Positions 1 to 64,000 of a stretch of DNA of 64,000 nt are shown in pieces. How positions within the stretch are numbered: position 1 is the stretch's first letter; each line of letters begins with the position of its first letter. The translations under genes and the position numbers were made by a program. Source of the DNA: Spirochaetia bacterium (GTDB taxonomy: Bacteria; Spirochaetota; Spirochaetia; DSM-2461); contig CAXXIA010000002.1 of assembly GCA_963666985.2 (NCBI GenBank), positions 1,984,001-2,048,000 of the forward strand. The letters are read 5' to 3'. Under the pieces are notes generated by a model. That model was not told the DNA's origin. It saw only the letters and a list, made by a program, of their open reading frames with translations, and searched no databases.

Positions 1-2
1 GG

Positions 3-383
3 GTATCTGTGGACAATAAATATTTCGAACAGCAGTATGGCAGCCATGTGGACTATTTGTACCAGGAAGCGGGAAACGTCGGAGGTCTGGTATCCTTGGG
101 AGTTCGTCAAACGGGGACTTGGGATTATTCGGGAAACGGCCTTATGAAATTTTGGGTAGGAGGTTCCCTTCATTGGTCCTGGATTAATACCGCAGGAGAC
201 GGCCATTATATCGGCACCGTCATCGGCGGGGATGTGCGATTCTACGACCTTATCGATGCAAACAGTCTCTTGGAACTCTATGCCAGTCTTCTGATTCCCG
301 GAAATTACAGTACCGTCGGCGGAACTCAGCAGCGGAATCTCGGTGTCCAAATTATCATCAAGCTGCAGCAAACCCTCTACTGA
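3..383 (+). CDS. C-terminal part of a hypothetical protein, possibly an outer-membrane beta-barrel (5' end outside window)
   Basis: Frame is open from the window start; Gly/aromatic-rich amphipathic strands near the C-terminus. Confidence 0.5.
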   Translation, partial: VSVDNKYFEQQYGSHVDYLYQEAGNVGGLVSLGVRQTGTWDYSGNGLMKFWVGGSLHWSWINTAGDGHYIGTVIGGDVRFYDLIDANSLLELYASLLIPGNYSTVGGTQQRNLGVQIIIKLQQTLY

Positions 384-1798
384 AGTCTTTTACCAATTTG
401 AAAATAGGCGAGTCGGTTGTACAGTTGCCTCCGCGAGATTCCGAGGGAATCGGCTGCCCGGGACCGGTTGTTGTCATATTTTTTTAATACCGCTTCGAGA
501 AACCGTTTTTCCGCCGCTTCAAGGTAAGATTTCAATGTATGGGTCAACATTCTTTCGTCCTGTTCCTCGGGAAATTCTTTATGAGGGGCGGACGGGATTT
601 CGACCGAAGAGAGCGATGGAAGATCTTGCAAAGAAATTTGCGGTCCCGGGGCCAATGTTACGCATCGGGCAACGATGTTTTCCAATTCCCTGATGTTTCC
701 GGGGAAATTATGGTCTTGCAGAGCAGCCAGAGCTTCTTCCGTGAATCCGTCAAGCGGTGTGTTCCGGACGTTTTTATATTTTTCCAGGAAATGAACGATC
801 AGCAGGGCAATGTCGTCCCGACGATTCCGCAAAGGAGGCACCTCAAGGGTTAATGTTTCCAAACGAAAGAATAAATCCTGTCGGAAACTTCCGTCGGCCA
901 CCATCTTCTTCAAATCCCGGTTGGTGGCGGCGATAACATGAACATCGCAGGTTCGCGGCCGACTGTCGCCCAGTCGCTCAAAGCTGCCGTCTTGGAGAAC
1001 ACGCAGCAGTTTTGCCTGTAGTTCCGGCGCCATTTCAGCAATCTCATCCAAGAACAGAGTCCCGTTATCCGCGAGTTCAAATTTACCTTTTCGGTGATTC
1101 TCCGCACCCGTAAAGGCGCCTTTGACATGACCGAACATCTCGCTTTCCAGAAGCTGGGGACTCAACGCCGCGCAATTGACCTTTATAAACGGCCCGTCCC
1201 GGCGAACGCTCCGGTGATGGAGGAAATCGGCCACCAATTCTTTGCCCGTGCCGCTTTCGCCCAGAATGAGCACAGGGAGCGGAGTGTCTTTGATTTGGGT
1301 GAGCTGCCGCATTAAGCGGTCCATGACCGCACTGCGGAAGATAATTCTATGGTTTCTATGCTGGTCGTCCAGCTGAGCTTCAAGCCGTTCCACTTTTTCC
1401 AGGAGTTCGGAATCCTGAATGATTCGCCGAACAACCTCTTCCAGCTCCACCATTTCGAATGGTTTACTCAGGTAGTCAACGGCTCCTTTCCGGATCATTC
1501 CCACGGCTTCCCGAACCTGGCTGTCGGCGGAAATGACAATCACCTTTCCTTTGGGATAACGGTCAAGAAAGCGGTTCAGGAGTTCTCGTCCGTCCAATTC
1601 GGGCATGTGCAGATCGGTAATCAGAAAATGAAAAAAAGACTTTTGAATGCGCTGTAAAGCTTCGGTGGATCGGGAATGATATTCCACCGCTTTATCTCGG
1701 AAAAAAGAGCTGCGGCTCATTTGCCTTTTAAGTGCCGAGAGATACTCCGGTTCGTCGTCTACGACGAGTATACGAAAATTCGGTGTTTCATCTCGCAT
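377..1798 (-). CDS. Sigma54-dependent response regulator (NtrC/AtoC family)
   Basis: REC domain (ILVVDD..TDLHMP..KP), Walker A GESGTGKE, GAFTGA, LFLDEI, C-terminal Fis HTH. Confidence 0.96.
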   Translation of the reverse strand: MRDETPNFRILVVDDEPEYLSALKRQMSRSSFFRDKAVEYHSRSTEALQRIQKSFFHFLITDLHMPELDGRELLNRFLDRYPKGKVIVISADSQVREAVGMIRKGAVDYLSKPFEMVELEEVVRRIIQDSELLEKVERLEAQLDDQHRNHRIIFRSAVMDRLMRQLTQIKDTPLPVLILGESGTGKELVADFLHHRSVRRDGPFIKVNCAALSPQLLESEMFGHVKGAFTGAENHRKGKFELADNGTLFLDEIAEMAPELQAKLLRVLQDGSFERLGDSRPRTCDVHVIAATNRDLKKMVADGSFRQDLFFRLETLTLEVPPLRNRRDDIALLIVHFLEKYKNVRNTPLDGFTEEALAALQDHNFPGNIRELENIVARCVTLAPGPQISLQDLPSLSSVEIPSAPHKEFPEEQDERMLTHTLKSYLEAAEKRFLEAVLKKYDNNRSRAADSLGISRRQLYNRLAYFQIGKRLQ

Positions 1799-1883
1799 TC
1801 CGATTCCTCGAATACTATCATAAGATTTAGGAGGTTAACTAATCAACAAACAGCGTCGAAAGAATGCCCGAGGGGTTCGTGCG

Positions 1884-3098
1884 TTGCTGCTGCGTCATCA
1901 GGCTCGAATTTTCCCCTTTTTAGACATCGCCCTTAATGCATTCAACTATCTCTATCATATCTACGTCTCGTGGTATCTCGTACCGGGAAACTACGGTATT
2001 CTCAACGCCCTTTTGGGCTTGTCCGTTATCCTTATGGTCTCGGGCATCGCTTTTCAGAATTTCATGGCCCGAAATCGGTCCGCTTCAGGGGATGTTCCGG
2101 TTCGGGGAAGGATCTTTTTTTCAGGACTGGCCATCTGGGGGGGGATTCCTCCCGTCCTCCTGCTGGGCGGTTCGTTTTGGATAGCGGAATTCACCCGAAG
2201 CTCTTTCAAATCGGTTCTTTTGCTGTCGCTTCTTTATATCATCCATCTGACACTCAGCGCGCTGCGTGGAATTATCCAGGGGAAACGGCATTTCTTGGCT
2301 CTTAATGTCAGTTTCTACATCGAGGTCGGCGTGAAACTGACGCTGCTGTATTTTCTCCTTCCCATCTATCGGTCGGTGGAAATCGCCTTGGCCGTCATCG
2401 TTATCGGCATGGCAGCGTCGCTGATTCACGCCTTTTTCTTTCTCCGTTCTCAAGGAGAGTTTCAGCCTTCGGAGTCTTCCGAACTCTCACGGACCATCAG
2501 GCTCACCGTTATCATGCAGGGCGTCTCCATTCTTTACGCCGCCAACTTGGTTCTTTATCTGTTTACATCTTTGGACATCCTTTTGGTTAATTATCGCTTT
2601 CCGAAAGATGCCGGCATGTTTGCCGTTCTACAGAAATACGGTCAGATCAGCTTCTTCGCCGGATCAAGCCTTATGACCGTTATGCTGCCCAGTCTCGGAG
2701 CCAGTCTTCCGTCCATGAAGAATTTCTCCGGTGTCCTCAGGCGCTTCGCCCTTATCCTCCTTTCCGGTTTGGTTGCCATGATCCTTGCTTACCGTTTCGT
2801 TCTTCCCTGGACCGTGAAGCCCATTTTCGGGGAGGCCTATGCCGCCGCCGCCGATTATCTGGTGCTTTCGGGGCTTACTTATGCGTTTCTGGTGATTGCT
2901 CTGTTCTTCTCAACATCCTTGATTGCGCTGAATAAAAAAGTTTACGTACCCATTCTCGCACTGGGGGCTCTGCTGCTCATTCCCGGCCTGCTCATTGTTC
3001 CTGCGCCGGTGATTAATGTGTTCAAGATGCAGATCGGGATTTATCTCACCCTTGCCCTTGTGCTGGGAATCGTCGTTATAAAGGAGGTCCGTTTATGA
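1884..3098 (+). CDS. Oligosaccharide/polysaccharide flippase-like membrane protein (start may be ATC at 1842)
   Basis: About 12 hydrophobic segments; ATGA overlap with a downstream glycosyltransferase. Confidence 0.75.
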   Translation: MLLRHQARIFPFLDIALNAFNYLYHIYVSWYLVPGNYGILNALLGLSVILMVSGIAFQNFMARNRSASGDVPVRGRIFFSGLAIWGGIPPVLLLGGSFWIAEFTRSSFKSVLLLSLLYIIHLTLSALRGIIQGKRHFLALNVSFYIEVGVKLTLLYFLLPIYRSVEIALAVIVIGMAASLIHAFFFLRSQGEFQPSESSELSRTIRLTVIMQGVSILYAANLVLYLFTSLDILLVNYRFPKDAGMFAVLQKYGQISFFAGSSLMTVMLPSLGASLPSMKNFSGVLRRFALILLSGLVAMILAYRFVLPWTVKPIFGEAYAAAADYLVLSGLTYAFLVIALFFSTSLIALNKKVYVPILALGALLLIPGLLIVPAPVINVFKMQIGIYLTLALVLGIVVIKEVRL

Positions 3099-4339
3099 AA
3101 TCAGTCGTATTGGAACCGGATAATCGAGTCACGTTGCTCTTCTTGTCTTGGAGGGATATCAAAGCACCGAAAATGGGTGGGGCGGAACTCTACACTCATG
3201 AGATGATGGTCCGGAGCGACCGGAAAGCCTGGCGCATCATCCATTTTTCCCCGGGCGTTCAGGGACTTTCGGATGATGAGGTGATTGACGGTATCCGATA
3301 TCTGAGGGCGGGGGGCATCCTGTCGGTTATCTGGAAAGCCCGTCGGTTCTATAAGGTTAACCGGGAACGAATCCGTTTCGTTATTGACCAGTGCAACAGT
3401 CATCGATTCTTCACCCGGTTCTGGGTGCCGGCGAAAAAACGTGTGTTTTTCATCCATCAGCTCACCCGGGAAATATGGACAATCCAGGCGCCTTTCCCCA
3501 TCGGGTTCATTGGCCGATTGACCGAGAACCCTCTTCTGAAACTTTCACGCAGGGATCCGACTATCGCCGTGTCGCCGTCGACGAAACAGGATCTGCTGGA
3601 TGTAGGATTCTCCGACGCTCTGACCGCTGTTATTCCCGAGGGCTTGGATTTCGAGGTCTGGCCTCCCGAACGATGGCTAGAAAAAGCCGATCCGTCGGTG
3701 TTCGTGTATGTCGGGAGGTATTCCACCTATAAAGGGATCGATGTTGCTCTTCAGGCTTACTTTATCGCCAAAAAAACCCACCCGAGCATCCGGTTCTGGG
3801 TGCTCGGCAAGAGGAATGAAGACTATATCACCCGTCATTTGGCACCGCTTTGTAAGAGGGCCTCGCTCACTCAGGCGGCACCGGGATGGAACAACCCTCC
3901 TTTTGAGACGGTAGCTCCGGAATCCGCCGACGTTATATATTGGGGATTTGTTTCGGAGCAGGAGAAATTGGAGAGAATGTCCCGGGCCAGGCTGCTGATC
4001 TTCCCGTCGATTCGTGAGGGCTGGGGACTGATTATCTCCGAAGCCGCGGCCGTCGGCACGCCCAGCGTAGTCTTCGATGCACCGGGATCCCGGGACGCCG
4101 TGGATAAAGGAAATGCCGGATATCTCTGTGAAACACGGTCGCCGGAGTGTTTCGCCCGACAGATGATTTTGGCCATCGAGGATACTGCCGGTTATGAAGA
4201 TATGCGCTCCCGGGCCCATCGTTTCGCTTCGGTGTTACACTGGGATCGTACCGGTGCGGCCATGGACGCGTTCTTCAACGACTTGCTGAACGGCCGGGAG
4301 CCCGGACATTCCACAACCCTACAGGCTGATTATGATTAA
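3095..4339 (+). CDS. Glycosyltransferase family 4
   Basis: GGAE N-terminal motif, YVGR...KG, EGWGLIISEA (EX7E) motif. Confidence 0.92.
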   Translation: MKSVVLEPDNRVTLLFLSWRDIKAPKMGGAELYTHEMMVRSDRKAWRIIHFSPGVQGLSDDEVIDGIRYLRAGGILSVIWKARRFYKVNRERIRFVIDQCNSHRFFTRFWVPAKKRVFFIHQLTREIWTIQAPFPIGFIGRLTENPLLKLSRRDPTIAVSPSTKQDLLDVGFSDALTAVIPEGLDFEVWPPERWLEKADPSVFVYVGRYSTYKGIDVALQAYFIAKKTHPSIRFWVLGKRNEDYITRHLAPLCKRASLTQAAPGWNNPPFETVAPESADVIYWGFVSEQEKLERMSRARLLIFPSIREGWGLIISEAAAVGTPSVVFDAPGSRDAVDKGNAGYLCETRSPECFARQMILAIEDTAGYEDMRSRAHRFASVLHWDRTGAAMDAFFNDLLNGREPGHSTTLQADYD

Positions 4340-5249
4340 GAAACCGGCTGAAACTCTTCAGTCATCCGTTAGCTCACCGGTGTTGGGCATTGCCTTTTCC
4401 TGCTTTAACAATGGGGAAACCGCCGGAAAGTGTCTTGCCAGCTGCATTGCTCAGAGCTGGAAAAATCTTGTTATTGAGGCGGCCGACGACGGTTCGACCG
4501 ACAACACGGTCGAAATCTTAATGCGAACCTCGGGAGATGATTCACGGGTGCATGTCCTGGAACTGTCTCATGGTGAACGCGGCGTGGCACGTAAAGCCGC
4601 CATCGACGCCTTGAGGGAAAAAGGATGCGATTACCTGTTGTTCATTGATTCTGATATGGAATTGGCCTCCGATCTTTGCGAACTCTGCTTGGAGAACTTA
4701 GCTGTTCACCCGGAGATAGGCGCTTTAGTGATTCCCGAGATTCCCTGGAGCGAATCGACGAATTTCTTTACCCGGGTTAAAATTTTCGAACGTTCGATTT
4801 TAAACAATGCCGGGAAACGTATCGGACGATTTTCCATCGAGGCGGCCAGATTCTGGCGGTTTCCTGTTTATGACCTTTCGGGCGGCATCAGCGAAACTCA
4901 GATCGCCTTCGAGGAGACCCAGCCGACGATTCGTTATCTGGACCAGGGAGGAATCGTCCGGCGGGCGGTTTTCACCGGTATGAAGCATAATGAAGGGTAT
5001 AACACGTTCAAGGCGATCATGGATAAGAAACGCTACTATTTCGATGCCATGCAGGGAACGATTACAGAGGAACGACAAGGCTTCTTTAAGGCCCTCTCTC
5101 GCTGGTATTTCTTTCGGCCGGTACTCTATCGTCCCTCCAACATGCTTCGTTATCTCCGCCATCCCGTTCTGGCATTGGCGATGTTTTATATGTATTTCCG
5201 ATTGAGCTTCGCGGCATTCGGAGCCTGGATGCGCAAGCGGAAGGGATAG
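4332..5249 (+). CDS. Glycosyltransferase family 2
   Basis: DDGSTDNT and FIDSD (DxD) motifs. Confidence 0.9.
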   Translation: MIKKPAETLQSSVSSPVLGIAFSCFNNGETAGKCLASCIAQSWKNLVIEAADDGSTDNTVEILMRTSGDDSRVHVLELSHGERGVARKAAIDALREKGCDYLLFIDSDMELASDLCELCLENLAVHPEIGALVIPEIPWSESTNFFTRVKIFERSILNNAGKRIGRFSIEAARFWRFPVYDLSGGISETQIAFEETQPTIRYLDQGGIVRRAVFTGMKHNEGYNTFKAIMDKKRYYFDAMQGTITEERQGFFKALSRWYFFRPVLYRPSNMLRYLRHPVLALAMFYMYFRLSFAAFGAWMRKRKG

Positions 5250-5290
5250 GACTTCGGACTGTGGTCCGACCAAAGGACCGGGAGGTTCCC

Positions 5291-5860
5291 TTATTCCCAG
5301 ATTAAGAATGGGCCGGTTCCATTCTCATGAATCTTCTTTCCATTATTCCCGATATGCCGGGAGGACGGCGAAGCGGCCAGCACCGAACCCGACGGTCCGC
5401 ATAGGACAACCGGTGTGTCGGCGGACTCGACAAGGTTCACCGCGTCTTTTTCTTCGAAACAGAAATTTCCCCGGTGTTTTAAAAGTTCGGCGTATTCCAG
5501 CGCCTGTAAAATTAAGTCTTTGGCTTCCTGGTTCACTCGCCAAGGTTTTGTTATGAACCGGAAAACCTCACCCCGATTAATCGCCGAGAGGATCATCGGA
5601 ATCTGTGCGTGGCCGGAGAGGACGATGCGTACCGTTCGAGGTGAAATTTCCTTGACCTTCTCAAGAAGAACCAAGCCGTTCATATCCGCCATCAGCAGAT
5701 CGCTGACCAGAACATCAATGTTCCGATCGGCGAGAATGGTGAGGGCTTCTTCCGGACTTGTAGTAAAAATTTGTTCAAAAGATTCGTTTCTCAGAAGGCG
5801 CTTGAGGGAGTCGAGGACCGGGAGTTCGTCGTCGACGAACAGAACTTTACTCCGTTCCAT
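5291..5860 (-). CDS. Response regulator receiver protein with short PAS-like tail
   Basis: VLFVDDE, SDLLM, LSG, TKPW receiver motifs. Confidence 0.88.
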   Translation of the reverse strand: MERSKVLFVDDELPVLDSLKRLLRNESFEQIFTTSPEEALTILADRNIDVLVSDLLMADMNGLVLLEKVKEISPRTVRIVLSGHAQIPMILSAINRGEVFRFITKPWRVNQEAKDLILQALEYAELLKHRGNFCFEEKDAVNLVESADTPVVLCGPSGSVLAASPSSRHIGNNGKKIHENGTGPFLIWE

Positions 5861-6962
5861 ATGATACTCCTCGATTCATCTTCGGGATTGTACGGATCGA
5901 TCGGAGGAAGCGGAGCGAATCGCGGATGATGTCGACGTGGGAACCTTCCCGATCGATACAGACTACCGGCATCTGCAGAACCCTGAAACGAAGTTTGCGT
6001 GCCAGATACATCATTTCCAGGTCGATGGCCAATCCGTTCTCTTCATGGAGATGATGGAGAATATGGCGGGCGGCCACCGCGTTCATGGCCTTTAGACCGG
6101 TTTGTGAATCGTAAACTCCGGGGGGCAGCAGGCGGGATGTCAGTCTCCTCTTACCGAAACTCATCAAGCGGCGAATGGGAGGCCTGTTTTCGGCTGTGAG
6201 ATCCTTTGTCCCCACAACCATGTCGTAATATCCTTCCCTCAGGATGTTGATCATCTTCGAGATATCCTCGATACGGAATGAGTCGTCGGCATCCGCAAAC
6301 ACAAGGATATCGGCCTTAATCGACTGTATCCCCTGAATGTAAGTTCCCGCCTTTCTCGTATTCTTTTGGAGATTCTGAAGGGAGAAAAAAGGTTCCCTGT
6401 GCACGATGTTCACATCTTCACTTTCCTGGGCGATGATATGGTCGATAACCTTCTGCGTGTTGTCCGCGCTTCCGTCGTTGATGAAATAGATCGTGGTGTT
6501 GAGAAACGCCTTTTCCATAAAAACGCGAAGTTTCTTCAAGAAACTGTAGACGTTCTCGATGCGGGCTTCTTCGTTGTAAACGGGAAGAATGACCGCGATG
6601 TCGTTCCGCACCGAAGAGTATTCCTGATGCATCAGTGTTTCGACTTTCTCCAAAAGCTGTTCCGGATATTCGGATCTCCAGTAAAGCAAAGAAACCGGCC
6701 CATATCCGGGGATGTTTCGGAGGAATCCGGTTTTGTTTTTTGTGATGTAATCTTCAATGAATAGAAGTGGGATATCCGGACGCATTCCTCGAACTTTCGC
6801 GGCGGTATCAGCAATCGCCGCATCGTCGTTTCGGTCGATGATGACGGCATTCACCTCATCGCCGAGTTCGGATGTTTCATTGAGGCTTACGTCGAAAAAC
6901 GACAAGATTTTGTTATAGGGAATGGCTCTATCTCCGTCTGAAACCACAGAAATAGCAGACAT
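5847..6962 (-). CDS. GT2 glycosyltransferase (polyprenyl-phosphate glycosyltransferase-like) with N-terminal receiver-like domain
   Basis: ILPVYNEE, NDGSAD, DADD, DSQTGLK motifs; SD GGAGGTG precedes ATG at 6962. Confidence 0.85.
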   Translation of the reverse strand: MSAISVVSDGDRAIPYNKILSFFDVSLNETSELGDEVNAVIIDRNDDAAIADTAAKVRGMRPDIPLLFIEDYITKNKTGFLRNIPGYGPVSLLYWRSEYPEQLLEKVETLMHQEYSSVRNDIAVILPVYNEEARIENVYSFLKKLRVFMEKAFLNTTIYFINDGSADNTQKVIDHIIAQESEDVNIVHREPFFSLQNLQKNTRKAGTYIQGIQSIKADILVFADADDSFRIEDISKMINILREGYYDMVVGTKDLTAENRPPIRRLMSFGKRRLTSRLLPPGVYDSQTGLKAMNAVAARHILHHLHEENGLAIDLEMMYLARKLRFRVLQMPVVCIDREGSHVDIIRDSLRFLRSIRTIPKMNRGVSYGTE

Positions 6963-7274
6963 TTTTACACCTCCGCTAAAAGCGTAATTCATCATTTTAC
7001 AGGAAACAATACGTCATTTTTCCAGCGGAAATAATTATTGGATGGAGGGATTCGACGAATTGTCTTCCGGAGTATCGAAAATCATGCAAAGACTCGAACC
7101 AAATCTTCTTCCGATCGCCTTATGCACCCGTGTTCGCCGAAAATTCGGAAATTTCAGTCCGGGACGGCTTTATCAGTCCTGCCGATGCGGGCCGATGGCT
7201 TCGGGAAGAACCTCCGTACGGCAGTACCCGGCATAAAAAGATATGGTACGCCGCGAATCCGCCCATATGCCGAT

Positions 7275-8363
7275 TCAATTATCTTGTGCCGATCGTTTGA
7301 GTGAATCGCCGCGTCCCCAATCAACGGTGAGTCCTGCCTGCCGTGCAATGTCATTATAGAGTTCCGGGAGTTCATCCTTGGAAGAGTCTGCGGTAATGCT
7401 TTTTTTCCCCGGAAAAAGATTGTATTGAGACCTGAACGACTGAGGTGTAAAGCACGGCATAAGAACATTGGCTCCCGCCAGAAGTCCCTCGACGCGATAA
7501 TCCGCGTCCATACTGCCGAGAGCCGTTGTTGTCGGCATCCATGCGCTGCGGGTTAGCAGCCGGGTGAGCGCGATAACACGCAGTGTCAGAGGTACATCCC
7601 CAGCCGGTTCGTTTCGCAGAGGCGTCGCCGGATGGGGAATAAAGGGACCGATTCCGATCATGTCGAAATCAAACTCGTGAAAGTAGGCTATATCATGAGC
7701 GATATGGGATATTGTCTGACCCGGCACGCCGACCATAATGCCGCTCCCCGTTTGGTACCCCAAATCCCGTAAATCCCGGAGCGCTTGAAGCCGAGTTTCT
7801 ACGCTTCGATTTTCATGAAGGGAGGCATAAAGCGATTCATCGACAGCTTCAATACGAAGGAGATAGCGGTCCGCTCCGGCCTCTCTCCACTCGGCATAAT
7901 CGGAGCGCGGCCTTTCTCCCGCGGAGAGTGTTACGGCCATTCCGGTTTCGGTTTTTATTCGTTTGACAACATCTGAGAGCCGAGAGGCCGGCGTGGCGCC
8001 TTCTCCCGACTGAAGCACAACGGTTCGTATTCCCGCATTCGCTATTCGGCGGGCCGCCGCGGCGATATGATCCGCCGACATGTGATATCGCTTTAGTGCC
8101 CGATTCTTTCGGTTCAGACCGCAGTAAAAACATGTGTTGCCGCAGATGTTTGAAAATTCAATAAGTCCACGGATAAGCATCCGCGGTCCGCACGCCTCAT
8201 TCCTCATCTTTCTCGCTTCGGCGAGAAGAATCTCATGTTCCTCCGGGCCCCCCGCCCGCAGCAGAAGTTCTATATCGGATATGGATGGCGGCGGTTTCGG
8301 ATTATTCTGCGAACGGATGCCGCGGATTCGGTCGAGAGCGGCGATATAGTCTTTTCGTATCAT
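7275..8363 (-). CDS. hydE: [FeFe]-hydrogenase H-cluster radical SAM maturase HydE
   Basis: RGLIEFSNICGNTCFYC (CX3CX2C), VLQSGE, RYLLRIE, GIGPFIPHPATP, PTTTALG, GANVLMP; ATGA-coupled to hydF. Confidence 0.88.
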   Translation of the reverse strand: MIRKDYIAALDRIRGIRSQNNPKPPPSISDIELLLRAGGPEEHEILLAEARKMRNEACGPRMLIRGLIEFSNICGNTCFYCGLNRKNRALKRYHMSADHIAAAARRIANAGIRTVVLQSGEGATPASRLSDVVKRIKTETGMAVTLSAGERPRSDYAEWREAGADRYLLRIEAVDESLYASLHENRSVETRLQALRDLRDLGYQTGSGIMVGVPGQTISHIAHDIAYFHEFDFDMIGIGPFIPHPATPLRNEPAGDVPLTLRVIALTRLLTRSAWMPTTTALGSMDADYRVEGLLAGANVLMPCFTPQSFRSQYNLFPGKKSITADSSKDELPELYNDIARQAGLTVDWGRGDSLKRSAQDN

Positions 8364-9664
8364 GCTCCGACCCGGCTGTTTGTTTTGTTTTCAATGGCAT
8401 GCCTGTAAGCCTCCAGCGCCGCCGGGAACGGCGAAAGAGTCCGTTCAACAACGCCCTGCAGCGTGGAAATCGCAATGCCGTAATTGGTCATGGCAACACC
8501 GGCGGACCGGGCCTGCTCGATACGCCATAACATTTCGCGGCGGGTGAGGGTACATCCTCCGCAGTGAATTATCAGCCGATACCGGGAAAGATCCTCAGGG
8601 TAGTCTTTTCCGGCATAATGATCGATTTCGAGATGAATCCCGGAAAATTGCCGAAGCCATCGGGGAATCTTGACTCGGCCGATATCGTCCGCCAAGGGAT
8701 GATGCGAGCATGCTTCCGAAATGAGAATTCTATCTCCCTCTTTGAGTAAAGACAGCACCGCCGCGCCTTCCGCCAAATAGGAAATGTTCCCTTTATAGCG
8801 GGAGAACAAAATGGAAAAGGTTGTGCACGGAACATTGGACGGGGTGTCAGCGGTCATTTTCAGAACGATTTGCGAATCGCAGACAACCAGATCGGGCGGA
8901 TTCTTCAGGCAGGAGAGGTAGGCCGGGAACTCCCGTTCCTTAACAACGGTTACCGCGGCGTCGCTGTCGAGGGCGTCCCGTATCGACTGTACCTGCGGCA
9001 GTATGAGACGTCCTTTCGGGGCCTGGAGGTCGATCGGTACGATGAGAGCGACCACCGGGAGTCCTTTGCCGACGGGAAGCAGATCTCCCAGAATGGCCGG
9101 AGGGTTAAGAAAATCATCGGGGCATACCGCGATCAGATTTTTTTTCAGTTCCAGAATAATCGTTTCACGGAGATGAGCCGCCTCGGAGGCCGTGCGGCGC
9201 TCATTGGTTACCGAAGTACTTTCCATAATGTAAGAGCTTTTTTTTTCGAGCTCTTCAATCCATGTTTTGCTCGGTTTTTTCAGGTCCGTCTTGTTGATGA
9301 CAAAGATGATTGGAATCTTCCGATCTTTACAGGCTTCAATAATTTTCTCTTCAAAAGGAGTCCATACGTCGCTTTCGAGAATGATTAAAGCCACATCAGA
9401 TGCGGAAAGAGCCATGGTTGTTTTTTCGACGCGAAGAGCACCTAAAGACGATTCATCATCAATTCCCGCGGTATCCAGAAAAACAACGGGACCCAGCGGA
9501 AGCAGTTCCATCGATTTATAAACAACGTCGGTGGTTGTTCCTTCCGTGGAGGAAACAATAGAGGCGGGCTGATCGGCTATTGTATTGAGGAAGCTTGATT
9601 TGCCCGTGTTTGTTCTTCCGAAAATTCCGATATGCAGGCGAAGGGATTTGGGTGTTTTCATCAT
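8360..9664 (-). CDS. hydF: [FeFe]-hydrogenase maturation GTPase HydF
   Basis: GRTNTGKSS, GTTTD, DTAG, NKTD, APKGRLILPQ, CSH...HCGGC Fe-S ligands. Confidence 0.96.
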   Translation of the reverse strand: MMKTPKSLRLHIGIFGRTNTGKSSFLNTIADQPASIVSSTEGTTTDVVYKSMELLPLGPVVFLDTAGIDDESSLGALRVEKTTMALSASDVALIILESDVWTPFEEKIIEACKDRKIPIIFVINKTDLKKPSKTWIEELEKKSSYIMESTSVTNERRTASEAAHLRETIILELKKNLIAVCPDDFLNPPAILGDLLPVGKGLPVVALIVPIDLQAPKGRLILPQVQSIRDALDSDAAVTVVKEREFPAYLSCLKNPPDLVVCDSQIVLKMTADTPSNVPCTTFSILFSRYKGNISYLAEGAAVLSLLKEGDRILISEACSHHPLADDIGRVKIPRWLRQFSGIHLEIDHYAGKDYPEDLSRYRLIIHCGGCTLTRREMLWRIEQARSAGVAMTNYGIAISTLQGVVERTLSPFPAALEAYRHAIENKTNSRVGA

Positions 9665-9676
9665 TGCGGGGTTTCC

Positions 9677-11083
9677 TTAATCTTGATATCCGAGAGCCGA
9701 AAGCGCCGCCGGAGAAAATGATTTTTCAATAATGCTTCCGTCCAGTTTTTGTTCGAGGAATACGCGGAGAAACGGACGTTCCTCTTTGGGAGTGGAAATG
9801 TACTCCGTAACGAGTTTTGCCGTTTCCGTGTATCCGATATGAGGAATGAGCGCGGTAAGCACCATCGGTTCGCGGTCCAGCAAATCTCCGCAGACCTCCG
9901 GCGATGCGTCGATAAGAACAATGTGGGACCGCAGCATGATGTCGGCATTGCGGAGCAGCTTGAGCGCTTCGATGAACGTATCCGCGATGAGCGGGAGAAA
10001 TTCGTTTATTTGAAGAGTTCCCCCCGCCGAAGCTTCCGCGATAAGAGCCATATCGGCTTTTGCTTTCATGGCGGCTTGAATAACCGCTTCCGGAATCACC
10101 GGATTCACCTTGCCCGGCATAATCGATGAACCGACCTGAACGGCGGGCAGCTTTATTTCACCGGTAAAAGAAAGGAATCGCAGATCACGGGCCGCCTTTT
10201 GAAGATTTACGGCATGGGCGGTGATAATACCGGCGACTTCCACCAGCGAATCGGAATTGGCCGTTTGGTCCACTAAATTTTCCGCCCGGGCCAAACCGTA
10301 TCCGGTCAGTTCGCGTAAATTTTCAATTACTCGGAAAATATATCGTTTCGGCGCGGTGAGTCCCGTGCCGACCGCGGTACCGCCTATATTGACGACGCGC
10401 AGTCGTTCTTCGCATTTGAACGTGCGCCACCGGTCGCGGCCGAAAGCTTCCGAATATGAAGAGAAGATCGTGCCCAGCGTCATGGGCACGGCCGCTTGCC
10501 ACTCGGTTCTTCCGGTTGTAACAATGTGCGCGAAAGCCTTTTCTTTCTCCTGAAAGGCTCCTTGGAGCGCCTCCGTCGTACCGGCCAGTTTCCGAATCAA
10601 TTCGATAAGGCAGATTTTCAAGGCGCTTGGAAAGGTGTCGTTTGTCGATTGGTGAAGGTTCACGTGGGCTAGAGGATCGACGCCGTCATCTCCGTAGTCA
10701 CCGGGCCGCCGCCCCAGGAAAAGATTCGCCTGATTGGCGATAACCTCGTTGATGTTCATATTCAAGGACGTTCCCGCTCCGCCCTGGAGAGCGTCCACGG
10801 GAAACTCTTCATCCAATTCATGGGAAAGTATCCGGTCGCAGGCGTTTCTAATAGCCTCCGCCCTTCGGCCGTCCAGATAATTCAGTTCGTAATTTGTTTT
10901 CGCACAGGCCTTTTTAACAAGGGCATACGCACGAATCAGATGCGGATCCACCGGCCGGCCGGCGAGGGGAAAATTTTCAACCGCCCGAGCCGTATGGATG
11001 CCCCATAACGCGGAGGCGGGAATGTTTTTTTTCCCAAGGGTATCCGATTCTTCTCTGTAATGAGATTCTGTGTCGTCTTTCAC
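9677..11083 (-). CDS. aspA: Aspartate ammonia-lyase (fumarase/aspartase superfamily)
   Basis: QGGAGTS, QSTND, signature GSSIMPGKVNP. Confidence 0.9.
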   Translation of the reverse strand: MKDDTESHYREESDTLGKKNIPASALWGIHTARAVENFPLAGRPVDPHLIRAYALVKKACAKTNYELNYLDGRRAEAIRNACDRILSHELDEEFPVDALQGGAGTSLNMNINEVIANQANLFLGRRPGDYGDDGVDPLAHVNLHQSTNDTFPSALKICLIELIRKLAGTTEALQGAFQEKEKAFAHIVTTGRTEWQAAVPMTLGTIFSSYSEAFGRDRWRTFKCEERLRVVNIGGTAVGTGLTAPKRYIFRVIENLRELTGYGLARAENLVDQTANSDSLVEVAGIITAHAVNLQKAARDLRFLSFTGEIKLPAVQVGSSIMPGKVNPVIPEAVIQAAMKAKADMALIAEASAGGTLQINEFLPLIADTFIEALKLLRNADIMLRSHIVLIDASPEVCGDLLDREPMVLTALIPHIGYTETAKLVTEYISTPKEERPFLRVFLEQKLDGSIIEKSFSPAALSALGYQD

Positions 11084-11910
11084 GTTTTCCCTCTTTGATG
11101 CGGCGCTTCACACCTGTGTTCCCGCGACGCGGATGAGATTTGAGAGCGCATGATGGATTCTTCGATTTGGGCGACATTCTCCGCAAAGGCCGAAGCGGTT
11201 CGTTGACGCGGGCGTTCCAGAGTGATGGCGATGTCGTGAACTATGGTTCCTTCGTTCATCGTAAGAACCCTGTCCGCTAAGAGAACCGCTTCTCCGATGT
11301 CATGGGTAACAAGAAAAATCGTCGGCTGCCGTTCCTTCCATAACCGATCCAGTTCTTGCTGAAGCTGCAAGCGCGTAAAGGCGTCGAGAGCGCCGAACGG
11401 TTCATCCAAAAGCCATAAGGAGCGGTTCTGGCATAATGCCCGTGCAAGATTAATGCGCTGTGCCATCCCCCCGGAAAGATGGCGCGGATAGGATGCAAGC
11501 CGCTTTTCCATGTGTACAAGAGTCGCGGCGTCCCGAATACGTCTGCGGGCATCCTCTTCCGGCACGTGTTCGGAGCGAAGAGCCAGCAGCAGATTTTTTT
11601 CAACCGTAAGCCAGGGAAGCAGCCTGGCATCCTGGAAGACCAGAGCCGAGACACCGCGGGCCCGATCCTGCCGAACCCCTTCAAATTCGATTGTTCCGTC
11701 ATTGGGTGTACGCAGACCGGCGATAAGACGAAGTAAAGACGTTTTTCCGCAGCCGCTGGAACCGACAATGGCTGTAAACCCGCCCGCATCGACACGAAGA
11801 GAAAGGGCGTTGACCGCCGTAACAGGATTGGAGCCATTCTCGTAGATGCATGTAAGATGGCGGAGATTTACGGCAATCAAAGGCGCTCCTTTGATTGCTC
11901 GGCCGTCCAC
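11080..11910 (-). CDS. ABC transporter ATP-binding subunit (SsuB/TauB/NitT type)
   Basis: GSSGCGKTS, LSGGMAQR, LLDEPFGALD, VTHD. Confidence 0.93.
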   Translation of the reverse strand: MDGRAIKGAPLIAVNLRHLTCIYENGSNPVTAVNALSLRVDAGGFTAIVGSSGCGKTSLLRLIAGLRTPNDGTIEFEGVRQDRARGVSALVFQDARLLPWLTVEKNLLLALRSEHVPEEDARRRIRDAATLVHMEKRLASYPRHLSGGMAQRINLARALCQNRSLWLLDEPFGALDAFTRLQLQQELDRLWKERQPTIFLVTHDIGEAVLLADRVLTMNEGTIVHDIAITLERPRQRTASAFAENVAQIEESIMRSQISSASREHRCEAPHQRGKT

Positions 11911-12671
11911 GGAGAAAGGCGGAGCGTTATCGCGCCGAGTATGCCCTCAAAGATAAATCCCAGCACCCCAATCGCCAGAATGCCGACCAGAACGCGGTCG
12001 GTTCTCGCCATTTCCTGTGAGTCCAAGATGAGATATCCAAGCCCCGAAGCGGCGGCAAAAAGTTCGGCTCCGACCAAAGCGCGCCAAGAATATCCGAAAC
12101 CGATGCGTAAGCCCGTTACTATGTGGGGAAAGGCGCCGGGAAGAAGAATAAAGCGAAGGCGATCAAATCCGGAGAGATTCAGGGTTGCCGCCAGTTCGTG
12201 CCATCGGGTATCAACCTGTTGAAAACCGTCAAAGGCGTTTAAGAATATGGGAAAAAAAGCGGCTAATACTATAACGGCGATCTTCGAACTTTCGCCTATA
12301 CCGAACCAAAGGATGAGCAGCGGAATAAGGGCCAGCGGCGGAGTTGCCCGCAGAAATGAGAGAAGAAACGAACTTCGTTCCATCCAGCGGATTCTCCGGT
12401 GAAGAAACAGAGCCAAGGGAAGGGCAATGGAAACAGTTATGCCGTATCCGATAAAGACGCGGCGAAGACTGACGGCAATATGATGCGGCAGCGACCCGGA
12501 GAGAGTTAACCTCCATCCTTCGCGCAGAACCTTTTCCGGCGAAGGAATCAAATAGTCATTTATAAGTTCCAATTTGGAAAGAAGACCCCACAGCAGGAGC
12601 AGCATTAGCGGCAGCCATGATTTTCTTATAAGAGTTGAAAATCTTAAAGGAGATCTCCGAAACAACGTCAT
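11877..12671 (-). CDS. ABC transporter permease (SsuC/TauC type)
   Basis: Six TM segments, ILWFGIGE, WRALVGAE...GLG motifs. Confidence 0.92.
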   Translation of the reverse strand: MTLFRRSPLRFSTLIRKSWLPLMLLLLWGLLSKLELINDYLIPSPEKVLREGWRLTLSGSLPHHIAVSLRRVFIGYGITVSIALPLALFLHRRIRWMERSSFLLSFLRATPPLALIPLLILWFGIGESSKIAVIVLAAFFPIFLNAFDGFQQVDTRWHELAATLNLSGFDRLRFILLPGAFPHIVTGLRIGFGYSWRALVGAELFAAASGLGYLILDSQEMARTDRVLVGILAIGVLGFIFEGILGAITLRLSPWTAEQSKERL

Positions 12672-12681
12672 TTTTGACTAT

Positions 12682-13647
12682 CTACCGGCCCAAGGCGGAG
12701 GGCAAAATGAAATCGTCCGGATTCACTTCCCGTTCGATCATACCCTGCCGAAGAAGAAACCGTATGTCATCGTTCATGCTCGCCACGTCTTCCGGAGAAA
12801 GACTGAGTGTAAAATCGGACCAGTCGTAAAGCATGCGGGCATCGTCCATACTGATTTCATGCTCCGCGGCGCCGATTGCGAGGGCCTCTTCGGTATTGAG
12901 CTCAATGTAATCCATGGCTTTTTCTTGAACGGAGATATACCGGCTTATAAGTTCCGGATATTCATTCCAAAACTCCGGACGCACTCCAACCACAAGTTTC
13001 GGAATCGCATAGCCTTCGGCCGTTGCGAGAAGACGGCAGCCTGCCTCTTTGTTCCGGATAATAAGGCTTGCCGCCTGCAGTGCCGCATCAACTTGGCCGT
13101 CCAGCAGCGCCGCCCGAGACTGCGGAAGACCCATGGAAAAAAATTCGATGTCCGATTCCGTAAGACCTTCCGAGGCCAGGGCCGCGATAAGAATCTGATG
13201 AAGCACCGTTCCTTTGGGACCGGCAACTTTCGCTCCCCGTAATTCGGCAATTGTTTGAGGACCGTTCGGACCCGTCATGATGCCGAAAGTTTTTTGCGGA
13301 CGGCTGAATCCGGATGCGATAAGAACCTGATTCCCCGCGGCATTCGCCAGAACAACCGAAGTACTGTTGATAACGGAGGCAATATCGAGAGAGCCTGCGG
13401 CCATTGCTTCCGCCTGGCGGGCTCCGGAGGTTATTTCGTGCCAGTTAATTGTAATTTCATCGTCTTCAAATTCTTGTTCGAGCAATCCTTGTTCCTTCAT
13501 GATGATGATGGGCAGGTTGAAGGGAGAGGTAACATAGGAAACGTTTATTGCAGTCGGCTTCGGATTTATTTCAGCCCGGCCTGCCGAAACAAAAAGGAAG
13601 AGTGCCGCGGAAACCGTCAGAATGATAAAAATGCCGTTTTTCTTCAT
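12682..13647 (-). CDS. ABC transporter substrate-binding protein (SsuA/NMT1-Thi5 type)
   Basis: Signal peptide; SG..QAEAMAAGSLDIA and LRGAKVAGPKGT motifs. Confidence 0.88.
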   Translation of the reverse strand: MKKNGIFIILTVSAALFLFVSAGRAEINPKPTAINVSYVTSPFNLPIIIMKEQGLLEQEFEDDEITINWHEITSGARQAEAMAAGSLDIASVINSTSVVLANAAGNQVLIASGFSRPQKTFGIMTGPNGPQTIAELRGAKVAGPKGTVLHQILIAALASEGLTESDIEFFSMGLPQSRAALLDGQVDAALQAASLIIRNKEAGCRLLATAEGYAIPKLVVGVRPEFWNEYPELISRYISVQEKAMDYIELNTEEALAIGAAEHEISMDDARMLYDWSDFTLSLSPEDVASMNDDIRFLLRQGMIEREVNPDDFILPSALGR

Positions 13648-13690
13648 GGTAAAGATCCTTCATATCCGCATCTGCGGGATTTTAATTGAG

Positions 13691-13939
13691 TTAGAGTTTT
13701 GCGAGAGTTGATTTCACCGTGACATCGGGTATCATTCCGATTTTGCCGGTTAAATCTCCGATTTTGTCCGTTGACGCGTCGACGATCAGCGTAATGATAT
13801 TCAGGTTTCTTTCCCGATACGGGAGGCCCAATCGGCCGATAATGATTTCACCGAATTGGGATAATAACGAATTAACTTCGGCTACGGATGAGGCTCTGTT
13901 CTTGACGATAATCGCGATAACTCCTACGGCTTTCTGCAT
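13691..13939 (-). CDS. TM1266-family putative iron-only hydrogenase system regulator (ACT-like, 82 aa)
   Basis: VGVIAIIV..VNSLLS..IIGRLGLPY..LTGKIG.IPDVTVKS pattern; GGAG SD upstream of ATG 13939. Confidence 0.88.
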   Translation of the reverse strand: MQKAVGVIAIIVKNRASSVAEVNSLLSQFGEIIIGRLGLPYRERNLNIITLIVDASTDKIGDLTGKIGMIPDVTVKSTLAKL

Positions 13940-14010
13940 AAGACATCTCCTTTCCGGCAATGGAATCGGAGCGATCGCACAATCGCGTATCGCCATTTTT
14001 CCATGACCAA

Positions 14011-14173
14011 ATGAACCTGAGGGAAAAGGATAATGTGCTTTGATTAGAAAGGTCGCAGAGTATCCGCCCGCCGCAATTCCGCACGCATATTGCGGCCATT
14101 CCGGCATCGTGGATTGATGAGAAACTCAATTACGACCCTCGGCTTCAGACGGTATCCTTACCTCAGGCTGTAT
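14011..14173 (-). ncRNA. Candidate structured RNA (leader of the hyd operon, or 6S-like RNA)
   Basis: Nested complementary blocks 14153-14167/14016-14032, 14121-14139/14049-14064, 14071-14077/14089-14095; mismatches become G-U pairs on the minus strand. Confidence 0.45.
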
Positions 14174-14184
14174 GTCGGATTTCT

Positions 14185-14206
14185 ATACCGTTTCTGAGAA
14201 CGGTAT
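14185..14206. promoter_or_regulatory. Palindromic operator-like site
   Basis: ATACCGTT-N6-AACGGTAT perfect 8-bp inverted repeat. Confidence 0.45.
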
Positions 14207-14433
14207 GCGAATCGCTGTATTAGCTTTGCAGTATCGGGAAAAAATAGCAAGAAGAAAATCGAATCGGTTCGGTATTTCCCGCATCTTCGACGATTCAATC
14301 CGAAATTCAGAGCATTTAAGTCCGAATCGATCACCGGGGCGGCCTGTTGGATCACGGCAATTTTCTTCAACGGTAATTCCGCACCATGAAATCAAACAGC
14401 ACCGGAATCTACAAATTTATCCGTGAATTACTG

Positions 14434-14464
14434 AAAAAAGCCGGTGCCCCAAAGACACCGGCTT
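14434..14464 (-). terminator. Intrinsic terminator after gnd
   Basis: AAGCCGGTG...CACCGGCTT stem followed by a T tract on the minus strand. Confidence 0.8.
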
Positions 14465-14540
14465 CAATTCATCTCTTCAATTCATCTCTTCAATTCGTGC
14501 GTCGTATGTCGTACGTCGCACGCGTTATCGGGATTGCTTC

Positions 14541-16049
<1,509 letters not shown>

Positions 16050-16243
16050 ATCCAACTCCTCTTCGAATCTCCACATATATTTTAGTGGGGGGAGCACCCC
16101 CCTCGCTTCGGAACCGTCCGCCGTCCTAGCCTCCGGCGGCACCGGCGCTTTTTAGCGGCTTGGTTGCCCGCCGCCGCTCCGCGCCTCGGTTCCTCCGCTG
16201 CCCCCCTGGGGGCTTTAGCAAACATTCAGAAAAATTCAGATTT

Positions 16244-16330
16244 GGCGTGTAGTCAAGGCGCATCAAGCACAGAAAGCGGAGCGTACTTTTGTACGTGAGC
16301 ATTTCGAGCATTGTCGCAACACCGAGTTAC
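16244..16330. repeat. ERIC-like/miniature palindromic intergenic element
   Basis: CAAGGCG...GCGGAGCGTAC-TTTT-GTACGTGAGC...CGCAAC layout with central hairpin; single copy in window. Confidence 0.4.
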
Positions 16331-16388
16331 CGGGATCGTTCCTCATTTCATTGCGGTACGACCCTTTCTTCACGTCAAAGGTCATTTT

Positions 16389-17660
16389 TCAATCCTTGAA
16401 TCGGCTCTCATGAGCCCACAGCCCCAGAGCCGGATTCCCCACGAAAAAAATCTCCTCGCCGTCCACCGTATTCCATCCGGTTTTCAGCTTTTTCACATCG
16501 TATTTCTCCAGAAGCGGACCCACTTCGGCGTAATTGAATCCCACGCCTTCGGTTTCTTTCCGGCTCAAATGCCCCGGCGCGTAGGTTATGGAAAAGCGGC
16601 CTTCGGAGGAGCCATGAACCAGATGCGCCGCGGCGCTCAGATTCGAACCGATGTCCTCGTTTTCTTCCACGGCCTTCAGCGTGTTCGGCGTGCCCTTATA
16701 CCCGTACTTGCGAATCAGGGCGTCGATTTCCTTATCCTCGCCGAACTCCTTCACTCCCGGTGCCATCACGATCAGCTCGCCGCCGTCGGCCATGGCCATG
16801 CGCGTTCGGTAGATGGATTTATTGCCCAGCCAGGTGCTGCGGAACTCTTCGGGTTCCAGATACACCACGCATTTCCGAATCGGCTTTTCCACCATGGTGA
16901 AGTTCACCTTAACGGCCAAATCGGCGGCCTTTTCAAAACATTCCCGGCCGTCTCCGATGAAAAGACCGCGCAGAACCAGAGCTCCGTCTTCATCAGGTCC
17001 CAGCACCGTGAGCGCCCAGAGAATCGGCAAATGGGAACCGAAATGATCGTAAGCGTAATCCAGAACGGCCCGAACAGGCGTGTCGGCTCGGCCCATCATC
17101 CGTTCCATGCCGTGCACCGCGCCCAGAAAGTGGCTCTTGTGAATCCCCTCGCTGCCGCCGACACCCACGAAGATGTTCTTCGTATAGTTGGCCATTCCCA
17201 CCACTTCATGCGGCACCACCTGACCCGGCGAAAACACCAAGTCGTGTCCCCCCTCGGCCAGAAGGGTATTCACCTGGGCGGGCCATTCGTAATCCAGTTT
17301 TCCTTCGGAGACTTCTTTCATGAATGAACCTGGAACCACGCCCAAAGTCGTTAAATCGGTGCGCCATTTGTGCTCGCGGAAGAGATCGTGGGAAACACCC
17401 GGAAACATTCGGTCCATCTCAGGCTCGGTCATGGCCGTATGGGTTCCCAGCGCGGGCATGATATCCGTAACGGCGGGCCCGTAATACTCCACAAGATCCG
17501 CCGTTAACTCTCCGGCCCGGGAATAGAACCGGGTAATGTCCGGGGGAATGGCCAGCACTTTTTTCCGCTCGCCGATTCGTCCCAGAGCCTCGAAGAGGCC
17601 CGCTTTCATCTCTTCGCGGCTGATAACGGCATCCTCACCGCCGCGCTCAAAATACATCAT
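16389..17660 (-). CDS. LarA/lactate racemase-family protein, probable D-mannonate/D-gluconate 2-epimerase (GntE-like)
   Basis: PDITR, ALGTH, PHEVVGMANYTKN LarA-type motifs; context between uronate genes and gnd. Confidence 0.8.
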   Translation of the reverse strand: MMYFERGGEDAVISREEMKAGLFEALGRIGERKKVLAIPPDITRFYSRAGELTADLVEYYGPAVTDIMPALGTHTAMTEPEMDRMFPGVSHDLFREHKWRTDLTTLGVVPGSFMKEVSEGKLDYEWPAQVNTLLAEGGHDLVFSPGQVVPHEVVGMANYTKNIFVGVGGSEGIHKSHFLGAVHGMERMMGRADTPVRAVLDYAYDHFGSHLPILWALTVLGPDEDGALVLRGLFIGDGRECFEKAADLAVKVNFTMVEKPIRKCVVYLEPEEFRSTWLGNKSIYRTRMAMADGGELIVMAPGVKEFGEDKEIDALIRKYGYKGTPNTLKAVEENEDIGSNLSAAAHLVHGSSEGRFSITYAPGHLSRKETEGVGFNYAEVGPLLEKYDVKKLKTGWNTVDGEEIFFVGNPALGLWAHESRFKD

Positions 17661-17701
17661 GAAATTGCTCCTTCAGGTTGGGCTCGTCCGGCAGGCCCTG
17701 C

Positions 17702-18586
17702 CTAAACCCAAGGCGGATTTTCAGGCAGGGCCGCGTCGAACTCCGCAAGAAGTTTTTCCTGATAGCTCCCGGCGTACGCCCCTTCAAAAAACCGTCTCAT
17801 GGCCTCATCCCGGAATCTGTTCCAACTGTTCTCTTCCGAACCGGGAATTATGGGATAGAACAGAACGCCGTTGGCCTGCGCCGCCTTCAAATCGCCGGGG
17901 GCGTCTCCAATCATCATAATTTTTTCTTTGTCGTATTTCCCTACGGCCGCGAACTCCAGATGCTGCGTTTTGGTACCCCGTTCCTGACCGGCGATGATGC
18001 GGACGAATTTCGCGATATCGTGCTCGGCCCATTCCCGTTCCAAATCGCCGGTGGGAGTCTGGCTTACAACCATCAGATCCGCCTTGGGAGCGGCCGCTTC
18101 GAGAATCCCGGGAACCTGAGGGTAGGGCGGAAGGTTTCGAACGATTTTCGCGATGGCGTCGGTGGCGTCCCTGCTCCAGGCCAAGGCTCTTTGCAGGTCG
18201 GGATGTGGGTTCCGGGAGACTTCCTCTTCCAGGGTGGACTGGCTGAGTTTGCTTTCCCGCTTCGTCCATTCCTTTACTTCGGCCACCGACGGTACGGCGA
18301 TATGCCTGGCCTTGACTTCGCTGCGTTCGGATAAGAGTTCGATAACGCGAATGGCGGCCAGGAAACGATTCACGCCTCTGGTTTTTGAATAGAGATTCAC
18401 GAATTCCAGCGTTTCTCTCGTGATGGTTGAGGCGCCCTGCATGTCGTAGTTGTTCACGAACGCCGGACAGAAGCATTCCTTCTGCTTAATCTCCATGCTG
18501 TCGAAGACACAGCCGTCGGAGTCGAAACCGATGAAAAATTCTTTTTCGGGCCTGAGGTTTTTGAGTTCCTGAACCAAATCGCTCAT
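17702..18586 (-). CDS. HAD-superfamily hydrolase/phosphotransferase
   Basis: Motif I FDSDGC, motif II VVS, motif IV IGDAPGD. Confidence 0.85.
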   Translation of the reverse strand: MSDLVQELKNLRPEKEFFIGFDSDGCVFDSMEIKQKECFCPAFVNNYDMQGASTITRETLEFVNLYSKTRGVNRFLAAIRVIELLSERSEVKARHIAVPSVAEVKEWTKRESKLSQSTLEEEVSRNPHPDLQRALAWSRDATDAIAKIVRNLPPYPQVPGILEAAAPKADLMVVSQTPTGDLEREWAEHDIAKFVRIIAGQERGTKTQHLEFAAVGKYDKEKIMMIGDAPGDLKAAQANGVLFYPIIPGSEENSWNRFRDEAMRRFFEGAYAGSYQEKLLAEFDAALPENPPWV

Positions 18587-18811
18587 TTCGTTTCCTTGCG
18601 ATAATCGATATATTTCGAAACCTAGCTTATGTCGAAGCCTTCGTCAAGAGTGAATGATGTTTCCGCATTCCGAGATTCGGGAAAAACGATCCTGCGGAAA
18701 AGCTTAAGTTCTTCTTTCTTTTAACTTTAACCGCTTCAATCATAAGAGGGAAAGAGAGACTTTTTGTTCAATTATTTGACTTTTACTAAACGTCAATTAA
18801 GAATAAATTTA

Positions 18812-20767
18812 ATGAAAAACAATAATTCCGCTAAATCTGTTTCTTTGAGCCGGCAGTTTCTCGCGGTTGCCCTTCTTTCAACCATCCCGCTTTTTCTCTT
18901 GATTGTTTTATCCAATTTGGCGTTTCTCTTCGGATCCCGAAGAATGCTGGAGATTCAAGTGGAGAACGCCACGACGGCCCTGCACGGCACAATAGAAATT
19001 CAATTGGAAAACAGTATCCGTGCCTATCTTCGATCCAAAGTGGAAATGGCGATGAATTTGCTTGATGACGCTTTGGAAAGCGGCGAGGATTTGGAAAAAG
19101 TCATTAATACCCTCAAGACAATTGAAATAGGAAAGAGCGGGTATTTTTACGGCTTGGATTCACAAGGCGTTATTGTCTTTCATATCGATCCGGAACTGAT
19201 CGGGACCAGTTTGGCCGATTTGCCTTTGGGAAAAGCGCAATTGAGCCAAAAGTACGGATATTACGAATATGATTGGCAGAATCCCATGGAGACGACTTCT
19301 CATTCCAAAGCTCTTTACATGGAATACAACGAGAAGCTTGATTGGATTATTACGGCAACTTCTTACAGGGAAGAGTTCGCTTACATGGTGGACAGGGATG
19401 CCATACTTCGCATTGTTCAAAACAGCACCGTCGGTTATTCGGGTTATTCGTATGTTTTTGACAACAGCGGCGAGGTTGTAGCCCATCCCTTTTTCAGCAC
19501 TAAGGAAGAAATTGATGCCGCCGTGGGTTCCGAGGAGTATAAGGAACTTATCAATCAATTTTTTTCCCAGAAAGAAGGCTTCTCCGGATATAAGTGGCTC
19601 AACTATGAAAAAGAAGTTGATAGGTCGAAAATGGTGTACTTGAAATACCTTCCCGATTTCGATTGGATTGTCGGAACAGCTGTTTTTCAATCTGAAATCA
19701 ATCGCCCGATTCTTATCTTGGTTATCATCGATCTGACCGTTGCGGCCGTGATGGGACTTTTTCTTACCCGGTATATCTTCCGGGTTAATAAGGCGGTGAC
19801 CACACAGATTGAACGAATCTCCGACGGATTGGAATTGGGAAGAATGGGGAATCTGGGGGTTCGGATTGAGGAGTCCGGTCCGAAAGAGCTTCGAACCATT
19901 ACCGGAAACGTCAACTTTTTCATTGAAAATCTGGAAACGCGAACCCGTGAGCTTGAAGATCTCAATACATCTTTGGAGGATCGTGTGCGGATGCGGACTC
20001 AGGAACTTGCCGTTGCCTCACAGCGGCTCGTCGAGTCCGAGAAGCAGGCCTTAACCTCCCGTCTGGTGGCCGGAGTGGCTCATGAAATCAATACGCCGGT
20101 GGGGATTGCCCTTACCTCGGTTACTTTCGCGGGCGAGTGTTTAACTTCTCTCGGCAGGGAAGAATCTCTCGATACATCGGAGGAGGAAGCGGGAGATTCT
20201 TTTAATGTGATTCAGGAAGCAATTGAAATTGCGGAGAAAAATCTTAAACGGGCCGGCGGATTGATTCAGTCTTTTAAAAATGTTTCTTCCGATCAGTTGA
20301 GCTTGAATAAACGAACTTTTCATTTGCCCGAGGTTGTTGACGATATTATCGTGTCCATGAAATCGATGGTTCGGAAACAAAATGTCGATATTTCGGTCGA
20401 CATTCCGGATATCGTATTGGACAGCTATCCCGGGGTGTTTACGCATGTTTTGGGGAATTTGATTAATAATTCCTTGAAGCACGGCTTTGTTGATGAGCGG
20501 AAAGGAGAGATTCGGATTTCCGCAAAACAAGATGGAGAGAAGATCATCTTCGAATATCGGGATAACGGAATAGGCATTTCGAAGAACTTGGAAGGTTCCA
20601 TTTTCGATCCCTTTATAACATCACAAAGGAATGCCGGAAGTATCGGACTGGGAATGAATATTGTGAAAAACCTGGTTGTTGAAAAACTCAAAGGTACGAT
20701 CGATGTGGAGAGTTCTCCGGGGGAATACACCCGATTCATCATTGAATTTCCATATGTTTCCGGATAA
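18812..20767 (+). CDS. Cache-domain sensor histidine kinase
   Basis: Two TM segments, tandem Cache repeats, HAMP, AHEINTP H-box, N/G1/F/G2 boxes. Confidence 0.92.
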   Translation: MKNNNSAKSVSLSRQFLAVALLSTIPLFLLIVLSNLAFLFGSRRMLEIQVENATTALHGTIEIQLENSIRAYLRSKVEMAMNLLDDALESGEDLEKVINTLKTIEIGKSGYFYGLDSQGVIVFHIDPELIGTSLADLPLGKAQLSQKYGYYEYDWQNPMETTSHSKALYMEYNEKLDWIITATSYREEFAYMVDRDAILRIVQNSTVGYSGYSYVFDNSGEVVAHPFFSTKEEIDAAVGSEEYKELINQFFSQKEGFSGYKWLNYEKEVDRSKMVYLKYLPDFDWIVGTAVFQSEINRPILILVIIDLTVAAVMGLFLTRYIFRVNKAVTTQIERISDGLELGRMGNLGVRIEESGPKELRTITGNVNFFIENLETRTRELEDLNTSLEDRVRMRTQELAVASQRLVESEKQALTSRLVAGVAHEINTPVGIALTSVTFAGECLTSLGREESLDTSEEEAGDSFNVIQEAIEIAEKNLKRAGGLIQSFKNVSSDQLSLNKRTFHLPEVVDDIIVSMKSMVRKQNVDISVDIPDIVLDSYPGVFTHVLGNLINNSLKHGFVDERKGEIRISAKQDGEKIIFEYRDNGIGISKNLEGSIFDPFITSQRNAGSIGLGMNIVKNLVVEKLKGTIDVESSPGEYTRFIIEFPYVSG

Positions 20768-20786
20768 GCGTAGTTTTTAAAGTTTT

Positions 20787-22955
20787 TCAGGTTTTAAATT
20801 GCTCCACTTCGCCGGAAAGAATCTTCGTATTGCCGCTCAGGCTGCCGACATTGCCCGATATCTCGGACATTGATGAGAGTATGGAATCGCTGCTTACGGA
20901 GATTTCATCCGTATAGCTTTTAGCGGTTTGCGTGAGTTCCAGTAATGTGTTGATATTCGCCGTTATATCGTCGGTCCCGATTTTCATGGTTTTCGTTGTG
21001 TTTGAAAGGTTCGTGCAAAGGTCGTTTATCGCCGAAATTGCAATGAGAATCTGATCGCTTCCCGCGGACATTTCGTTGCTCATAAGATTAATTTCGGTAA
21101 AAGCCGACGCGAAACCTTTGATATCGGAGATCATATTCAGCATGACTTTCTGCAGCTCTTGAGAAGAGCTGCTTGAAATCTGAATTTGATTCACGATGGT
21201 TTTAACTTCCTGGGTTATCTTCCGGGAGGAAACGGAAGAATCTTCAGCCAGTTTTCGTATTTCGCCGGCGACGACGGCAAATCCCTTTCCGGCTTCTCCG
21301 GCATGAGCGGCTTCTACGGCGGCATTCATAGCCAAAAGATTGGTTTGTTCCGCTATATTGGAAATGATATCGGTCATTTCTCTGATGGAATCGATGTTCG
21401 TCGTTACTTGCTGAATGGAATTATATGTATCATTCAGCATGCTGTTGCTTATATCGGCGGTTTCAAGCAAGTCATCCGATACCTTTTTATTTCGGGATGT
21501 CGTTTCCGCCATGCTCTTAAGAGAGGAGAACATTTCCTCGATGGCCGTAGTTGATTCTTCCACCGCCATGGATTGAGTGTGTGCCTGATTCGTCAGTTCA
21601 TCAATATTCGTTTCGATTTGATGTGTCAGCGAACCCGCATTTTCAGATTGTGTTACGAGATTCTTAATAAGGTTCATTATTGAATTGATGCTGCCATGGA
21701 TCTTGTTAATCTCGGACGAGGTATGTTTCGTTGATTCATTAAGCTGTAATTCCAGCGAATGATTTGTTTCGACGGATTTGATGATATTGTTCACCATATC
21801 ACGCAAGTTTTTGGTGAATTTATTAAATGAAAGCGCAATTCTCCCCACTTCGTTTTTTGATTGAATATTGAGAGTTCTTGTCAGATCACCTTTACCGCTT
21901 GCGATGGCATTCAGTTCGGATTCAATTCTTGTTAAAGGCTTAACGATTATTTTATTGGCAACAACGATTATAAGAATTACAGAAAGAATTAAAGCAACGG
22001 TTATGATAATAATGAGAAAGAGCCGTATTGTAGATATTCTTTGAAATAAGTGATTTAAAGACCCTCTGTAGAAGAAGTACCAGTCGTTTGCTTTATTGCC
22101 TTCATACCCTTCCATTTTTTTTGCAATATAGAGATTCTCCGTACCCCCGTAGCTGCGTATAAAATTAAAATCATTGTTTTTAACTCTCTCAACGTAGGGC
22201 ACCAAGACATCTCGGCCTTTGTCGGTAAAAACAAGAGTTTCATCCGGATGCGCAATCATATTTCCCGTATCATCAATGATGAAAATGTATTCCGAATCGG
22301 CAAAATAGGATTGTTTGCCGAATCTTTCCGTGAAATATGTCATTTTCGGAGCGAGCCCGACAGCTCCAATCAGGTTGTTTTCATATTTAATGGGAACCGC
22401 AATGACGACAATGGGTGTGCCGCTCAATAAACTGGCATAAACATCGCTTATATAGTATTCCTTACCTTCCCGCATGGCCTGTGAGTAATTTTTGTCTTGC
22501 GCGAGTCCGATGGCATGCGTTCCCCCCGCGCTGATAAAAATGCTTCCGTCGGGAATGTCCTTCCTTTCTCCATCGACATCGATTGAAACAGGCCGATTCC
22601 GATTATGAAAAGATAGGGCAATGACATTTTCGTAATACGGCTGCTCTTCAAGAACTCTTTTCATTACAGCGGCGGCTTTGCCGTATTGATCCGTATTTTG
22701 AGGATCAAGGCATGAGTTGACGATGAAGGAATCGGCCGCCAGGGTTTCCGCCAGAATTATTTGATCGTCTATCCATGTTTTCAGGCCTTTTTCTATATCC
22801 GCGGTAATCGTCTGACCTAATTCCGTAGTTGTTTCATAAAGAGTTTCTTTTACAATCTTGTTAAATCCGATCCCAATAAAAAGAAATGACATCAATAATA
22901 CCGGAACGGCACTCAAAATCACACCAAAGATTACACTTCCGCGACATTCCTTCAT
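20787..22955 (-). CDS. Methyl-accepting chemotaxis protein with dCache sensor
   Basis: [38 protein letters not shown] signalling motif; HAMP. Confidence 0.96.
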
Positions 22956-23276
22956 GAATGTGCTCCTTATAACTTAATTTTAGAATAGAGATTGCCTGTT
23001 TACCAACGGCACGTTTATTTTTCCGTATTTGATTTCTGTGAAAACAATTAAAGAATCCTTATAAGAGAACGCGTGTAAAATAATCGCGATGACGGGGGAT
23101 CGTTTCGTAATCCGGGCGGTATTAAGCCTCTGTTGAGAAGCTTTTCGGCCGTTTGCCGATCCATTTCCGCCTATGGACTTGGCAACATAATGATTTGGAA
23201 GTAGCTATTTACTTTTAATTCTTGTGAGATAAGACTTGTTAAAGTGTCTGTGAAGGTAAACCACTTGCAGGGGGAG

Positions 23277-24251
23277 ATGATGAAAAGAAGGATTTTCTCC
23301 GCGTTTGCTCTGTTGATGGCCGCTTCCATCCTTTTCCTTAACGGCTTGAGCTGTAAAAAAGGGAATAACGCCCTTATAGGTTTTATTCCAATGACAATGA
23401 ATAATGAATATTTCATTACTATGGTGAATGCCGCCGAACAAGAAGCGGAAAGGCTGGGCGTTCGTTTGATGGTTGATTCGGGTGATTCTCATCGTTCCGC
23501 GAATGCGCAGCTGATGATTGCCGAAGAAATGATTCAACATAAAGTCGATGCGATCTGTCTTGTTCCCAGTTCTTCCAGTTCCGCGCTTGCCGTGTTGACC
23601 TTAGCCTCCGCAAAGAAAATCCCGGTAATCAACATTGATACAAAAATCAATGAAGTCATGATTATGCAGTCCGGATTGCAGGCGGTTCCATTTATCGGTA
23701 CGGATAACTACACCGGTGCGGCGATGGGCGCTGATTATGCCGTGAGAAAGTTGAATATCATGGGGAAGAAAGTTGTGATTCTCACCGGAATAGAGGGGCA
23801 ATTGAATGCAAGCGATCGTCGAAACGGTTTTGTCGATAATGCAACGGGAATTGAAGTCGTGCATGAACAGACGGCAAATTGGGAAATGGATCAAGGTTAT
23901 GAAGTTGTAAAAACAGTATTGGAAAGGAATCCCGATATTGATTTCATATCGTGCGGTAACGACGGAATGGCCTTGGGAGCCGTTCAAGCGGTAAAAGAAG
24001 CCGGAAAATCCGATTCCATCATGATCTTCGGGTATGATGCCGTTCCTGCGGCATTGGACGCAATTGAAATGGGCGATATGGTCGCAACGGTAGCTCAGTT
24101 TCCCGCCGAAATGGGAATACTCGGAGTTCAAACCGCTTTAAATATGATAAAAGGCGAGGCTGTTGAACTCACAACATATACCAAGACGGAAGTTATTGAT
24201 AAAGAGAATGTCGGGGTATTTAAAGAGTATTTAAAGCAGTTTTCCAAATAA
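23277..24251 (+). CDS. Sugar ABC substrate-binding lipoprotein (RbsB-like), orphan
   Basis: Lipobox GLSC; NEYF, GTDNY, ND.MALGA, GYD, TVAQ motifs. Confidence 0.9.
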   Translation: MMKRRIFSAFALLMAASILFLNGLSCKKGNNALIGFIPMTMNNEYFITMVNAAEQEAERLGVRLMVDSGDSHRSANAQLMIAEEMIQHKVDAICLVPSSSSSALAVLTLASAKKIPVINIDTKINEVMIMQSGLQAVPFIGTDNYTGAAMGADYAVRKLNIMGKKVVILTGIEGQLNASDRRNGFVDNATGIEVVHEQTANWEMDQGYEVVKTVLERNPDIDFISCGNDGMALGAVQAVKEAGKSDSIMIFGYDAVPAALDAIEMGDMVATVAQFPAEMGILGVQTALNMIKGEAVELTTYTKTEVIDKENVGVFKEYLKQFSK

Positions 24252-24307
24252 TCCGGCGAACCCCGGAAGAACGTTTTGTTGGGGTGTATTTACCGAAATC
24301 CAATTTC

Positions 24308-24682
24308 TCAGGCTTTAAGCAATGCGCCGACGGCGGCCGAAATAACAGCCGGATCATCTCCGTTTTGAATACCGCGAACACCGACGGCATAGACGGCTTT
24401 TGCCGTTTTTTCCGCAGCATCATCTTCGGCCGTGATGTGTTCCAGAAGCCATTCGACGACTTCCTCCGGGTCCGTTCCGTCGGCAACGAGCTTAAGTCCT
24501 TCACTGAAGAACTCAGGGAGAGATCCGTCTTCCGTCATGGACTCAAGTGCAAGAAGTCCGTCTTTGGCCGCACAATCTCTCGCACGGGCGATGTGTCCGA
24601 TTACTTCAACAGTTCGTTCCCGATCCATAAGTCCGGGGTTGATTGTGTCCGGAAAATCATCCGGCCAGGGAAAATCACTCAT
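24308..24682 (-). CDS. Hypothetical protein resembling the MotA cytoplasmic domain
   Basis: AAKDGLLALE...FFSEGLKLVADGTDPEEV; SD GAGGT upstream; no TM helices. Confidence 0.6.
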   Translation of the reverse strand: MSDFPWPDDFPDTINPGLMDRERTVEVIGHIARARDCAAKDGLLALESMTEDGSLPEFFSEGLKLVADGTDPEEVVEWLLEHITAEDDAAEKTAKAVYAVGVRGIQNGDDPAVISAAVGALLKA

Positions 24683-24808
24683 CGCTTACCTCTCGCCATA
24701 ATGGATTTCATTGAGTCTTCCAAAAAGGATATCGTAGAAGAATGTGGAAGTCGAATAAATCGCACGTATTCGTGTTTCGCTTTTCAAAAGCGACTGAAAC
24801 AGCGGGAA

Positions 24809-24853
24809 TTGACAGCGCTGTGGTTTCGTTTTATTGTGATGAACGAAACCACA
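24809..24853 (+). promoter_or_regulatory. Sigma70 promoter overlapped by a 12-bp inverted repeat (probable DeoR operator)
   Basis: TTGACA-17-TATTGT; TGTGGTTTCGTT-N11-AACGAAACCACA. Confidence 0.7.
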
Positions 24854-24878
24854 AGAAACCTTTCGGAGTCCGAAATCC

Positions 24879-25652
24879 ATGGCCCTGATAGAACGTCATA
24901 ATACGATTCTCAAGACTGTCGAGCGGCTTCGAACCGTCTCGGTGCAGGAACTGAGAGAGCGATTGGACGTTTCCGATGTTACAATACGCAAGGATTTAAC
25001 CTTTTTGGAAGAACAGGGTCTTATCCTTCGAACTCATGGCGGCGCCCGTTTGGCCGAAGACATCAACCGGATGCGCACGCTGGCTTTGAGAGAGCGGGAA
25101 AATCCGAATACCAAGAGAACGATCGCCCGCAGAGCTCTCCGCATCATTGAGGAAGGCGACACGATTTATTTGGATTCGGGATCCACATGCCAAGCTTTGG
25201 CCGAACAGATCCGGGATGCCGGCCGCACCGTTCGGATTATCACGAACGCCCTTCCCATTATGAACATTCTGGCCCCCGCCGAGAGTGTCAGTATTTTTAC
25301 CATCGGCGGTTCCTTTCGCCGGGAAGCCGGATCTTTCATCGGTCCGCTGTCGCTGGCGAATTTGAAAGACTATCAAATTGAAACCGGTTTTGTCGGAACC
25401 ACGGGCTTCAACGCCCACGGAGTCTTTTCGAGTCAAAACGTTATCGAGAGTCAGTTGAAGAAAGCCGTTCTGGCCTCGTCCCGAAGACGCATTATTCTGG
25501 CCGATTCCACCAAGGCCGATGTGCGGGCTTTCAGCGTGTTCGCCCGTCCCGGAGACGTGGATATTCTCATTACGGACACCGGCTGCCCGTATGAAAAACA
25601 GCTCAAGAAAGCCGGTTTGGAAGTCATCATCGCCAAAGAAGAGGAGAATTAA
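24879..25652 (+). CDS. DeoR/GlpR-family transcriptional regulator
   Basis: VSDVTIRKDL..RTHGGA HTH, LDSGST, ITNA, LADSTK. Confidence 0.95.
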   Translation: MALIERHNTILKTVERLRTVSVQELRERLDVSDVTIRKDLTFLEEQGLILRTHGGARLAEDINRMRTLALRERENPNTKRTIARRALRIIEEGDTIYLDSGSTCQALAEQIRDAGRTVRIITNALPIMNILAPAESVSIFTIGGSFRREAGSFIGPLSLANLKDYQIETGFVGTTGFNAHGVFSSQNVIESQLKKAVLASSRRRIILADSTKADVRAFSVFARPGDVDILITDTGCPYEKQLKKAGLEVIIAKEEEN

Positions 25653-25655
25653 AGA

Positions 25656-26876
25656 ATGAACGGGAATGCCATCGTCGCTCAGTCCGGAGGACCAACGGCC
25701 GTTATCAACGCCTCGGCCGCCGGAGTGATTCATGCCGCCATGGAAGCACCGGTTATTGATCGGGTGTTCGCGGCGCATAACGGAATTCTGGGTGTGCTCA
25801 ACGAGGAGATCTACGATCTGGGGAAGGAAGAGAAATCCGTTCTGGAAGAACTCCGCTGGTCGCCGGCTTCGGCTTTGGGTTCCTGCCGGCATAAGGTGAA
25901 AACCGATGAGGAGCGGCAGAGGATAATCGACGTATTCAAGAAACATAACATCCGGTACTTCTTCTACATCGGCGGCAACGATTCCATGGACACGGCCGAC
26001 AAAGTCTCCAAGCTCGCGCGGAAAACCGGCTACGAAATGCGCGCCGTGGGGGTTCCCAAAACAATCGATAACGACTTGGCGGAAACCGACCACTGCCCGG
26101 GTTACGGTTCGGTGATTAAATATCTGGCCGCGATGACCATGGAGGCGGGCCGCGACACCGAAGCCATGTACACCGCCGATACCGTGAATGTCATTGAGGC
26201 CATGGGCCGGAACGCCGGATGGATCGCCGCGGGATGCGCCCTTGCCAGACGAAACGAAGAGGACGCGCCGCATATTATCCTGCTGCCGGAAGTTCCCTTT
26301 AGTCGGGCCGCGTTCGCGGCGAAGGTTCGCCATTATCTGGAGAAAATCGGCCGCTGCGTCATCGTGGTTTCGGAAGGAACGAAATACCCCGACGGATCGT
26401 TTCTGTCTGAGATGAAAGGCGATTTCGCCAAGGACGCCTTCGGACATGTTCAGCTCGGCGGCGCCGCGCAGGCCGTTCAGGCCCTCGTTCAGGAAGATTG
26501 TAAAGTCAAAGCCCGCATCGCCATGCCCAGCACCATACAGCGGACGGGGGCGCACTTTGCCAGTTTAACGGACAACGAGGAGGCTTACGGATCGGGCCGC
26601 CGCGCGGTTCAGGCCGCCCTGGAAGGCGTAACCGACAAAATGATTACCCTGGTTCGGGAATCCGAAAAACCGTACCGATGCGGATACGGACTGGCCGACC
26701 TCTCGGCCGTGGCCAACGGCGAGAAATATTTTCCGAAGGAATGGATTACCGATGACGGCTTTTTCGTTACCGATGATTTTATTCGATACGCACGGCCGCT
26801 GATTCAGGGAGAAACCAAGCCGCCGATGCAGGACGGCCTGCCGCGGTACGTGCGGACGGCGAAGAACTTCGTATAG
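25656..26876 (+). CDS. 6-phosphofructokinase family, probably PPi-dependent
   Basis: QSGGPT, GGNDS, PKTIDND, MGRNAGW, SEG motifs. Confidence 0.9.
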   Translation: MNGNAIVAQSGGPTAVINASAAGVIHAAMEAPVIDRVFAAHNGILGVLNEEIYDLGKEEKSVLEELRWSPASALGSCRHKVKTDEERQRIIDVFKKHNIRYFFYIGGNDSMDTADKVSKLARKTGYEMRAVGVPKTIDNDLAETDHCPGYGSVIKYLAAMTMEAGRDTEAMYTADTVNVIEAMGRNAGWIAAGCALARRNEEDAPHIILLPEVPFSRAAFAAKVRHYLEKIGRCVIVVSEGTKYPDGSFLSEMKGDFAKDAFGHVQLGGAAQAVQALVQEDCKVKARIAMPSTIQRTGAHFASLTDNEEAYGSGRRAVQAALEGVTDKMITLVRESEKPYRCGYGLADLSAVANGEKYFPKEWITDDGFFVTDDFIRYARPLIQGETKPPMQDGLPRYVRTAKNFV

Positions 26877-27030
26877 GCCCCCCGGGAGGGCCCTGCCGGT
26901 TACGGGCAGGCCATGTTAGGTCCGGGTAGGCTCGGGTATGGCCGACTATGGCCGGGGAGGTCCGGCTATGACCGGGGAGTGCAAGCCGGGGAGAGACTTG
27001 GATTAAGCTTGAATCGGATCGGGGAGCGTT

Positions 27031-27125
27031 CTTAGGCGAAAGAAAATTTCGTCTGAATCACCGGCCTTAGGCGAAGAAAAAGTTCGTCAAAGTTCCCCGA
27101 TTTAGAGGCATAAAGAGTTCGCCTG
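27031..27125. repeat. Three degenerate 35-bp-period hairpin repeats
   Basis: CTTAGGCGAA-N7-TTCGTC at 27031 and 27066; degenerate copy at 27101. Confidence 0.6.
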
Positions 27126-27174
27126 ACGGCACTGCCGTCAAACGGAAGAATAGGAATATAAAAGGAGCAAAAAC

Positions 27175-28029
27175 ATGGTCCCGTTCAAAATCGATTTAAC
27201 CGATAAAGTCGCCGCCGTTACCGGCGGGGGCGGCGTTCTCTGCGGCGCTTTCGCCAAGGCTCTTGCCGAGTGCGGCGCGAAAACGGCCGTACTTGATTTG
27301 AGAAAAGAAGCCGCCGACGCCGTCGCGGCCGAAATCACCGCGGCCGGAGGCACCGCCATGGGCGTGGCCGCGAACGTCCTGGAAACCGAAAGCCTTGAAG
27401 CGGCCCGCGCGGAAATAGAAAAAGCGTTCGGCCCGGTGGACATCCTTATAAACGGCGCCGGCGGGAATCATCCCAAAGGCACCACCAGCAAGGAATACCT
27501 GCTTCCCGAACAGCTGAAAGAAAAAGTCGAAGGACTCACCACGTTTTTCGACCTCGATCCCCAAGGAATCCAATTCGTCTTCAACCTGAATTTTCTGGGC
27601 ACCCTCCTGCCCACCCAGGCCTTCGCCCGCGGCATGGCCGAAAAAGGCGCGGGCGCCATCATCAATGTTTCCAGCATGAACGCCTTTACGCCGCTGACCA
27701 AAATCCCCGCCTATTCGGGAGCCAAAGCCGCCGTGAGCAACTTCACCCGCTGGCTGGCGGTTCATTTTTCCAAGGTGGGCGTTCGCGTCAATGCCATCGC
27801 ACCGGGCTTTTTTCTCACCGATCAGAACCGTTCCCTCATGACCAAGGAAGACGGCTCCTGGTCCGATCGCGCCGTTACCATCCTCAACCACATCCCCTTG
27901 GACCGCCTCGGAAAACCCGAAGATCTGCTGGGCACCCTCCTGTGGCTGGTGGACGAAAAAGCCGCGGGTTATGTTAACGGTACGGTTATTCCTGTGGACG
28001 GCGGATTCTCCGCATTCTCCGGCGTATAG
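27175..28029 (+). CDS. uxuB: SDR-family D-mannonate oxidoreductase (fructuronate reductase)
   Basis: TGGGGVLC, NGAGGN, PLTKIPAYSGAK (YxxxK); upstream of uxaC. Confidence 0.85.
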   Translation: MVPFKIDLTDKVAAVTGGGGVLCGAFAKALAECGAKTAVLDLRKEAADAVAAEITAAGGTAMGVAANVLETESLEAARAEIEKAFGPVDILINGAGGNHPKGTTSKEYLLPEQLKEKVEGLTTFFDLDPQGIQFVFNLNFLGTLLPTQAFARGMAEKGAGAIINVSSMNAFTPLTKIPAYSGAKAAVSNFTRWLAVHFSKVGVRVNAIAPGFFLTDQNRSLMTKEDGSWSDRAVTILNHIPLDRLGKPEDLLGTLLWLVDEKAAGYVNGTVIPVDGGFSAFSGV

Positions 28030-28112
28030 CCTGACCCCCGGGGCCCCAATCCCCGGGGGCGAAGCCCAACGGCCGACGCCGGCCTGTGGAATCAAAGAGA
28101 AGGAGATTGAGT

Positions 28113-29528
28113 ATGAAACCATTCATGGGCGAGGACTTCCTCCTCAGCACCGAAACGGCCCGGAGACTCTACCATGAAGTCGCCGCCGATCTGCCCATCA
28201 TCGACTATCACAACCATCTGCCGCCGGCGGATATCGCGGGAAACAGGCGGTTCGGTAATCTTTTTGAAGCCTGGCTCGAAGGCGACCATTATAAATGGCG
28301 GGGCATGCGTACCGCCGGCGTCGAAGAGCGCTTCTGCACCGGAGACGCTTCCCCGAGGGAGAAATTCGATGCCTGGGCGCGAACCGTTCCCCATACCCTG
28401 GGCAATCCTCTCTATCACTGGACCCATCTGGAACTTCGGCGCTACTTCGGCATTGAAGATCTTCTCTCGCCGGCCACAGCCGATGCAATCTGGAATGCGG
28501 CCAACGCCAAACTGGCGCAAAGCGATTACACCGCCCGGGGGTTGCTGAAAATGCAGAACGTGAAAATTGTCTGCACCACCGACGATCCCTCCGATACCCT
28601 GGAACACCAAGAGGCCCATGCCGAGGCCGGTTCACCGGATGTGAAGATGTTTCCGGCGTTCCGCCCGGATAAGATTCATAACTTCGGAAACCTGAACACC
28701 TGGAAAGCCTATGTTGAACGGCTGGGAAACTCCGCGGGCAGCGGCATTACTTGCTGGGAAGATCTCCTGGAAGTTCTGATGGTTCGCCACGCCTTTTTCC
28801 ACAGCCGCGGCTGCCGCGTATCCGATCACGGCGTGGAATTCGTTCCGGGAATCCCCTGGACTCCGGAGCAGGCGGATAAGGTTCTAAAGAAAGCCCTTGG
28901 CGGCACCATGCCGAGTGAAGAGGAAATCCTTCTCTTCCGGGGCGCCGTAATGGAGAGCTGCGGACGCATGGACGCGGCGGCCGGCTGGGTAATGCAGATT
29001 CACATGGGTGCTTTGCGGAACGTGAATCCCCGCCGCATGGCCCAGCTCGGTCCGGACACAGGCTTCGACGTTATCGGCGATTTCCCTCAAGCTTCAGGCT
29101 TGGCCCGTCATCTCGGCGCCTTGGCCGAAGACGACATGCTTCCGAAAACCATCCTTTATGTTTTGAATCCCGCGGATAATGAAATGATCGGGACGATGAT
29201 CGGTGCCTTTCAGGGAGACACCCCCGGAAAGATTCAGTTCGGTTCCGGGTGGTGGTTCAACGATCAGAAAGACGGCATGATTCGGCAACTAACAGCCCTG
29301 GCCAACTTGGGGCTTCTCTCCCGGTTCGTGGGCATGCTGACCGACAGCCGGAGCTTCCTTTCCTATCCCAGGCATGAGTATTTCCGCCGCATCCTCTGCG
29401 AACAGATCGGCGGCTGGGTTGAAAACGGCGAAATCCCGAACGATCCGGCCCTGCTTGATCCCATGATTGAGGGTATTTGCTATAAGAACGCCCGGGACTA
29501 TTTTAATTTTGGAGAAGATGAATCATGA
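28113..29528 (+). CDS. uxaC: Uronate isomerase
   Basis: IIDYHNH, GDHYKWR, GNPLYHWTH, TTDDP, GWWFND, TDSRSFLSYPRHEYFRR. Confidence 0.97.
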   Translation: MKPFMGEDFLLSTETARRLYHEVAADLPIIDYHNHLPPADIAGNRRFGNLFEAWLEGDHYKWRGMRTAGVEERFCTGDASPREKFDAWARTVPHTLGNPLYHWTHLELRRYFGIEDLLSPATADAIWNAANAKLAQSDYTARGLLKMQNVKIVCTTDDPSDTLEHQEAHAEAGSPDVKMFPAFRPDKIHNFGNLNTWKAYVERLGNSAGSGITCWEDLLEVLMVRHAFFHSRGCRVSDHGVEFVPGIPWTPEQADKVLKKALGGTMPSEEEILLFRGAVMESCGRMDAAAGWVMQIHMGALRNVNPRRMAQLGPDTGFDVIGDFPQASGLARHLGALAEDDMLPKTILYVLNPADNEMIGTMIGAFQGDTPGKIQFGSGWWFNDQKDGMIRQLTALANLGLLSRFVGMLTDSRSFLSYPRHEYFRRILCEQIGGWVENGEIPNDPALLDPMIEGICYKNARDYFNFGEDES

Positions 29529-30772
29529 GACTTGAAAAATACACCATGGGCTGCGGCGACCGCTTCGCTCGGGAAGCCTCGGCCCAGCTTGCCGCTTATG
29601 AAAAAACGGCCGCCGAAGGCCGAATCGTCGTTCCCGTCTGGAATAAATCAAACCGCGAACACGATATTGTCGGTTCCGAACCGCCTTCGGTCGGCAAAGC
29701 CGCCGAAGCGGCCGTAACCGCCGCGAACTGGATGCACGGCTGGCACGTTGATGCCGACCACATCGGCCTGAAAACCGTCGACCGCTATCTTGAGTCTTCC
29801 GATTTTTTCACCATGGATGTGGCCGACGGCATCGGAGGTGAGGTGGATGATTCCGATGTCGCCTACTTTCTGAAAAAGCGTTCCAACCTCGTCGGAGAAT
29901 CCGTGAATATCGCCGGGCTTCCCGAACCCATCGTTATCCCTCGGGATAAAGCCGAACAGATCGTGCGAAAATATCTTCCGGCGGTGAAGGCGGCCGGAGC
30001 GATTTACCGGCACATCCTCAACGCCCAAGGGGAAGGAGCCTTTATCCCTGAAATCTCCATGGATGAAACCGATATCCCTCAAGGGCCCGCCGAGCTTCTT
30101 CTTATCCTCGCGGCCGTCGCCGACGAGGATATTCCGATACAGACCATCGCTCCCCGGTTTTCCGGACGCTTCAATAAAGGCGTTGAATACATCGGCGATC
30201 CGGCCGCCTTCGGAGCCGAGTTCGAAGCCGATATTCTTGTTCTTCGTTATGCCGTCGAAGCCTTCGGACTCCCGGAGAACCTCAAGCTCAGCGTCCATTC
30301 GGGATCGGATAAATTCGCCATCTACCCCGAAATCGGCAGACTCATCCGCAAGCATGATGCGGGAGTCCACGTGAAAACCGCGGGAACCACCTGGCTTGAA
30401 GAAGTTATCGGTCTGGCCGAAGCCGGAGGAAGCGGTCTGGATTTGGCGAAAAACGTCTACGCGGAAGCATACTGCAAAAGAGAGGAACTCTGCGCGCCCT
30501 ATGCCGAGGTTATCGACATCGAAGATTCCCGGCTTCCCTTACCGGACGAGGTGAACGGCTGGGACGCCGAACACTTTGTGCGGACGATGCGGCATGTTCC
30601 CGATGAACTCTACAACCCGGATTTCCGGCAGCTTATCCACGTCGGCTATAAAGTCGCCGCCAAAATGGGAGACCGGTATCTCGGCGCTTTGGAAGAGCAC
30701 CGGGAAGCGGTTTCCCGAAACGTGACGGAGAACCTGTACGATCGCCACCTGAAGCCTCTGTTTCTGGACTGA
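29525..30772 (+). CDS. uxaE: Tagaturonate/fructuronate epimerase
   Basis: GDRF, DADH, EISMDE, KLSVHSGSDKF, HVKTAGTTWLE. Confidence 0.9.
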   Translation: MRLEKYTMGCGDRFAREASAQLAAYEKTAAEGRIVVPVWNKSNREHDIVGSEPPSVGKAAEAAVTAANWMHGWHVDADHIGLKTVDRYLESSDFFTMDVADGIGGEVDDSDVAYFLKKRSNLVGESVNIAGLPEPIVIPRDKAEQIVRKYLPAVKAAGAIYRHILNAQGEGAFIPEISMDETDIPQGPAELLLILAAVADEDIPIQTIAPRFSGRFNKGVEYIGDPAAFGAEFEADILVLRYAVEAFGLPENLKLSVHSGSDKFAIYPEIGRLIRKHDAGVHVKTAGTTWLEEVIGLAEAGGSGLDLAKNVYAEAYCKREELCAPYAEVIDIEDSRLPLPDEVNGWDAEHFVRTMRHVPDELYNPDFRQLIHVGYKVAAKMGDRYLGALEEHREAVSRNVTENLYDRHLKPLFLD

Positions 30773-31018
30773 GAAAAGGCTGAAAAACGCGGCGGCGTTG
30801 GCCTGCCGGTGCGGGCACTCGTTCGGGAACTTTCGCCGGAAGGTCGCAATAGGCCGGGGTGCGGCGCATGAATCTTGAGCCTGCGCTCAGGCCCGGAATA
30901 ATCGCCGATAGCACAGCCTTTTTTGAAGCCGGGGCGCAAAATATTCGAACACTATTCGAAGTCCGCGCTTTCCGGCATCAGGAACCGTGAGTATCCACGT
31001 CCGGTCGAATGCCGCTCC

Positions 31019-33955
31019 TTACTTTTCTTCCGGATACAGCACCGCTTCAACGTAGTTCGAATCATCGAGGTAGCGGCGGGCACTCGCGCTGAGAACTTCC
31101 GGGGTGAGCGTATCATAAAGCGCCGGCCGGTCTTCCATGTCGTGAATGTTCTGACCGGTGACGACCGCGAAGACGATTTGCCCCAACCACCAGGAGTTCA
31201 TCTCAAGGCTTTTCTCAAAACTTCTCTTCTGGCTCGCCGCGGTATCCGCGGCGTATTTTTCTTCCGGAAGCGCTGTGCGCCAGGAGCAGACGAGTTCCTT
31301 GACGCGGCCTGTCAGCTCATCGACGCGTTCGGGAGCGCAGGAATACTGCACGATAAAACGGTAATCGGTAATCGGCATGGATTTCAGATGTGCGTAAACA
31401 CCCACCGAGTAGGTTCCGCCGGAATCCTCGCGGATGGTGTTGGTGAACATCATCTCCATGGCGGCCGCGAGGGATTGAAGCCTGTAGCGTTCCTGAAAGG
31501 AGCCGTTCCAATCGCCGGTCCAGATTTGCGTAACGATGCTTAAGGGTTCGCTTCCCGCATTGAGTGAAACGTCTCGGACGCCCTCCACGTTCCGCATGCC
31601 GCGGTCCCGCCACAATTCTCGTGAACCGAATCCCGCGCCCGCGAAGCGGGCTTCGTTTTCCATAACGAAACCGGCCCGGGAGGCCGGGCGGGATGAGGGA
31701 AGAGAACTGCCGTCGATGGAGGAGGGGAGAGAGGCTATCCACGTTTTTACGAGCGGTTCCAGTTCTTCGGCCGTTACATCACCGATGAAGATGTAAGTGA
31801 AGTCGCCGGCGTCGGCAAATCTGTCACGGTAGATATCCAGAGCCGTATCCAGATCGGCTTGGCCCAGATCATCCAAAGTGATGGGACGAATCCGGGGATG
31901 ATCGCTGAAGACGGTTTCCCAGACCAGATCGTCATAAAGGGTTTTCGGCGAAGATGCGCGGTTCCGCAGGCTTTCGGCCGTTCGGTTCATGAAGGCATTC
32001 CAGGCGGTCTCATCCCGTCTCGGCGCGGTCTGCTGGAGATAGATGAGCTGCATCAGCGTTTCAAGGTCCCTCTTCGAAGCGTTTCCGCTCAGTCCCTCGT
32101 GCGTTCCGTAAATGAACGGTTCGATGTCCAGGGTTTTTCCGGCGAGATTCTTTCGGAGATCAACAAGCGAAAAATCGCCCAAGCCTCCCTGCGAAACGGC
32201 GTCGGCGGCGTATTGCGCGGAAACATACTCAGAGTCATCCACCAAAGAGGTGCCTCCCGGACTGACGGCTTGGAAGAGGATTTCGTCTTCTTTAAAGTCG
32301 GTGGTTTTCAGCAGCACCACCGCGCCGTTGGAAAGCACCCAGGTTTGAATCCCGGTACCCTCGATTTCCGAACGCGAGATGATTTTCCCCGGTGCGGGCG
32401 TCTCTTCCACAAGGGGGCCCGCGGCGGACGAATCTTCCCAGGGCTCAATCTCGGCGGTTTGAGTCCGTTCCAGGACGTCCCGGATTTCACTCTCTGATAT
32501 ATCCGTAATGGCCGGAACCGACGGCCCTTTAACGAGAACCACGCGGTTCTTTTCGGTAAGAAGAGTATCGGCGACAGCCTGCACGTCTTTCAGACCGATG
32601 CCGGGCAGAAGATCCTGAACCGTATTCCATTGCCAGTCGATGGAGGGGTAGGAGTCGTCCATGAGATACGCATCCAGAAGGATATCGACGATGGAGGATG
32701 ATTCCATATCGTCTCTCTGCCGCCAGAAATTCTCGAAAGATCCGGTGAAATCCTCTTTGGCCCGTGTCAGTTCGCTCTCCGTAAATCCGTACCGCCGGGT
32801 CCGCTCGGCCTCGGTAAGAACGGCCTCCAAACCGCCGAGCGCTTCATCTTCGGGGATGGCCGCGGCCAGTCCCGCCAGGGATGTTTTCGGTGTGTAAGTC
32901 GTTGAAAAACCGTAGCCGTAGAGGAACGGAGGATCTTCGCTGCGGCTCAATTCCGACAGACGGTTATTGAGCATCCGGTAGAAAAGACTTTCCGCGAGTT
33001 CCTGCTTAATCTGGGGCCGGAATCGAGCCTCGGGCGGATCGTACTTCACATAAACTTGAACGCTCGCCCCGGTCGCCTCCGGATCGTGGATGACTTTTAT
33101 CAGCGTTTCATCGTGATCGGGAATGGGATATTCGGGCCTGGGCCGCGGATTTTGCGGATTTGGATGACCCCCGAAGCGCGCCTTGATCAGCCGAACCGTT
33201 TCCTCCGGGTCAAAGTCTCCGACGGCGATAACGGCCATCAAATCGGGCCGATACCAGTCGCTGTAGAAGCGGAGCAGAGTCTCCGGCGGTGCGTTGGCGA
33301 CAATATCCATGTCGCCGATGGGCTTTCTTTCCGCGTAGCGGGAACCCCGAAAGAGAACGGGATAAACCTCGTCCTGCATTCTGGTCTCCGCGCTTCGGCC
33401 CATGCGCCATTCTTCCTGGATAACGCCGCGTTCCTTCTCGACTTCCTCCGCGTCGAAGGTCGCATGGAAAGCCCATTGCTCCAGAACGTCGAGACCCAGA
33501 AGGAACTGATCCTTATCTTCACTGCTGACATTGAGCCGGTAGACCGTCTGATCGAAGGATGTGTAGGCATTAATCTCCGGACCGAATTCCATGCCGAAGG
33601 ATTCCAGAACATCCACGAGTTCCCGGCCGGGAAATTTTTCGGTTCCGTTGAAGAGCATATGCTCGACGAAATGGGCCAGACCGCGCTGGTCTTCATCCTC
33701 CAGGGTTGAACCGGCCTTTACCGCCAGGCGCAGTTCGGCCATGCCGGCGGGTTTGTCGTTGGAGCGAACGTAGTAGGTCAGTCCGTTCTCCAATGTCCCG
33801 GTGAGAACGTCCGGATCGTTGGGAATAAGATCTTCGCTTTGGGCCCTGGCGAAGAGGGAAGCGGCGAACACGATGAAAAGAACAGGAAAAGCAAGTATGC
33901 GTCGAGCGTGAGGGGTCATGACATAGAATATAGATCGTTCCGGGAAAAGCGACAA
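31019..33955 (-). CDS. M16 family zinc protease (PqqL-like), exported; start may be 33919
   Basis: GLAHFVEH inverted zinc motif, NAYTS, WYRPD; signal peptide. Confidence 0.92.
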   Translation of the reverse strand: MSLFPERSIFYVMTPHARRILAFPVLFIVFAASLFARAQSEDLIPNDPDVLTGTLENGLTYYVRSNDKPAGMAELRLAVKAGSTLEDEDQRGLAHFVEHMLFNGTEKFPGRELVDVLESFGMEFGPEINAYTSFDQTVYRLNVSSEDKDQFLLGLDVLEQWAFHATFDAEEVEKERGVIQEEWRMGRSAETRMQDEVYPVLFRGSRYAERKPIGDMDIVANAPPETLLRFYSDWYRPDLMAVIAVGDFDPEETVRLIKARFGGHPNPQNPRPRPEYPIPDHDETLIKVIHDPEATGASVQVYVKYDPPEARFRPQIKQELAESLFYRMLNNRLSELSRSEDPPFLYGYGFSTTYTPKTSLAGLAAAIPEDEALGGLEAVLTEAERTRRYGFTESELTRAKEDFTGSFENFWRQRDDMESSSIVDILLDAYLMDDSYPSIDWQWNTVQDLLPGIGLKDVQAVADTLLTEKNRVVLVKGPSVPAITDISESEIRDVLERTQTAEIEPWEDSSAAGPLVEETPAPGKIISRSEIEGTGIQTWVLSNGAVVLLKTTDFKEDEILFQAVSPGGTSLVDDSEYVSAQYAADAVSQGGLGDFSLVDLRKNLAGKTLDIEPFIYGTHEGLSGNASKRDLETLMQLIYLQQTAPRRDETAWNAFMNRTAESLRNRASSPKTLYDDLVWETVFSDHPRIRPITLDDLGQADLDTALDIYRDRFADAGDFTYIFIGDVTAEELEPLVKTWIASLPSSIDGSSLPSSRPASRAGFVMENEARFAGAGFGSRELWRDRGMRNVEGVRDVSLNAGSEPLSIVTQIWTGDWNGSFQERYRLQSLAAAMEMMFTNTIREDSGGTYSVGVYAHLKSMPITDYRFIVQYSCAPERVDELTGRVKELVCSWRTALPEEKYAADTAASQKRSFEKSLEMNSWWLGQIVFAVVTGQNIHDMEDRPALYDTLTPEVLSASARRYLDDSNYVEAVLYPEEK

Positions 33956-34009
33956 ATGACAGTTCCGAAAGGGATCTTCTTTGTCCCGGTTCTATACGGT
34001 ACTCCTCGG

Positions 34010-34258
34010 TTACCAGCTGGCCCCGGCGTCGATGGACTTGGCGAACTTCAGATTCCCGTTTGTATTGTCAAGATAGCTGATGTAGACATTGTTACCATTA
34101 GCGGCCAGAGAAGTGTACTGACCGACATCGCCTGTTGAATCAACCGTCTGAATCCCCGTCCAGAGTCCGGAGCCGGGATTGGCGGAGCCTGTATCACAGC
34201 CCGCAAGAAAAATCACCGAAATCGCTACGGTTATTAAAAAACAGAGTTTGACTTTCAC
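34010..34258 (-). CDS. Small lipoprotein with a single beta-propeller blade/BNR repeat (possibly truncated)
   Basis: Lipobox LAGC; TVDSTGDVGQYTSLA..ISY.D.TNGNLKFA and Asp-box SIDAGASW. Confidence 0.55.
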   Translation of the reverse strand: MKVKLCFLITVAISVIFLAGCDTGSANPGSGLWTGIQTVDSTGDVGQYTSLAANGNNVYISYLDNTNGNLKFAKSIDAGASW

Positions 34259-34409
34259 GGCTTGTCTCCTTGAGAATCGCTGATCTGCCAAAACGGAGTC
34301 CAGCACGTTTTTAGGAGAAGTATATCAAGAGGGCGTGTTGTATTACTACGGATTAATATGAGCTTCAACGTAATGTCTGTCCGCTTTGAAATCCAAGCAG
34401 GCTTTCATT

Positions 34410-35259
34410 TTAATTCCGCCCACAGTGTTCGGCATCTTTTTCGCCGAGCAAATTTCCGATGTGTTTGGTTTCAAAAAACATTTTTCTATTTGCTAGGACG
34501 ATGAATACGGCGGCAAGGGCAATGATGAATGTTTCAATGCATTTTGTTTGCGGAGTCATGGCAATTTTTTCTTGAAGAAAATTCACGAATAAATGAAACA
34601 CGATACAGGCAAGCATGCTGCGGTTGTTTTTTACATACACCCATGTTGTTAAAAATCCCAGCGGGATAACACTTATTAAGAAATTGACGGCATAACCGGT
34701 TCCCAGGTGAGCAAGACCCGAATGATATGTTCCATTGATGAAGAAAAGCGGAAGATGCCAAAGAGACCAGATAAAACCAAAAATGATGGATTCTCGAAAC
34801 CAACTGCAATATTCGGCGATGGAATCTTCTCCGTATCCTCGCCAGCCGACTTCTTCAATAACGGAGGCCAGTAAGATTGTGAGAAGAGCCGAGACGCCTT
34901 TAATGGAAAACGAAAAACCTTCGGTTAATGAAAACTGATTAATGGATTGGCCGAACAACACAGAGACAAGGATTGAAATCGCCACAATGATAAAAAAAAG
35001 AACAACGGCCAAGATGATATTCGTCAATTTTATGCGATAAAATCCCCAAATCTTGCGTTTCAGATCAAGCTTCAAGTTTTTGCTCTTTGAGAAAAGAACC
35101 ATAATTACCGCGGTAACCGCCGGAACAAAAAGTCCCAACGACATAACCGCCAGTGCCATATCGCTGTTTCGGATGAACATGGACATTATCCAAAAAAGCC
35201 ATGTGAATCCGAAAACAAATAAATAAAATCGAACAGGACGATATTTATATTTTTTCCAT
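34410..35259 (-). CDS. CPBP (CAAX/Abi) intramembrane glutamic protease; +1 frameshift in an A6 run just after the likely start
   Basis: EEVGWRG, WSLWH, FH motifs; ATG 35259 is out of frame by one base. Confidence 0.85.
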
Positions 35260-35403
35260 TTTTATCTTCCGGCTTTTAAGATTCAATGTGGAAATGCCGC
35301 CGATTAGTGTAACACGGTTTAAGTATGGAAATGATTAGAAAATGATTATATGCGGATTCTTATGAGAAATCTTCCGGGCTTAATCGGGTTAATCGGCGGC
35401 CTC

Positions 35404-37287
35404 TCATCCGAAAACCGGATTGAACGCCGTTTCCAGAAGCTGTTTCGTGTAGGGATGCTGCGGGGCTTCAAACACCCGGGCGGCCGGACCGCTTTCCACG
35501 ATTTTTCCGTTTTTCATCACCGCGATTTCATGGCAAAGGTCGCGGACCACGGCCATGTCGTGGCTGATGAAGAGGTAGCTCAGGTTGTGGCGGGCCTGGA
35601 GTGTTTTAAGCAGTTCAATCACCTGGAACTGGATGGAGCGGTCCAGGGAACTGGTGGGTTCGTCCAGAACGATGAGCCGGGGCTTCAGGACCAGGGCCCT
35701 CGCCAGGGCGATGCGCTGCCGTTGTCCGCCGGAGAACTGATGGGGGTAGCGGCCCTTGAGTGAAGGATCGAGTCCCACTTCCAGCATGGCCTCTTCGATG
35801 AGTTGCCCGCGATTGTTCTTCTTTCCGATATTGTGGATTTCCAGGCCTTCACCGATGATGCGTTCCACCGAAAGGCGCGGGCTGAGGCTTCCGAAGGGGT
35901 CCTGAAAGATAATCTGGATTTCCTTCCGGAGCGGCCTCATGGCGCCGCGGTCGAGTCCGTTGAGGGATTGGCCGCCGTAGACGATGTCGCCCTCGCTGGT
36001 TTCCAGTCTGAGAAGGGCTTTGCCCAGAGTGGTTTTTCCCGAGCCGCTTTCGCCGACCACGCCCAGGGTTTGCCCTTCACGGATAGCGGCGCTTATTCCA
36101 TCCACGGCTTTTATGAATCCGACGGTTTTTCTGAAGAATCCCCGCTGTATGGGGAAGTGGACTTTCAGGTCGCGGAATTCGGCGAGGATGGGTTTTGTGG
36201 TGTCCAGTGCCGGAGAAACTTCGCCCGGTTCGGCGTCCAGCAGGGATTTTGTGTAAGGATGAGAGGGCGCGGCGAACACGTTCGCGGTTTTGCCTTCCTC
36301 GACGATGTCGCCGTTGCGCATAACGGCCACGCGTTCGGCGAAGCGGCCGACGATGCTCAAATCATGGGTAATGAAGAGGACGGCCATGCCGGTTTCGGCC
36401 TGGAGTTTTTTGATGAGGGTGAGGACTTCGGCCTGTATGGTAACGTCCAGGGCTGTGGTGGGTTCGTCGGCGATAAGGATTTTGGGGTGATTGATCATGG
36501 CCAGGGCGATCATGACCCTCTGACGCTCGCCGCCCGAGAGCTGGTGCGGGTATGCGTTCAGGCGTTTCTCGGCGTCGCGCAGTCCGACGCGGTTCAGCCA
36601 GTCCAGGGCGAGCGGGGCGGCCTCGGCCGACGGGAGCCGCCTGTGCAGGAGCACCGATTCTGTCAGCTGCTTTTGAATGGTGTGCAGCGGGTTCAGGGAG
36701 GTCATCGGTTCCTGGAAAATCATGCCCGCGTTGTTGCCGCGGACGGAGCGGAGGTCGGCTTCGGAGGCCTCAAGGACGGAGATGCCGTCGAAGTGAATGC
36801 TTCCGCCGGTGTAGGCCACCAGGGATTCGGGGTAGAGGCGGAGTACGGACTGCGCGGTAACGGTTTTGCCCGATCCGCTTTCGCCGACGAGCGCCAGGGT
36901 TTCTCCGGCGGAGAGATCCAAGTCTATGCCGTGAACGACTTCGTTCAGTTCGTCCCCTTTGCGGAAGGCGATGCGCAGTCCGCGGATGGAAAGGAGGGGG
37001 GTGTTGTTTTCAGCAGGCTCGGTCTGTTGCGGTGGGGATGAGGAGTTCCGCCGGTTTCCTGTATCTTCCGCGGATTGCGCGCCGTTTTTAATCGGCTCGG
37101 TTGGCGGCTTGGGCTGATCGGAATTGGTGCCGCCGACCGGGAATGGCGCTTCGCCGGTTGTGCCGCTCGCGGAAGTACCGGGGGCTGTGGGGCATCGACC
37201 GGCTCCCTTCCGGCTGTCGGAAGAGCCGCCGCCGATACCGTCCGGAATAAACCGAATTCGCGCCCAGGGGTCATCCAAATACATCAT
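35404..37287 (-). CDS. yejF: Peptide ABC transporter, fused double ATPase (YejF-like)
   Basis: Two GESGSGKT and two SGG.RQR motifs; ATGA overlap with upstream permease. Confidence 0.9.
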   Translation of the reverse strand: MMYLDDPWARIRFIPDGIGGGSSDSRKGAGRCPTAPGTSASGTTGEAPFPVGGTNSDQPKPPTEPIKNGAQSAEDTGNRRNSSSPPQQTEPAENNTPLLSIRGLRIAFRKGDELNEVVHGIDLDLSAGETLALVGESGSGKTVTAQSVLRLYPESLVAYTGGSIHFDGISVLEASEADLRSVRGNNAGMIFQEPMTSLNPLHTIQKQLTESVLLHRRLPSAEAAPLALDWLNRVGLRDAEKRLNAYPHQLSGGERQRVMIALAMINHPKILIADEPTTALDVTIQAEVLTLIKKLQAETGMAVLFITHDLSIVGRFAERVAVMRNGDIVEEGKTANVFAAPSHPYTKSLLDAEPGEVSPALDTTKPILAEFRDLKVHFPIQRGFFRKTVGFIKAVDGISAAIREGQTLGVVGESGSGKTTLGKALLRLETSEGDIVYGGQSLNGLDRGAMRPLRKEIQIIFQDPFGSLSPRLSVERIIGEGLEIHNIGKKNNRGQLIEEAMLEVGLDPSLKGRYPHQFSGGQRQRIALARALVLKPRLIVLDEPTSSLDRSIQFQVIELLKTLQARHNLSYLFISHDMAVVRDLCHEIAVMKNGKIVESGPAARVFEAPQHPYTKQLLETAFNPVFG

Positions 37288-38465
37288 ACGGCTTTCCTCG
37301 GATCGAACGCGTCCCGGACGGCTTCTCCGGCGAACACCAGAAGAGCCAGGATGAGGGCCAGAACGGTGAATGCGGTGAGGCCGAGCCACGGTGCCTGGAG
37401 GTTGGCTTTGGCCTGGGCCAGAAGTTCACCCAGGGAGGGGGAGCCGGGCGGCATGCCGAAACCCAGGAAATCCAGGGCGGTGAGCGAGGTGATGGCGCCG
37501 CTTAAGGTGAAGGGCATGAAGGTAAGCGTGGCCACCATGGCGTTGGGCAGAACGTGGCGGTAGATGATGAGCCGGTCGGAGAGACCCATGGCTTTGGCGG
37601 CCAGAACGTATTCGAAGTTCCGGGCCCGCAGGAATTCGGCCCGAACCACGCCGACGAATCCCATCCAGCTGAAGAGAAGCATAATGCCCAAAAGCCACCA
37701 GAAATTCGGCTGGATGACGCTGGAGAGGATAATCAGGATAAAGAGCGTGGGCAGGCTGCCCCAGACTTCAATAAACCGTTGACCCAGGATGTCGAGTTTC
37801 CCGCCGTAATAGCCCATGAAGGCTCCGGCTGAGACGCCGACGACGGAAGAGACGATGGTGAGTGTGAGTCCGAAGAGGACGGAGACCCGGAAGCCGTAGA
37901 TAACACGGGCCAGAACGTCCCGGCCGCGGTCGTCGGTGCCCAGAAGGTTTTCCCGCGTGGGCGGGGAGGGCGCGGGCCGGGGCAGGTTGTAGTTGATGGT
38001 GTTGTAGCTGAACCGGATGGGGGGCCAGAGCATCCAGCCTTGTCCGGTGATGAGTTCCTGTACGTAGGGGTCGCGGTAATCGGCGGTTGTTTCGAATTCG
38101 CCGCCGAAGGCTGTTTCGGGATAATCCGTGAACACCGGGAAGTAGGTGCGTCCGCCGCAGCGGACGATGAGGGGCTTTTCGTTGGCCAGGAACTCGGCGA
38201 AGAGACTCAAGGCGAAAAGGACGCAGAAAATCCAGGCCGAGATGAGGCCGAGTTTGTTGTTTTTGAAGCGGCGGATGCGTTCGGCCGTGAGGGTGTCGGC
38301 CGAGGCGGTGGGGATGGAGCGGGCTGCATCGCCGGGAGCGGCTGGGGGAGCGGTTGTAGTGGAACGGGTGGATGCGGCGTTTTTTGCGGCACCCTTTTTG
38401 CTGTGCTGCCTCTTCGGCCGCGAGCTGACTTTTTCGCGTTCATCCCCGCTGTTCTTACTGTTCAT
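37284..38465 (-). CDS. yejE: Peptide ABC permease (YejE-like)
   Basis: LGTDDRGRDVLAR, YPETAFGG, EAVRDAFDP. Confidence 0.9.
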   Translation of the reverse strand: MNSKNSGDEREKVSSRPKRQHSKKGAAKNAASTRSTTTAPPAAPGDAARSIPTASADTLTAERIRRFKNNKLGLISAWIFCVLFALSLFAEFLANEKPLIVRCGGRTYFPVFTDYPETAFGGEFETTADYRDPYVQELITGQGWMLWPPIRFSYNTINYNLPRPAPSPPTRENLLGTDDRGRDVLARVIYGFRVSVLFGLTLTIVSSVVGVSAGAFMGYYGGKLDILGQRFIEVWGSLPTLFILIILSSVIQPNFWWLLGIMLLFSWMGFVGVVRAEFLRARNFEYVLAAKAMGLSDRLIIYRHVLPNAMVATLTFMPFTLSGAITSLTALDFLGFGMPPGSPSLGELLAQAKANLQAPWLGLTAFTVLALILALLVFAGEAVRDAFDPRKAV

Positions 38466-39610
38466 CAGACGGACCTCCCCTCGAAGTCGATTCGGGGATC
38501 GATCACGGTGTACATCAAATCAGAGATGAGCCCGAGGATGAGTCCCAGCAGGGTGGAGATGTAAAGCGTGCCGAACATCACCGGATAATCGCGCTGCATC
38601 ACCGCTTCCAATCCGAGGAGTCCCAGTCCGTTCAGGGAGAAGATGGTTTCAATGATGGTGGAGGACGTGAAGAGCATGCTGATGAAGGCTCCCGGGAAAC
38701 CGGCGATAACCAGGAGCATGGCGTTTCGGAAAACGTGACCGGCAAGGATTTTCTTCTCGGTCAGACCTTTGGCACGGGCGGTCATAACGTACTGCTTGCC
38801 GATTTCATCCAGGAAGGAGTTTTTCGTCAGCAGCGTCAAAGACGCGAATCCACCGATGAGCATGGCCGTGAGCGGCAGCACCAGATGCCAGAAGTAGTCC
38901 AGGATTTTCATGCCGAAACCGAGGTCTTTCCAGTTTGGTGAAATGAGTCCTCTCAGCGGGAAGATTTTCAGGTAGGACCCCCCGGCGAAGAGAACGATAA
39001 GAAGAATCGCGAACAAAAAGGACGGTACGGCATTGCCGAAAACCACCACGGCACTGGTCCATCGGTCGAATCGGGAACCGTCCCGGACGGCTTTACGAAT
39101 CCCCAGAGGGATGGAAATCAGGTACACCAGCAGCGTAGTCCAGAGTCCCAAGGAAATGGAAACCGGCATGCGTTCCACGATGAGTCCGATAACGCTGCGT
39201 CCTTTAAAGAGACTGTCGCCGAAATCGAATCGCAGATAATCCCGGATCATGTTGAAATAGCGGACGTGAAGCGGTTTATCGAATCCGAAGCGTTTTTCTA
39301 TTTCGGCTATGGTTTCCGGTGCCAAGCCGCGGGCTCCTCGGTAGGAGCTCCCTTTGTCCGTGCCGTTCCCGCCTCCGGTCGCGGAGCCGGATTGATCGGC
39401 GCTTTGCCGGCCCCCCGCACCTCCGGCTTCCATTTGACCGCTTCCCGAGATACGTTCCATCACCATGTTGGAGTTCATGCCCCGTGCTTCGGCCAGGGCC
39501 TGATCCACCGGACCGCCGGGGGCTACCTGAACGATGAAGAAGTTCACCGTGATGATGGCCCAGAGCGTGGGGACTATCAGCAGCAGCCGGCGAAGAATGT
39601 AGGATCCCAA
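38465..39610 (-). CDS. yejB: Peptide ABC permease (YejB-like), TTG start
   Basis: [32 protein letters not shown]. Confidence 0.9.
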
Positions 39611-39611
39611 A

Positions 39612-41537
39612 TCAGTTCCTCGGCAGCTTGGCGGCCTTTTCTTCGTCGAACCACCAGGTGTCGACGCCCAGGCTGTATTTGGGAATGGTTTCCGGTTTGC
39701 CGAACTTGTTCCAATAAGCCACCCGGAAAGAACTGTTGTGCCATTGGGGAATGGCGTAATGACGCCACTGGAGCACCCGGTCCAGGGCCCGTCCCCAGGG
39801 CAGAAGGGCCTGATTATCGTTTTGATTGGCAACAATGCCTTCTATCAGGTAATCAATCACATCATCCTGAACCCGGGCCGCATTGTAGGAGGATTCCAGA
39901 TAATCGGAATGCCATTCCAGTTTCAAGCCGCCGCCGTCCGGGTAGAATCCGCCCCCCAGGCTGCTGGTAAGCATGTCGTAATCACCGTTGCGAAGGCGGT
40001 TGAGAAATTGAGTGGTATCCACCATATGGATGTTCATGGTGATGCCCATTTTCTTCAGGTTCTCCTGGAAGGGAATGGCGATGCGTTCTTCGGTTGGGCT
40101 GTAAATAAGGAATTCGAACTCAAGTGGTTCGCCTGTGGCGAGGTTCGTCATGACCTGATCCCGCACCTCATATCCGGCTTCTTTGAGAAGTTCTCCGGCT
40201 TTGGTGATTTGGGCTCTGATCTGGCCGCTGCCGTCGGTTTTCGGCGGCATGTAGGGAGCTTCGAAGACTTCCTTCGGAATCTGATCGCGAATGGGTTCCA
40301 GGATTTCGAGTTCCTCCGGAGATGGGGTGCCGAGAGCCTCGAACGGTGTGTTCTGGAAGTAGCTGCGGGTGCGTTCGTATTGACCGTAGAACAGATTCTT
40401 GTTGGACCATTCGAAGTCGAACGCGTAGCTTATGGCGTCCCTGACTCTCTCGTCTGAGAAGACCGGCCGGGAAACGTTGAATACGAAGCACTGCATGCCC
40501 GGCGGAATTTCATGAGGGATTTCTTCTTTTCGAATGTATCCGGCATCGAAATTCGGACCGCTGTAGCTGGTGGCCCACTGCTTGGAAGAGTTCTCCTGAC
40601 GGAAGTCAACTTCACCGGCCTTCAGGGCTTCCAGCTGAACCGAAGTGTCCCGGTACATGTCGTAGCGGATATAGTCGAAATTCAAGGTTCCTTTTATAAC
40701 CGGAAGATCCATGGCCCAGTAGTCTTTCAATCGTTCATACACGACATACTGCCCCATGGCGTAATCGGAAACCGTGTAGGCGCCGCTGCCCAGCGGAACT
40801 TCTGTAATGGGTTCGCTGAAGTCCCGGCTTTCCCAGAATTGCCGCGGGAAAATTGATTGACCTCCCAGGGAGATAAGCATGTCCTTATCGCCTTTTTCCA
40901 AGGTAAATTTGACTTGATGTTCATCCAGGGCTTCCACCGAGGTGACCGGTTTGTAGTAGGTCTTCGCGAAAGGGACGCCCTTTTCCAGGATGATATTGAA
41001 CGAATAGACCACATCTTCGGCCGTAATGGGTTTCCCGTCCTGAAAGCGGGCTTCCGGCCGGATATGGAAGATAATCCAGTCGTATTCGGGGGGATATTCC
41101 ATCTTCTCGGCGATGAGTCCGTAGTAGACTTCGATTTCATCGGCGCCAGCCGTGAGCAGCGAATCATTGATGGCCGAGCAGGCCGGAGCCATGTCGCCTC
41201 GAAGAGCCCAGCGGTGAAAAGTATCGAAAGTTCCTGTAGAGGCCAATACCAGCGTTCCGCCCTTGGGAGCATCGGGATTCACATAGTCGAAATGATCGAA
41301 GTCCGCCGGATATTTGGGTTCGCTACGCAGGGAAATGGCGTGCGTAACGATAACTCCGTCTTCGTTGGGAATCTCCACGGGATTCGGCGGAACGGTTCGG
41401 TTGATTTCGGCGGTCGGCTTTTCTCTGCCGGCCGAAGAGGTGCCGCCGTTTGCGGCATCGGAAGAACCGTCTCCGCCGCCGCAGGAAAATAAGAAAACCG
41501 CAAGTCCCAAAAGGAGTGTACATCCGAGTCGTTTCAT
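39612..41537 (-). CDS. yejA: Peptide ABC substrate-binding lipoprotein (YejA-like)
   Basis: Lipobox [33 protein letters not shown]. Confidence 0.9.
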
Positions 41538-41680
41538 CCCGCCTCCTACGCCTCAGAATATGGGAAACGGAGAGAGCGGTCAAACCTGTAGAATGATGAG
41601 CGTGTCATATTATTTCTTGAATGAGTACAGGTGTAAGAATTACGGGAAATGGTCGGATGAAAGGTTGGTTCCAGCGGCAT

Positions 41681-41713
41681 AAAAACAGGAGCCTGTCCAA
41701 GGGGCAAGCTCCT
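41681..41713 (-). terminator. Intrinsic terminator of the receptor-lipoprotein unit
   Basis: AGGAGCTTGCCC...GGACAGGCTCCT stem then TTTTT on the minus strand. Confidence 0.7.
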
Positions 41714-41731
41714 ACTGATCATCTCAAGAAA

Positions 41732-42133
41732 TTATTTGGATAAAGTATATTCGTAATCGCCTATGGTAATAGTGGTGCCGCTTGTAATGGTTACAACTTT
41801 TGTCGACGTAGAACTTGAATAAGAACTGACAACATCGAATGTGAAGGTAATATTATTATCTTCGTCTGTTGATTGAACTATATCGCCGCTTATTGTATAG
41901 GTAATAGTACCCATTGTTCCGCCGCCGTAAAACGTCAATGCCGTAGAACTGAAGGTATAGGTCATTGTTGAATTAGTAGTCATATACCAAGTTGTCCCAA
42001 CCAAATCACTATAACTCGCTACGGTGATTCCCGTATCGGTACTCCCTGTTGCATCTTCACACGAACCCAATATCATTACGACCGCAAGCAGAAGTAAAAC
42101 CGATAAACCCTTGAAAAAAGCACCTTTTTTCAT
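41732..42133 (-). CDS. Small Thr/Ser-rich beta-type lipoprotein
   Basis: Signal peptide and lipobox LGSC; SD AAGGAG; follows TonB receptor. Confidence 0.75.
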   Translation of the reverse strand: MKKGAFFKGLSVLLLLAVVMILGSCEDATGSTDTGITVASYSDLVGTTWYMTTNSTMTYTFSSTALTFYGGGTMGTITYTISGDIVQSTDEDNNITFTFDVVSSYSSSTSTKVVTITSGTTITIGDYEYTLSK

Positions 42134-42144
42134 AGTTAAGCTCC

Positions 42145-44142
42145 TTAATATTTTAGACGGCCACCAAAAGCTATGGTGAAACCATCATAAAGTTCAAAAT
42201 ATTTTTCCTGGCTCTCCCCCTCGTAAGAGCCGCCGCTTCCTTTTATGAAATGGAGATTGTTAAGAGCATTGTCCCCTCGGATATAAACCTCGAAATAATT
42301 CCCCAAGGTTTTCTCAATGCCGAGAGAAAGCAGCAATTTATCCGGAGATTTATATGTGTAATACTGGGTTTTCGATATTATTCTTGGCGCTTCCCATATA
42401 GCGGTTCCAAAAATCCTGAGTCCGATTAATTCGAAGGAATAGGAAGAATCGATATTAATACTGTGGGGAACTCTTCCTGTTAAATCTTCGTATATTCCAT
42501 AGTAGTCATCATAGCCTAATGCCCGAGTGTAGGCGTAACTGATTGAGCCGGTATAGTTATTGAGAGTGAGTTTTATTTTGACGTCACCACCATAGGTAAG
42601 CGCTTTATCAACATTCTCGTAGGTATAGTTGCTGCCGCTTATTTGGGTTTCGATTAGGTTTTTTACTCTGTTGAAGTATCCGGATGCCGAAAGAGTTAAA
42701 ATTTCACATATTTTTTGTTCCATGGAAAGGTTAATACCGTGAGAAGTTTCAGGCTTTAAGTTCGGGTTTCCATAAACGTAAAAGTCGGTGCTGTTATGTG
42801 TATGGTGATAAACATAGTATTTTTCCAGCAGCGTGGGGATTTTATAGCCCATTCCGTATGAGGCCCGCAGTATTGTGCTGTCCGAGATGTCGGTTTTAAA
42901 GCTTAATTTGGGAGTTACCTGAAACAGATGAGAATCGTCAGAATCCAGTTTTGGTGAGTAATCTATGCGCAGTCCCGGAGCCAGAATGAAACGGTCGAGG
43001 GCGCCAATATTCCAGCTGTCCTGTGCGAAGGCGCTCCAAAGGAGCATACTTCTAAAATCACCATCCATGTTGTCATAATCTACCAAAGCGTCATAGTTAA
43101 TATTGCTTCCAAAGAGAAATGTGTGGCTTATGCTCGGGCTGTACTCTGCGCGAAATTCCCCTTCCGTTCCTAAGAAAGTTCTTTTTGTGTAATCATTTGT
43201 TTCTTCCGCCAGATCGTGGTCATTGATATCGAGGTAATAGTATTTGCCGCTTAAGAAACCGCTTATGGAAAGTCTATCTCCTATTTGCCGTTCACCCGTA
43301 AAGCCGCCATCCACACTGGTGGTTTTGTAAATGCTCTGATCTTCATATGTATCCAAATCCGAACTGATGTTGTAGAAATTCGTATACGATGAATACAATC
43401 CCCATTTCCCGTTATCTCCATACCAGTCCGCTGTTGCACGAATGGATCCCAATCGGTTAAAGGGGACAAAATATGCTTTAAAATCCCCATTGGATGTTGT
43501 TTGTATTTCTGTTTTCCCGTTATCGTAGTCCAATGATCCTGAAAAACCGAAACGAAAATTTTCGGTACTGTAGGCAAGAGCTCCGGTTGTTATATTATGA
43601 AGATTAGTTGAGAATTCTTCACTTAAATCCGCGGAGAATTCAGGTTCGGAAACTTTTTTTCTTTTCGTAATGATATTCACCACTCCGCCAATGGCATCCG
43701 AACCATATAGTGCCGAGCTGGCTCCTCTGATTATCTCAATTCTCTCAATCGAGGAAAGAGGAATCTGGCTGCTGGGAATAGAACCGTTTATTCTTCCGAT
43801 AATTTCGATTCCATCGATGAGGATTTTTGCATAGTCTCCTTCAAATCCTTGAATCATTATGGAGCTGGCGGCATGGCCGTCGGCCTGAATCCCAGGAATC
43901 TGATTGAGCAAATCGGATAAATTTGAAGCGCCGGAATCTTCGATTTCTTCTTTTGTTATAACTTCAACTTTTTCCGTGCTTTCATCGGTAGTCTCTTCAA
44001 ATTTACTGCCGGTAACAATAATTAAATCATCTTGTTCCAACGAACTCTGAGCGGAAAGAGGAACGGCCCCGAGAATGCGGAAAACAAGAAGAAAAACAAG
44101 AATATTTCCGACGGAAATATAAGAGAGAATAGATTTGTTCAC
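42145..44142 (-). CDS. TonB-dependent outer-membrane receptor (plug plus barrel)
   Basis: IIVTGSK, IERIEIIRGASSALYGSDAIGGVVNIITK, GNPNLKPE. Confidence 0.93.
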   Translation of the reverse strand: MNKSILSYISVGNILVFLLVFRILGAVPLSAQSSLEQDDLIIVTGSKFEETTDESTEKVEVITKEEIEDSGASNLSDLLNQIPGIQADGHAASSIMIQGFEGDYAKILIDGIEIIGRINGSIPSSQIPLSSIERIEIIRGASSALYGSDAIGGVVNIITKRKKVSEPEFSADLSEEFSTNLHNITTGALAYSTENFRFGFSGSLDYDNGKTEIQTTSNGDFKAYFVPFNRLGSIRATADWYGDNGKWGLYSSYTNFYNISSDLDTYEDQSIYKTTSVDGGFTGERQIGDRLSISGFLSGKYYYLDINDHDLAEETNDYTKRTFLGTEGEFRAEYSPSISHTFLFGSNINYDALVDYDNMDGDFRSMLLWSAFAQDSWNIGALDRFILAPGLRIDYSPKLDSDDSHLFQVTPKLSFKTDISDSTILRASYGMGYKIPTLLEKYYVYHHTHNSTDFYVYGNPNLKPETSHGINLSMEQKICEILTLSASGYFNRVKNLIETQISGSNYTYENVDKALTYGGDVKIKLTLNNYTGSISYAYTRALGYDDYYGIYEDLTGRVPHSINIDSSYSFELIGLRIFGTAIWEAPRIISKTQYYTYKSPDKLLLSLGIEKTLGNYFEVYIRGDNALNNLHFIKGSGGSYEGESQEKYFELYDGFTIAFGGRLKY

Positions 44143-44241
44143 ATTATTAACCCTATTTATTAATCATCATGAATTATCAGAATAACCAAATGAGTAAAAT
44201 TACAATAAGTAAGTTAATCCATATTATAGTTTATGAAAATA

Positions 44242-44270
44242 ATCATATTAGGAAGGACTAACTGTGTCAA
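44242..44270 (-). promoter_or_regulatory. Sigma70 promoter with a DtxR/SloR-like box in the spacer
   Basis: TTGACA-17-TATGAT on the minus strand; TTAG-N6-CTAA at 44248-44261. Confidence 0.6.
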
Positions 44271-44372
44271 TTGGTTTTTAAAAGAATTTTGGATAATCCG
44301 ATCGGCATTGAAAAATGAAATAGCGGCTTTTAATAAATATCTTTTCCGCAGGCCTTATACCGTAAGTCGGTA

Positions 44373-45047
44373 TTATTTGAGCTTATAATCCATACCGAAT
44401 GTAATCTCAACAGGAGTTCGATCGGTATTCGGTCTGGGGAAAGGCGCCGCTTTCTCAACGGCTTTCATTGTTGCTTGGTCGAGCAGAATGAAGCCGGAAC
44501 TTTCAATTATTTCTCGGGAAAGAAGCAGTCCGTCTTTGTCTATTGTAATTCGAATTTTTACTATTCCTTCCTGTTCCCTTCGACGTGCGCTGCTTGGATA
44601 TATTTTTCTGCGGGCTATGCTGCCGAGAATGAGGTTTTTATATTCAATACAGCCCGGATCATTCATCGCGGTGTTCTCAGCCGGTTTCGGGGCAATGGCG
44701 GACGATGAGGGCGAAAGTGTTTTTTCCTTGGGAATATCGTCTGAGGTCGCCGATTCCTCCGGCAGGGGAACGGGCTGTTTCTCTTGCGGCAAGGGTTTGG
44801 GAATCGAAAAAAGAGTTTCCGGAATCGGCGTCGGTTCGATCGGAGGCGTAACGGTCGATTGAGAAACCTTAACCGGCTGGGGCGGAGCTTTCATTATGTT
44901 TACCCGAGTAACGTTTGATAAGGGAGCCTCAGGCGCCGGTTCCTGAAAATTGGGAATGAGTCCAAGCGCGGTAAGAATCAGGAAACCGGCAATGAAGCTA
45001 ATCCCGTATCGGATCGTGTCGGATTGAAACATTCCCCACCCCGGCAT
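44373..45047 (-). CDS. tonB: TonB energy transducer
   Basis: N-terminal TM, Pro-rich linker, YPSSARRREQEG and SSG..LD motifs. Confidence 0.88.
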   Translation of the reverse strand: MPGWGMFQSDTIRYGISFIAGFLILTALGLIPNFQEPAPEAPLSNVTRVNIMKAPPQPVKVSQSTVTPPIEPTPIPETLFSIPKPLPQEKQPVPLPEESATSDDIPKEKTLSPSSSAIAPKPAENTAMNDPGCIEYKNLILGSIARRKIYPSSARRREQEGIVKIRITIDKDGLLLSREIIESSGFILLDQATMKAVEKAAPFPRPNTDRTPVEITFGMDYKLK

Positions 45048-45402
45048 TATTCAATTCATCGAGAATCCTCACGACAACGCCGAAATCAACACTGGCATCA
45101 CAAGCCAGCGTTATCCCCGATTCAATATCGTTGCATCGTTCCGAAATCAAGGTTTCACCTAATTCCGGCAGGCTGAGGGGAATCCCGTCGAGGGTAATCC
45201 GCTCGTTACGGTCAACCGTGAGAGTTCTGTTTCGGCGATCTTCCTGAACGGTACTTCCGGCTTTCGGAAGATCCATAGGCAGAACGGCTTTGCGGAATTG
45301 AGTGGAAATCATAAAGAATAGAAGCAGAATGAAAATAACATCTACTAAGGGTGTCAGATTCATCACGGCTTTATTCTTTTTCGCTTGAGAGAAATCAAGC
45401 AT
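44998..45402 (-). CDS. exbD: Biopolymer transport protein ExbD
   Basis: NLTPLVDVIFILLLFFM motif. Confidence 0.92.
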   Translation of the reverse strand: MLDFSQAKKNKAVMNLTPLVDVIFILLLFFMISTQFRKAVLPMDLPKAGSTVQEDRRNRTLTVDRNERITLDGIPLSLPELGETLISERCNDIESGITLACDASVDFGVVVRILDELNNAGVGNVSIRHDPIRD

Positions 45403-45943
45403 AATCCACAATCTCTCCGTTCGTATTTTCGGTTATTGATACGGCCAAACTCATCTTTAAAAGCCTGAGTTCAACGATACGGCCGAAAAGGTGAGAACAA
45501 AACAAAGCGGGAAGGGCCACAATTAAACCGAGTGCGGTGGTAAGCATTGCAACCCAGATACCCCCTGAAAAATCTTGAATGCTCATCTCCGGACCGGCGG
45601 CGGCCATACCTTGGAAGGAAGCGATAAGCCCGATAACCGTTCCGAGCAGACCCATCGAAGGAGCGGCGGCGGTTATGAATGAAAAGAGCCACAAACCGCG
45701 TTCCATCTCATTTTTAAGCTCGGCTCCCAATTCCAAAAGCTCCTCTTTCCGGAGTTCGGCGGGCATGGATACGGTCCTTTCGGATCTGATTCGTATCCGT
45801 TCCGTTTGAGAATTGCGTTTAAATCCCCGGCTGAAGAAAAAATAAAGAAGTCGCTCAATCGCCAGAGCGAGTACAACCAGAAGGAGTCCTACGAGAATCC
45901 GGTTGATCACCCCCCCTTTTTCAATATATTCCAGCGGAGTCAT
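45395..45943 (-). CDS. exbB: MotA/TolQ/ExbB proton channel
   Basis: APSMGLLGTVIGLI, GIWVAMLTTALGL. Confidence 0.9.
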   Translation of the reverse strand: MTPLEYIEKGGVINRILVGLLLVVLALAIERLLYFFFSRGFKRNSQTERIRIRSERTVSMPAELRKEELLELGAELKNEMERGLWLFSFITAAAPSMGLLGTVIGLIASFQGMAAAGPEMSIQDFSGGIWVAMLTTALGLIVALPALFCSHLFGRIVELRLLKMSLAVSITENTNGEIVDYA

Positions 45944-46884
45944 CGCAGTTCGTCCAATTGAGCCGCTAGTTCCGGGAGCTCATCAAATAACCGCGGCGAA
46001 GGACGCAAAAAGAATGACGACGACATTACCATGATGTTTCCCTCCCGTCCTGCTCGCGTTTTTTCAAGAAACGCATTGGGTTCCATAAGGTCTTCGGGTT
46101 TGGTAATGGACATGGCGCAGAAAAGAAAGTCCGGATCTTCCTTTAAAATATATTCGGGCGAAAGCATGGGACGAGCCATATCCAAGCCTTCCGCCAGATT
46201 TTTTACTCCGAGAAGCTTGAGAATCTCGCCCGGCAGGGATTTTTCGGTAAACGCAAGAATCGGATTCGCCGAATAAAGAAACGCTCCTTTTAGTTTGGTG
46301 TTATCGGAACCGAATCGTTTTTTAAGCTCTTCCAGATTTTGAGTTTTTTCTTTCACAAGAGCCGCGGCCTCATCCGGCCGTCCGCAGAAGACGCCCAGCT
46401 CTTCAGTGGACCTTAGAATTTCTTCCATCGTTCCGGCTTCATGCAAGTAAACCTTCAGCCCGCGATTTTTAAGATTTGTCCCCAGCTCTGTTACCATTGT
46501 GTTCAATATCACCAAATCCGGTTCCAACTTGATGATTGCTTCGATGCTGGGCTGAGCGAGATTTCCCACCGAAGGCAGTTGCGATGTTTTTTCCTGAGGC
46601 CAAATTCCCTCTCGGCTTTTACCAATCCCTACAAGGTGCGTTTCGCCGCCGATCATGTAGATGGTCTCAACGGCTCCGGCGGAGACCGATACAATTCTCT
46701 TATATTCCTGCCGAACCAAACCTTCGTTCAGATCAACGGAATTTTCTTCGGTATTTCTTTTAATATTACCCGGATGTTTACTCGCTCCGGATATCGCGTC
46801 ATTTTTTCGCGAACATGATGTTAAAGGTATGGATATGGCGAGTATGACCGCCAGTGAAAAAAACCAGATTTTATGCATTCGCAT
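45940..46884 (-). CDS. Iron/heme ABC substrate-binding lipoprotein
   Basis: Lipobox LTSC; RIVS, PSIEAIIKLEPDLV, RPSPR. Confidence 0.88.
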   Translation of the reverse strand: MRMHKIWFFSLAVILAISIPLTSCSRKNDAISGASKHPGNIKRNTEENSVDLNEGLVRQEYKRIVSVSAGAVETIYMIGGETHLVGIGKSREGIWPQEKTSQLPSVGNLAQPSIEAIIKLEPDLVILNTMVTELGTNLKNRGLKVYLHEAGTMEEILRSTEELGVFCGRPDEAAALVKEKTQNLEELKKRFGSDNTKLKGAFLYSANPILAFTEKSLPGEILKLLGVKNLAEGLDMARPMLSPEYILKEDPDFLFCAMSITKPEDLMEPNAFLEKTRAGREGNIMVMSSSFFLRPSPRLFDELPELAAQLDELR

Positions 46885-48319
46885 TCTCCTTGTATAATTC
46901 CGGCCGTACTCCCGGCCTGATGATTCGTTTCAGGTAGTCCACGGCTATATTGTTTCCCCAAAAAATGCCGTTCGGGCTCAGATGTTCCATACCGGTTTTA
47001 CCCCTGAGGAAACCATGATCCCTATAGAGATTCAGTGCGGCGGCGGTGGTTGTTTTCGCGCTTGGACCGGTCAGTTCCGTAAGCTGGTCGATGCCGTAGT
47101 TTCCATATTGGAGTTGACCCAGGATGCGGTGATAAGGGTCGAATTGAGGGTTGATTAAAGCGGCCATTCTTCGTCCGGGAGCCAGGTTGTATACACTGTA
47201 AGGTCCGATGCGTCCGCCGGCGCCCCGTCCTAAGGGAAGGATGGTACGATTATCGTAACGAAGCCTGATGTAGCGATAATCATCCCGACCGGGTTTTACC
47301 ATTTTCGACAGCTCCAGGACTTCATAGCCCGCATCTTCCAGAATACTTATAAAAAGGTTGTGTTTTCTTCGTTCGGTTTCTTCCGTTCTTTGGAATTTCA
47401 CGGAGCCGTTTTTGAGATCCGAGGCTAGGGTTGAACCTTCATGAATCATTAGGGGATAAAAACTCGCTCCGTCCAGTCCAAGATCGACAAGAGTTTTCGC
47501 ATCATCAATCAAGTCCCGCTCGGTCTGTCCGGGATAACTATAGATTATGTCCAGACTCAGAATGCCGTTGAAATTGGCCCGCATGGCTTCCAGGGAATCC
47601 AGACAGTATTTCCGATTCCCCGTTCTTTCCAGCACCCGCCGTCCATTGTCGGAAAATGTCTGGATTCCGATACTCAGACGATTCAGCCCTAAATCTCTTA
47701 GAACGGCGAGTTTTGCCGGGGGTAAATTATGAAGAGTGCTTTCCATACTGATTTCGCAATCATCGGAAAGCGGCAGCTTATCTCTGAGGGACTTAATGAC
47801 TCGTTCCAGGGCCTTCCCGTTCAAAAACGTTGGGGTTCCGCCGCCGAAATAAACTTCTCTAAAAAATTCCGATCGGACATAAGTGATATTCGACATTTCT
47901 TCAATTTCGGAAATCAGGTATTCCGTGTAGGACTCAATAAGATCCCTTTGTCCCATTTCTCTGTTCAGATTGCAGAAACTGCAGATTTTGTCACAGAAAG
48001 GAACATGGATATAAATGGCTCCGCCTTTACGCTCGCCTGCTTCCATACCATTCAATTGTGATTTTGCCTTTTCCCATAGATCGGGGGGGCCATTATCCGG
48101 CGGGCCTCCGCTGTTTCGATTAAACGGACGACTCATAAGGCTGAGGGAGCGGGATAGCTTGCCGCTTTTTTTCTGTCTTTTAGGGATACCGGCGGGATGA
48201 CCGATGCGCCCATGACCTGTAGATTGTTTTGAACCATGAACCGAATCCCGGCCGCCTTCCAGTATTTGATTGAGTCCGGCCTCAGCATCATGATGGGAAC
48301 GATAGCGTTCAGAGAACAT
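46871..48319 (-). CDS. HemN-like class C radical SAM enzyme (ChuW/HutW/HmuW-type heme degradation candidate)
   Basis: YIHVPFCDKICSFC, YFGGGTPT, RLSIGIQTF; heme-uptake context. Confidence 0.8.
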   Translation of the reverse strand: MFSERYRSHHDAEAGLNQILEGGRDSVHGSKQSTGHGRIGHPAGIPKRQKKSGKLSRSLSLMSRPFNRNSGGPPDNGPPDLWEKAKSQLNGMEAGERKGGAIYIHVPFCDKICSFCNLNREMGQRDLIESYTEYLISEIEEMSNITYVRSEFFREVYFGGGTPTFLNGKALERVIKSLRDKLPLSDDCEISMESTLHNLPPAKLAVLRDLGLNRLSIGIQTFSDNGRRVLERTGNRKYCLDSLEAMRANFNGILSLDIIYSYPGQTERDLIDDAKTLVDLGLDGASFYPLMIHEGSTLASDLKNGSVKFQRTEETERRKHNLFISILEDAGYEVLELSKMVKPGRDDYRYIRLRYDNRTILPLGRGAGGRIGPYSVYNLAPGRRMAALINPQFDPYHRILGQLQYGNYGIDQLTELTGPSAKTTTAAALNLYRDHGFLRGKTGMEHLSPNGIFWGNNIAVDYLKRIIRPGVRPELYKENANA

Positions 48320-49139
48320 TGAGAATCTTCCTTTCCGGCTCGCTGCACGGAATCATCAAATCTCGTCCGGGAAGGACAAAAGGCACACCGGCGTTATCGA
48401 TATAGACAGTCAGGTGAATTCCATAAATTTCGTTTATAGCTTCGGAGGTGATTACCTCCCGGGGAGTTCCGTAATATCGGGAATGTCCATTCTTCATGAA
48501 AAGGATGGAATCGCAGAATTGGGCGGCCAAATTCAAATCGTGCATTACGGCGATTACCGTTGTTCCGGAATTCTGTACCCGTTCCCGGATTTTCAACATA
48601 ATGTCCACTTTATGCTGCATATCCAGATTGGCCGTGGCTTCATCCAGAAGCATTACCGGAGTGTCCTGTACCAGGCATCTGGCGAGCATGACTTTCTGCT
48701 GTTCACCGCCTGAAAGATCCCCGACCGGGCGATCTTGAAAATCCGTTAAATCAAGACGCCGCATGACTTCTTCGGTTTTTTTCCGGTCGGCCGAAGAATA
48801 CCCGGCCCATCGGTTTTCCACGTAAGGAAGCCTGCCCATCTGAACGGTATCGAAGACCGTCTCGGAACCCATGGCGCCGGGGCGCTGCGGAACAAGACTT
48901 ACGGTCCGGCTCCGCCGGGTTTTCAGGGGGAGCGCATCGGCGTCATTAATAAACTCGACACGGCCGTTCGATGCTTGAAGGTAACCGAGAATATTCTTAA
49001 TCAGCGTCGATTTCCCGCAGCCGTTGGGACCCAGAACACCGGTAATCCGTCCGGCGTTAAAACGCTGATTCATCTTATTGATGACGTTCCTCGAACCGTA
49101 AGAAAACTCGAGATTACTGACATGTACGGAGACGTTCAT
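48309..49139 (-). CDS. Iron/heme ABC ATP-binding protein
   Basis: GPNGCGKST, LSGGEQQ, LLDE, MHDLNLA. Confidence 0.92.
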   Translation of the reverse strand: MNVSVHVSNLEFSYGSRNVINKMNQRFNAGRITGVLGPNGCGKSTLIKNILGYLQASNGRVEFINDADALPLKTRRSRTVSLVPQRPGAMGSETVFDTVQMGRLPYVENRWAGYSSADRKKTEEVMRRLDLTDFQDRPVGDLSGGEQQKVMLARCLVQDTPVMLLDEATANLDMQHKVDIMLKIRERVQNSGTTVIAVMHDLNLAAQFCDSILFMKNGHSRYYGTPREVITSEAINEIYGIHLTVYIDNAGVPFVLPGRDLMIPCSEPERKILNVL

Positions 49140-50128
49140 AGAAACATCCCATTGCGCCTGGTAACTGCGAGATAGAGGAAAAAGGGTGCTCCAAAGAACG
49201 CTGTTACGACGCCGATCGGAATTTCCACAGGGGCCAGAATCGTTCGCGCGAGAATATCGGCGAACAGAAGGAATGCTCCGCCCGCCAGTGCCGTCAGCGG
49301 AATAAGCCGACTGTGATTGGTTCCAACCAAGATCCGCATGGTATGAGGCATAATCAAACCGACAAAGCCGATCATCCCTGAGAAGGCGACTGAGAAAGCG
49401 GAGATGAGGCTGGCGGCTACCAGAAGCCTTTTTTTTATAACTCCCGTATTCACCCCGAGGGAATGCGCCTCCTCATCTCCCCGCGTGAGTGCGTCGAGAT
49501 CCAGCCTGTGGTAATGAAAATAGGCCAACGCCGCCAGGAGCGGTCCTAACAGAATGAGAACCCGCTTCCAGGTTGCCCCTCCGAGATAGCCCATCAGCCA
49601 TACGGAAATCCGGAAGGAATCTTCACCAATCCAGTACATGGCGAACGATGTAAAGGCACTCATGAATGAAGACACCGCAATCCCGATAATCAGCAGCATC
49701 GCCACGCTGACACGTCCTTTACGGACGGAGAGACGGAAGATGACAAAGGTGGTTCCGACGGAAGTGGCGAAGGCGAATACCCCGTAAAAGAAATCCGGAA
49801 GACCCAGGAGAAAGGCCAGTACGGCGCCGGTAACGGCGCTTGCGCTGATACCGATAAGATAAGGATCGGCCAAAGGATTTCGAAACACCGCCTGCACAAC
49901 CACCCCCGAAGAAGAAAGCATCATGCCGATTATCAGAGCCATTACCATTCGAGGAAGACGAAGCTCGAAGATAATCATGCGGGTGTATTCCGATATTTCG
50001 GGATTCAGGATTTGGAACAGCGTACCCTTTTCCAAAGGGACACTCCCGTATTTCAGGCCAACCCAGAATAAAAAAAGAATAACCAGGAGAAGTAGAATCC
50101 ATGTTTTTTTTAAAGCATAGGTTTTCAT
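49136..50128 (-). CDS. Iron/heme ABC permease (FecCD/BtuC type)
   Basis: LRLPR, RNPLADP, GFVGL..PH, EIPIG. Confidence 0.93.
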   Translation of the reverse strand: MKTYALKKTWILLLLVILFLFWVGLKYGSVPLEKGTLFQILNPEISEYTRMIIFELRLPRMVMALIIGMMLSSSGVVVQAVFRNPLADPYLIGISASAVTGAVLAFLLGLPDFFYGVFAFATSVGTTFVIFRLSVRKGRVSVAMLLIIGIAVSSFMSAFTSFAMYWIGEDSFRISVWLMGYLGGATWKRVLILLGPLLAALAYFHYHRLDLDALTRGDEEAHSLGVNTGVIKKRLLVAASLISAFSVAFSGMIGFVGLIMPHTMRILVGTNHSRLIPLTALAGGAFLLFADILARTILAPVEIPIGVVTAFFGAPFFLYLAVTRRNGMFL

Positions 50129-50131
50129 GGT

Positions 50132-50638
50132 TCAGATGAATATTGAGGAAAAAAAGGCGCGGGCATTGGAGAAATCTTCTTCATTCGGATGCTTGGCGGC
50201 TTCTTCATGACGTTGCCGGCGTGCTTCATCCATGGCATGCGGATGATTTGCCGGCATTTTTTCAAACATCTTCGTTAACTTAGGATCTATTTTTCCCCTG
50301 CAGAGGAAACAGCCGAGAAACTCATTGTTTTTTTCAGCCGCTTTTTTCATCGATTCAATAACTTTTCGAGCATGATCCGATTCCGGAGCGGCTCCGAGAG
50401 TTCCCAGGAACGCTATTTTTCGACCTTCAAGTCGATTAAGAAGCGTCAGTGTTTTCTTATCGGCTTCGCCTTTATCAACCCAGAATCCGAGAATAAGTTC
50501 TTCGGTTTCGATTGTTTCAGGCGAATCATCGATGGAAAGGATGTCAAATCTGTCGGGAAAAGCCGCATGAAGCGCTTCGGCAACTCTGCGCGTATTACCG
50601 GTTTTTGAGGAATAAATAATAAGAGCCTTGGATGACAT
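50132..50638 (-). CDS. Flavodoxin-family protein (HmuF/FldH-like)
   Basis: YSSKTGNT FMN loop, GFWVDKG, TLGA, HP...D C-terminus. Confidence 0.85.
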   Translation of the reverse strand: MSSKALIIYSSKTGNTRRVAEALHAAFPDRFDILSIDDSPETIETEELILGFWVDKGEADKKTLTLLNRLEGRKIAFLGTLGAAPESDHARKVIESMKKAAEKNNEFLGCFLCRGKIDPKLTKMFEKMPANHPHAMDEARRQRHEEAAKHPNEEDFSNARAFFSSIFI

Positions 50639-50884
50639 TGTTACTCCGGAAAGAATTGTTATAACTAAGCAAATAATATTTATATTAACTAATAAAATTA
50701 GTCAATAATATGGCCGGTTCAATCTTTGGTGAATTAAACGCAATGCGGACCGGAGTGTGTTCTGCGATTGAATTGAATGAGAAAATATGAATTCGCGGTA
50801 AAAATCGGATATACGGTCGGCTGTTCAATTTCGTCGAAAGATGTCGGCTGTTCCAATTTCGACGTTCTTTACTTCAAGCAAAAA

Positions 50885-52420
50885 TCAGTCTTCGGAATTT
50901 CGGCTTTCGGAATGCATCGTTACGCGGTTCCGACCCTTTCTTTTGGAAACGTACATGGCTTCATCGGCCATGGACACCAGGGTTTCCAGGCTTGTTTCTT
51001 CCGTAATTTTACCTCCGGCAACGCCGAAACTGCCGGTAACGAACGAAACGGAGGAATTTTCGGAGGATGTCGCGGTTTTCAAGTCTATCCTCAGCCTTTC
51101 GGCCACTTCAAAAGCGTCCGATGCATTCGATTCGGGGAGGAATACAACGAATTCCTCCCCACCGTAGCGGCCCACAAGATCCGGACGGCGGACGCCGTTT
51201 TTTAAAATACGGGCCATGTCAACCAAAAGCCGGTCCCCGGCGGCATGTCCGAGAGTATCGTTAACCTGCTTGAAATGGTCGAGATCGAGGTAAATCACCG
51301 AGCCGAATCTGCTGTGTCGGATCAGATTGATCATTTCGGTGCTAACCGAAGCTTCCCAGCTGTGACGATTTAAAAGGCCCGTCAGCGGATCTTCTCGGGC
51401 CATGCGGGCCAGTTTTTGAACCAGCAGCTCCCGTTCGGTAACGTCGCGCGCAACGATAAGGACTCCTTCTTCAGGTCCCCGCTTTGCCGGCAGGGCGGTT
51501 CGGGAAAGTTCCCAAACTTTCTCTTTTTCGGCAACACGCATTCCGTGTTCGAGGCAATCGGTCAATGCCGGAAAAGCCGATGAGAGAGGCAGTCCTATCG
51601 GATTTGTGTTTATTTCCCCGAAAGCCCGGCGTGCGGCCGGATTGGCGTCCGCGATGCATTCGTTTGAATCCAGTACGATAACCGCATCCTTCATTGTCTC
51701 CACAAGCCAATCCCGCCCTACGGGTGTAAGGAGTAATTGATGGTTTTTCATAATGGCTACATGAAAAAACGGGGAAACGAGAAGGAGCATGATGGGATTT
51801 ATATCGATGCCTCCCATGGGAAATCCCGTGATATACAGGATATTGGGAATAATGGGCAGAAAGCATCCTATAGCCATCAGCGTCGATTGGTTTCTATGAG
51901 ATCGGGGAGCGCGAAGAAGATTCCTGGATATCAGCAGGAGGGCGGATACGAGGCAGGTTATATTATAGCCGGCCTGAATCCAGTACCAAATGGCGGGATG
52001 GTACTCGGCGATAAGCCGATGCGTGTAATGATGATACGTAACGGAGGAATAATAAAGGTTATGAAGGCCGTTGGTGAAACGCAGAAGCATAACAACCGCG
52101 GGAAGAAGGAAGGGAATAATATCCAAAACGATGGGAATACGGCGGTTGGGTTCCACGAAATATAACGTGAACATAAACAGCAGCGGGGCGACGAAAGGAA
52201 GGCCGATATATTGAATATGCGACCAAAATTCGAGCTGGGCCGTCATGGTTCCGGTTATTTCCATTCCATACCCGAAGGTGTAAACGGCGGAAGCGGCGCA
52301 TAGAAGAAAAAAACGCAGAACGGCTTTTCGGCGGACTTTTTTAAAGGTAATTATCCCCAAAATCAGGAGGTAAATGGAACCGAGAATCAAGAGTGTCGAA
52401 AACAACCGTATGGGTGTCAT
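50885..52420 (-). CDS. Diguanylate cyclase (7TM HisKA_7TM-like, PAS, GGDEF)
   Basis: DPLTGL, DLDHFK.VND..GH..GD, RRPD I-site, GGEEF. Confidence 0.93.
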   Translation of the reverse strand: MTPIRLFSTLLILGSIYLLILGIITFKKVRRKAVLRFFLLCAASAVYTFGYGMEITGTMTAQLEFWSHIQYIGLPFVAPLLFMFTLYFVEPNRRIPIVLDIIPFLLPAVVMLLRFTNGLHNLYYSSVTYHHYTHRLIAEYHPAIWYWIQAGYNITCLVSALLLISRNLLRAPRSHRNQSTLMAIGCFLPIIPNILYITGFPMGGIDINPIMLLLVSPFFHVAIMKNHQLLLTPVGRDWLVETMKDAVIVLDSNECIADANPAARRAFGEINTNPIGLPLSSAFPALTDCLEHGMRVAEKEKVWELSRTALPAKRGPEEGVLIVARDVTERELLVQKLARMAREDPLTGLLNRHSWEASVSTEMINLIRHSRFGSVIYLDLDHFKQVNDTLGHAAGDRLLVDMARILKNGVRRPDLVGRYGGEEFVVFLPESNASDAFEVAERLRIDLKTATSSENSSVSFVTGSFGVAGGKITEETSLETLVSMADEAMYVSKRKGRNRVTMHSESRNSED

Positions 52421-52682
52421 TGGCTTTTTTTAGTATTCGCCCCTTTGAAAGCGGGAAGTGTTAAGTCCACTATATCATCGGAGGGGAAACATACCATAGA
52501 TTCCTTTTTAAGTCAGTGAAAGCGAAAATCGGGAAAGCTGCTTAAAGATTGAATCAAAGTCTTTGAGAGAATTCGTTGTATATCGCCTTTGTGTATGTGA
52601 TATTGTCAAAATAGATAATAAATATTTCAGAATTCATCATTTCACGCTACCATTTTTGAATGATCGGGATTATAGTCCAGTT

Positions 52683-53873
52683 ATGAACATTCTCATTGCG
52701 GATAAGTTGTCCGAAAGTGCAGTAGACGCCCTGAAAAAACTGGGCGCGAAGATTCGGGTCGAGCCCTCGCTTGGGGCCGACGATCTTCCCAGTGCCGTCG
52801 GAGATGCCGACGTTCTGGTGGTCAGGTCGACCAAGGTTACTTCCGCCGCGATTGATGCGGGTTCCAACCTTTCGCTGATTATCCGCGCCGGGGCGGGCGT
52901 GAATACGATTGACCTAAAACATGCGTCGGAGCGGGGCATTCATGTTGCCAATTGTCCGGGAAAAAACGCCGACGCCGTAGCCGAGCTGACCATGGGACTT
53001 ATTGTCGCCGCCGACAGACGCATCGCCGATCAGACCGCCGATTTACGAGCCGGTAAATGGGACAAAAAAGGTTACGGCAAGGCTCCGGGATTAAAGGGAA
53101 GGACTTTGGGAATTCTCGGTTACGGTTCCATTGGAAAAAACGTGGCCGAACGGGCCGCGGCTTTCGGGATGCCGGTTATCGCCTGGTCCAGGAGTCTGAC
53201 TCCGGAACGCGCCGAGGAGGAGGGGATCGGATTCTGCTCCACGCCGATGGAACTTGCGGCCGCTTCCGATATCGTTTCGGTTCATCTTGCCGCCGCGTCG
53301 GAAACCGTTGGGCTGATCGATACGGAGTTTCTTGCCGCAATGAAAGACGGGGCCGTCCTGGTTAATACATCGCGCGGCGAAATCGTCGATAGAGCCGCAT
53401 TGATGAAGGCCATTGAGAATAAAGGGCTTCGAGTCGCCCTGGATGTGTATGAGGGTGAACCCGCAGCGGGTGATTCGACCTTTTCCGATACCGATCTGGC
53501 GGCGAAAATCGTGGGAACCCATCACATCGGAGCTTCCACGGAACAAGCTTCCGAGGCCATTGCCGAAGAAACGGTCCGTATCATCAAAACATATATGGAA
53601 ACGGGAAAACCGGCGAACCCCGTAAATGCGCAGGACAAAAGTCCCGCTCCCTTCGGATTGGTTATCCGGCATTTTAACCGTGTCGGCGTTTTGGCCGGTG
53701 TTTTGGTTGCTCTCAGGGAAGAGGGAATCAATATTGAGGAGATGGAAAACGCCATTTTTTCCGGCGGCAAGGCCGCCGTGTGTACCCTCAAGCTTGATGA
53801 CGAACCGGGGAAAGATCTTATTGCAAGGCTGAATGAGAATCCGGACATCATTCAGGCAACGATGACGAATTAA
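52683..53873 (+). CDS. D-3-phosphoglycerate dehydrogenase-like enzyme with C-terminal ACT domain
   Basis: RAGAGVNTID, GYGSIG, NTSRG, LDV, HIGASTE. Confidence 0.88.
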   Translation: MNILIADKLSESAVDALKKLGAKIRVEPSLGADDLPSAVGDADVLVVRSTKVTSAAIDAGSNLSLIIRAGAGVNTIDLKHASERGIHVANCPGKNADAVAELTMGLIVAADRRIADQTADLRAGKWDKKGYGKAPGLKGRTLGILGYGSIGKNVAERAAAFGMPVIAWSRSLTPERAEEEGIGFCSTPMELAAASDIVSVHLAAASETVGLIDTEFLAAMKDGAVLVNTSRGEIVDRAALMKAIENKGLRVALDVYEGEPAAGDSTFSDTDLAAKIVGTHHIGASTEQASEAIAEETVRIIKTYMETGKPANPVNAQDKSPAPFGLVIRHFNRVGVLAGVLVALREEGINIEEMENAIFSGGKAAVCTLKLDDEPGKDLIARLNENPDIIQATMTN

Positions 53874-53921
53874 CGGACATCGCATGGTCACACGGCATCT
53901 TGTCGGTCTACCATAGTGACC

Positions 53922-54485
53922 ATGAAGTCCATATGCGTTTTCTGCGGATCGAGTACGGGAAGCGATGCCGCTTTTTCCGCCGCGGCGAAAAGTCTCGGCG
54001 GACTCATTGCTTCCCGCGGTTTTTCATTGGTTTACGGCGGAAGCAACATCGGTTTGATGGGACTTGTCTCGGCCGCCGCGCGTGATGCGGGTGGAGATGT
54101 CACAGGCATTATTCCCGAAAGAATCGCCCGAAACGTGGCCATGCAGCCGGGAATCACTCTGGAAGTCGTACCGGACATGCACGCCCGCAAATCCCGAATG
54201 TATGAGCTTTCGGACGGGTTTATTTCCTTGCCCGGCGGTATCGGAACGCTGGAAGAAACGTTCGAAGTCTGGACCTGGAACCAAATCGGTTATCACGCGA
54301 AGCCTTTGGCCCTCTATAATGTTTCGGGATATTACTCCACTCTGTGCGACTTTCTTAACCACAGCGCCGCATCGGGCTTTATTCGTCCGAAGCAGCATAA
54401 AGCCTTGATCGTCGAGACAAACCCGGAAGTGCTTCTCGACAGCATGGAAAGCTGGTTGCCCGATTATGGTGCGAAATGGGATTGA
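53922..54485 (+). CDS. LOG-family nucleoside monophosphate phosphoribohydrolase
   Basis: VFCGS, YGG..GLMG, MHARK, PGGIGTLEE. Confidence 0.93.
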   Translation: MKSICVFCGSSTGSDAAFSAAAKSLGGLIASRGFSLVYGGSNIGLMGLVSAAARDAGGDVTGIIPERIARNVAMQPGITLEVVPDMHARKSRMYELSDGFISLPGGIGTLEETFEVWTWNQIGYHAKPLALYNVSGYYSTLCDFLNHSAASGFIRPKQHKALIVETNPEVLLDSMESWLPDYGAKWD

Positions 54486-54540
54486 TTCCCGCCGGCGTTT
54501 GAACGTTCTGCCGTGCCCCGTTTAGCCGCGTCTCGTCCGA

Positions 54541-55839
54541 TTAGGAATAGAACTTCTTGTAGTCGCCCCGCGTAATAATTCCCAACAGCTTTGTCCCGTT
54601 CAGCACCGGAAGATGCCCTATGTTATGACCGAGCATGTTGCGTTCCACCTCACGGATTGTATCGCTCGGAGCGCAGGAAACGAATCTCTTCGCCATATAG
54701 GCGCTGACGGGCGCGTGCATCGCTTCGGCCTTTCTGGCTTTGCTGACGTCTTTCAGAGAAAACACACCAACGACGTTGCCTTCGGCATCCAAAACGGGAG
54801 CGCCGGAAAAACCTGTTTCTTCGAACAGCATGGAAGCATCCAGAATTTTCATATTCGGTGATAAAGATGTAACATTTCTCGACATCAAATTCTCTGCGGT
54901 TAAGGCATCCACGGGAACCGTTTCAAGGCGCTGCAGCAGCATGTCCCAAACATCGAGATCTTCTTTTATCAGAGCCGAAGCGGCCGCGATATGACCGTGT
55001 CCGCCGAATTCGGCCAAGACATCCAGCAGATTGAACCGTTCTTTTCGGCTCCGGCCGATAAGAAGATGGTGATTTTTACTTTTAATATCCACAAGGACGA
55101 TCAGAACATCCACCGGTTCGGCGGCAAAGACCCGATCCACCACTTCCGCAATTCCGGAAATTTGTTCTTCCAGTACAACTCGGGAGAGTCCCACCTCATG
55201 ACCCCGGAAACGGCGCCATGACAAATTTCCCAGAATGCGATGGAAAAGGTCCGCTTGAAAGGGCTCCCTGAGAGGGCGGAGGAGCCGGCGAACCATATTC
55301 AGAGAAGCTCCCTGGTTTTTTAGCCAAACCGCAGCTTCGAAGTCTCTTATCGTCGTTGAATTGTGAGTGAAATTTCCCGTATCCGCATAAATCCCTGCAA
55401 GAGCGATTGTCGCGACATCAGGAGGAACGGAGATATCGGCTTCCCGGCAGAGAAGGGCCATATGGGAGGCTTGAGCTCCCTCGGACGCCGAGATAAGCCG
55501 TGCGCCGGGAATGTCCGCGTCTTCGTTGACATGATGATCGTAGATAACCGTTTCCAAGGGAACGTCGCCGAGCGCTTCAAGAACTTCGCGGATTCGTCCC
55601 TTGGATCTGGTATCCACCACGATAAGGCTTTTCGGTTTTACACCTTTAATATCCTTAATGATCAGCAAAGGGATATCGTATTGATAAACCGTCAAGGCTT
55701 CCTGTACGGCAGGCTGTGTAAGACGGCTTCGTACCGGAACATGATCGGGATGCAGAGCGGCGGCCAGGACCATGGAACCCAAGCAGTCCAGATCCATATT
55801 CGCATGCCCGACAATCAAGCGGTCGACCGGATGACTCAT
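54541..55839 (-). CDS. DHH phosphoesterase with C-terminal CBS pair
   Basis: H.N.D.D, VVDT, DHH, DTGNF, GGHGH..AASA; two CBS repeats. Confidence 0.88.
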   Translation of the reverse strand: MSHPVDRLIVGHANMDLDCLGSMVLAAALHPDHVPVRSRLTQPAVQEALTVYQYDIPLLIIKDIKGVKPKSLIVVDTRSKGRIREVLEALGDVPLETVIYDHHVNEDADIPGARLISASEGAQASHMALLCREADISVPPDVATIALAGIYADTGNFTHNSTTIRDFEAAVWLKNQGASLNMVRRLLRPLREPFQADLFHRILGNLSWRRFRGHEVGLSRVVLEEQISGIAEVVDRVFAAEPVDVLIVLVDIKSKNHHLLIGRSRKERFNLLDVLAEFGGHGHIAAASALIKEDLDVWDMLLQRLETVPVDALTAENLMSRNVTSLSPNMKILDASMLFEETGFSGAPVLDAEGNVVGVFSLKDVSKARKAEAMHAPVSAYMAKRFVSCAPSDTIREVERNMLGHNIGHLPVLNGTKLLGIITRGDYKKFYS

Positions 55840-55963
55840 AAATGAAGTCTAGGGCCTGAACTTTAAAACGTACAAGTAAAATATTTATCCTGTGATCGCC
55901 AATCAAAATATATCGGCGGTTTTCATCTCTTCTTGCTCGGCGCCGGTGTGGTAGGATTCCCGA

Positions 55964-57199
55964 ATGCAATATCGGACAATGCCCGGCGGAGGCCGCCGGT
56001 TATCCGCCTTGGGTTTCGGCATCATGAGACTGCCCACCCGTGCCGGCATCATCGATGTTAAACGAAGCGACGCGATGCTTACACGCGCCCTGGATGCCGG
56101 CGTGAATTATCTCGACACCGCCTATCCCTACATGAAAGGTCAATCGGAACCCTATATAGGGCGTTTCCTTCACGAATCGGGACGAAGAAACGACGCGGCG
56201 GTGGCTACGAAGCTCCCGCATTGGCTCACCAATACGCGCCCTCAGATGGAGAAAATGCTGGAGACTCAGCTTAAAAGACTGCGAACGGACCGCATCGATT
56301 ACTACCTCATACATAACCTCGTCGGCGGAACTTGGGAGGATTTAATGCGGCGGGATGTTCTCGGATTTCTTGAAAGCGCGAAGAAATCGGGGAAAATCTT
56401 GAACGCGGGCTTTTCCTGGCATGGAACCGCGGAAAGTTTTCCCTCCGTGGTCGACTCCTGGAATTGGGATTTCTGCCAGATTCAATACAATATTCTCGAC
56501 GAACGGCGGCAAGCCGGAACCGCCGGGTTGGAATACGCCGCCTCAAAGGGATTGGGTCTTGTTGTTATGGAACCTCTTCGCGGCGGGAAGCTGGCCTCTA
56601 AAATCCCAACGGAGGCGGCCGAAGCGTGGAAGGCGCTTCCGCGGCGCAGTCCCGCCGAATGGTGCCTTTCCTGGGTCTGGAACCGCCCGGAAGTGACCGT
56701 TGTTCTTTCCGGTTTTTCCGATGAGGATCATTTGGACGCCACTCTGGCCCTCGCCGGCCAAGCGCTTCCCGAAACGCTCACCCGAAAGGAAACGGAAGTT
56801 ATCGCCGCTGTCCGGGACGCCTACGGAAAGGCGGGCGCGGTGGACTGCACGGGCTGCCGCTACTGCATGCCGTGTCCCTTCGGTGTTTCCATTCCGGATG
56901 TCTTCGACTGGTACAACGAATGGAAAACCGTGCGGCACGATCTGACGCAGCGTTTGTTCTATCTGACTACCGTGGGAGGCCTACTGTCCGGAAAAAGCGG
57001 TCTGGCATCACGCTGCACCTCCTGCGGCGCCTGTCTTGCAAAATGTCCGCAGTCTCTTCCCATTCCGGAACTCCTTAACGGCATTACCCGCGAATACGAA
57101 GGCCTTCTCGGACGCCTGACCGAATCGGGCGGTAAGATCCTCCGCGCGTTCCGGCGCATTTGGAAAAGACTTTTTCAAGGAACGGAAAGAGCAAAATGA
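55964..57199 (+). CDS. Aldo/keto reductase with C-terminal 4Fe-4S domain
   Basis: LGFGIMRLP, DTAYPY, ATK, MEPLRGG, CTGCRYCMPCP, CTSCGAC..KCP. Confidence 0.92.
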   Translation: MQYRTMPGGGRRLSALGFGIMRLPTRAGIIDVKRSDAMLTRALDAGVNYLDTAYPYMKGQSEPYIGRFLHESGRRNDAAVATKLPHWLTNTRPQMEKMLETQLKRLRTDRIDYYLIHNLVGGTWEDLMRRDVLGFLESAKKSGKILNAGFSWHGTAESFPSVVDSWNWDFCQIQYNILDERRQAGTAGLEYAASKGLGLVVMEPLRGGKLASKIPTEAAEAWKALPRRSPAEWCLSWVWNRPEVTVVLSGFSDEDHLDATLALAGQALPETLTRKETEVIAAVRDAYGKAGAVDCTGCRYCMPCPFGVSIPDVFDWYNEWKTVRHDLTQRLFYLTTVGGLLSGKSGLASRCTSCGACLAKCPQSLPIPELLNGITREYEGLLGRLTESGGKILRAFRRIWKRLFQGTERAK

Positions 57200-57424
57200 C
57201 GGATTGAAAATTTAATCAAAAGCCGTTGGATCATTTTGAGTCCCGCCGAATGCCGTTTGGGCACTTAAGCGCATTAAATATTTAATCCCACACACAGTTC
57301 CGCACCTGTATACTTATCATCCGGCTGAAGCCGCGAATAAGCCGCAAAGAGACCGGCAAACAGGCTGCAAAAACCGTGAACGGACCGCTGAAAAGTCGCG
57401 AAAGAGCGGCAAAGGAGCCGAAAA

Positions 57425-58219
57425 TTGGAAACCAAACGGATCAGAGATTGCGATATAGCCTATGAATTGAAAGGAGAAGGCGGAACTCCCGTTCTTTTCC
57501 TGAACGGCATCGCCATGACCATAGGACACTGGGGCGCCCTTGGCGGCATCCTGGAACCCAATCACCAATGCCTGTACCATGATTTTCGCGGCCAGCTGAT
57601 GAGCGGGAAGCCCGAGGACGGCTATTCTCTGGAAAGCCACGCGGATGATGTCAAAGAACTGATGAACGTCCTCGGCATCGAAAAGGCCCACATCGTGGGA
57701 ACCTCCTACGGCTCCGAAATCGCCATGATCTTCGTAATGGCCTACCCCGAGTCCTGCCTCAGCCTTACCGTCATCGACGGCGTAAGCGAACTCGACGCCG
57801 TTCTGGAAACCGCCGTTGATTCCTGGAAACTGACCGCCCTTGCCGACCCCGTTCTTTTTTACCGAACCATCCTTCCCTGGAATTATTCACCGAGCTACAT
57901 CGAGGCAAATCGTGAAGGATTTCGCAGCCGCGAAGAAGTGATGAAAAAACTTCCCCGGGAATACTATGAAGCCTTTTCCCGACTCTGCGACGCCTTTTTG
58001 GCCATCAACCTTACGCCGAAACTCGGCCTTATCTCCTGCCCGACACTCGTTATCGTCGCCGAACGGGACATTCTCAAACACCGCCTGTTCGCCGAGATTA
58101 TCACACGCGGTATTCCCGGAGCCGAACTGCGCATCGTGCCCGGCGCCGGCCATGCCGTGGTGATCGAACGCCCCGCCGAATTAGGCGAAATGATTCGCGA
58201 CTGGATAGGAAATTTATAG
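57425..58219 (+). CDS. Alpha/beta hydrolase
   Basis: DFRG, GTSYG nucleophile elbow, AGH. Confidence 0.88.
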   Translation: METKRIRDCDIAYELKGEGGTPVLFLNGIAMTIGHWGALGGILEPNHQCLYHDFRGQLMSGKPEDGYSLESHADDVKELMNVLGIEKAHIVGTSYGSEIAMIFVMAYPESCLSLTVIDGVSELDAVLETAVDSWKLTALADPVLFYRTILPWNYSPSYIEANREGFRSREEVMKKLPREYYEAFSRLCDAFLAINLTPKLGLISCPTLVIVAERDILKHRLFAEIITRGIPGAELRIVPGAGHAVVIERPAELGEMIRDWIGNL

Positions 58220-58410
58220 GGATTTAATCCCCGCGGGTTCGCCGTGCCCCTTCCTTCTTTTGTATCCGTTGGCCACATGACCCCCGAAGCCCGGCCTTCA
58301 CCGCCCTTCCCGTACGCATCAGACCGCCCCCGCCGAAACCGGCGGCCTGCTGTTCAACCGCGAAAATCCGTTTATTCGGCCGGAACCGCCGCATCGGGCG
58401 TTCATCAGAC

Positions 58411-58440
58411 TTGCCTAATCACCCGGCCGTCGTGTATATT
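58411..58440 (+). promoter_or_regulatory. Probable tRNA promoter
   Basis: TTGCCT-18-TATATT just upstream of the tRNA. Confidence 0.5.
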
Positions 58441-58452
58441 TCACACCGCATC

Positions 58453-58527
<75 letters not shown>

Positions 58528-58629
58528 GTATTTGCTTGCAATGCAAGTGTTTATTGCTTCTTGAAGAACCGGCGGTTCTCCTGAATATCTACTGTTACGT
58601 CGATTGTTACGTTGAACAGGAGATGGAGA

Positions 58630-59778
58630 ATGAGCCGGTTTCTTTTTTATCACACGTTTCGAAGGAAGAATTTAAAAGGGAAATTTTTTTACTACATTCG
58701 GTTTATCGACTCTGATACAGGCAAAACCGTTAAAACACTATCATCAGGACTCACCAATAAGACACAGGCAATCAGGTGGGCTGAATCGAAACTCAAGGAA
58801 GTTCAGAATGAATTAAACATGGTTACTGATATACCTTTACTCTCTGAGTATGGATCAAACTACTTTTCTATGAACGGTCCATATGAAACCAAGAAAACTC
58901 AGAGAGGTTATTCGGTCGCAAAGGTTTATCTCTACACATGCTCCTGCTATACGCGAAATCATATCATTCCAATCTGGGGGATGTTTCGACTCAATAAGTT
59001 AACGACAGAAATCATCGATCAGAAGCTACTCGAAATCTTTCGATCTGGACGAGTCGCCAGTGATACCGTAAATCGTATTCTAAGAGTTCTCAGGCTTATT
59101 CTCGATGGTGCGGTATCGGATGGATATCTTAACGAAAATCCAGCCGTGAGAGTCAAACAGGTTAAAGTAACCAAGAAAGAACGAGGGGTCTTTACGCAAG
59201 GAGAACTTGTTTATCTCTTCTCTGATCCGCTTATCTGGACAGATATTAGGCATTATACGTTGAATCTCTTAGCGTTTACTTCAGGAATGAGACTCGGTGA
59301 AATCCGTGGTCTGTGCATTGAGAACGTCCATAGTGACTATATTTCGGTTCGTCAGCAGTGGGAGAATGGATACGGACTGAAGCCGCCAAAGGCTAACAGT
59401 ATTCGAGATATAGCAATTCCTCGAATTACATCCGAAGCTCTCCATTACCTAATCAGCTTAACTCGCCCGAGTAGGATTGTATTTTACTCATCTGAAGATG
59501 ATCGAAAACCAATGACAGCAAGCCATATAGTGAAATCATTGTATGAAGCGCTTCAAGGAATAGGTATTACTGAAGATGAACGCAGGAGAAGAAATCTAGT
59601 GTTTCACTCGTGGCGGCATACTCTGAATACAGTTCTTAGGGCGGAGGGTGTTGCTGATGCGAAGATAAGGCAGATTACAGGGCACAGGACAGAAGAGATG
59701 ACAGCTAATTATACTCATTTTCAGGCAGAAGACTTTAAAGATATTAGTGCGTTAACCAGTCGTATTCTCATACCTTAG
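58630..59778 (+). CDS. Tyrosine recombinase/integrase
   Basis: SGMRLGEI, LKPPK, FHSWRH, ITGH..Y catalytic residues. Confidence 0.95.
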   Translation: MSRFLFYHTFRRKNLKGKFFYYIRFIDSDTGKTVKTLSSGLTNKTQAIRWAESKLKEVQNELNMVTDIPLLSEYGSNYFSMNGPYETKKTQRGYSVAKVYLYTCSCYTRNHIIPIWGMFRLNKLTTEIIDQKLLEIFRSGRVASDTVNRILRVLRLILDGAVSDGYLNENPAVRVKQVKVTKKERGVFTQGELVYLFSDPLIWTDIRHYTLNLLAFTSGMRLGEIRGLCIENVHSDYISVRQQWENGYGLKPPKANSIRDIAIPRITSEALHYLISLTRPSRIVFYSSEDDRKPMTASHIVKSLYEALQGIGITEDERRRRNLVFHSWRHTLNTVLRAEGVADAKIRQITGHRTEEMTANYTHFQAEDFKDISALTSRILIP

Positions 59779-59982
59779 TATCTGTAAAAAACATAAAAAA
59801 CATAAAAACCAATCTCACTTGGAAATATATAAAAACTACTTAATATGCAGTATATATTACATAAACTATATCAATTAGTATTTTTTTAGTTTGATGAAGA
59901 GAAGGGGCATTAGGGGTAGAAAATAGAGACAAGAAATAAAACCTAAGAATTATTAATTTCTAGATTTTTTGGAAAAGTTTAT

Positions 59983-61713
59983 AAAAGGGGCTGTCTCATA
60001 AGAGGCGGCCCTTTTTCATGTCTGGAAGAATTCCCTTCTGAATTCAAGGGTGGTAGAATTCTTCATGGACACTAAAAAGAAGGCTACATTCAAAGATTAC
60101 GAAATCAGCCAACAGATGCTCCTGCCTCCAAGTCTCGATGAACTGCTTCCCGCAAACCATATATCCCGCACAATCAACAACTTCATCGACACGATGGATA
60201 CCAGTGAGCTCTTCAACGCCTATCCGGGAGGCGGTGCCAGCAGCTACCACCCAGTGATGATGCTGAAGGTTCTGGTGTTGGCCTACTCGAAACAGCTGTA
60301 TTCCTGTCGTCAAATCGCAGACGCTCTTCGTGAGCAGATATGCTTCATGTGGATCAGTGGTAATAACCGTCCTGATTTCCACACGATAAACAGATTTCGT
60401 AACGGTCCATTGAAGAAGAGCATCGAGAAAATCTTTGCCTCAATGGCCAACAGCCTCATCGAGAGCGGACATGTCCAGATGGAGAACTACTTTCTCGACG
60501 GCACAAAAATCGAATCAGCAGCTAACAAATACACATGGGTATGGGGCCGGGCGACAGACAAGTTCCAGAAGCGCCTGGCCGGCAATATGGATGAGCTTTT
60601 CGAATACATCGACCGCATCAATGAAGAAGAGGATGAGAAGTACGGCGACCATGACCTTCCCCATGTGGATCCTCAAGGCAGGCCGATGTCGGAGATTCTC
60701 GAAGATGCGGTATCCAAGCTCAATGAAGAGCTGCGCAAGGATCGGGAGGAGCGAGAAAAGAAGGAGATTCAACGGAGATTGAATACCGCTAGCAAGGACT
60801 ATCTCCCTCGTGCCAAAAAGTATGAGCAGCAGAAGAGAATCCTCGGCGACCGAAATAGTTACTCGAAAACAGACTATGATGCGACTTTCATGCGGATGAA
60901 AGAAGACTATATGAAAAATGGTCAGCTCAAGCCCGGGTACAACATCCAAATGGGTACTGAGAACCAGTTCATCCTCGGATATAGCATCCACCAGAGTCCC
61001 GGTGACTCCCTGACATTGCCGCTACATATGGAGAAACTGAAAAAGAATCTGAAACGCTATCCGAAAAGAATCATTGCTGATTCAGGATATGGTAGTGAAG
61101 AGAACTACCAGTGGTGTGAGGATCATGGTGTCGAGAAGTACATCAAGTTCAGCTACTTCCACAGGGAGCGGAAACGGAAGTTCAAGAAGCAGATTCATAT
61201 GAAAGAGAACTGGGACTATCGTGCCTCTGATGATACATACCGGTGCCCCAAGGGTCGCCGATTCAAACACGAGGAGACCAGAATCTCGAAAACAGGTTCA
61301 GGATTTCCGACCACTGAAAAAAGGTATACAGGCCCTGGATGCCAAAGGTGTTCTCTCCGAATCCGGTGCTGCAAATACGGAGGCAAAGAGCGCATCCTGA
61401 CGGTTCGTCCAAACCTGGAACGGCATAAGTCTGAAGTGCGCAAGTTGCTGACTTCAGAGGAAGGACTGAGAATGCGCTCTCTCAGGCCGATTGAAGTCGA
61501 ATCTGTATTCGGAGATATCAAGACGAATATGGGATTTCGGAGATTCCGAACCAGGGGATTGAAGATGGTCAGTACTGAATGGGGACTGTTGAGTATGGCT
61601 CATAACATGAGGAAGCTACAGAAACGATAAGGGGATGGGAGGGAACCTCCCGTCTTCGGAGGTCAACCAAATTTTAAAAGGGGCTGTCTCAAACTAATGA
61701 GACAGCCCCTTTT
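59983..61713 (+). mobile_element. IS1182-family insertion sequence
   Basis: 17-bp inverted repeat AAAAGGGGCTGTCTCAT / ATGAGACAGCCCCTTTT flanking the transposase; exact ends within the A/T runs uncertain. Confidence 0.85.
60065..61630 (+). CDS. IS1182-family transposase
   Basis: YHPVMMLK, PDFHTI, LDGTKIE, ADSGY, VESVFG. Confidence 0.93.
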   Translation: MDTKKKATFKDYEISQQMLLPPSLDELLPANHISRTINNFIDTMDTSELFNAYPGGGASSYHPVMMLKVLVLAYSKQLYSCRQIADALREQICFMWISGNNRPDFHTINRFRNGPLKKSIEKIFASMANSLIESGHVQMENYFLDGTKIESAANKYTWVWGRATDKFQKRLAGNMDELFEYIDRINEEEDEKYGDHDLPHVDPQGRPMSEILEDAVSKLNEELRKDREEREKKEIQRRLNTASKDYLPRAKKYEQQKRILGDRNSYSKTDYDATFMRMKEDYMKNGQLKPGYNIQMGTENQFILGYSIHQSPGDSLTLPLHMEKLKKNLKRYPKRIIADSGYGSEENYQWCEDHGVEKYIKFSYFHRERKRKFKKQIHMKENWDYRASDDTYRCPKGRRFKHEETRISKTGSGFPTTEKRYTGPGCQRCSLRIRCCKYGGKERILTVRPNLERHKSEVRKLLTSEEGLRMRSLRPIEVESVFGDIKTNMGFRRFRTRGLKMVSTEWGLLSMAHNMRKLQKR

Positions 61714-61741
61714 TTCTATCTAATGATTCTCTAGGAGCTTG

Positions 61742-62255
61742 TTAATCATCAATTTGAACAATATCAACAGTACCAACAATTCTGATATCACCCAGATAAT
61801 CATCTAAATCTGTTGCATAGTAACTGTATTTTTTGCCTAGAGCATCAACGGATAGTGTGTAACTTCCTAATCCACTATTATCACTATTGCTAATAGTAAT
61901 TGTTCCACTCATCGCTACATATGCTATTTCAGTCGAGTCATCTCCAATTTCGATATGTGAATACCCATTCTCAGTATATCTATGCATAATAATATAGACT
62001 CCATCAGGCGGGACCGTCCAAGAGTCATCTCCATCACGATAGAAATCCAGACTTACAATCATTGGTTCTGAGGATGTTCCAATATCAAATGAATGTGTAG
62101 GAACCGTTACTTCATTCCCCTCATCATCAGTCCAGCCTGTTGTAGCTGTTCCTCCGCTATGATAACCCGTACCGTCTGTGTAACTTGATAGGTCGAAAAC
62201 TTCAAAATCATCTTGATTCTGACTACACCCAGCGATTAGTAAGACAATAGTAAAA
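61742..62255 (-). pseudogene. Lipoprotein gene whose native 5' end was removed by IS3
   Basis: Hydrophobic core and IAGC lipobox begin immediately at the IS3 end. Confidence 0.6.
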
Positions 62256-62283
62256 TGGAATTCCCAGACTTCTATAGACACCT

Positions 62284-63144
62284 CTAGCTTGCAATAGAAC
62301 CCTTTTCAAATTCAACCGGAGAGATCCCGCCAAGATGCTTGTGGCGACGCTTCCGGTTGTAAAATGCTTCAATATAATCGAACACATCAGACCGTGCTTC
62401 ATCCCTTGTTCGATATGTCTTCCGGCGAATCCGTTCCTTCTTCAAACTACCAAAGAATGATTCCATGGCTGCATTGTCCCAGCAGTTTCCACGACGGCTC
62501 ATACTTCTCTTCAGTCCGTTGTCACGACAGAATCTAATCCAGTCACCGCTGTCAAATTGGCCGCCCTGATCGGAATGGATAAGGACTTTGTTTTTCGGGC
62601 GTCTCTTCCAAACAGCTGTCAGTAAGGCCTGGATAACCAGATCACGATGAAGCGTGTTCTGCATGGACCAGCCGATGATTCTCCTGGAATAAAGATCCAT
62701 GACAACTGCGAGATACAGCCAACCTTCATGAGTTCGAATATAGGTAATATCCGTTGTCCACGCAGTATCGGGTTCTTCTACATTAAAGTCCTGCTGGAGA
62801 TGGTTCGGGGCAGCCTGGGACGGTTTTCCATACTTGAATCGACGCATCTTGAAGCCGACCATCGCCCTGATACCATGCTCTCGCATGATTCTGGCTACTC
62901 GATGGACGCTGCAGGATTCTCCGTCTTCCATCAAATCCTCATGGATTCGTGGACTTCCGTAGACCTGATCGCTTTCTTCGTAGAAGTGGCGAATCTTCTT
63001 CAACAACCGAATGTCTTCAATCTTTCTCTCTGATTGAGGTTTTCTCAACCATGCATAGAATCCGCTTCGATTGACATCGAGAACCCGGCACATAGTCTTC
63101 ACTCTGAATTCAGCCCTGTAGTTTTTGATGAAGGCATATCTTAC
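62284..63144 (-). CDS. IS3 transposase OrfB (DDE), expressed via -1 frameshift
   Basis: YGSPRI, WTTDITY, HSDQG, DNAAMESFF; A7G slippery site near 63173-63180. Confidence 0.92.
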   Translation of the reverse strand, partial: VRYAFIKNYRAEFRVKTMCRVLDVNRSGFYAWLRKPQSERKIEDIRLLKKIRHFYEESDQVYGSPRIHEDLMEDGESCSVHRVARIMREHGIRAMVGFKMRRFKYGKPSQAAPNHLQQDFNVEEPDTAWTTDITYIRTHEGWLYLAVVMDLYSRRIIGWSMQNTLHRDLVIQALLTAVWKRRPKNKVLIHSDQGGQFDSGDWIRFCRDNGLKRSMSRRGNCWDNAAMESFFGSLKKERIRRKTYRTRDEARSDVFDYIEAFYNRKRRHKHLGGISPVEFEKGSIAS

Positions 63145-63428
63145 TCGGACTGACTCGCGAAGTATGCCGCGGCTTTTTTTAAGATATCTCGCTCTTCCTG
63201 CACCCGCCGCAGCTCTGCTTTCAGCCTGGCATTCTCGACTTCAAGCTCCTTATTTGCTTTTGCCGATTCTGGTGCTTTTGGATTTCGAGAATCGGCCTTC
63301 AGCCACTTATAGAGGCTATGGGTTGAGACTCCTATACGCTCAGAGACTTCCTTGATGGAGTAGCCCCGCTCAACAACCTGGCCGACTGCTTCTGCCTTGA
63401 ATTCGTCCGAATATCGCGGACTTCCCAT
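63141..63428 (-). CDS. IS3 transposase OrfA (HTH plus leucine zipper)
   Basis: YSDEFKAEAV, LYKW, EERDILKKAAAYFA. Confidence 0.92.
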   Translation of the reverse strand: MGSPRYSDEFKAEAVGQVVERGYSIKEVSERIGVSTHSLYKWLKADSRNPKAPESAKANKELEVENARLKAELRRVQEERDILKKAAAYFASQSE

Positions 63429-63487
63429 GATGTACACTCCTTCCTCATTTTGAGTTTAGCAGTGTCTATCAAAAGCTGGGAATTCCA

Positions 63488-64000
63488 TCTTGCCGACAAA
63501 ATTATCGAATCCCTCTCGCTTATCCTCATCTATATATATCTTTTCATTTACTACCTGTCGGAGCATCACAACAGCATATTCATGCATATGAGCATTATTT
63601 TGATCGATTCGCCATCGGTTTTTATCCCAATAATACGTGTTTCCTGAATCTGAAGCACTTTTGAAGATATTTCCATATCTTATTAACAAACGATCAGTTA
63701 GGCCAAAATCATTCCATTCCAATTTTGAACATTTTTCCAGCTTATCGGCCAGCTTTGAATCATAGTATTTCTGGGCACTTTTCAAGACGTCCATGAACTC
63801 ATTCTGAGCTAATGGTTCTTTTATACTGGAGTTCCTTATACTAAGTTCCGTTAGTACATGTTCAGGTCTATAACCCCTTCCATACATAGCTGTGGCTTGA
63901 CCGAATAAAGAATTATTCCGATTCCCTACTACCAGAGAGTAATTGCGAGTTTGTATATCTGAGCTTGGAACGACTTCAGGAGCAACTATTGAATCGATCT
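63488..64000 (-). pseudogene. P4/D5-type phage-plasmid primase fragment (PriCT and D5_N), truncated by IS3
   Basis: Frame open to window end: GNRNNSLFGQATAM..EPL..E..KSA, then ND.G..R..YYWD..RW; stops inside the IS3 IR. Confidence 0.7.

Follow-up and report, generated by a model that had tools for sequence, protein, structure and literature searches.

The window, a 64,000-nucleotide stretch of a spirochaete genome (G000), contains seven tightly packed genes on the minus strand between positions 7275 and 13939. They run in the order TM1266-family gene, substrate-binding protein, permease, ATPase, aspA, hydF, and hydE (Table 1). The open reading frame list and the profile scores confirm this order, which the earlier note had described, as well as the two overlaps named there, GTGA between the ATPase gene and aspA and ATGA between hydF and hydE. 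A third four-base overlap, probably TTGA, joins the permease and ATPase genes. The ATPase gene probably starts at a TTG overlapping the permease stop codon; the open reading frame list has a GTG at 11910. At the remaining three junctions, the genes are 10-43 bases apart. The TM1266-family gene may start further upstream, at an ATG in the same frame. Run X1 has a contig that covers positions 5000-14673 with 0 differences, and contigs from one sample of a second study (X3/X4) carry positions 7256-14446 at about 98.4% identity, with another flank beyond hydE. Therefore, the gene order is not an assembly artefact.

Table 1 Genes of the cluster and the leader of its first gene.
Feature	Position	Strand	Evidence
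TM1266-family putative regulator, 82 aa	13691-13939	-	TIGR03959 105 bits (cut-off 61); PF21699
Substrate-binding protein, SsuA/NMT1-type, 321 aa	12682-13647	-	NMT1 Pfam; TIGR01728 140 bits (cut-off 163.5)
ABC permease, SsuC/TauC-like, 264 aa	11877-12671	-	PF00528; SsuC model 162 bits (cut-off 347)
ABC ATPase, SsuB/TauB-like	11080-11880	-	PF00005; SsuB model 212 bits (cut-off 395)
Aspartate ammonia-lyase-like gene (aspA)	9677-11083	-	PRK12273 488 bits (cut-off 510)
HydF GTPase scaffold	8360-9664	-	TIGR03918 505 bits (cut-off 325.6)
HydE radical SAM maturase	7275-8363	-	TIGR03956 319 bits (cut-off 254.6)
Leader of first gene	13930-14060	-	predicted long stem pairing the ribosome-binding site

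In the assembly of the [FeFe]-hydrogenase metal centre, HydG supplies the initial iron-carbonyl-cyanide unit. The canonical TM1266-hydG-hydE-aspA-hydF operon, as in Thermotoga, Clostridium, and some spirochaetes (for example, G067), also begins with TM1266 and keeps hydE, hydF, and aspA together, but G000 lacks hydG both in the operon and in the genome, and a three-gene ABC importer is inserted. The absence of hydG, which the earlier note had claimed for the window, thus holds for the whole genome by profile search and tblastn: TIGR03955 and tblastn match nothing but hydE, no BATS domain is found, and none of the 28 open reading frames with a radical-SAM-like motif is HydG-like. The genome consists of 3 contigs and is 93.1% complete, where single-contig genomes of the same genus score 92-95. 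The whole-genome search for hydA that the note had called for finds hydrogenase genes, all outside the window. PF02906 has 7 matches at 6 loci, and the group A L1/L2/L3 catalytic motifs are present at three of the six, one of these being divided between two frames. G000 also encodes the glycine-cleavage T protein.

In an alignment to T. maritima HydE, the CX3CX2C motif and the equivalents of M224 and M291 are kept, and Phe takes the place of the second Tyr in the C-terminal YxxY. None of the changes among 35 aligned HydE rows is peculiar to hydG-less genomes. HydF contains the P-loop and the Fe-S ligand motifs (residues 16, 317, and 367). For the lyase, AspA is the best family, although it scores below the curated cut-offs (Table 1; TIGR00839 381 bits, cut-off 681), and lyases with similar scores occur within canonical hyd operons. 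According to PMC11736057, the AspA-type lyase of such operons is the source of ammonium for the bridging ligand. The aspA of this cluster probably has the same role.

The predicted structure of the binding protein (pLDDT 94) has the SsuA/TauA fold and an N-terminal hydrophobic helix. SsuA and TauA are its nearest structures, the best match being SsuA 2x26 (Z 34.3, rmsd 2.2 over 283 residues). The importer shares this fold and the three-part layout with SsuABC and TauABC, but identity is only about 22%, other segments are conserved, and all three genes score below the curated SsuA, SsuB, and SsuC cut-offs (Table 1). In addition, the context of SsuABC and TauABC is desulfonation, whereas that of the importer is hydrogenase maturation; no sulfonate-degrading gene lies inside the operon or beside its linked relatives. 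ThiY (3ix1), PqqT (9b1u), and a thiamin-binding protein (4nmy) belong to the same class of binding proteins (Z 22-25, 12-16% identity), and the importing of a precursor in place of making it is a logic known from thiamin and B12 biology; these importers differ in that the ligand proposed below is an organometallic complex. The clade of the binding protein comprises at least 2060 clusters at E 1e-60. A contig scan of genomes with the single binding protein as query gives 1 locus, and an Atlas lookup adds nothing.

The earlier note had proposed to compare the distribution of this clade with those of the maturases. In 401 Spirochaetia genomes, the clade tracks hydF, which is present in 33 of 35 carriers versus 97 of 366 non-carriers, and it is enriched where hydG is missing: 15 of 16 genomes with hydE and hydF and without hydG carry it, versus 18 of 112 hydG+ genomes. 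Unfiltered, the clade occurs in 15 of 19 hydF+/hydG- genomes, with a hydG+ denominator of 111-112; the reduction from 19 to 16 removes one genome with a contig-edge piece of hydG and two without hydE. Weak binding-protein matches (G250, G284, G317, and G056) and partial ThiH-like matches (G075, G229, and G362) are dropped before counting, G253 and G383 are counted as hydG+ on contig-edge pieces, and G225 is counted as a carrier on two frameshifted pieces. At the genus level, the clade is found in 7 of 8 hydG-less versus 5 of 55 hydG+ genera (p 1e-5). Outside the class, with whole-genome tests confined to Spirochaetota, it is found in 3 of 3 hydG-less versus 5 of 75 hydG+ genomes. The pooled counts are 18 of 19 versus 23 of 187, in which the 15 class carriers represent 7 genera of 5 families and the other three a single family, and are not independent. 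All 18 hydF+/hydG- carriers have a PF02906 gene as well as a hydE in which the main active-site motifs are conserved (hydE is in pieces in G225). The retention of hydE points to a substrate upstream of HydE.

The clade is also found without hydE or hydF, in G423, G250, G284, G317, and G554. G423, which has no PF02906 match at E 1e-10, is rejected as a clean counter-example, as its importer follows a gene for a small H-domain protein (see below). Four genomes (G001, G005, G009, and G012) retain a gene of the hydA type although they have no maturases and no importer, indicating that a hydrogenase gene can be maintained in the absence of any known way to mature its product.

The importer adjoins hydE/hydF in eight genomes, all hydG-less (G000, G208, G225, G387, G240, G233, G578, and G514), and in none of the 18 hydG+ class carriers. 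In G240, a single contig that is 98% complete, the importer, hydF, aspA, and hydE lie together, and no hydG is found at E 0.001. In G225 the operon is frameshifted. In a quick version of the binding-protein tree, hyd linkage recurs at five places, and it is seen again in family f95. Among 80 metagenome contigs, linkage to hydE/hydF is seen in 3 (L098, L100, and L144) and hydG in 0; about 76 of the loci have no maturase gene within the available flank. The importer is unlinked in 9 of the 15 hydG-less class carriers, and in 7 of these 9 (G062 and six members of genus g23) the binding-protein gene has neither a permease nor an ATPase gene beside it. In the closest named relative, Alkalispirochaeta alkalica (68%), hydG is present and the importer is unlinked. 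In three genomes (G067, G033, and G216) the hyd operon and the unlinked importer are both preceded by a common leader element. Its hairpin has weak covariation (in 2 pairs both positions have changed, and 29 of 500 shuffles score as high), and the element may be a conserved ribosome-binding site and start only.

We propose, with a probability of roughly 0.55, that HydE is supplied with an Fe(CO)(CN)-thiolate precursor taken up by the ABC importer, and that the cluster represents a salvage form of H-cluster maturation. As in cofactor salvage, the importer is enriched where the early step is missing and is co-located with the later genes of the pathway. The binding protein would capture a mononuclear iron-carbonyl-cyanide thiolate, either the HydG product Fe(CO)2(CN)-cysteinate or a more robust variant of it, coming from hydG+ neighbours or from cofactor turnover. 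The permease and ATPase would carry it into the cell, HydE would convert it to the diiron dimer, and HydF would add the bridging ligand, with ammonium from AspA, before HydA is matured. The chemistry has a laboratory precedent, as synthetic complex B stands in for HydG in vitro (PMC11256358, PMC10114646), and HydE, HydF, and external Fe(CO)2(CN)-cysteinate are described as sufficient for active HydA (PMC11256358). That route is a laboratory bypass, whereas the importer route would be its natural, transporter-fed counterpart.

The idea that the importer replaces the first biosynthetic step, put forward in the earlier note, is borne out in part. The enrichment in hydG-less genomes agrees with it, but a simple replacement does not account for the 18 of 112 hydG+ genomes that carry an unlinked importer. 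The importer therefore resembles an optional salvage route under which hydG can be lost: hydG+ cells would retain it as an option, and some lineages would thereby lose hydG. There are counter-points to salvage. Genomes that have hydG also carry the importer, 18 within the class and 5 outside it, and structurally the binding protein is closest to the sulfonate-binding SsuA. The unlinked copies, the clade in genomes without hydE or hydF, the hydA-type genes of genomes that lack maturases and importer alike, and rare copies on E. coli plasmids also count against it. We know of no exporter of the precursor. Complex B is given a half-life of minutes, and for synthetic complex B in water one review states rapid decay and another a few hours.

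In 8 loci the importer operon is headed by an unannotated protein of about 200 residues (201 in one example) with the H-domain fold, which is not found in G000. The fold is common to the minimal archaeal group E [FeFe] hydrogenases (about 286 residues), and the four Cys at the H-cluster motif positions are kept. The protein differs from those hydrogenases in being shorter, in having Arg before the first cluster Cys, and in lacking the Lys of the second motif. For these reasons, it may be a carrier or sensor, as judged from its residues. Its four Cys could also hold a diiron unit, and a different cargo is conceivable: a diiron unit at or near completion, either the SH-bridged dimer or the whole [2Fe] subsite, from turned-over hydrogenases, with HydE kept for recycling or by inertia. 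In accordance with this, the importer adjoins hydA in G570 and G554, the latter of which (94% complete) has no detectable hydE, hydF, or hydG, and synthetic [2Fe] complexes are reported to mature HydA within E. coli cells (PMC6282530). We consider this unlikely, since a ready-made dimer would make hydE needless, yet hydE persists with its main motifs in 18 of 18 hydF+/hydG- carriers; nor does G000 have the small partner.

A simpler cargo, namely thiocyanate or cyanoferrate as cyanide source, or iron plus cysteine, with HydE and HydF using ambient CO and cyanide, would fit the same phylogenetic profile. Small anions are the ligands of this fold class (SsuA, TauA, CmpA, and NrtA), iron-uptake genes are found close to the plasmid copies in Rhizobium and Chelatococcus, and HydF expressed with HydE alone gives about 1% activation, doubled by CO or cyanide (PMC9431212). 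However, the linked operons contain no conserved assembly enzyme, and in G000 neither HypF nor an evident CO source is found, its prismane gene start being, we presume, of the hybrid-cluster protein type and not of CO dehydrogenase. Moreover, CO and HCN are diffusible and need no ABC importer. Such a cargo is therefore quite unlikely.

Some members of the family occur in other settings. A sister branch in Rhizobium (L196, L150) adjoins a luciferase-like monooxygenase gene, and the clade is found on 6 E. coli plasmid records and in 5 of 5426 E. coli genomes, among IS remnants, as well as on an Azospirillum plasmid; PF02906 has no match on the replicons tested. These settings, the SsuA and TauA likeness, the G225 frameshift, and the strain differences, of which only 25 of the 40 listed fall at third codon positions (7 of 14 in hydE), would suit an ordinary organosulfonate or nutrient importer lying beside decaying maturase remnants through a common anaerobic lifestyle, but this reading is the least probable, since it predicts neither the pooled enrichment nor the repeated linkage, the common leader, or the H-domain partner, and the scores below the Ssu cut-offs and the lack of sulfonate-degrading genes beside linked operons also speak against it. 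The uptake of a sulfur or cysteine source, which the earlier note had offered as the simpler alternative, is likewise weakened, as it predicts neither the hydG-less enrichment nor the H-domain partner.

Returning to precursor salvage, incomplete maturase sets are said in PMC11216029 to call for an unknown alternative pathway, and a passage of PMC9431212 leaves the lack of hydG in 5 of 8 acetogens unexplained and offers atypical candidates. The cluster names a specific candidate component for H-cluster supply in such cells. Our literature search found no description of an importer of an H-cluster precursor. We put at about even odds the broader proposal that anaerobes cross-feed the organometallic Fe-carbonyl-cyanide precursor, that a widespread ABC importer family captures it and lets lineages drop hydG, and that in some genomes the H-domain protein of about 200 residues receives, stores, or senses the imported unit. 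If true, this would be the first transporter of a metal-carbonyl-cyanide complex in the literature searched, and an H-cluster intermediate thought to pass only from protein to protein would pass between cells. It would also provide a natural route around HydG, a lead on active hydrogenase in genomes with incomplete maturase sets, a function for a large family currently labelled sulfonate transporters, and a means of feeding synthetic precursors to engineered hydrogen producers.

An FmdE-like gene lies near many unlinked importers and is absent from G000; the name comes from an Atlas lead, and the gene has no Pfam match and no conserved His or Cys. No known riboswitch family is recognised in the leader, with no credible Rfam match in positions 5000-20000, and promoter and terminator scans are at chance level (7 versus 6.3 and 9 versus 10.3, respectively). 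The leader of the first gene does not match the leader profile of its relatives. It has a predicted folding energy of -39.2 kcal/mol (z -2.9), equalled by 1 of 200 shuffles.

In the window, an ORF and profile search bears out the seven minus-strand genes (TM1266, binding protein, permease, ATPase, aspA, hydF, and hydE) in the order claimed by the earlier note. TM1266, HydF, and HydE pass curated cut-offs, the AspA-like gene scores 488 bits against a cut-off of 510, and for the three transporter genes the closest models are SsuA, SsuC, and SsuB, each scoring under every cut-off. The gene overlaps that the note described, GTGA and ATGA, hold at two junctions; another junction probably overlaps by TTGA. 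The contigs of sequencing run X1 reproduce the locus with zero differences. A strain from a second study carries the region at ~98.4% identity, with a different flank past hydE. Third codon positions account for 25 of the 40 listed differences (147 in total), which is only weak evidence for selection.

The genome, G000 (4.86 Mb, 3 contigs), is 93.1% complete, and single-contig genomes of the genus score 92-95. In a search of the whole genome, hydE is the sole match to the HydG model and to two HydG queries, and no BATS domain is found. The hydrogenase domain occurs at six loci, of which three have group A motifs, one of these being split across two frames by a frameshift or assembly error. The genome therefore has maturation targets and the later steps, minus the first step. 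G000 also encodes a glycine-cleavage T protein and a single prismane gene, whose N-terminus presumably resembles that of hybrid-cluster protein; HypF is not found in G000.

The proposed co-occurrence of the binding-protein clade with hydE and hydF, and its anticorrelation with hydG, is seen across genomes. The binding protein, HydG, and HydF served as queries against 401 Spirochaetia genomes, each ≥85% complete. The binding protein matches 39 of them at E 1e-30, and 35 were kept as carriers (34 at ≥190 bits, plus G225 with two frameshifted pieces), four weaker ones being set aside. HydF is present in 33/35 carriers versus 97/366 other genomes. Among the 130 hydF-positive genomes, the clade is found in 15/19 without hydG versus 18/111 with hydG (p 1e-7, overstated because kin are not independent); by genus, the fractions are 7/8 and 5/55. 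Of the four hydG-less non-carriers, G383 has part of hydG at the end of a contig, and G099 and G257 have no hydE. With these three removed, 15/16 hydG-less genomes carry the clade, the exception being G408 (310 contigs). When HydG was searched for at a relaxed threshold in five hydG-less carriers, including the single-contig, 98% complete G240, hydE was the only match. In a second sample of 201 genomes of the phylum, with 78 hydF-positive genomes outside the class, the clade is in 3/3 hydG-less genomes (G514, G570, and G578, all of one family) versus 5/75 hydG-positive ones. Each of the three retains hydE and a hydA-type gene.

The importer is also physically linked to maturase genes. Within the class, hydE or hydF lies at most 9 kb from the binding protein in 6/15 hydG-less carriers (G000, G208, G225, and G387, and, from the facing strand, G240 and G233) versus 0/18 hydG-positive carriers. 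The G225 operon is frameshifted. In G578 the order is permease, ATPase, binding protein, hydE, and hydF; in G514 hydF is next to the importer; and in G570 and G554 hydA is flanked by binding-protein genes. Among 80 metagenome loci, the importer is joined to hydE and hydF in three (L098, L100, and L144), and hydE-like genes lie 5-9 kb from it in L165; the rest show no maturase in the flank, many being short, and hydG is seen in none of the 80. For L144, the protein's name comes from Tepidanaerobacter, so the linked arrangement extends beyond spirochaetes. In a quick tree with 122 rows, linked copies occupy five separate positions, indicating that linkage is ancestral or repeated.

Fe(CO)2(CN)-cysteinate (complex B) is the product of HydG and is acted on by HydE (PMC11256358, PMC10114646, PMC11736057). 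Synthetic complex B can replace HydG (PMC11256358, PMC10114646), and the bridge nitrogen can come from AspA (PMC11736057). Gene content, the profile across genomes, linkage, and folds are the observed part; the step that we infer, with a probability of about 0.55, is that the importer would deliver the substrate of HydE or a stabilised form of it. Against this reading, complex B decays within minutes, and even the synthetic compound lasts no more than hours (PMC10114646, PMC11256358). The best placed of the alternatives, uptake of a diiron unit, is unlikely. Next comes uptake of a simpler cyanide or iron source, which we consider improbable. The binding-protein model most resembles SsuA (Z 34.3, 22% identity) and TauA; CmpA, ThiY, PqqT, and NrtA follow. 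Gly, Ala, Pro, Asn, Gln, Ser, and hydrophobic residues make up most of the invariant columns of the alignment; none of these columns is Cys or His, which counts against a bare metal ion as the ligand.

Several observations pull against salvage. The importer is present in 23 hydG-positive genomes altogether, and the nearest named relative, A. alkalica, has both hydG and the importer. Four near-closed genomes of the genus of G000 (G001, G005, G009, and G012) have one full-score hydA-type gene, and no hydE, hydF, hydG, or importer was found in them. G062 and six genomes of genus g23 have no permease or ATPase adjoining the binding protein. At g23 loci L061, L064, L065, L069, L074, L075, L079, and L084, its gene follows queA with no importer partner; TM1266 is kept in this genus only in the hydG-positive G042, directly ahead of the binding protein. 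The clade is on six E. coli plasmid records (5/5426 complete genomes), among IS remnants, and on an Azospirillum plasmid. These plasmid copies are accompanied by FmdE-like genes, and the four plasmid replicons tested have no hydrogenase domain. A separate branch in Rhizobium adjoins a luciferase-like monooxygenase. Sutterellaceae carry the clade too, and Sutterella and Parasutterella are listed as bearing [FeFe] hydrogenases (PMC4794192). An importer serving an unrelated nutrient, as the plasmid and Rhizobium copies might suggest, is the least probable alternative, and some role in H-cluster supply is very likely.

Precursor salvage, the interpretation of the earlier note, is well supported by comparative genomics and, chemically, a proposal. 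Importers used for salvage are an established type, to which one that takes up an organometallic precursor of the H-cluster would add a variant. In a literature search covering open papers and few subscription ones, we found no description of an importer for H-cluster precursors, and the words ABC and transporter are absent from the main text of PMC11736057.

A 201-aa protein is encoded by the first gene of the importer operon in eight loci, three of the four weak matches set aside being among these; wherever the family was seen, it held this first position. The family is unannotated and has the H-domain fold of [FeFe] hydrogenases, with 128 relatives (clusters) at the 50% identity level, members being named from Treponema, Clostridium, and Campylobacter. 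The protein keeps four Cys at H-cluster motif positions; Arg precedes the first of them, and the second motif lacks Lys. Among 48,161 chains, its model (pLDDT 95.5) matches [FeFe] hydrogenases alone (Z 11.5-13.0 over 192-195 residues; the best other chain has Z 6.6). It is present in 2/54 genomes searched, both copies beside the importer, and is absent from G000.

A 35-base leader element spans the first gene's ribosome-binding site and start codon. In 2.5 Mb of loci it occurs 21 times at E <0.001, a count that includes the 10 training sequences. The element stands ahead of TM1266-hydG operons and ahead of importer operons that are unlinked; G067, G033, and G216 each have it at both kinds, which shows shared regulation or shared origin of hyd and importer operons. 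The element is a candidate hairpin for translational control: 91.8% of cells pair in a by-eye hairpin, with weak covariation. It is not found in G000, where a separate stem is predicted to cover the ribosome-binding site.

Coordinates of the locus and of associated features
Feature	Position	Remark
Seven-gene locus	window 7275-13939	minus strand
Region in second-study strain	window 7256-14446	
11-base repeat and hairpin	window 14446-14519	after gnd
Lactate-racemase-domain and HAD-like genes	window 16389-18586	ahead of gnd
DeoR, phosphofructokinase, uxaC, uxaE-like uronate genes	window 24879-30772	
DDE transposase with DUF772	window 60050-61630	
Split group A hydrogenase gene	G000:C2:2729103-2730891	L004/L008
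FecBCD-type operon	L092:2634-8647	G000:C2 ~2.43 Mb
FmdE-like gene	L019:8890-9465	
FmdE-like gene	L060:9551-10174	
FmdE-like gene	L193:9996-10553	
FmdE-like gene	L193:12943-13473	
Importer and two FmdE-like genes as cargo	L193:9996-13473	amid IS remnants, E. coli plasmids
Leader element	L057:4229-4268	
Leader element	L072:6884-6922	
Leader element	L219:7825-7860	18 more sites
200-aa H-domain-fold gene	L204:6556-7161	G423
200-aa H-domain-fold gene	L206:10889-11503	
200-aa H-domain-fold genes	L087, L088, L089, L101, L149, L169	

Many importer operons unlinked to hydE/hydF contain one or two copies of an FmdE-like gene, with conserved Arg, Lys, and Glu and no conserved His or Cys. In the window, the short repeat and hairpin after gnd have a shorter replacement in the second strain, and the genes ahead of gnd, with the uronate genes, are ordinary sugar catabolism. 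Elsewhere in G000, an ABC importer operon of FecBCD type has a second TM1266 gene as its last member and runs divergently from genes for a CobW/HypB-like GTPase, an ATPase, and a binding-protein-like product; this operon is a possible second metal-complex uptake system.

Follow-up and report, generated by a model that had tools for sequence, protein, structure and literature searches.

A conserved RNA hairpin and a predicted TM1266-dependent switch in the leader of a spirochaete operon with hydE and hydF

Introduction

A long nested RNA structure lies in front of a run of genes that includes two maturases of [FeFe]-hydrogenase in the genome of a spirochaete, and the question raised by this locus is what such a leader does and what, if anything, recognises it. 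The locus was studied within a stretch of 64,000 nucleotides (the window), in which all positions below are counted unless stated otherwise. The reading reached, to which a probability of roughly 0.6 is assigned, is that the leader of the TM1266-ABC-aspA-hydF-hydE mRNA is a two-state translational switch in which repression is predicted to be held by the TM1266 protein.

Gene content and features of the locus

The leader is flanked on one side by a terminator-like hairpin behind gnd and on the other by a minus-strand run of genes that encode, in order, a TM1266-family protein, an ABC importer (three genes, SsuA/NMT1-like), an aspartase-like lyase (aspA), HydF and HydE. The features, in the direction of transcription, are:

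14222..14250 (-), putative promoter read by eye: TTGCTA (14250-14245), 17 nt, AAAGCT (14227-14222), with TG before AAAGCT
14185..14206 (-), perfect 8-bp hairpin (inverted repeat) ahead of the motif, -7.7 kcal/mol
14136..14167 (-), conserved core: 32-nt hairpin, proposed binding site, predicted OFF when formed (covariation)
14049..14135 (-), lineage-specific apical arm with the second helix and apical hairpin (folds)
14016..14032 (-), switch strand (duplex energies, folds)
13945..13955 (-), Shine-Dalgarno region GGAAAGGAGAU (pairing probabilities)
13691..13939 (-), TM1266-family protein, 82 aa, proposed RNA-binding repressor (TIGR03959, PF21699, PDB 2NZC)
12682..13647 (-), ABC substrate-binding protein, NMT1/SsuA-like (PF09084; under the SsuA cut-off)
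11877..12671 (-), ABC permease, SsuC/TauC-like (under cut-offs)
11080..11880 (-), ABC ATPase, SsuB-like (under cut-offs)
9677..11083 (-), aspartate ammonia-lyase-like protein (NF008909, 488 bits against a cut-off of 510)
8360..9664 (-), HydF GTPase (TIGR03918, over cut-off)
7275..8363 (-), HydE radical SAM maturase (TIGR03956, over cut-off)

Transcription of the run is presumed; the putative promoter is absent from the output of a consensus promoter scan, and in many relatives a promoter-like site was seen by eye just 5' of the motif. The names of the nearest TM1266 homologues mark the organism as a spirochaete. The assembly is 93% complete and has seven Pfam matches to the [FeFe]-hydrogenase domain. 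It yielded no HydG over cut-off, although the operon (7275-13939, minus strand) has both hydE and hydF. A second strain shows 15 differences from window positions 13600-14446, with none in the motif, the switch strand or the Shine-Dalgarno, too few to count as evidence; its A-to-G change in the 14185..14206 hairpin retains the pair as G.U. Further upstream, just before the terminator-like hairpin of gnd, a 13-nt unit is repeated about three times (14446-14519), and in the second strain a 72-nt stretch of these repeats is replaced by 35 other letters. A nickel-pincer-dependent putative hexonate epimerase (NF052594, over cut-off) is encoded upstream of gnd at 16389-17660 (-).

The rod and the conserved hairpin

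The rod described in the initial annotation is present in the sequence: 14167-14153 can pair with 14032-14016, followed by a 13/16-nt bubble, a second helix (14140-14121 with 14064-14049) and an apical hairpin, and the minimum free energy fold adds a weak helix of 3-4 bp within the bubble. Folding of 14005-14180 as the minus strand gave -62.3 kcal/mol (z -3.53; 0/200 shuffles as good) against -53.5 kcal/mol for the plus strand (z -1.43; 17/200), in agreement with the preference that had been expressed for the operon-sense strand. The distance from the rod end to the ATG at 13939, put earlier at about 75 nt, is 77 nt. A covariance search with Rfam 15 likewise supported the view that no known riboswitch core is present, since no family reached its gathering score in the 64-kb window other than one tRNA gene (58453-58525, plus strand); at E<=10 no family overlapped the rod convincingly. 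Two other identities were considered and discarded. A TPP riboswitch, suggested by the words CUGAG, ACC and UAAU as seen by eye, had no Rfam support, and a repeat or mobile element was rejected because the rod sequence is single-copy in the genome.

DNA searches with the rod sequence found nothing in 40 of 40 related genomes, and the DNA upstream of TM1266 genes was therefore collected instead (99 loci; for the Spirochaetia set, 70 of 112 places were retrieved). Comparison of these homologous leaders did reveal a conserved, covarying element, but it is a 32-nt hairpin (14167-14136, minus strand) and not the rod. The motif reads CCU-GA-GGU-AA-GGA-loop-UCU-GAA-GCC-GA-GGG, that is, three 3-bp helices split by two tandem G.A/A.R loops; its 3' strand and inner pairs had been missed earlier. 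Both strands fit YCUGM-N3/4-RAGG, making the duplex pseudo-two-fold symmetric with two half-sites head to head. In other leaders the half-site is repeated in tandem hairpins, the last one often over the Shine-Dalgarno, or occurs three times in all; half-sites may also be nested, and the inserts reach about 40 nt.

Covariation was assessed in 38 model-aligned sequences, where 85.7% of cells are paired and 24 two-sided changes occur, such changes being found in 6 of the 9 pairs, while the outer U.G pair is invariant (38/38). None of 500 shuffles came up to the real alignment in paired fraction, number of two-sided changes or covariation score, and all six slid registers scored below the true one, both being controls that leave the kinship among the sequences in place. 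A MAFFT alignment of 31 sequences that had not been fitted to the model gave 81% paired cells and 21 two-sided cells. With a fixed scorer, 35 of the 99 TM1266 upstream regions scored at least 2, many such genes being operon-internal or stand-alone. No Rfam match was obtained in 20 motif-bearing loci. No account of the hairpin RNA was found in the literature, including the main texts of PMC5737381, PMC11109978 and PMC8632094, although the large supplements of the first two may list it, and motif terms are absent from the readable supplements of PMC6429828 and PMC8632094. Taken together, a real conserved switch is very likely.

The inner rod and apical arm (14049..14135) differ in sequence from the closest relatives, which have another long stem there. 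A sensing role for the rod is thus not borne out: the conserved unit is the 32-nt hairpin, and this is destroyed when the rod forms.

Two mutually exclusive folds

The free fold of the whole leader is the rod (-87.1), and with the motif forced the value is -76.8. In the forced fold the freed segment 14031-14022 pairs with the Shine-Dalgarno, of which 8 of the first 9 positions have an unpaired probability of <=0.03; the region 13945..13955 is then mostly paired at >=0.97, and in the free fold it is partly open. The switch strand (14016..14032) can therefore enter either of two duplexes, one with the 5' strand of the motif (-18.3 kcal/mol) and one, through 14031-14022, with the Shine-Dalgarno region (-12.1). 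Folds of the growing transcript show hairpin pairing at 0.96-1.0 until 14060, falling to 0.16-0.21 at 14035 and to about 0 by 14025, so that a ligand would have about 100 nt of synthesis in which to capture it. The forced OFF fold lies about 10 kcal/mol above the rod, so that control has to be exerted kinetically unless binding is tight.

The same plan, with its letters changed, is kept in the leaders of the closest TM1266 relatives (L142, L145 and L146; 70-76% identity), where an upstream hairpin, the motif, an unrelated long stem and a double-pairing strand follow one another. The hairpin at the position equivalent to 14185..14206 is unrelated in sequence, and the switch strand pairs at -18.5 to -19.2 with the motif and at -14.6 to -18.7 with the Shine-Dalgarno. 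Among 38 leaders examined, 28 have a terminator and 10 lack one by the rule used. The 5' strand of the motif pairs over the terminator stem in 23 of the 28 (five fail the overlap test), and this pairing beats shuffles (<=5/100) in 16/28, against 1/28 for the 3' strand.

From these computed folds the following sequence of events is proposed. The hairpin (14167-14136) would fold first during RNA synthesis. If it is unheld, the strand 14032-14016 would invade about 100 nt later and form the rod, leaving the Shine-Dalgarno largely free (ON); if it is held, that strand would pair with the Shine-Dalgarno instead (OFF), the apical arm (14049..14135) serving presumably as a spacer that brings the switch strand beside the motif. 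Most relatives would make the same choice between an antiterminator and a terminator, and in some the half-site itself would cover the Shine-Dalgarno. The rod is accordingly read as the ON-state, anti-sequestering fold, with good probability, and in both types of platform, terminator and Shine-Dalgarno, the modelled OFF state is the one with the hairpin formed. The likeliest holder of the hairpin would be the TM1266 protein, the two-fold symmetry of which could match the two half-sites; it would probably act in trans and probably be modulated by a small molecule from the maturation of the H-cluster.

The TM1266 protein

A crystal structure of TM1266 has been available since 2006; the protein has no DNA-binding domain and is labelled 'putative regulator'. 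The product of 13691..13939 belongs to this family by TIGR03959 (105.3 bits, cut-off 60.8) and PF21699 (107.2, cut-off 27), and matches PDB 2NZC with an E-value of 8e-14. Its predicted structure (pLDDT 90.6) superimposes on 2NZC with Z 15.2 and an rmsd of 1.5 over 80 aligned residues, on the C-terminal domain of NikR (2Y3Y, 2BJ1, 2CA9) with Z 10.8-11.6 and an rmsd of 2.3-2.6, and on ACT domains with Z about 10.5. It is a single domain of 82 residues, and the alignment covers only residues of about 50-143 of NikR. Unlike NikR, therefore, TM1266 is without the N-terminal ribbon-helix-helix DNA-binding domain and without the conserved His/Cys nickel ligands, no conserved His or Cys column being present among 99 TM1266 sequences, and a metal-dependent DNA repressor of the NikR type is unlikely for this reason. 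In the same 99 sequences R36, G38, P40, I49, G65 and G68 are invariant, and positions K3, R4, K66, K76 and K81 are basic in 81-96% (81-100% with R36). One report (PMC12626770) gives 2NZC as a homotetramer. An oligomer that is itself symmetric, carries conserved basic residues and lacks a DNA-binding domain would suit a symmetric RNA site. It is rather probable, judged from sequence and models, that TM1266 binds the hairpin RNA and represses.

Earlier papers place a TM1266-hydG unit under Rex in Caldicellulosiruptor bescii and Clostridium thermocellum (PMC6391272, PMC8457756), the first of them describing the regulon of the small regulator as one that 'remains unknown and unpredicted'. Of two further sources, one reports that the TM1266 gene of Thermotoga neapolitana is induced together with hydE and hydG (PMC7039931), and the other mentions TM1266 in a gene cluster (10.1101/2023.11.02.564894).

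Association of the motif with TM1266

Among 301 Spirochaetia genomes, 107 have TM1266 and 88 have a hydG-like match. The upstream regions of hydG were compared in a chosen subset of 16 genomes with TM1266 elsewhere and eight without TM1266 (no PF21699 at E<=0.01; 88-99% complete). By eye, in counts that were not blind, the motif was present in the hydG leaders of 15/16 and 0/8, respectively. The fixed scorer (>=2) gave 11/16 against 1/8 (p 0.027; background 14/600), a p value that is overstated because five of the eight TM1266-less genomes are of one family; the scorer, like the covariance model, was tuned on TM1266 leaders. The sole scorer match in the TM1266-less group lies inside an upstream ORF. 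TM1266-ABC operons are preceded by the motif also in genomes lacking both hydG and hydF.

A second comparison used the phylum of a Desulfobacterales genome (G318), in which 10 of 201 genomes have TM1266 and 37 have a hydG-like match. Across 44 loci the model found six matches at E<0.1, all in TM1266-bearing genomes, and by eye the motif is present at eight of the ten TM1266 genes; in G318 the only TM1266 gene is without a clear motif, whereas both hydG copies are preceded by one. The TM1266-less genomes of this phylum contributed 30 loci, seven of them thiH-like genes behind a TPP riboswitch and at least four short of the operon start. The HydG-model matches at L241, L243 and L245-L249 (about 330-450 bits), which stand behind TPP-riboswitch-like leaders, are probably thiH, and TIGR03955 thus over-calls hydG in this phylum. 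The remaining TM1266-less loci include one clear motif before hydG (L219:4041-4072, genome G437, with no TM1266 at E<=0.1), a genuine exception if the TM1266 gene is not simply missing from the assembly. By eye, this motif stands just behind a transposase-like sequence.

The element was found to travel with its candidate RNA-binding protein also when the two are encoded apart, G437 being the one exception, and from the sequences compared the motif appears to follow TM1266 more closely than any maturase. A ligand that is made or carried by TM1266 and bound by the RNA would give the same co-occurrence, and the tracking is hence no proof of binding.

The window and three or four relatives supplied a pattern that was also run over 185,579 genomes without gene information. 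It returned 24 matches, 16 of which lie 73-594 nt upstream of a TM1266 gene (one of these, L127, repeats a locus used in the pattern design). The 16 span at least six phyla, including Spirochaetota, Omnitrophota, Planctomycetota, Caldiserica, a Desulfovibrio and a bin labelled Patescibacteria. One further match (L118) precedes hydG in a genome with TM1266 elsewhere, and another is at a contig end with a promoter and a terminator. Six matches have no TM1266 nearby; four of them read as coding by eye, and the one such genome that was checked is without TM1266. The covariance model is a weak search tool, with 25 matches in 151 genomes (eight at TM1266 genes, one at a contig end and 16 chance-like), and it gave no score to three Clostridia records, in all of which motif variants with terminators were seen by eye before TM1266. 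In the genome studied here the model found only 14136..14167 at E<=0.05, and no motif at the six hydrogenase loci searched (six of the seven Pfam matches). In the Caldiserica locus (L111) the motif and a terminator are followed by a 171-aa membrane protein resembling a transporter S component, and then by TM1266. A second TM1266 paralog of the genome studied here (G000:C2:2433374-2433646, plus strand; L030) ends an iron/cobalamin-type ABC operon (2430350-2433377), the leader of which shows no motif by eye; the operon is divergent from one with a small GTPase, an ATPase and a binding protein, an arrangement that is similar in L028 and L031.

Relation to known systems and alternative explanations

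Protein-dependent attenuation is well known from PyrR on the Bacillus pyr leader, TRAP on trp and HutP on hut. The proposal made here resembles these in that an oligomeric protein of small size, whose gene is the first of the operon or lies elsewhere, would hold an anti-antiterminator hairpin, with termination or sequestration of the ribosome binding site as the outcome. It differs in the RNA, which has no Rfam match, in the NikR C-terminal/ACT-like fold of the protein, in the two-fold tandem-G.A site, and in that binding is here only proposed. The dual-hairpin sites of CsrA/RsmA and ANTAR, which are loop motifs, are similar in consisting of at least two short half-sites that vary in spacing and of which one often covers the Shine-Dalgarno, as suits a dimeric binder; the half-site in the present case is a helix with tandem G.A pairs, and two of them can nest head to head. 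The hairpin RNA family and its proposed binder are new, and the mechanism, a protein-held attenuator or operator, is of an already known kind.

In one alternative, the hairpin is itself a metabolite riboswitch whose ligand would be a metal complex, a by-product of HydG or an intermediate of the H-cluster, and TM1266 would serve as a carrier or enzyme under the same control. Two features of such riboswitches as a kind, a covarying 5'-leader structure and a mutually exclusive platform, were both found in silico, and the layout is a classic one, with a promoter, an aptamer-like element and a terminator or Shine-Dalgarno platform. Biosynthetic and importer genes would both be controlled, as with cofactor riboswitches, and the motif of G437 occurs without a TM1266 gene. 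Set against this are a core of only about 30 nt made of two symmetric half-sites; the nested, tandem or threefold arrangement of half-sites in a leader, with inserts to about 40 nt, which fits a multimeric protein better than a single pocket; and the loss of most motifs where hydG persists without TM1266. A riboswitch is on balance doubtful, and as between the two the genomic evidence leans to a protein-bound switch.

If TM1266 is instead a partner or passenger, another protein (K-turn-type, ribosomal or a maturase) might hold the hairpin. Helices with tandem G.A pairs are often protein-binding sites. In a kink-turn, a 3-nt bulge separates a canonical stem from the tandem G.A pairs. The motif shares with the kink-turn and K-loop the tandem G.A pairs beside a short helix and the CUGA word, but the alignments show 0-1 unpaired nucleotides in place of the 3-nt bulge, and two such loops face each other. 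The occurrence of the motif in genomes lacking hydG and hydF counts against those maturases as the holder, and a universal protein would leave its loss from TM1266-less genomes unexplained, making this explanation a poor candidate.

The repeats might also be DNA operators for a transcription factor, the RNA folds being incidental. Each strand is indeed a short quasi-palindrome (CCT..AGG), directly repeated near a promoter, and some TM1266 proteins carry the database label 'CopG family transcriptional regulator'. The spacing, however, differs by tens of bases from case to case, and the inserts form stems of their own; the pairs covary, and the U.G pair that never changes is specific to one strand; the 5' strand shows complementarity to terminators further downstream; and TM1266 aligns solely to the C-terminal domain of NikR. 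Operators of this kind are very improbable.

The initial annotation had proposed either a cis-regulatory leader or a 6S RNA. The first part stands, given the conserved leader hairpin and the exclusive folds. The second can practically be set aside: the rod has the length (about 150-180 nt) and central bubble of 6S RNA, and the real 6S of this genome is unaccounted for, none having been found anywhere in it, but RF00013 gives no score at E<=10 in the region or the genome, the rod lies in an mRNA leader with no terminator-like site after it and runs on into the ribosome binding site, and its inner sequence is unconserved, whereas the hairpin that it destroys is conserved. As to where the genome's 6S might lie, it was not found at zapA (C1:1495373), behind which the gap is short, and rny (C1:148081) is not adjacent to zapA.

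Importers, genomes without maturases, and significance

The importer genes behind the motif extend beyond this genome. In the spirochaetes of one family (f2), 10 of 11 genomes have TM1266, one of 11 has hydF and none of the 11 has hydG. Five genomes of the family (G101, G025, G075, G185 and G146; 96-100% complete) have 4-7 hydrogenase-domain matches each, some of which may be sensory or inactive forms, and hydF is present in 0/5. In all four f2 loci examined (L201-L203 and L205), TM1266 leads an NMT1-type ABC operon behind the motif. The binding protein of the window (12682-13647) is not close to those of f2. The NMT1-type importers under the motif may take up an H-cluster precursor. A more far-reaching and tentative possibility is that TM1266 is an RNA-binding sensor of the organometallic H-cluster precursor, providing the first feedback control on the building of the [FeFe]-hydrogenase cofactor, with the importers fetching the precursor and the spirochaetes that lack maturases being auxotrophs.

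A defined 32-nt RNA target makes the question of the TM1266 regulon testable. If the reading of TM1266 is true, [FeFe]-hydrogenase maturation would be controlled post-transcriptionally as well, a point of relevance to biological hydrogen production, and the NikR/ACT fold would have a new role in RNA binding. The motif flags ABC importers in hydrogenase-rich, maturase-less genomes, pointing to uptake of a cofactor precursor. Were this true, spirochaetes with 4-7 hydrogenases and without hydG (as in this genome) or without hydG and hydF (as in f2) would be H-cluster auxotrophs, scavenging the Fe-CO-CN cofactor from their neighbours as other microbes scavenge vitamins.
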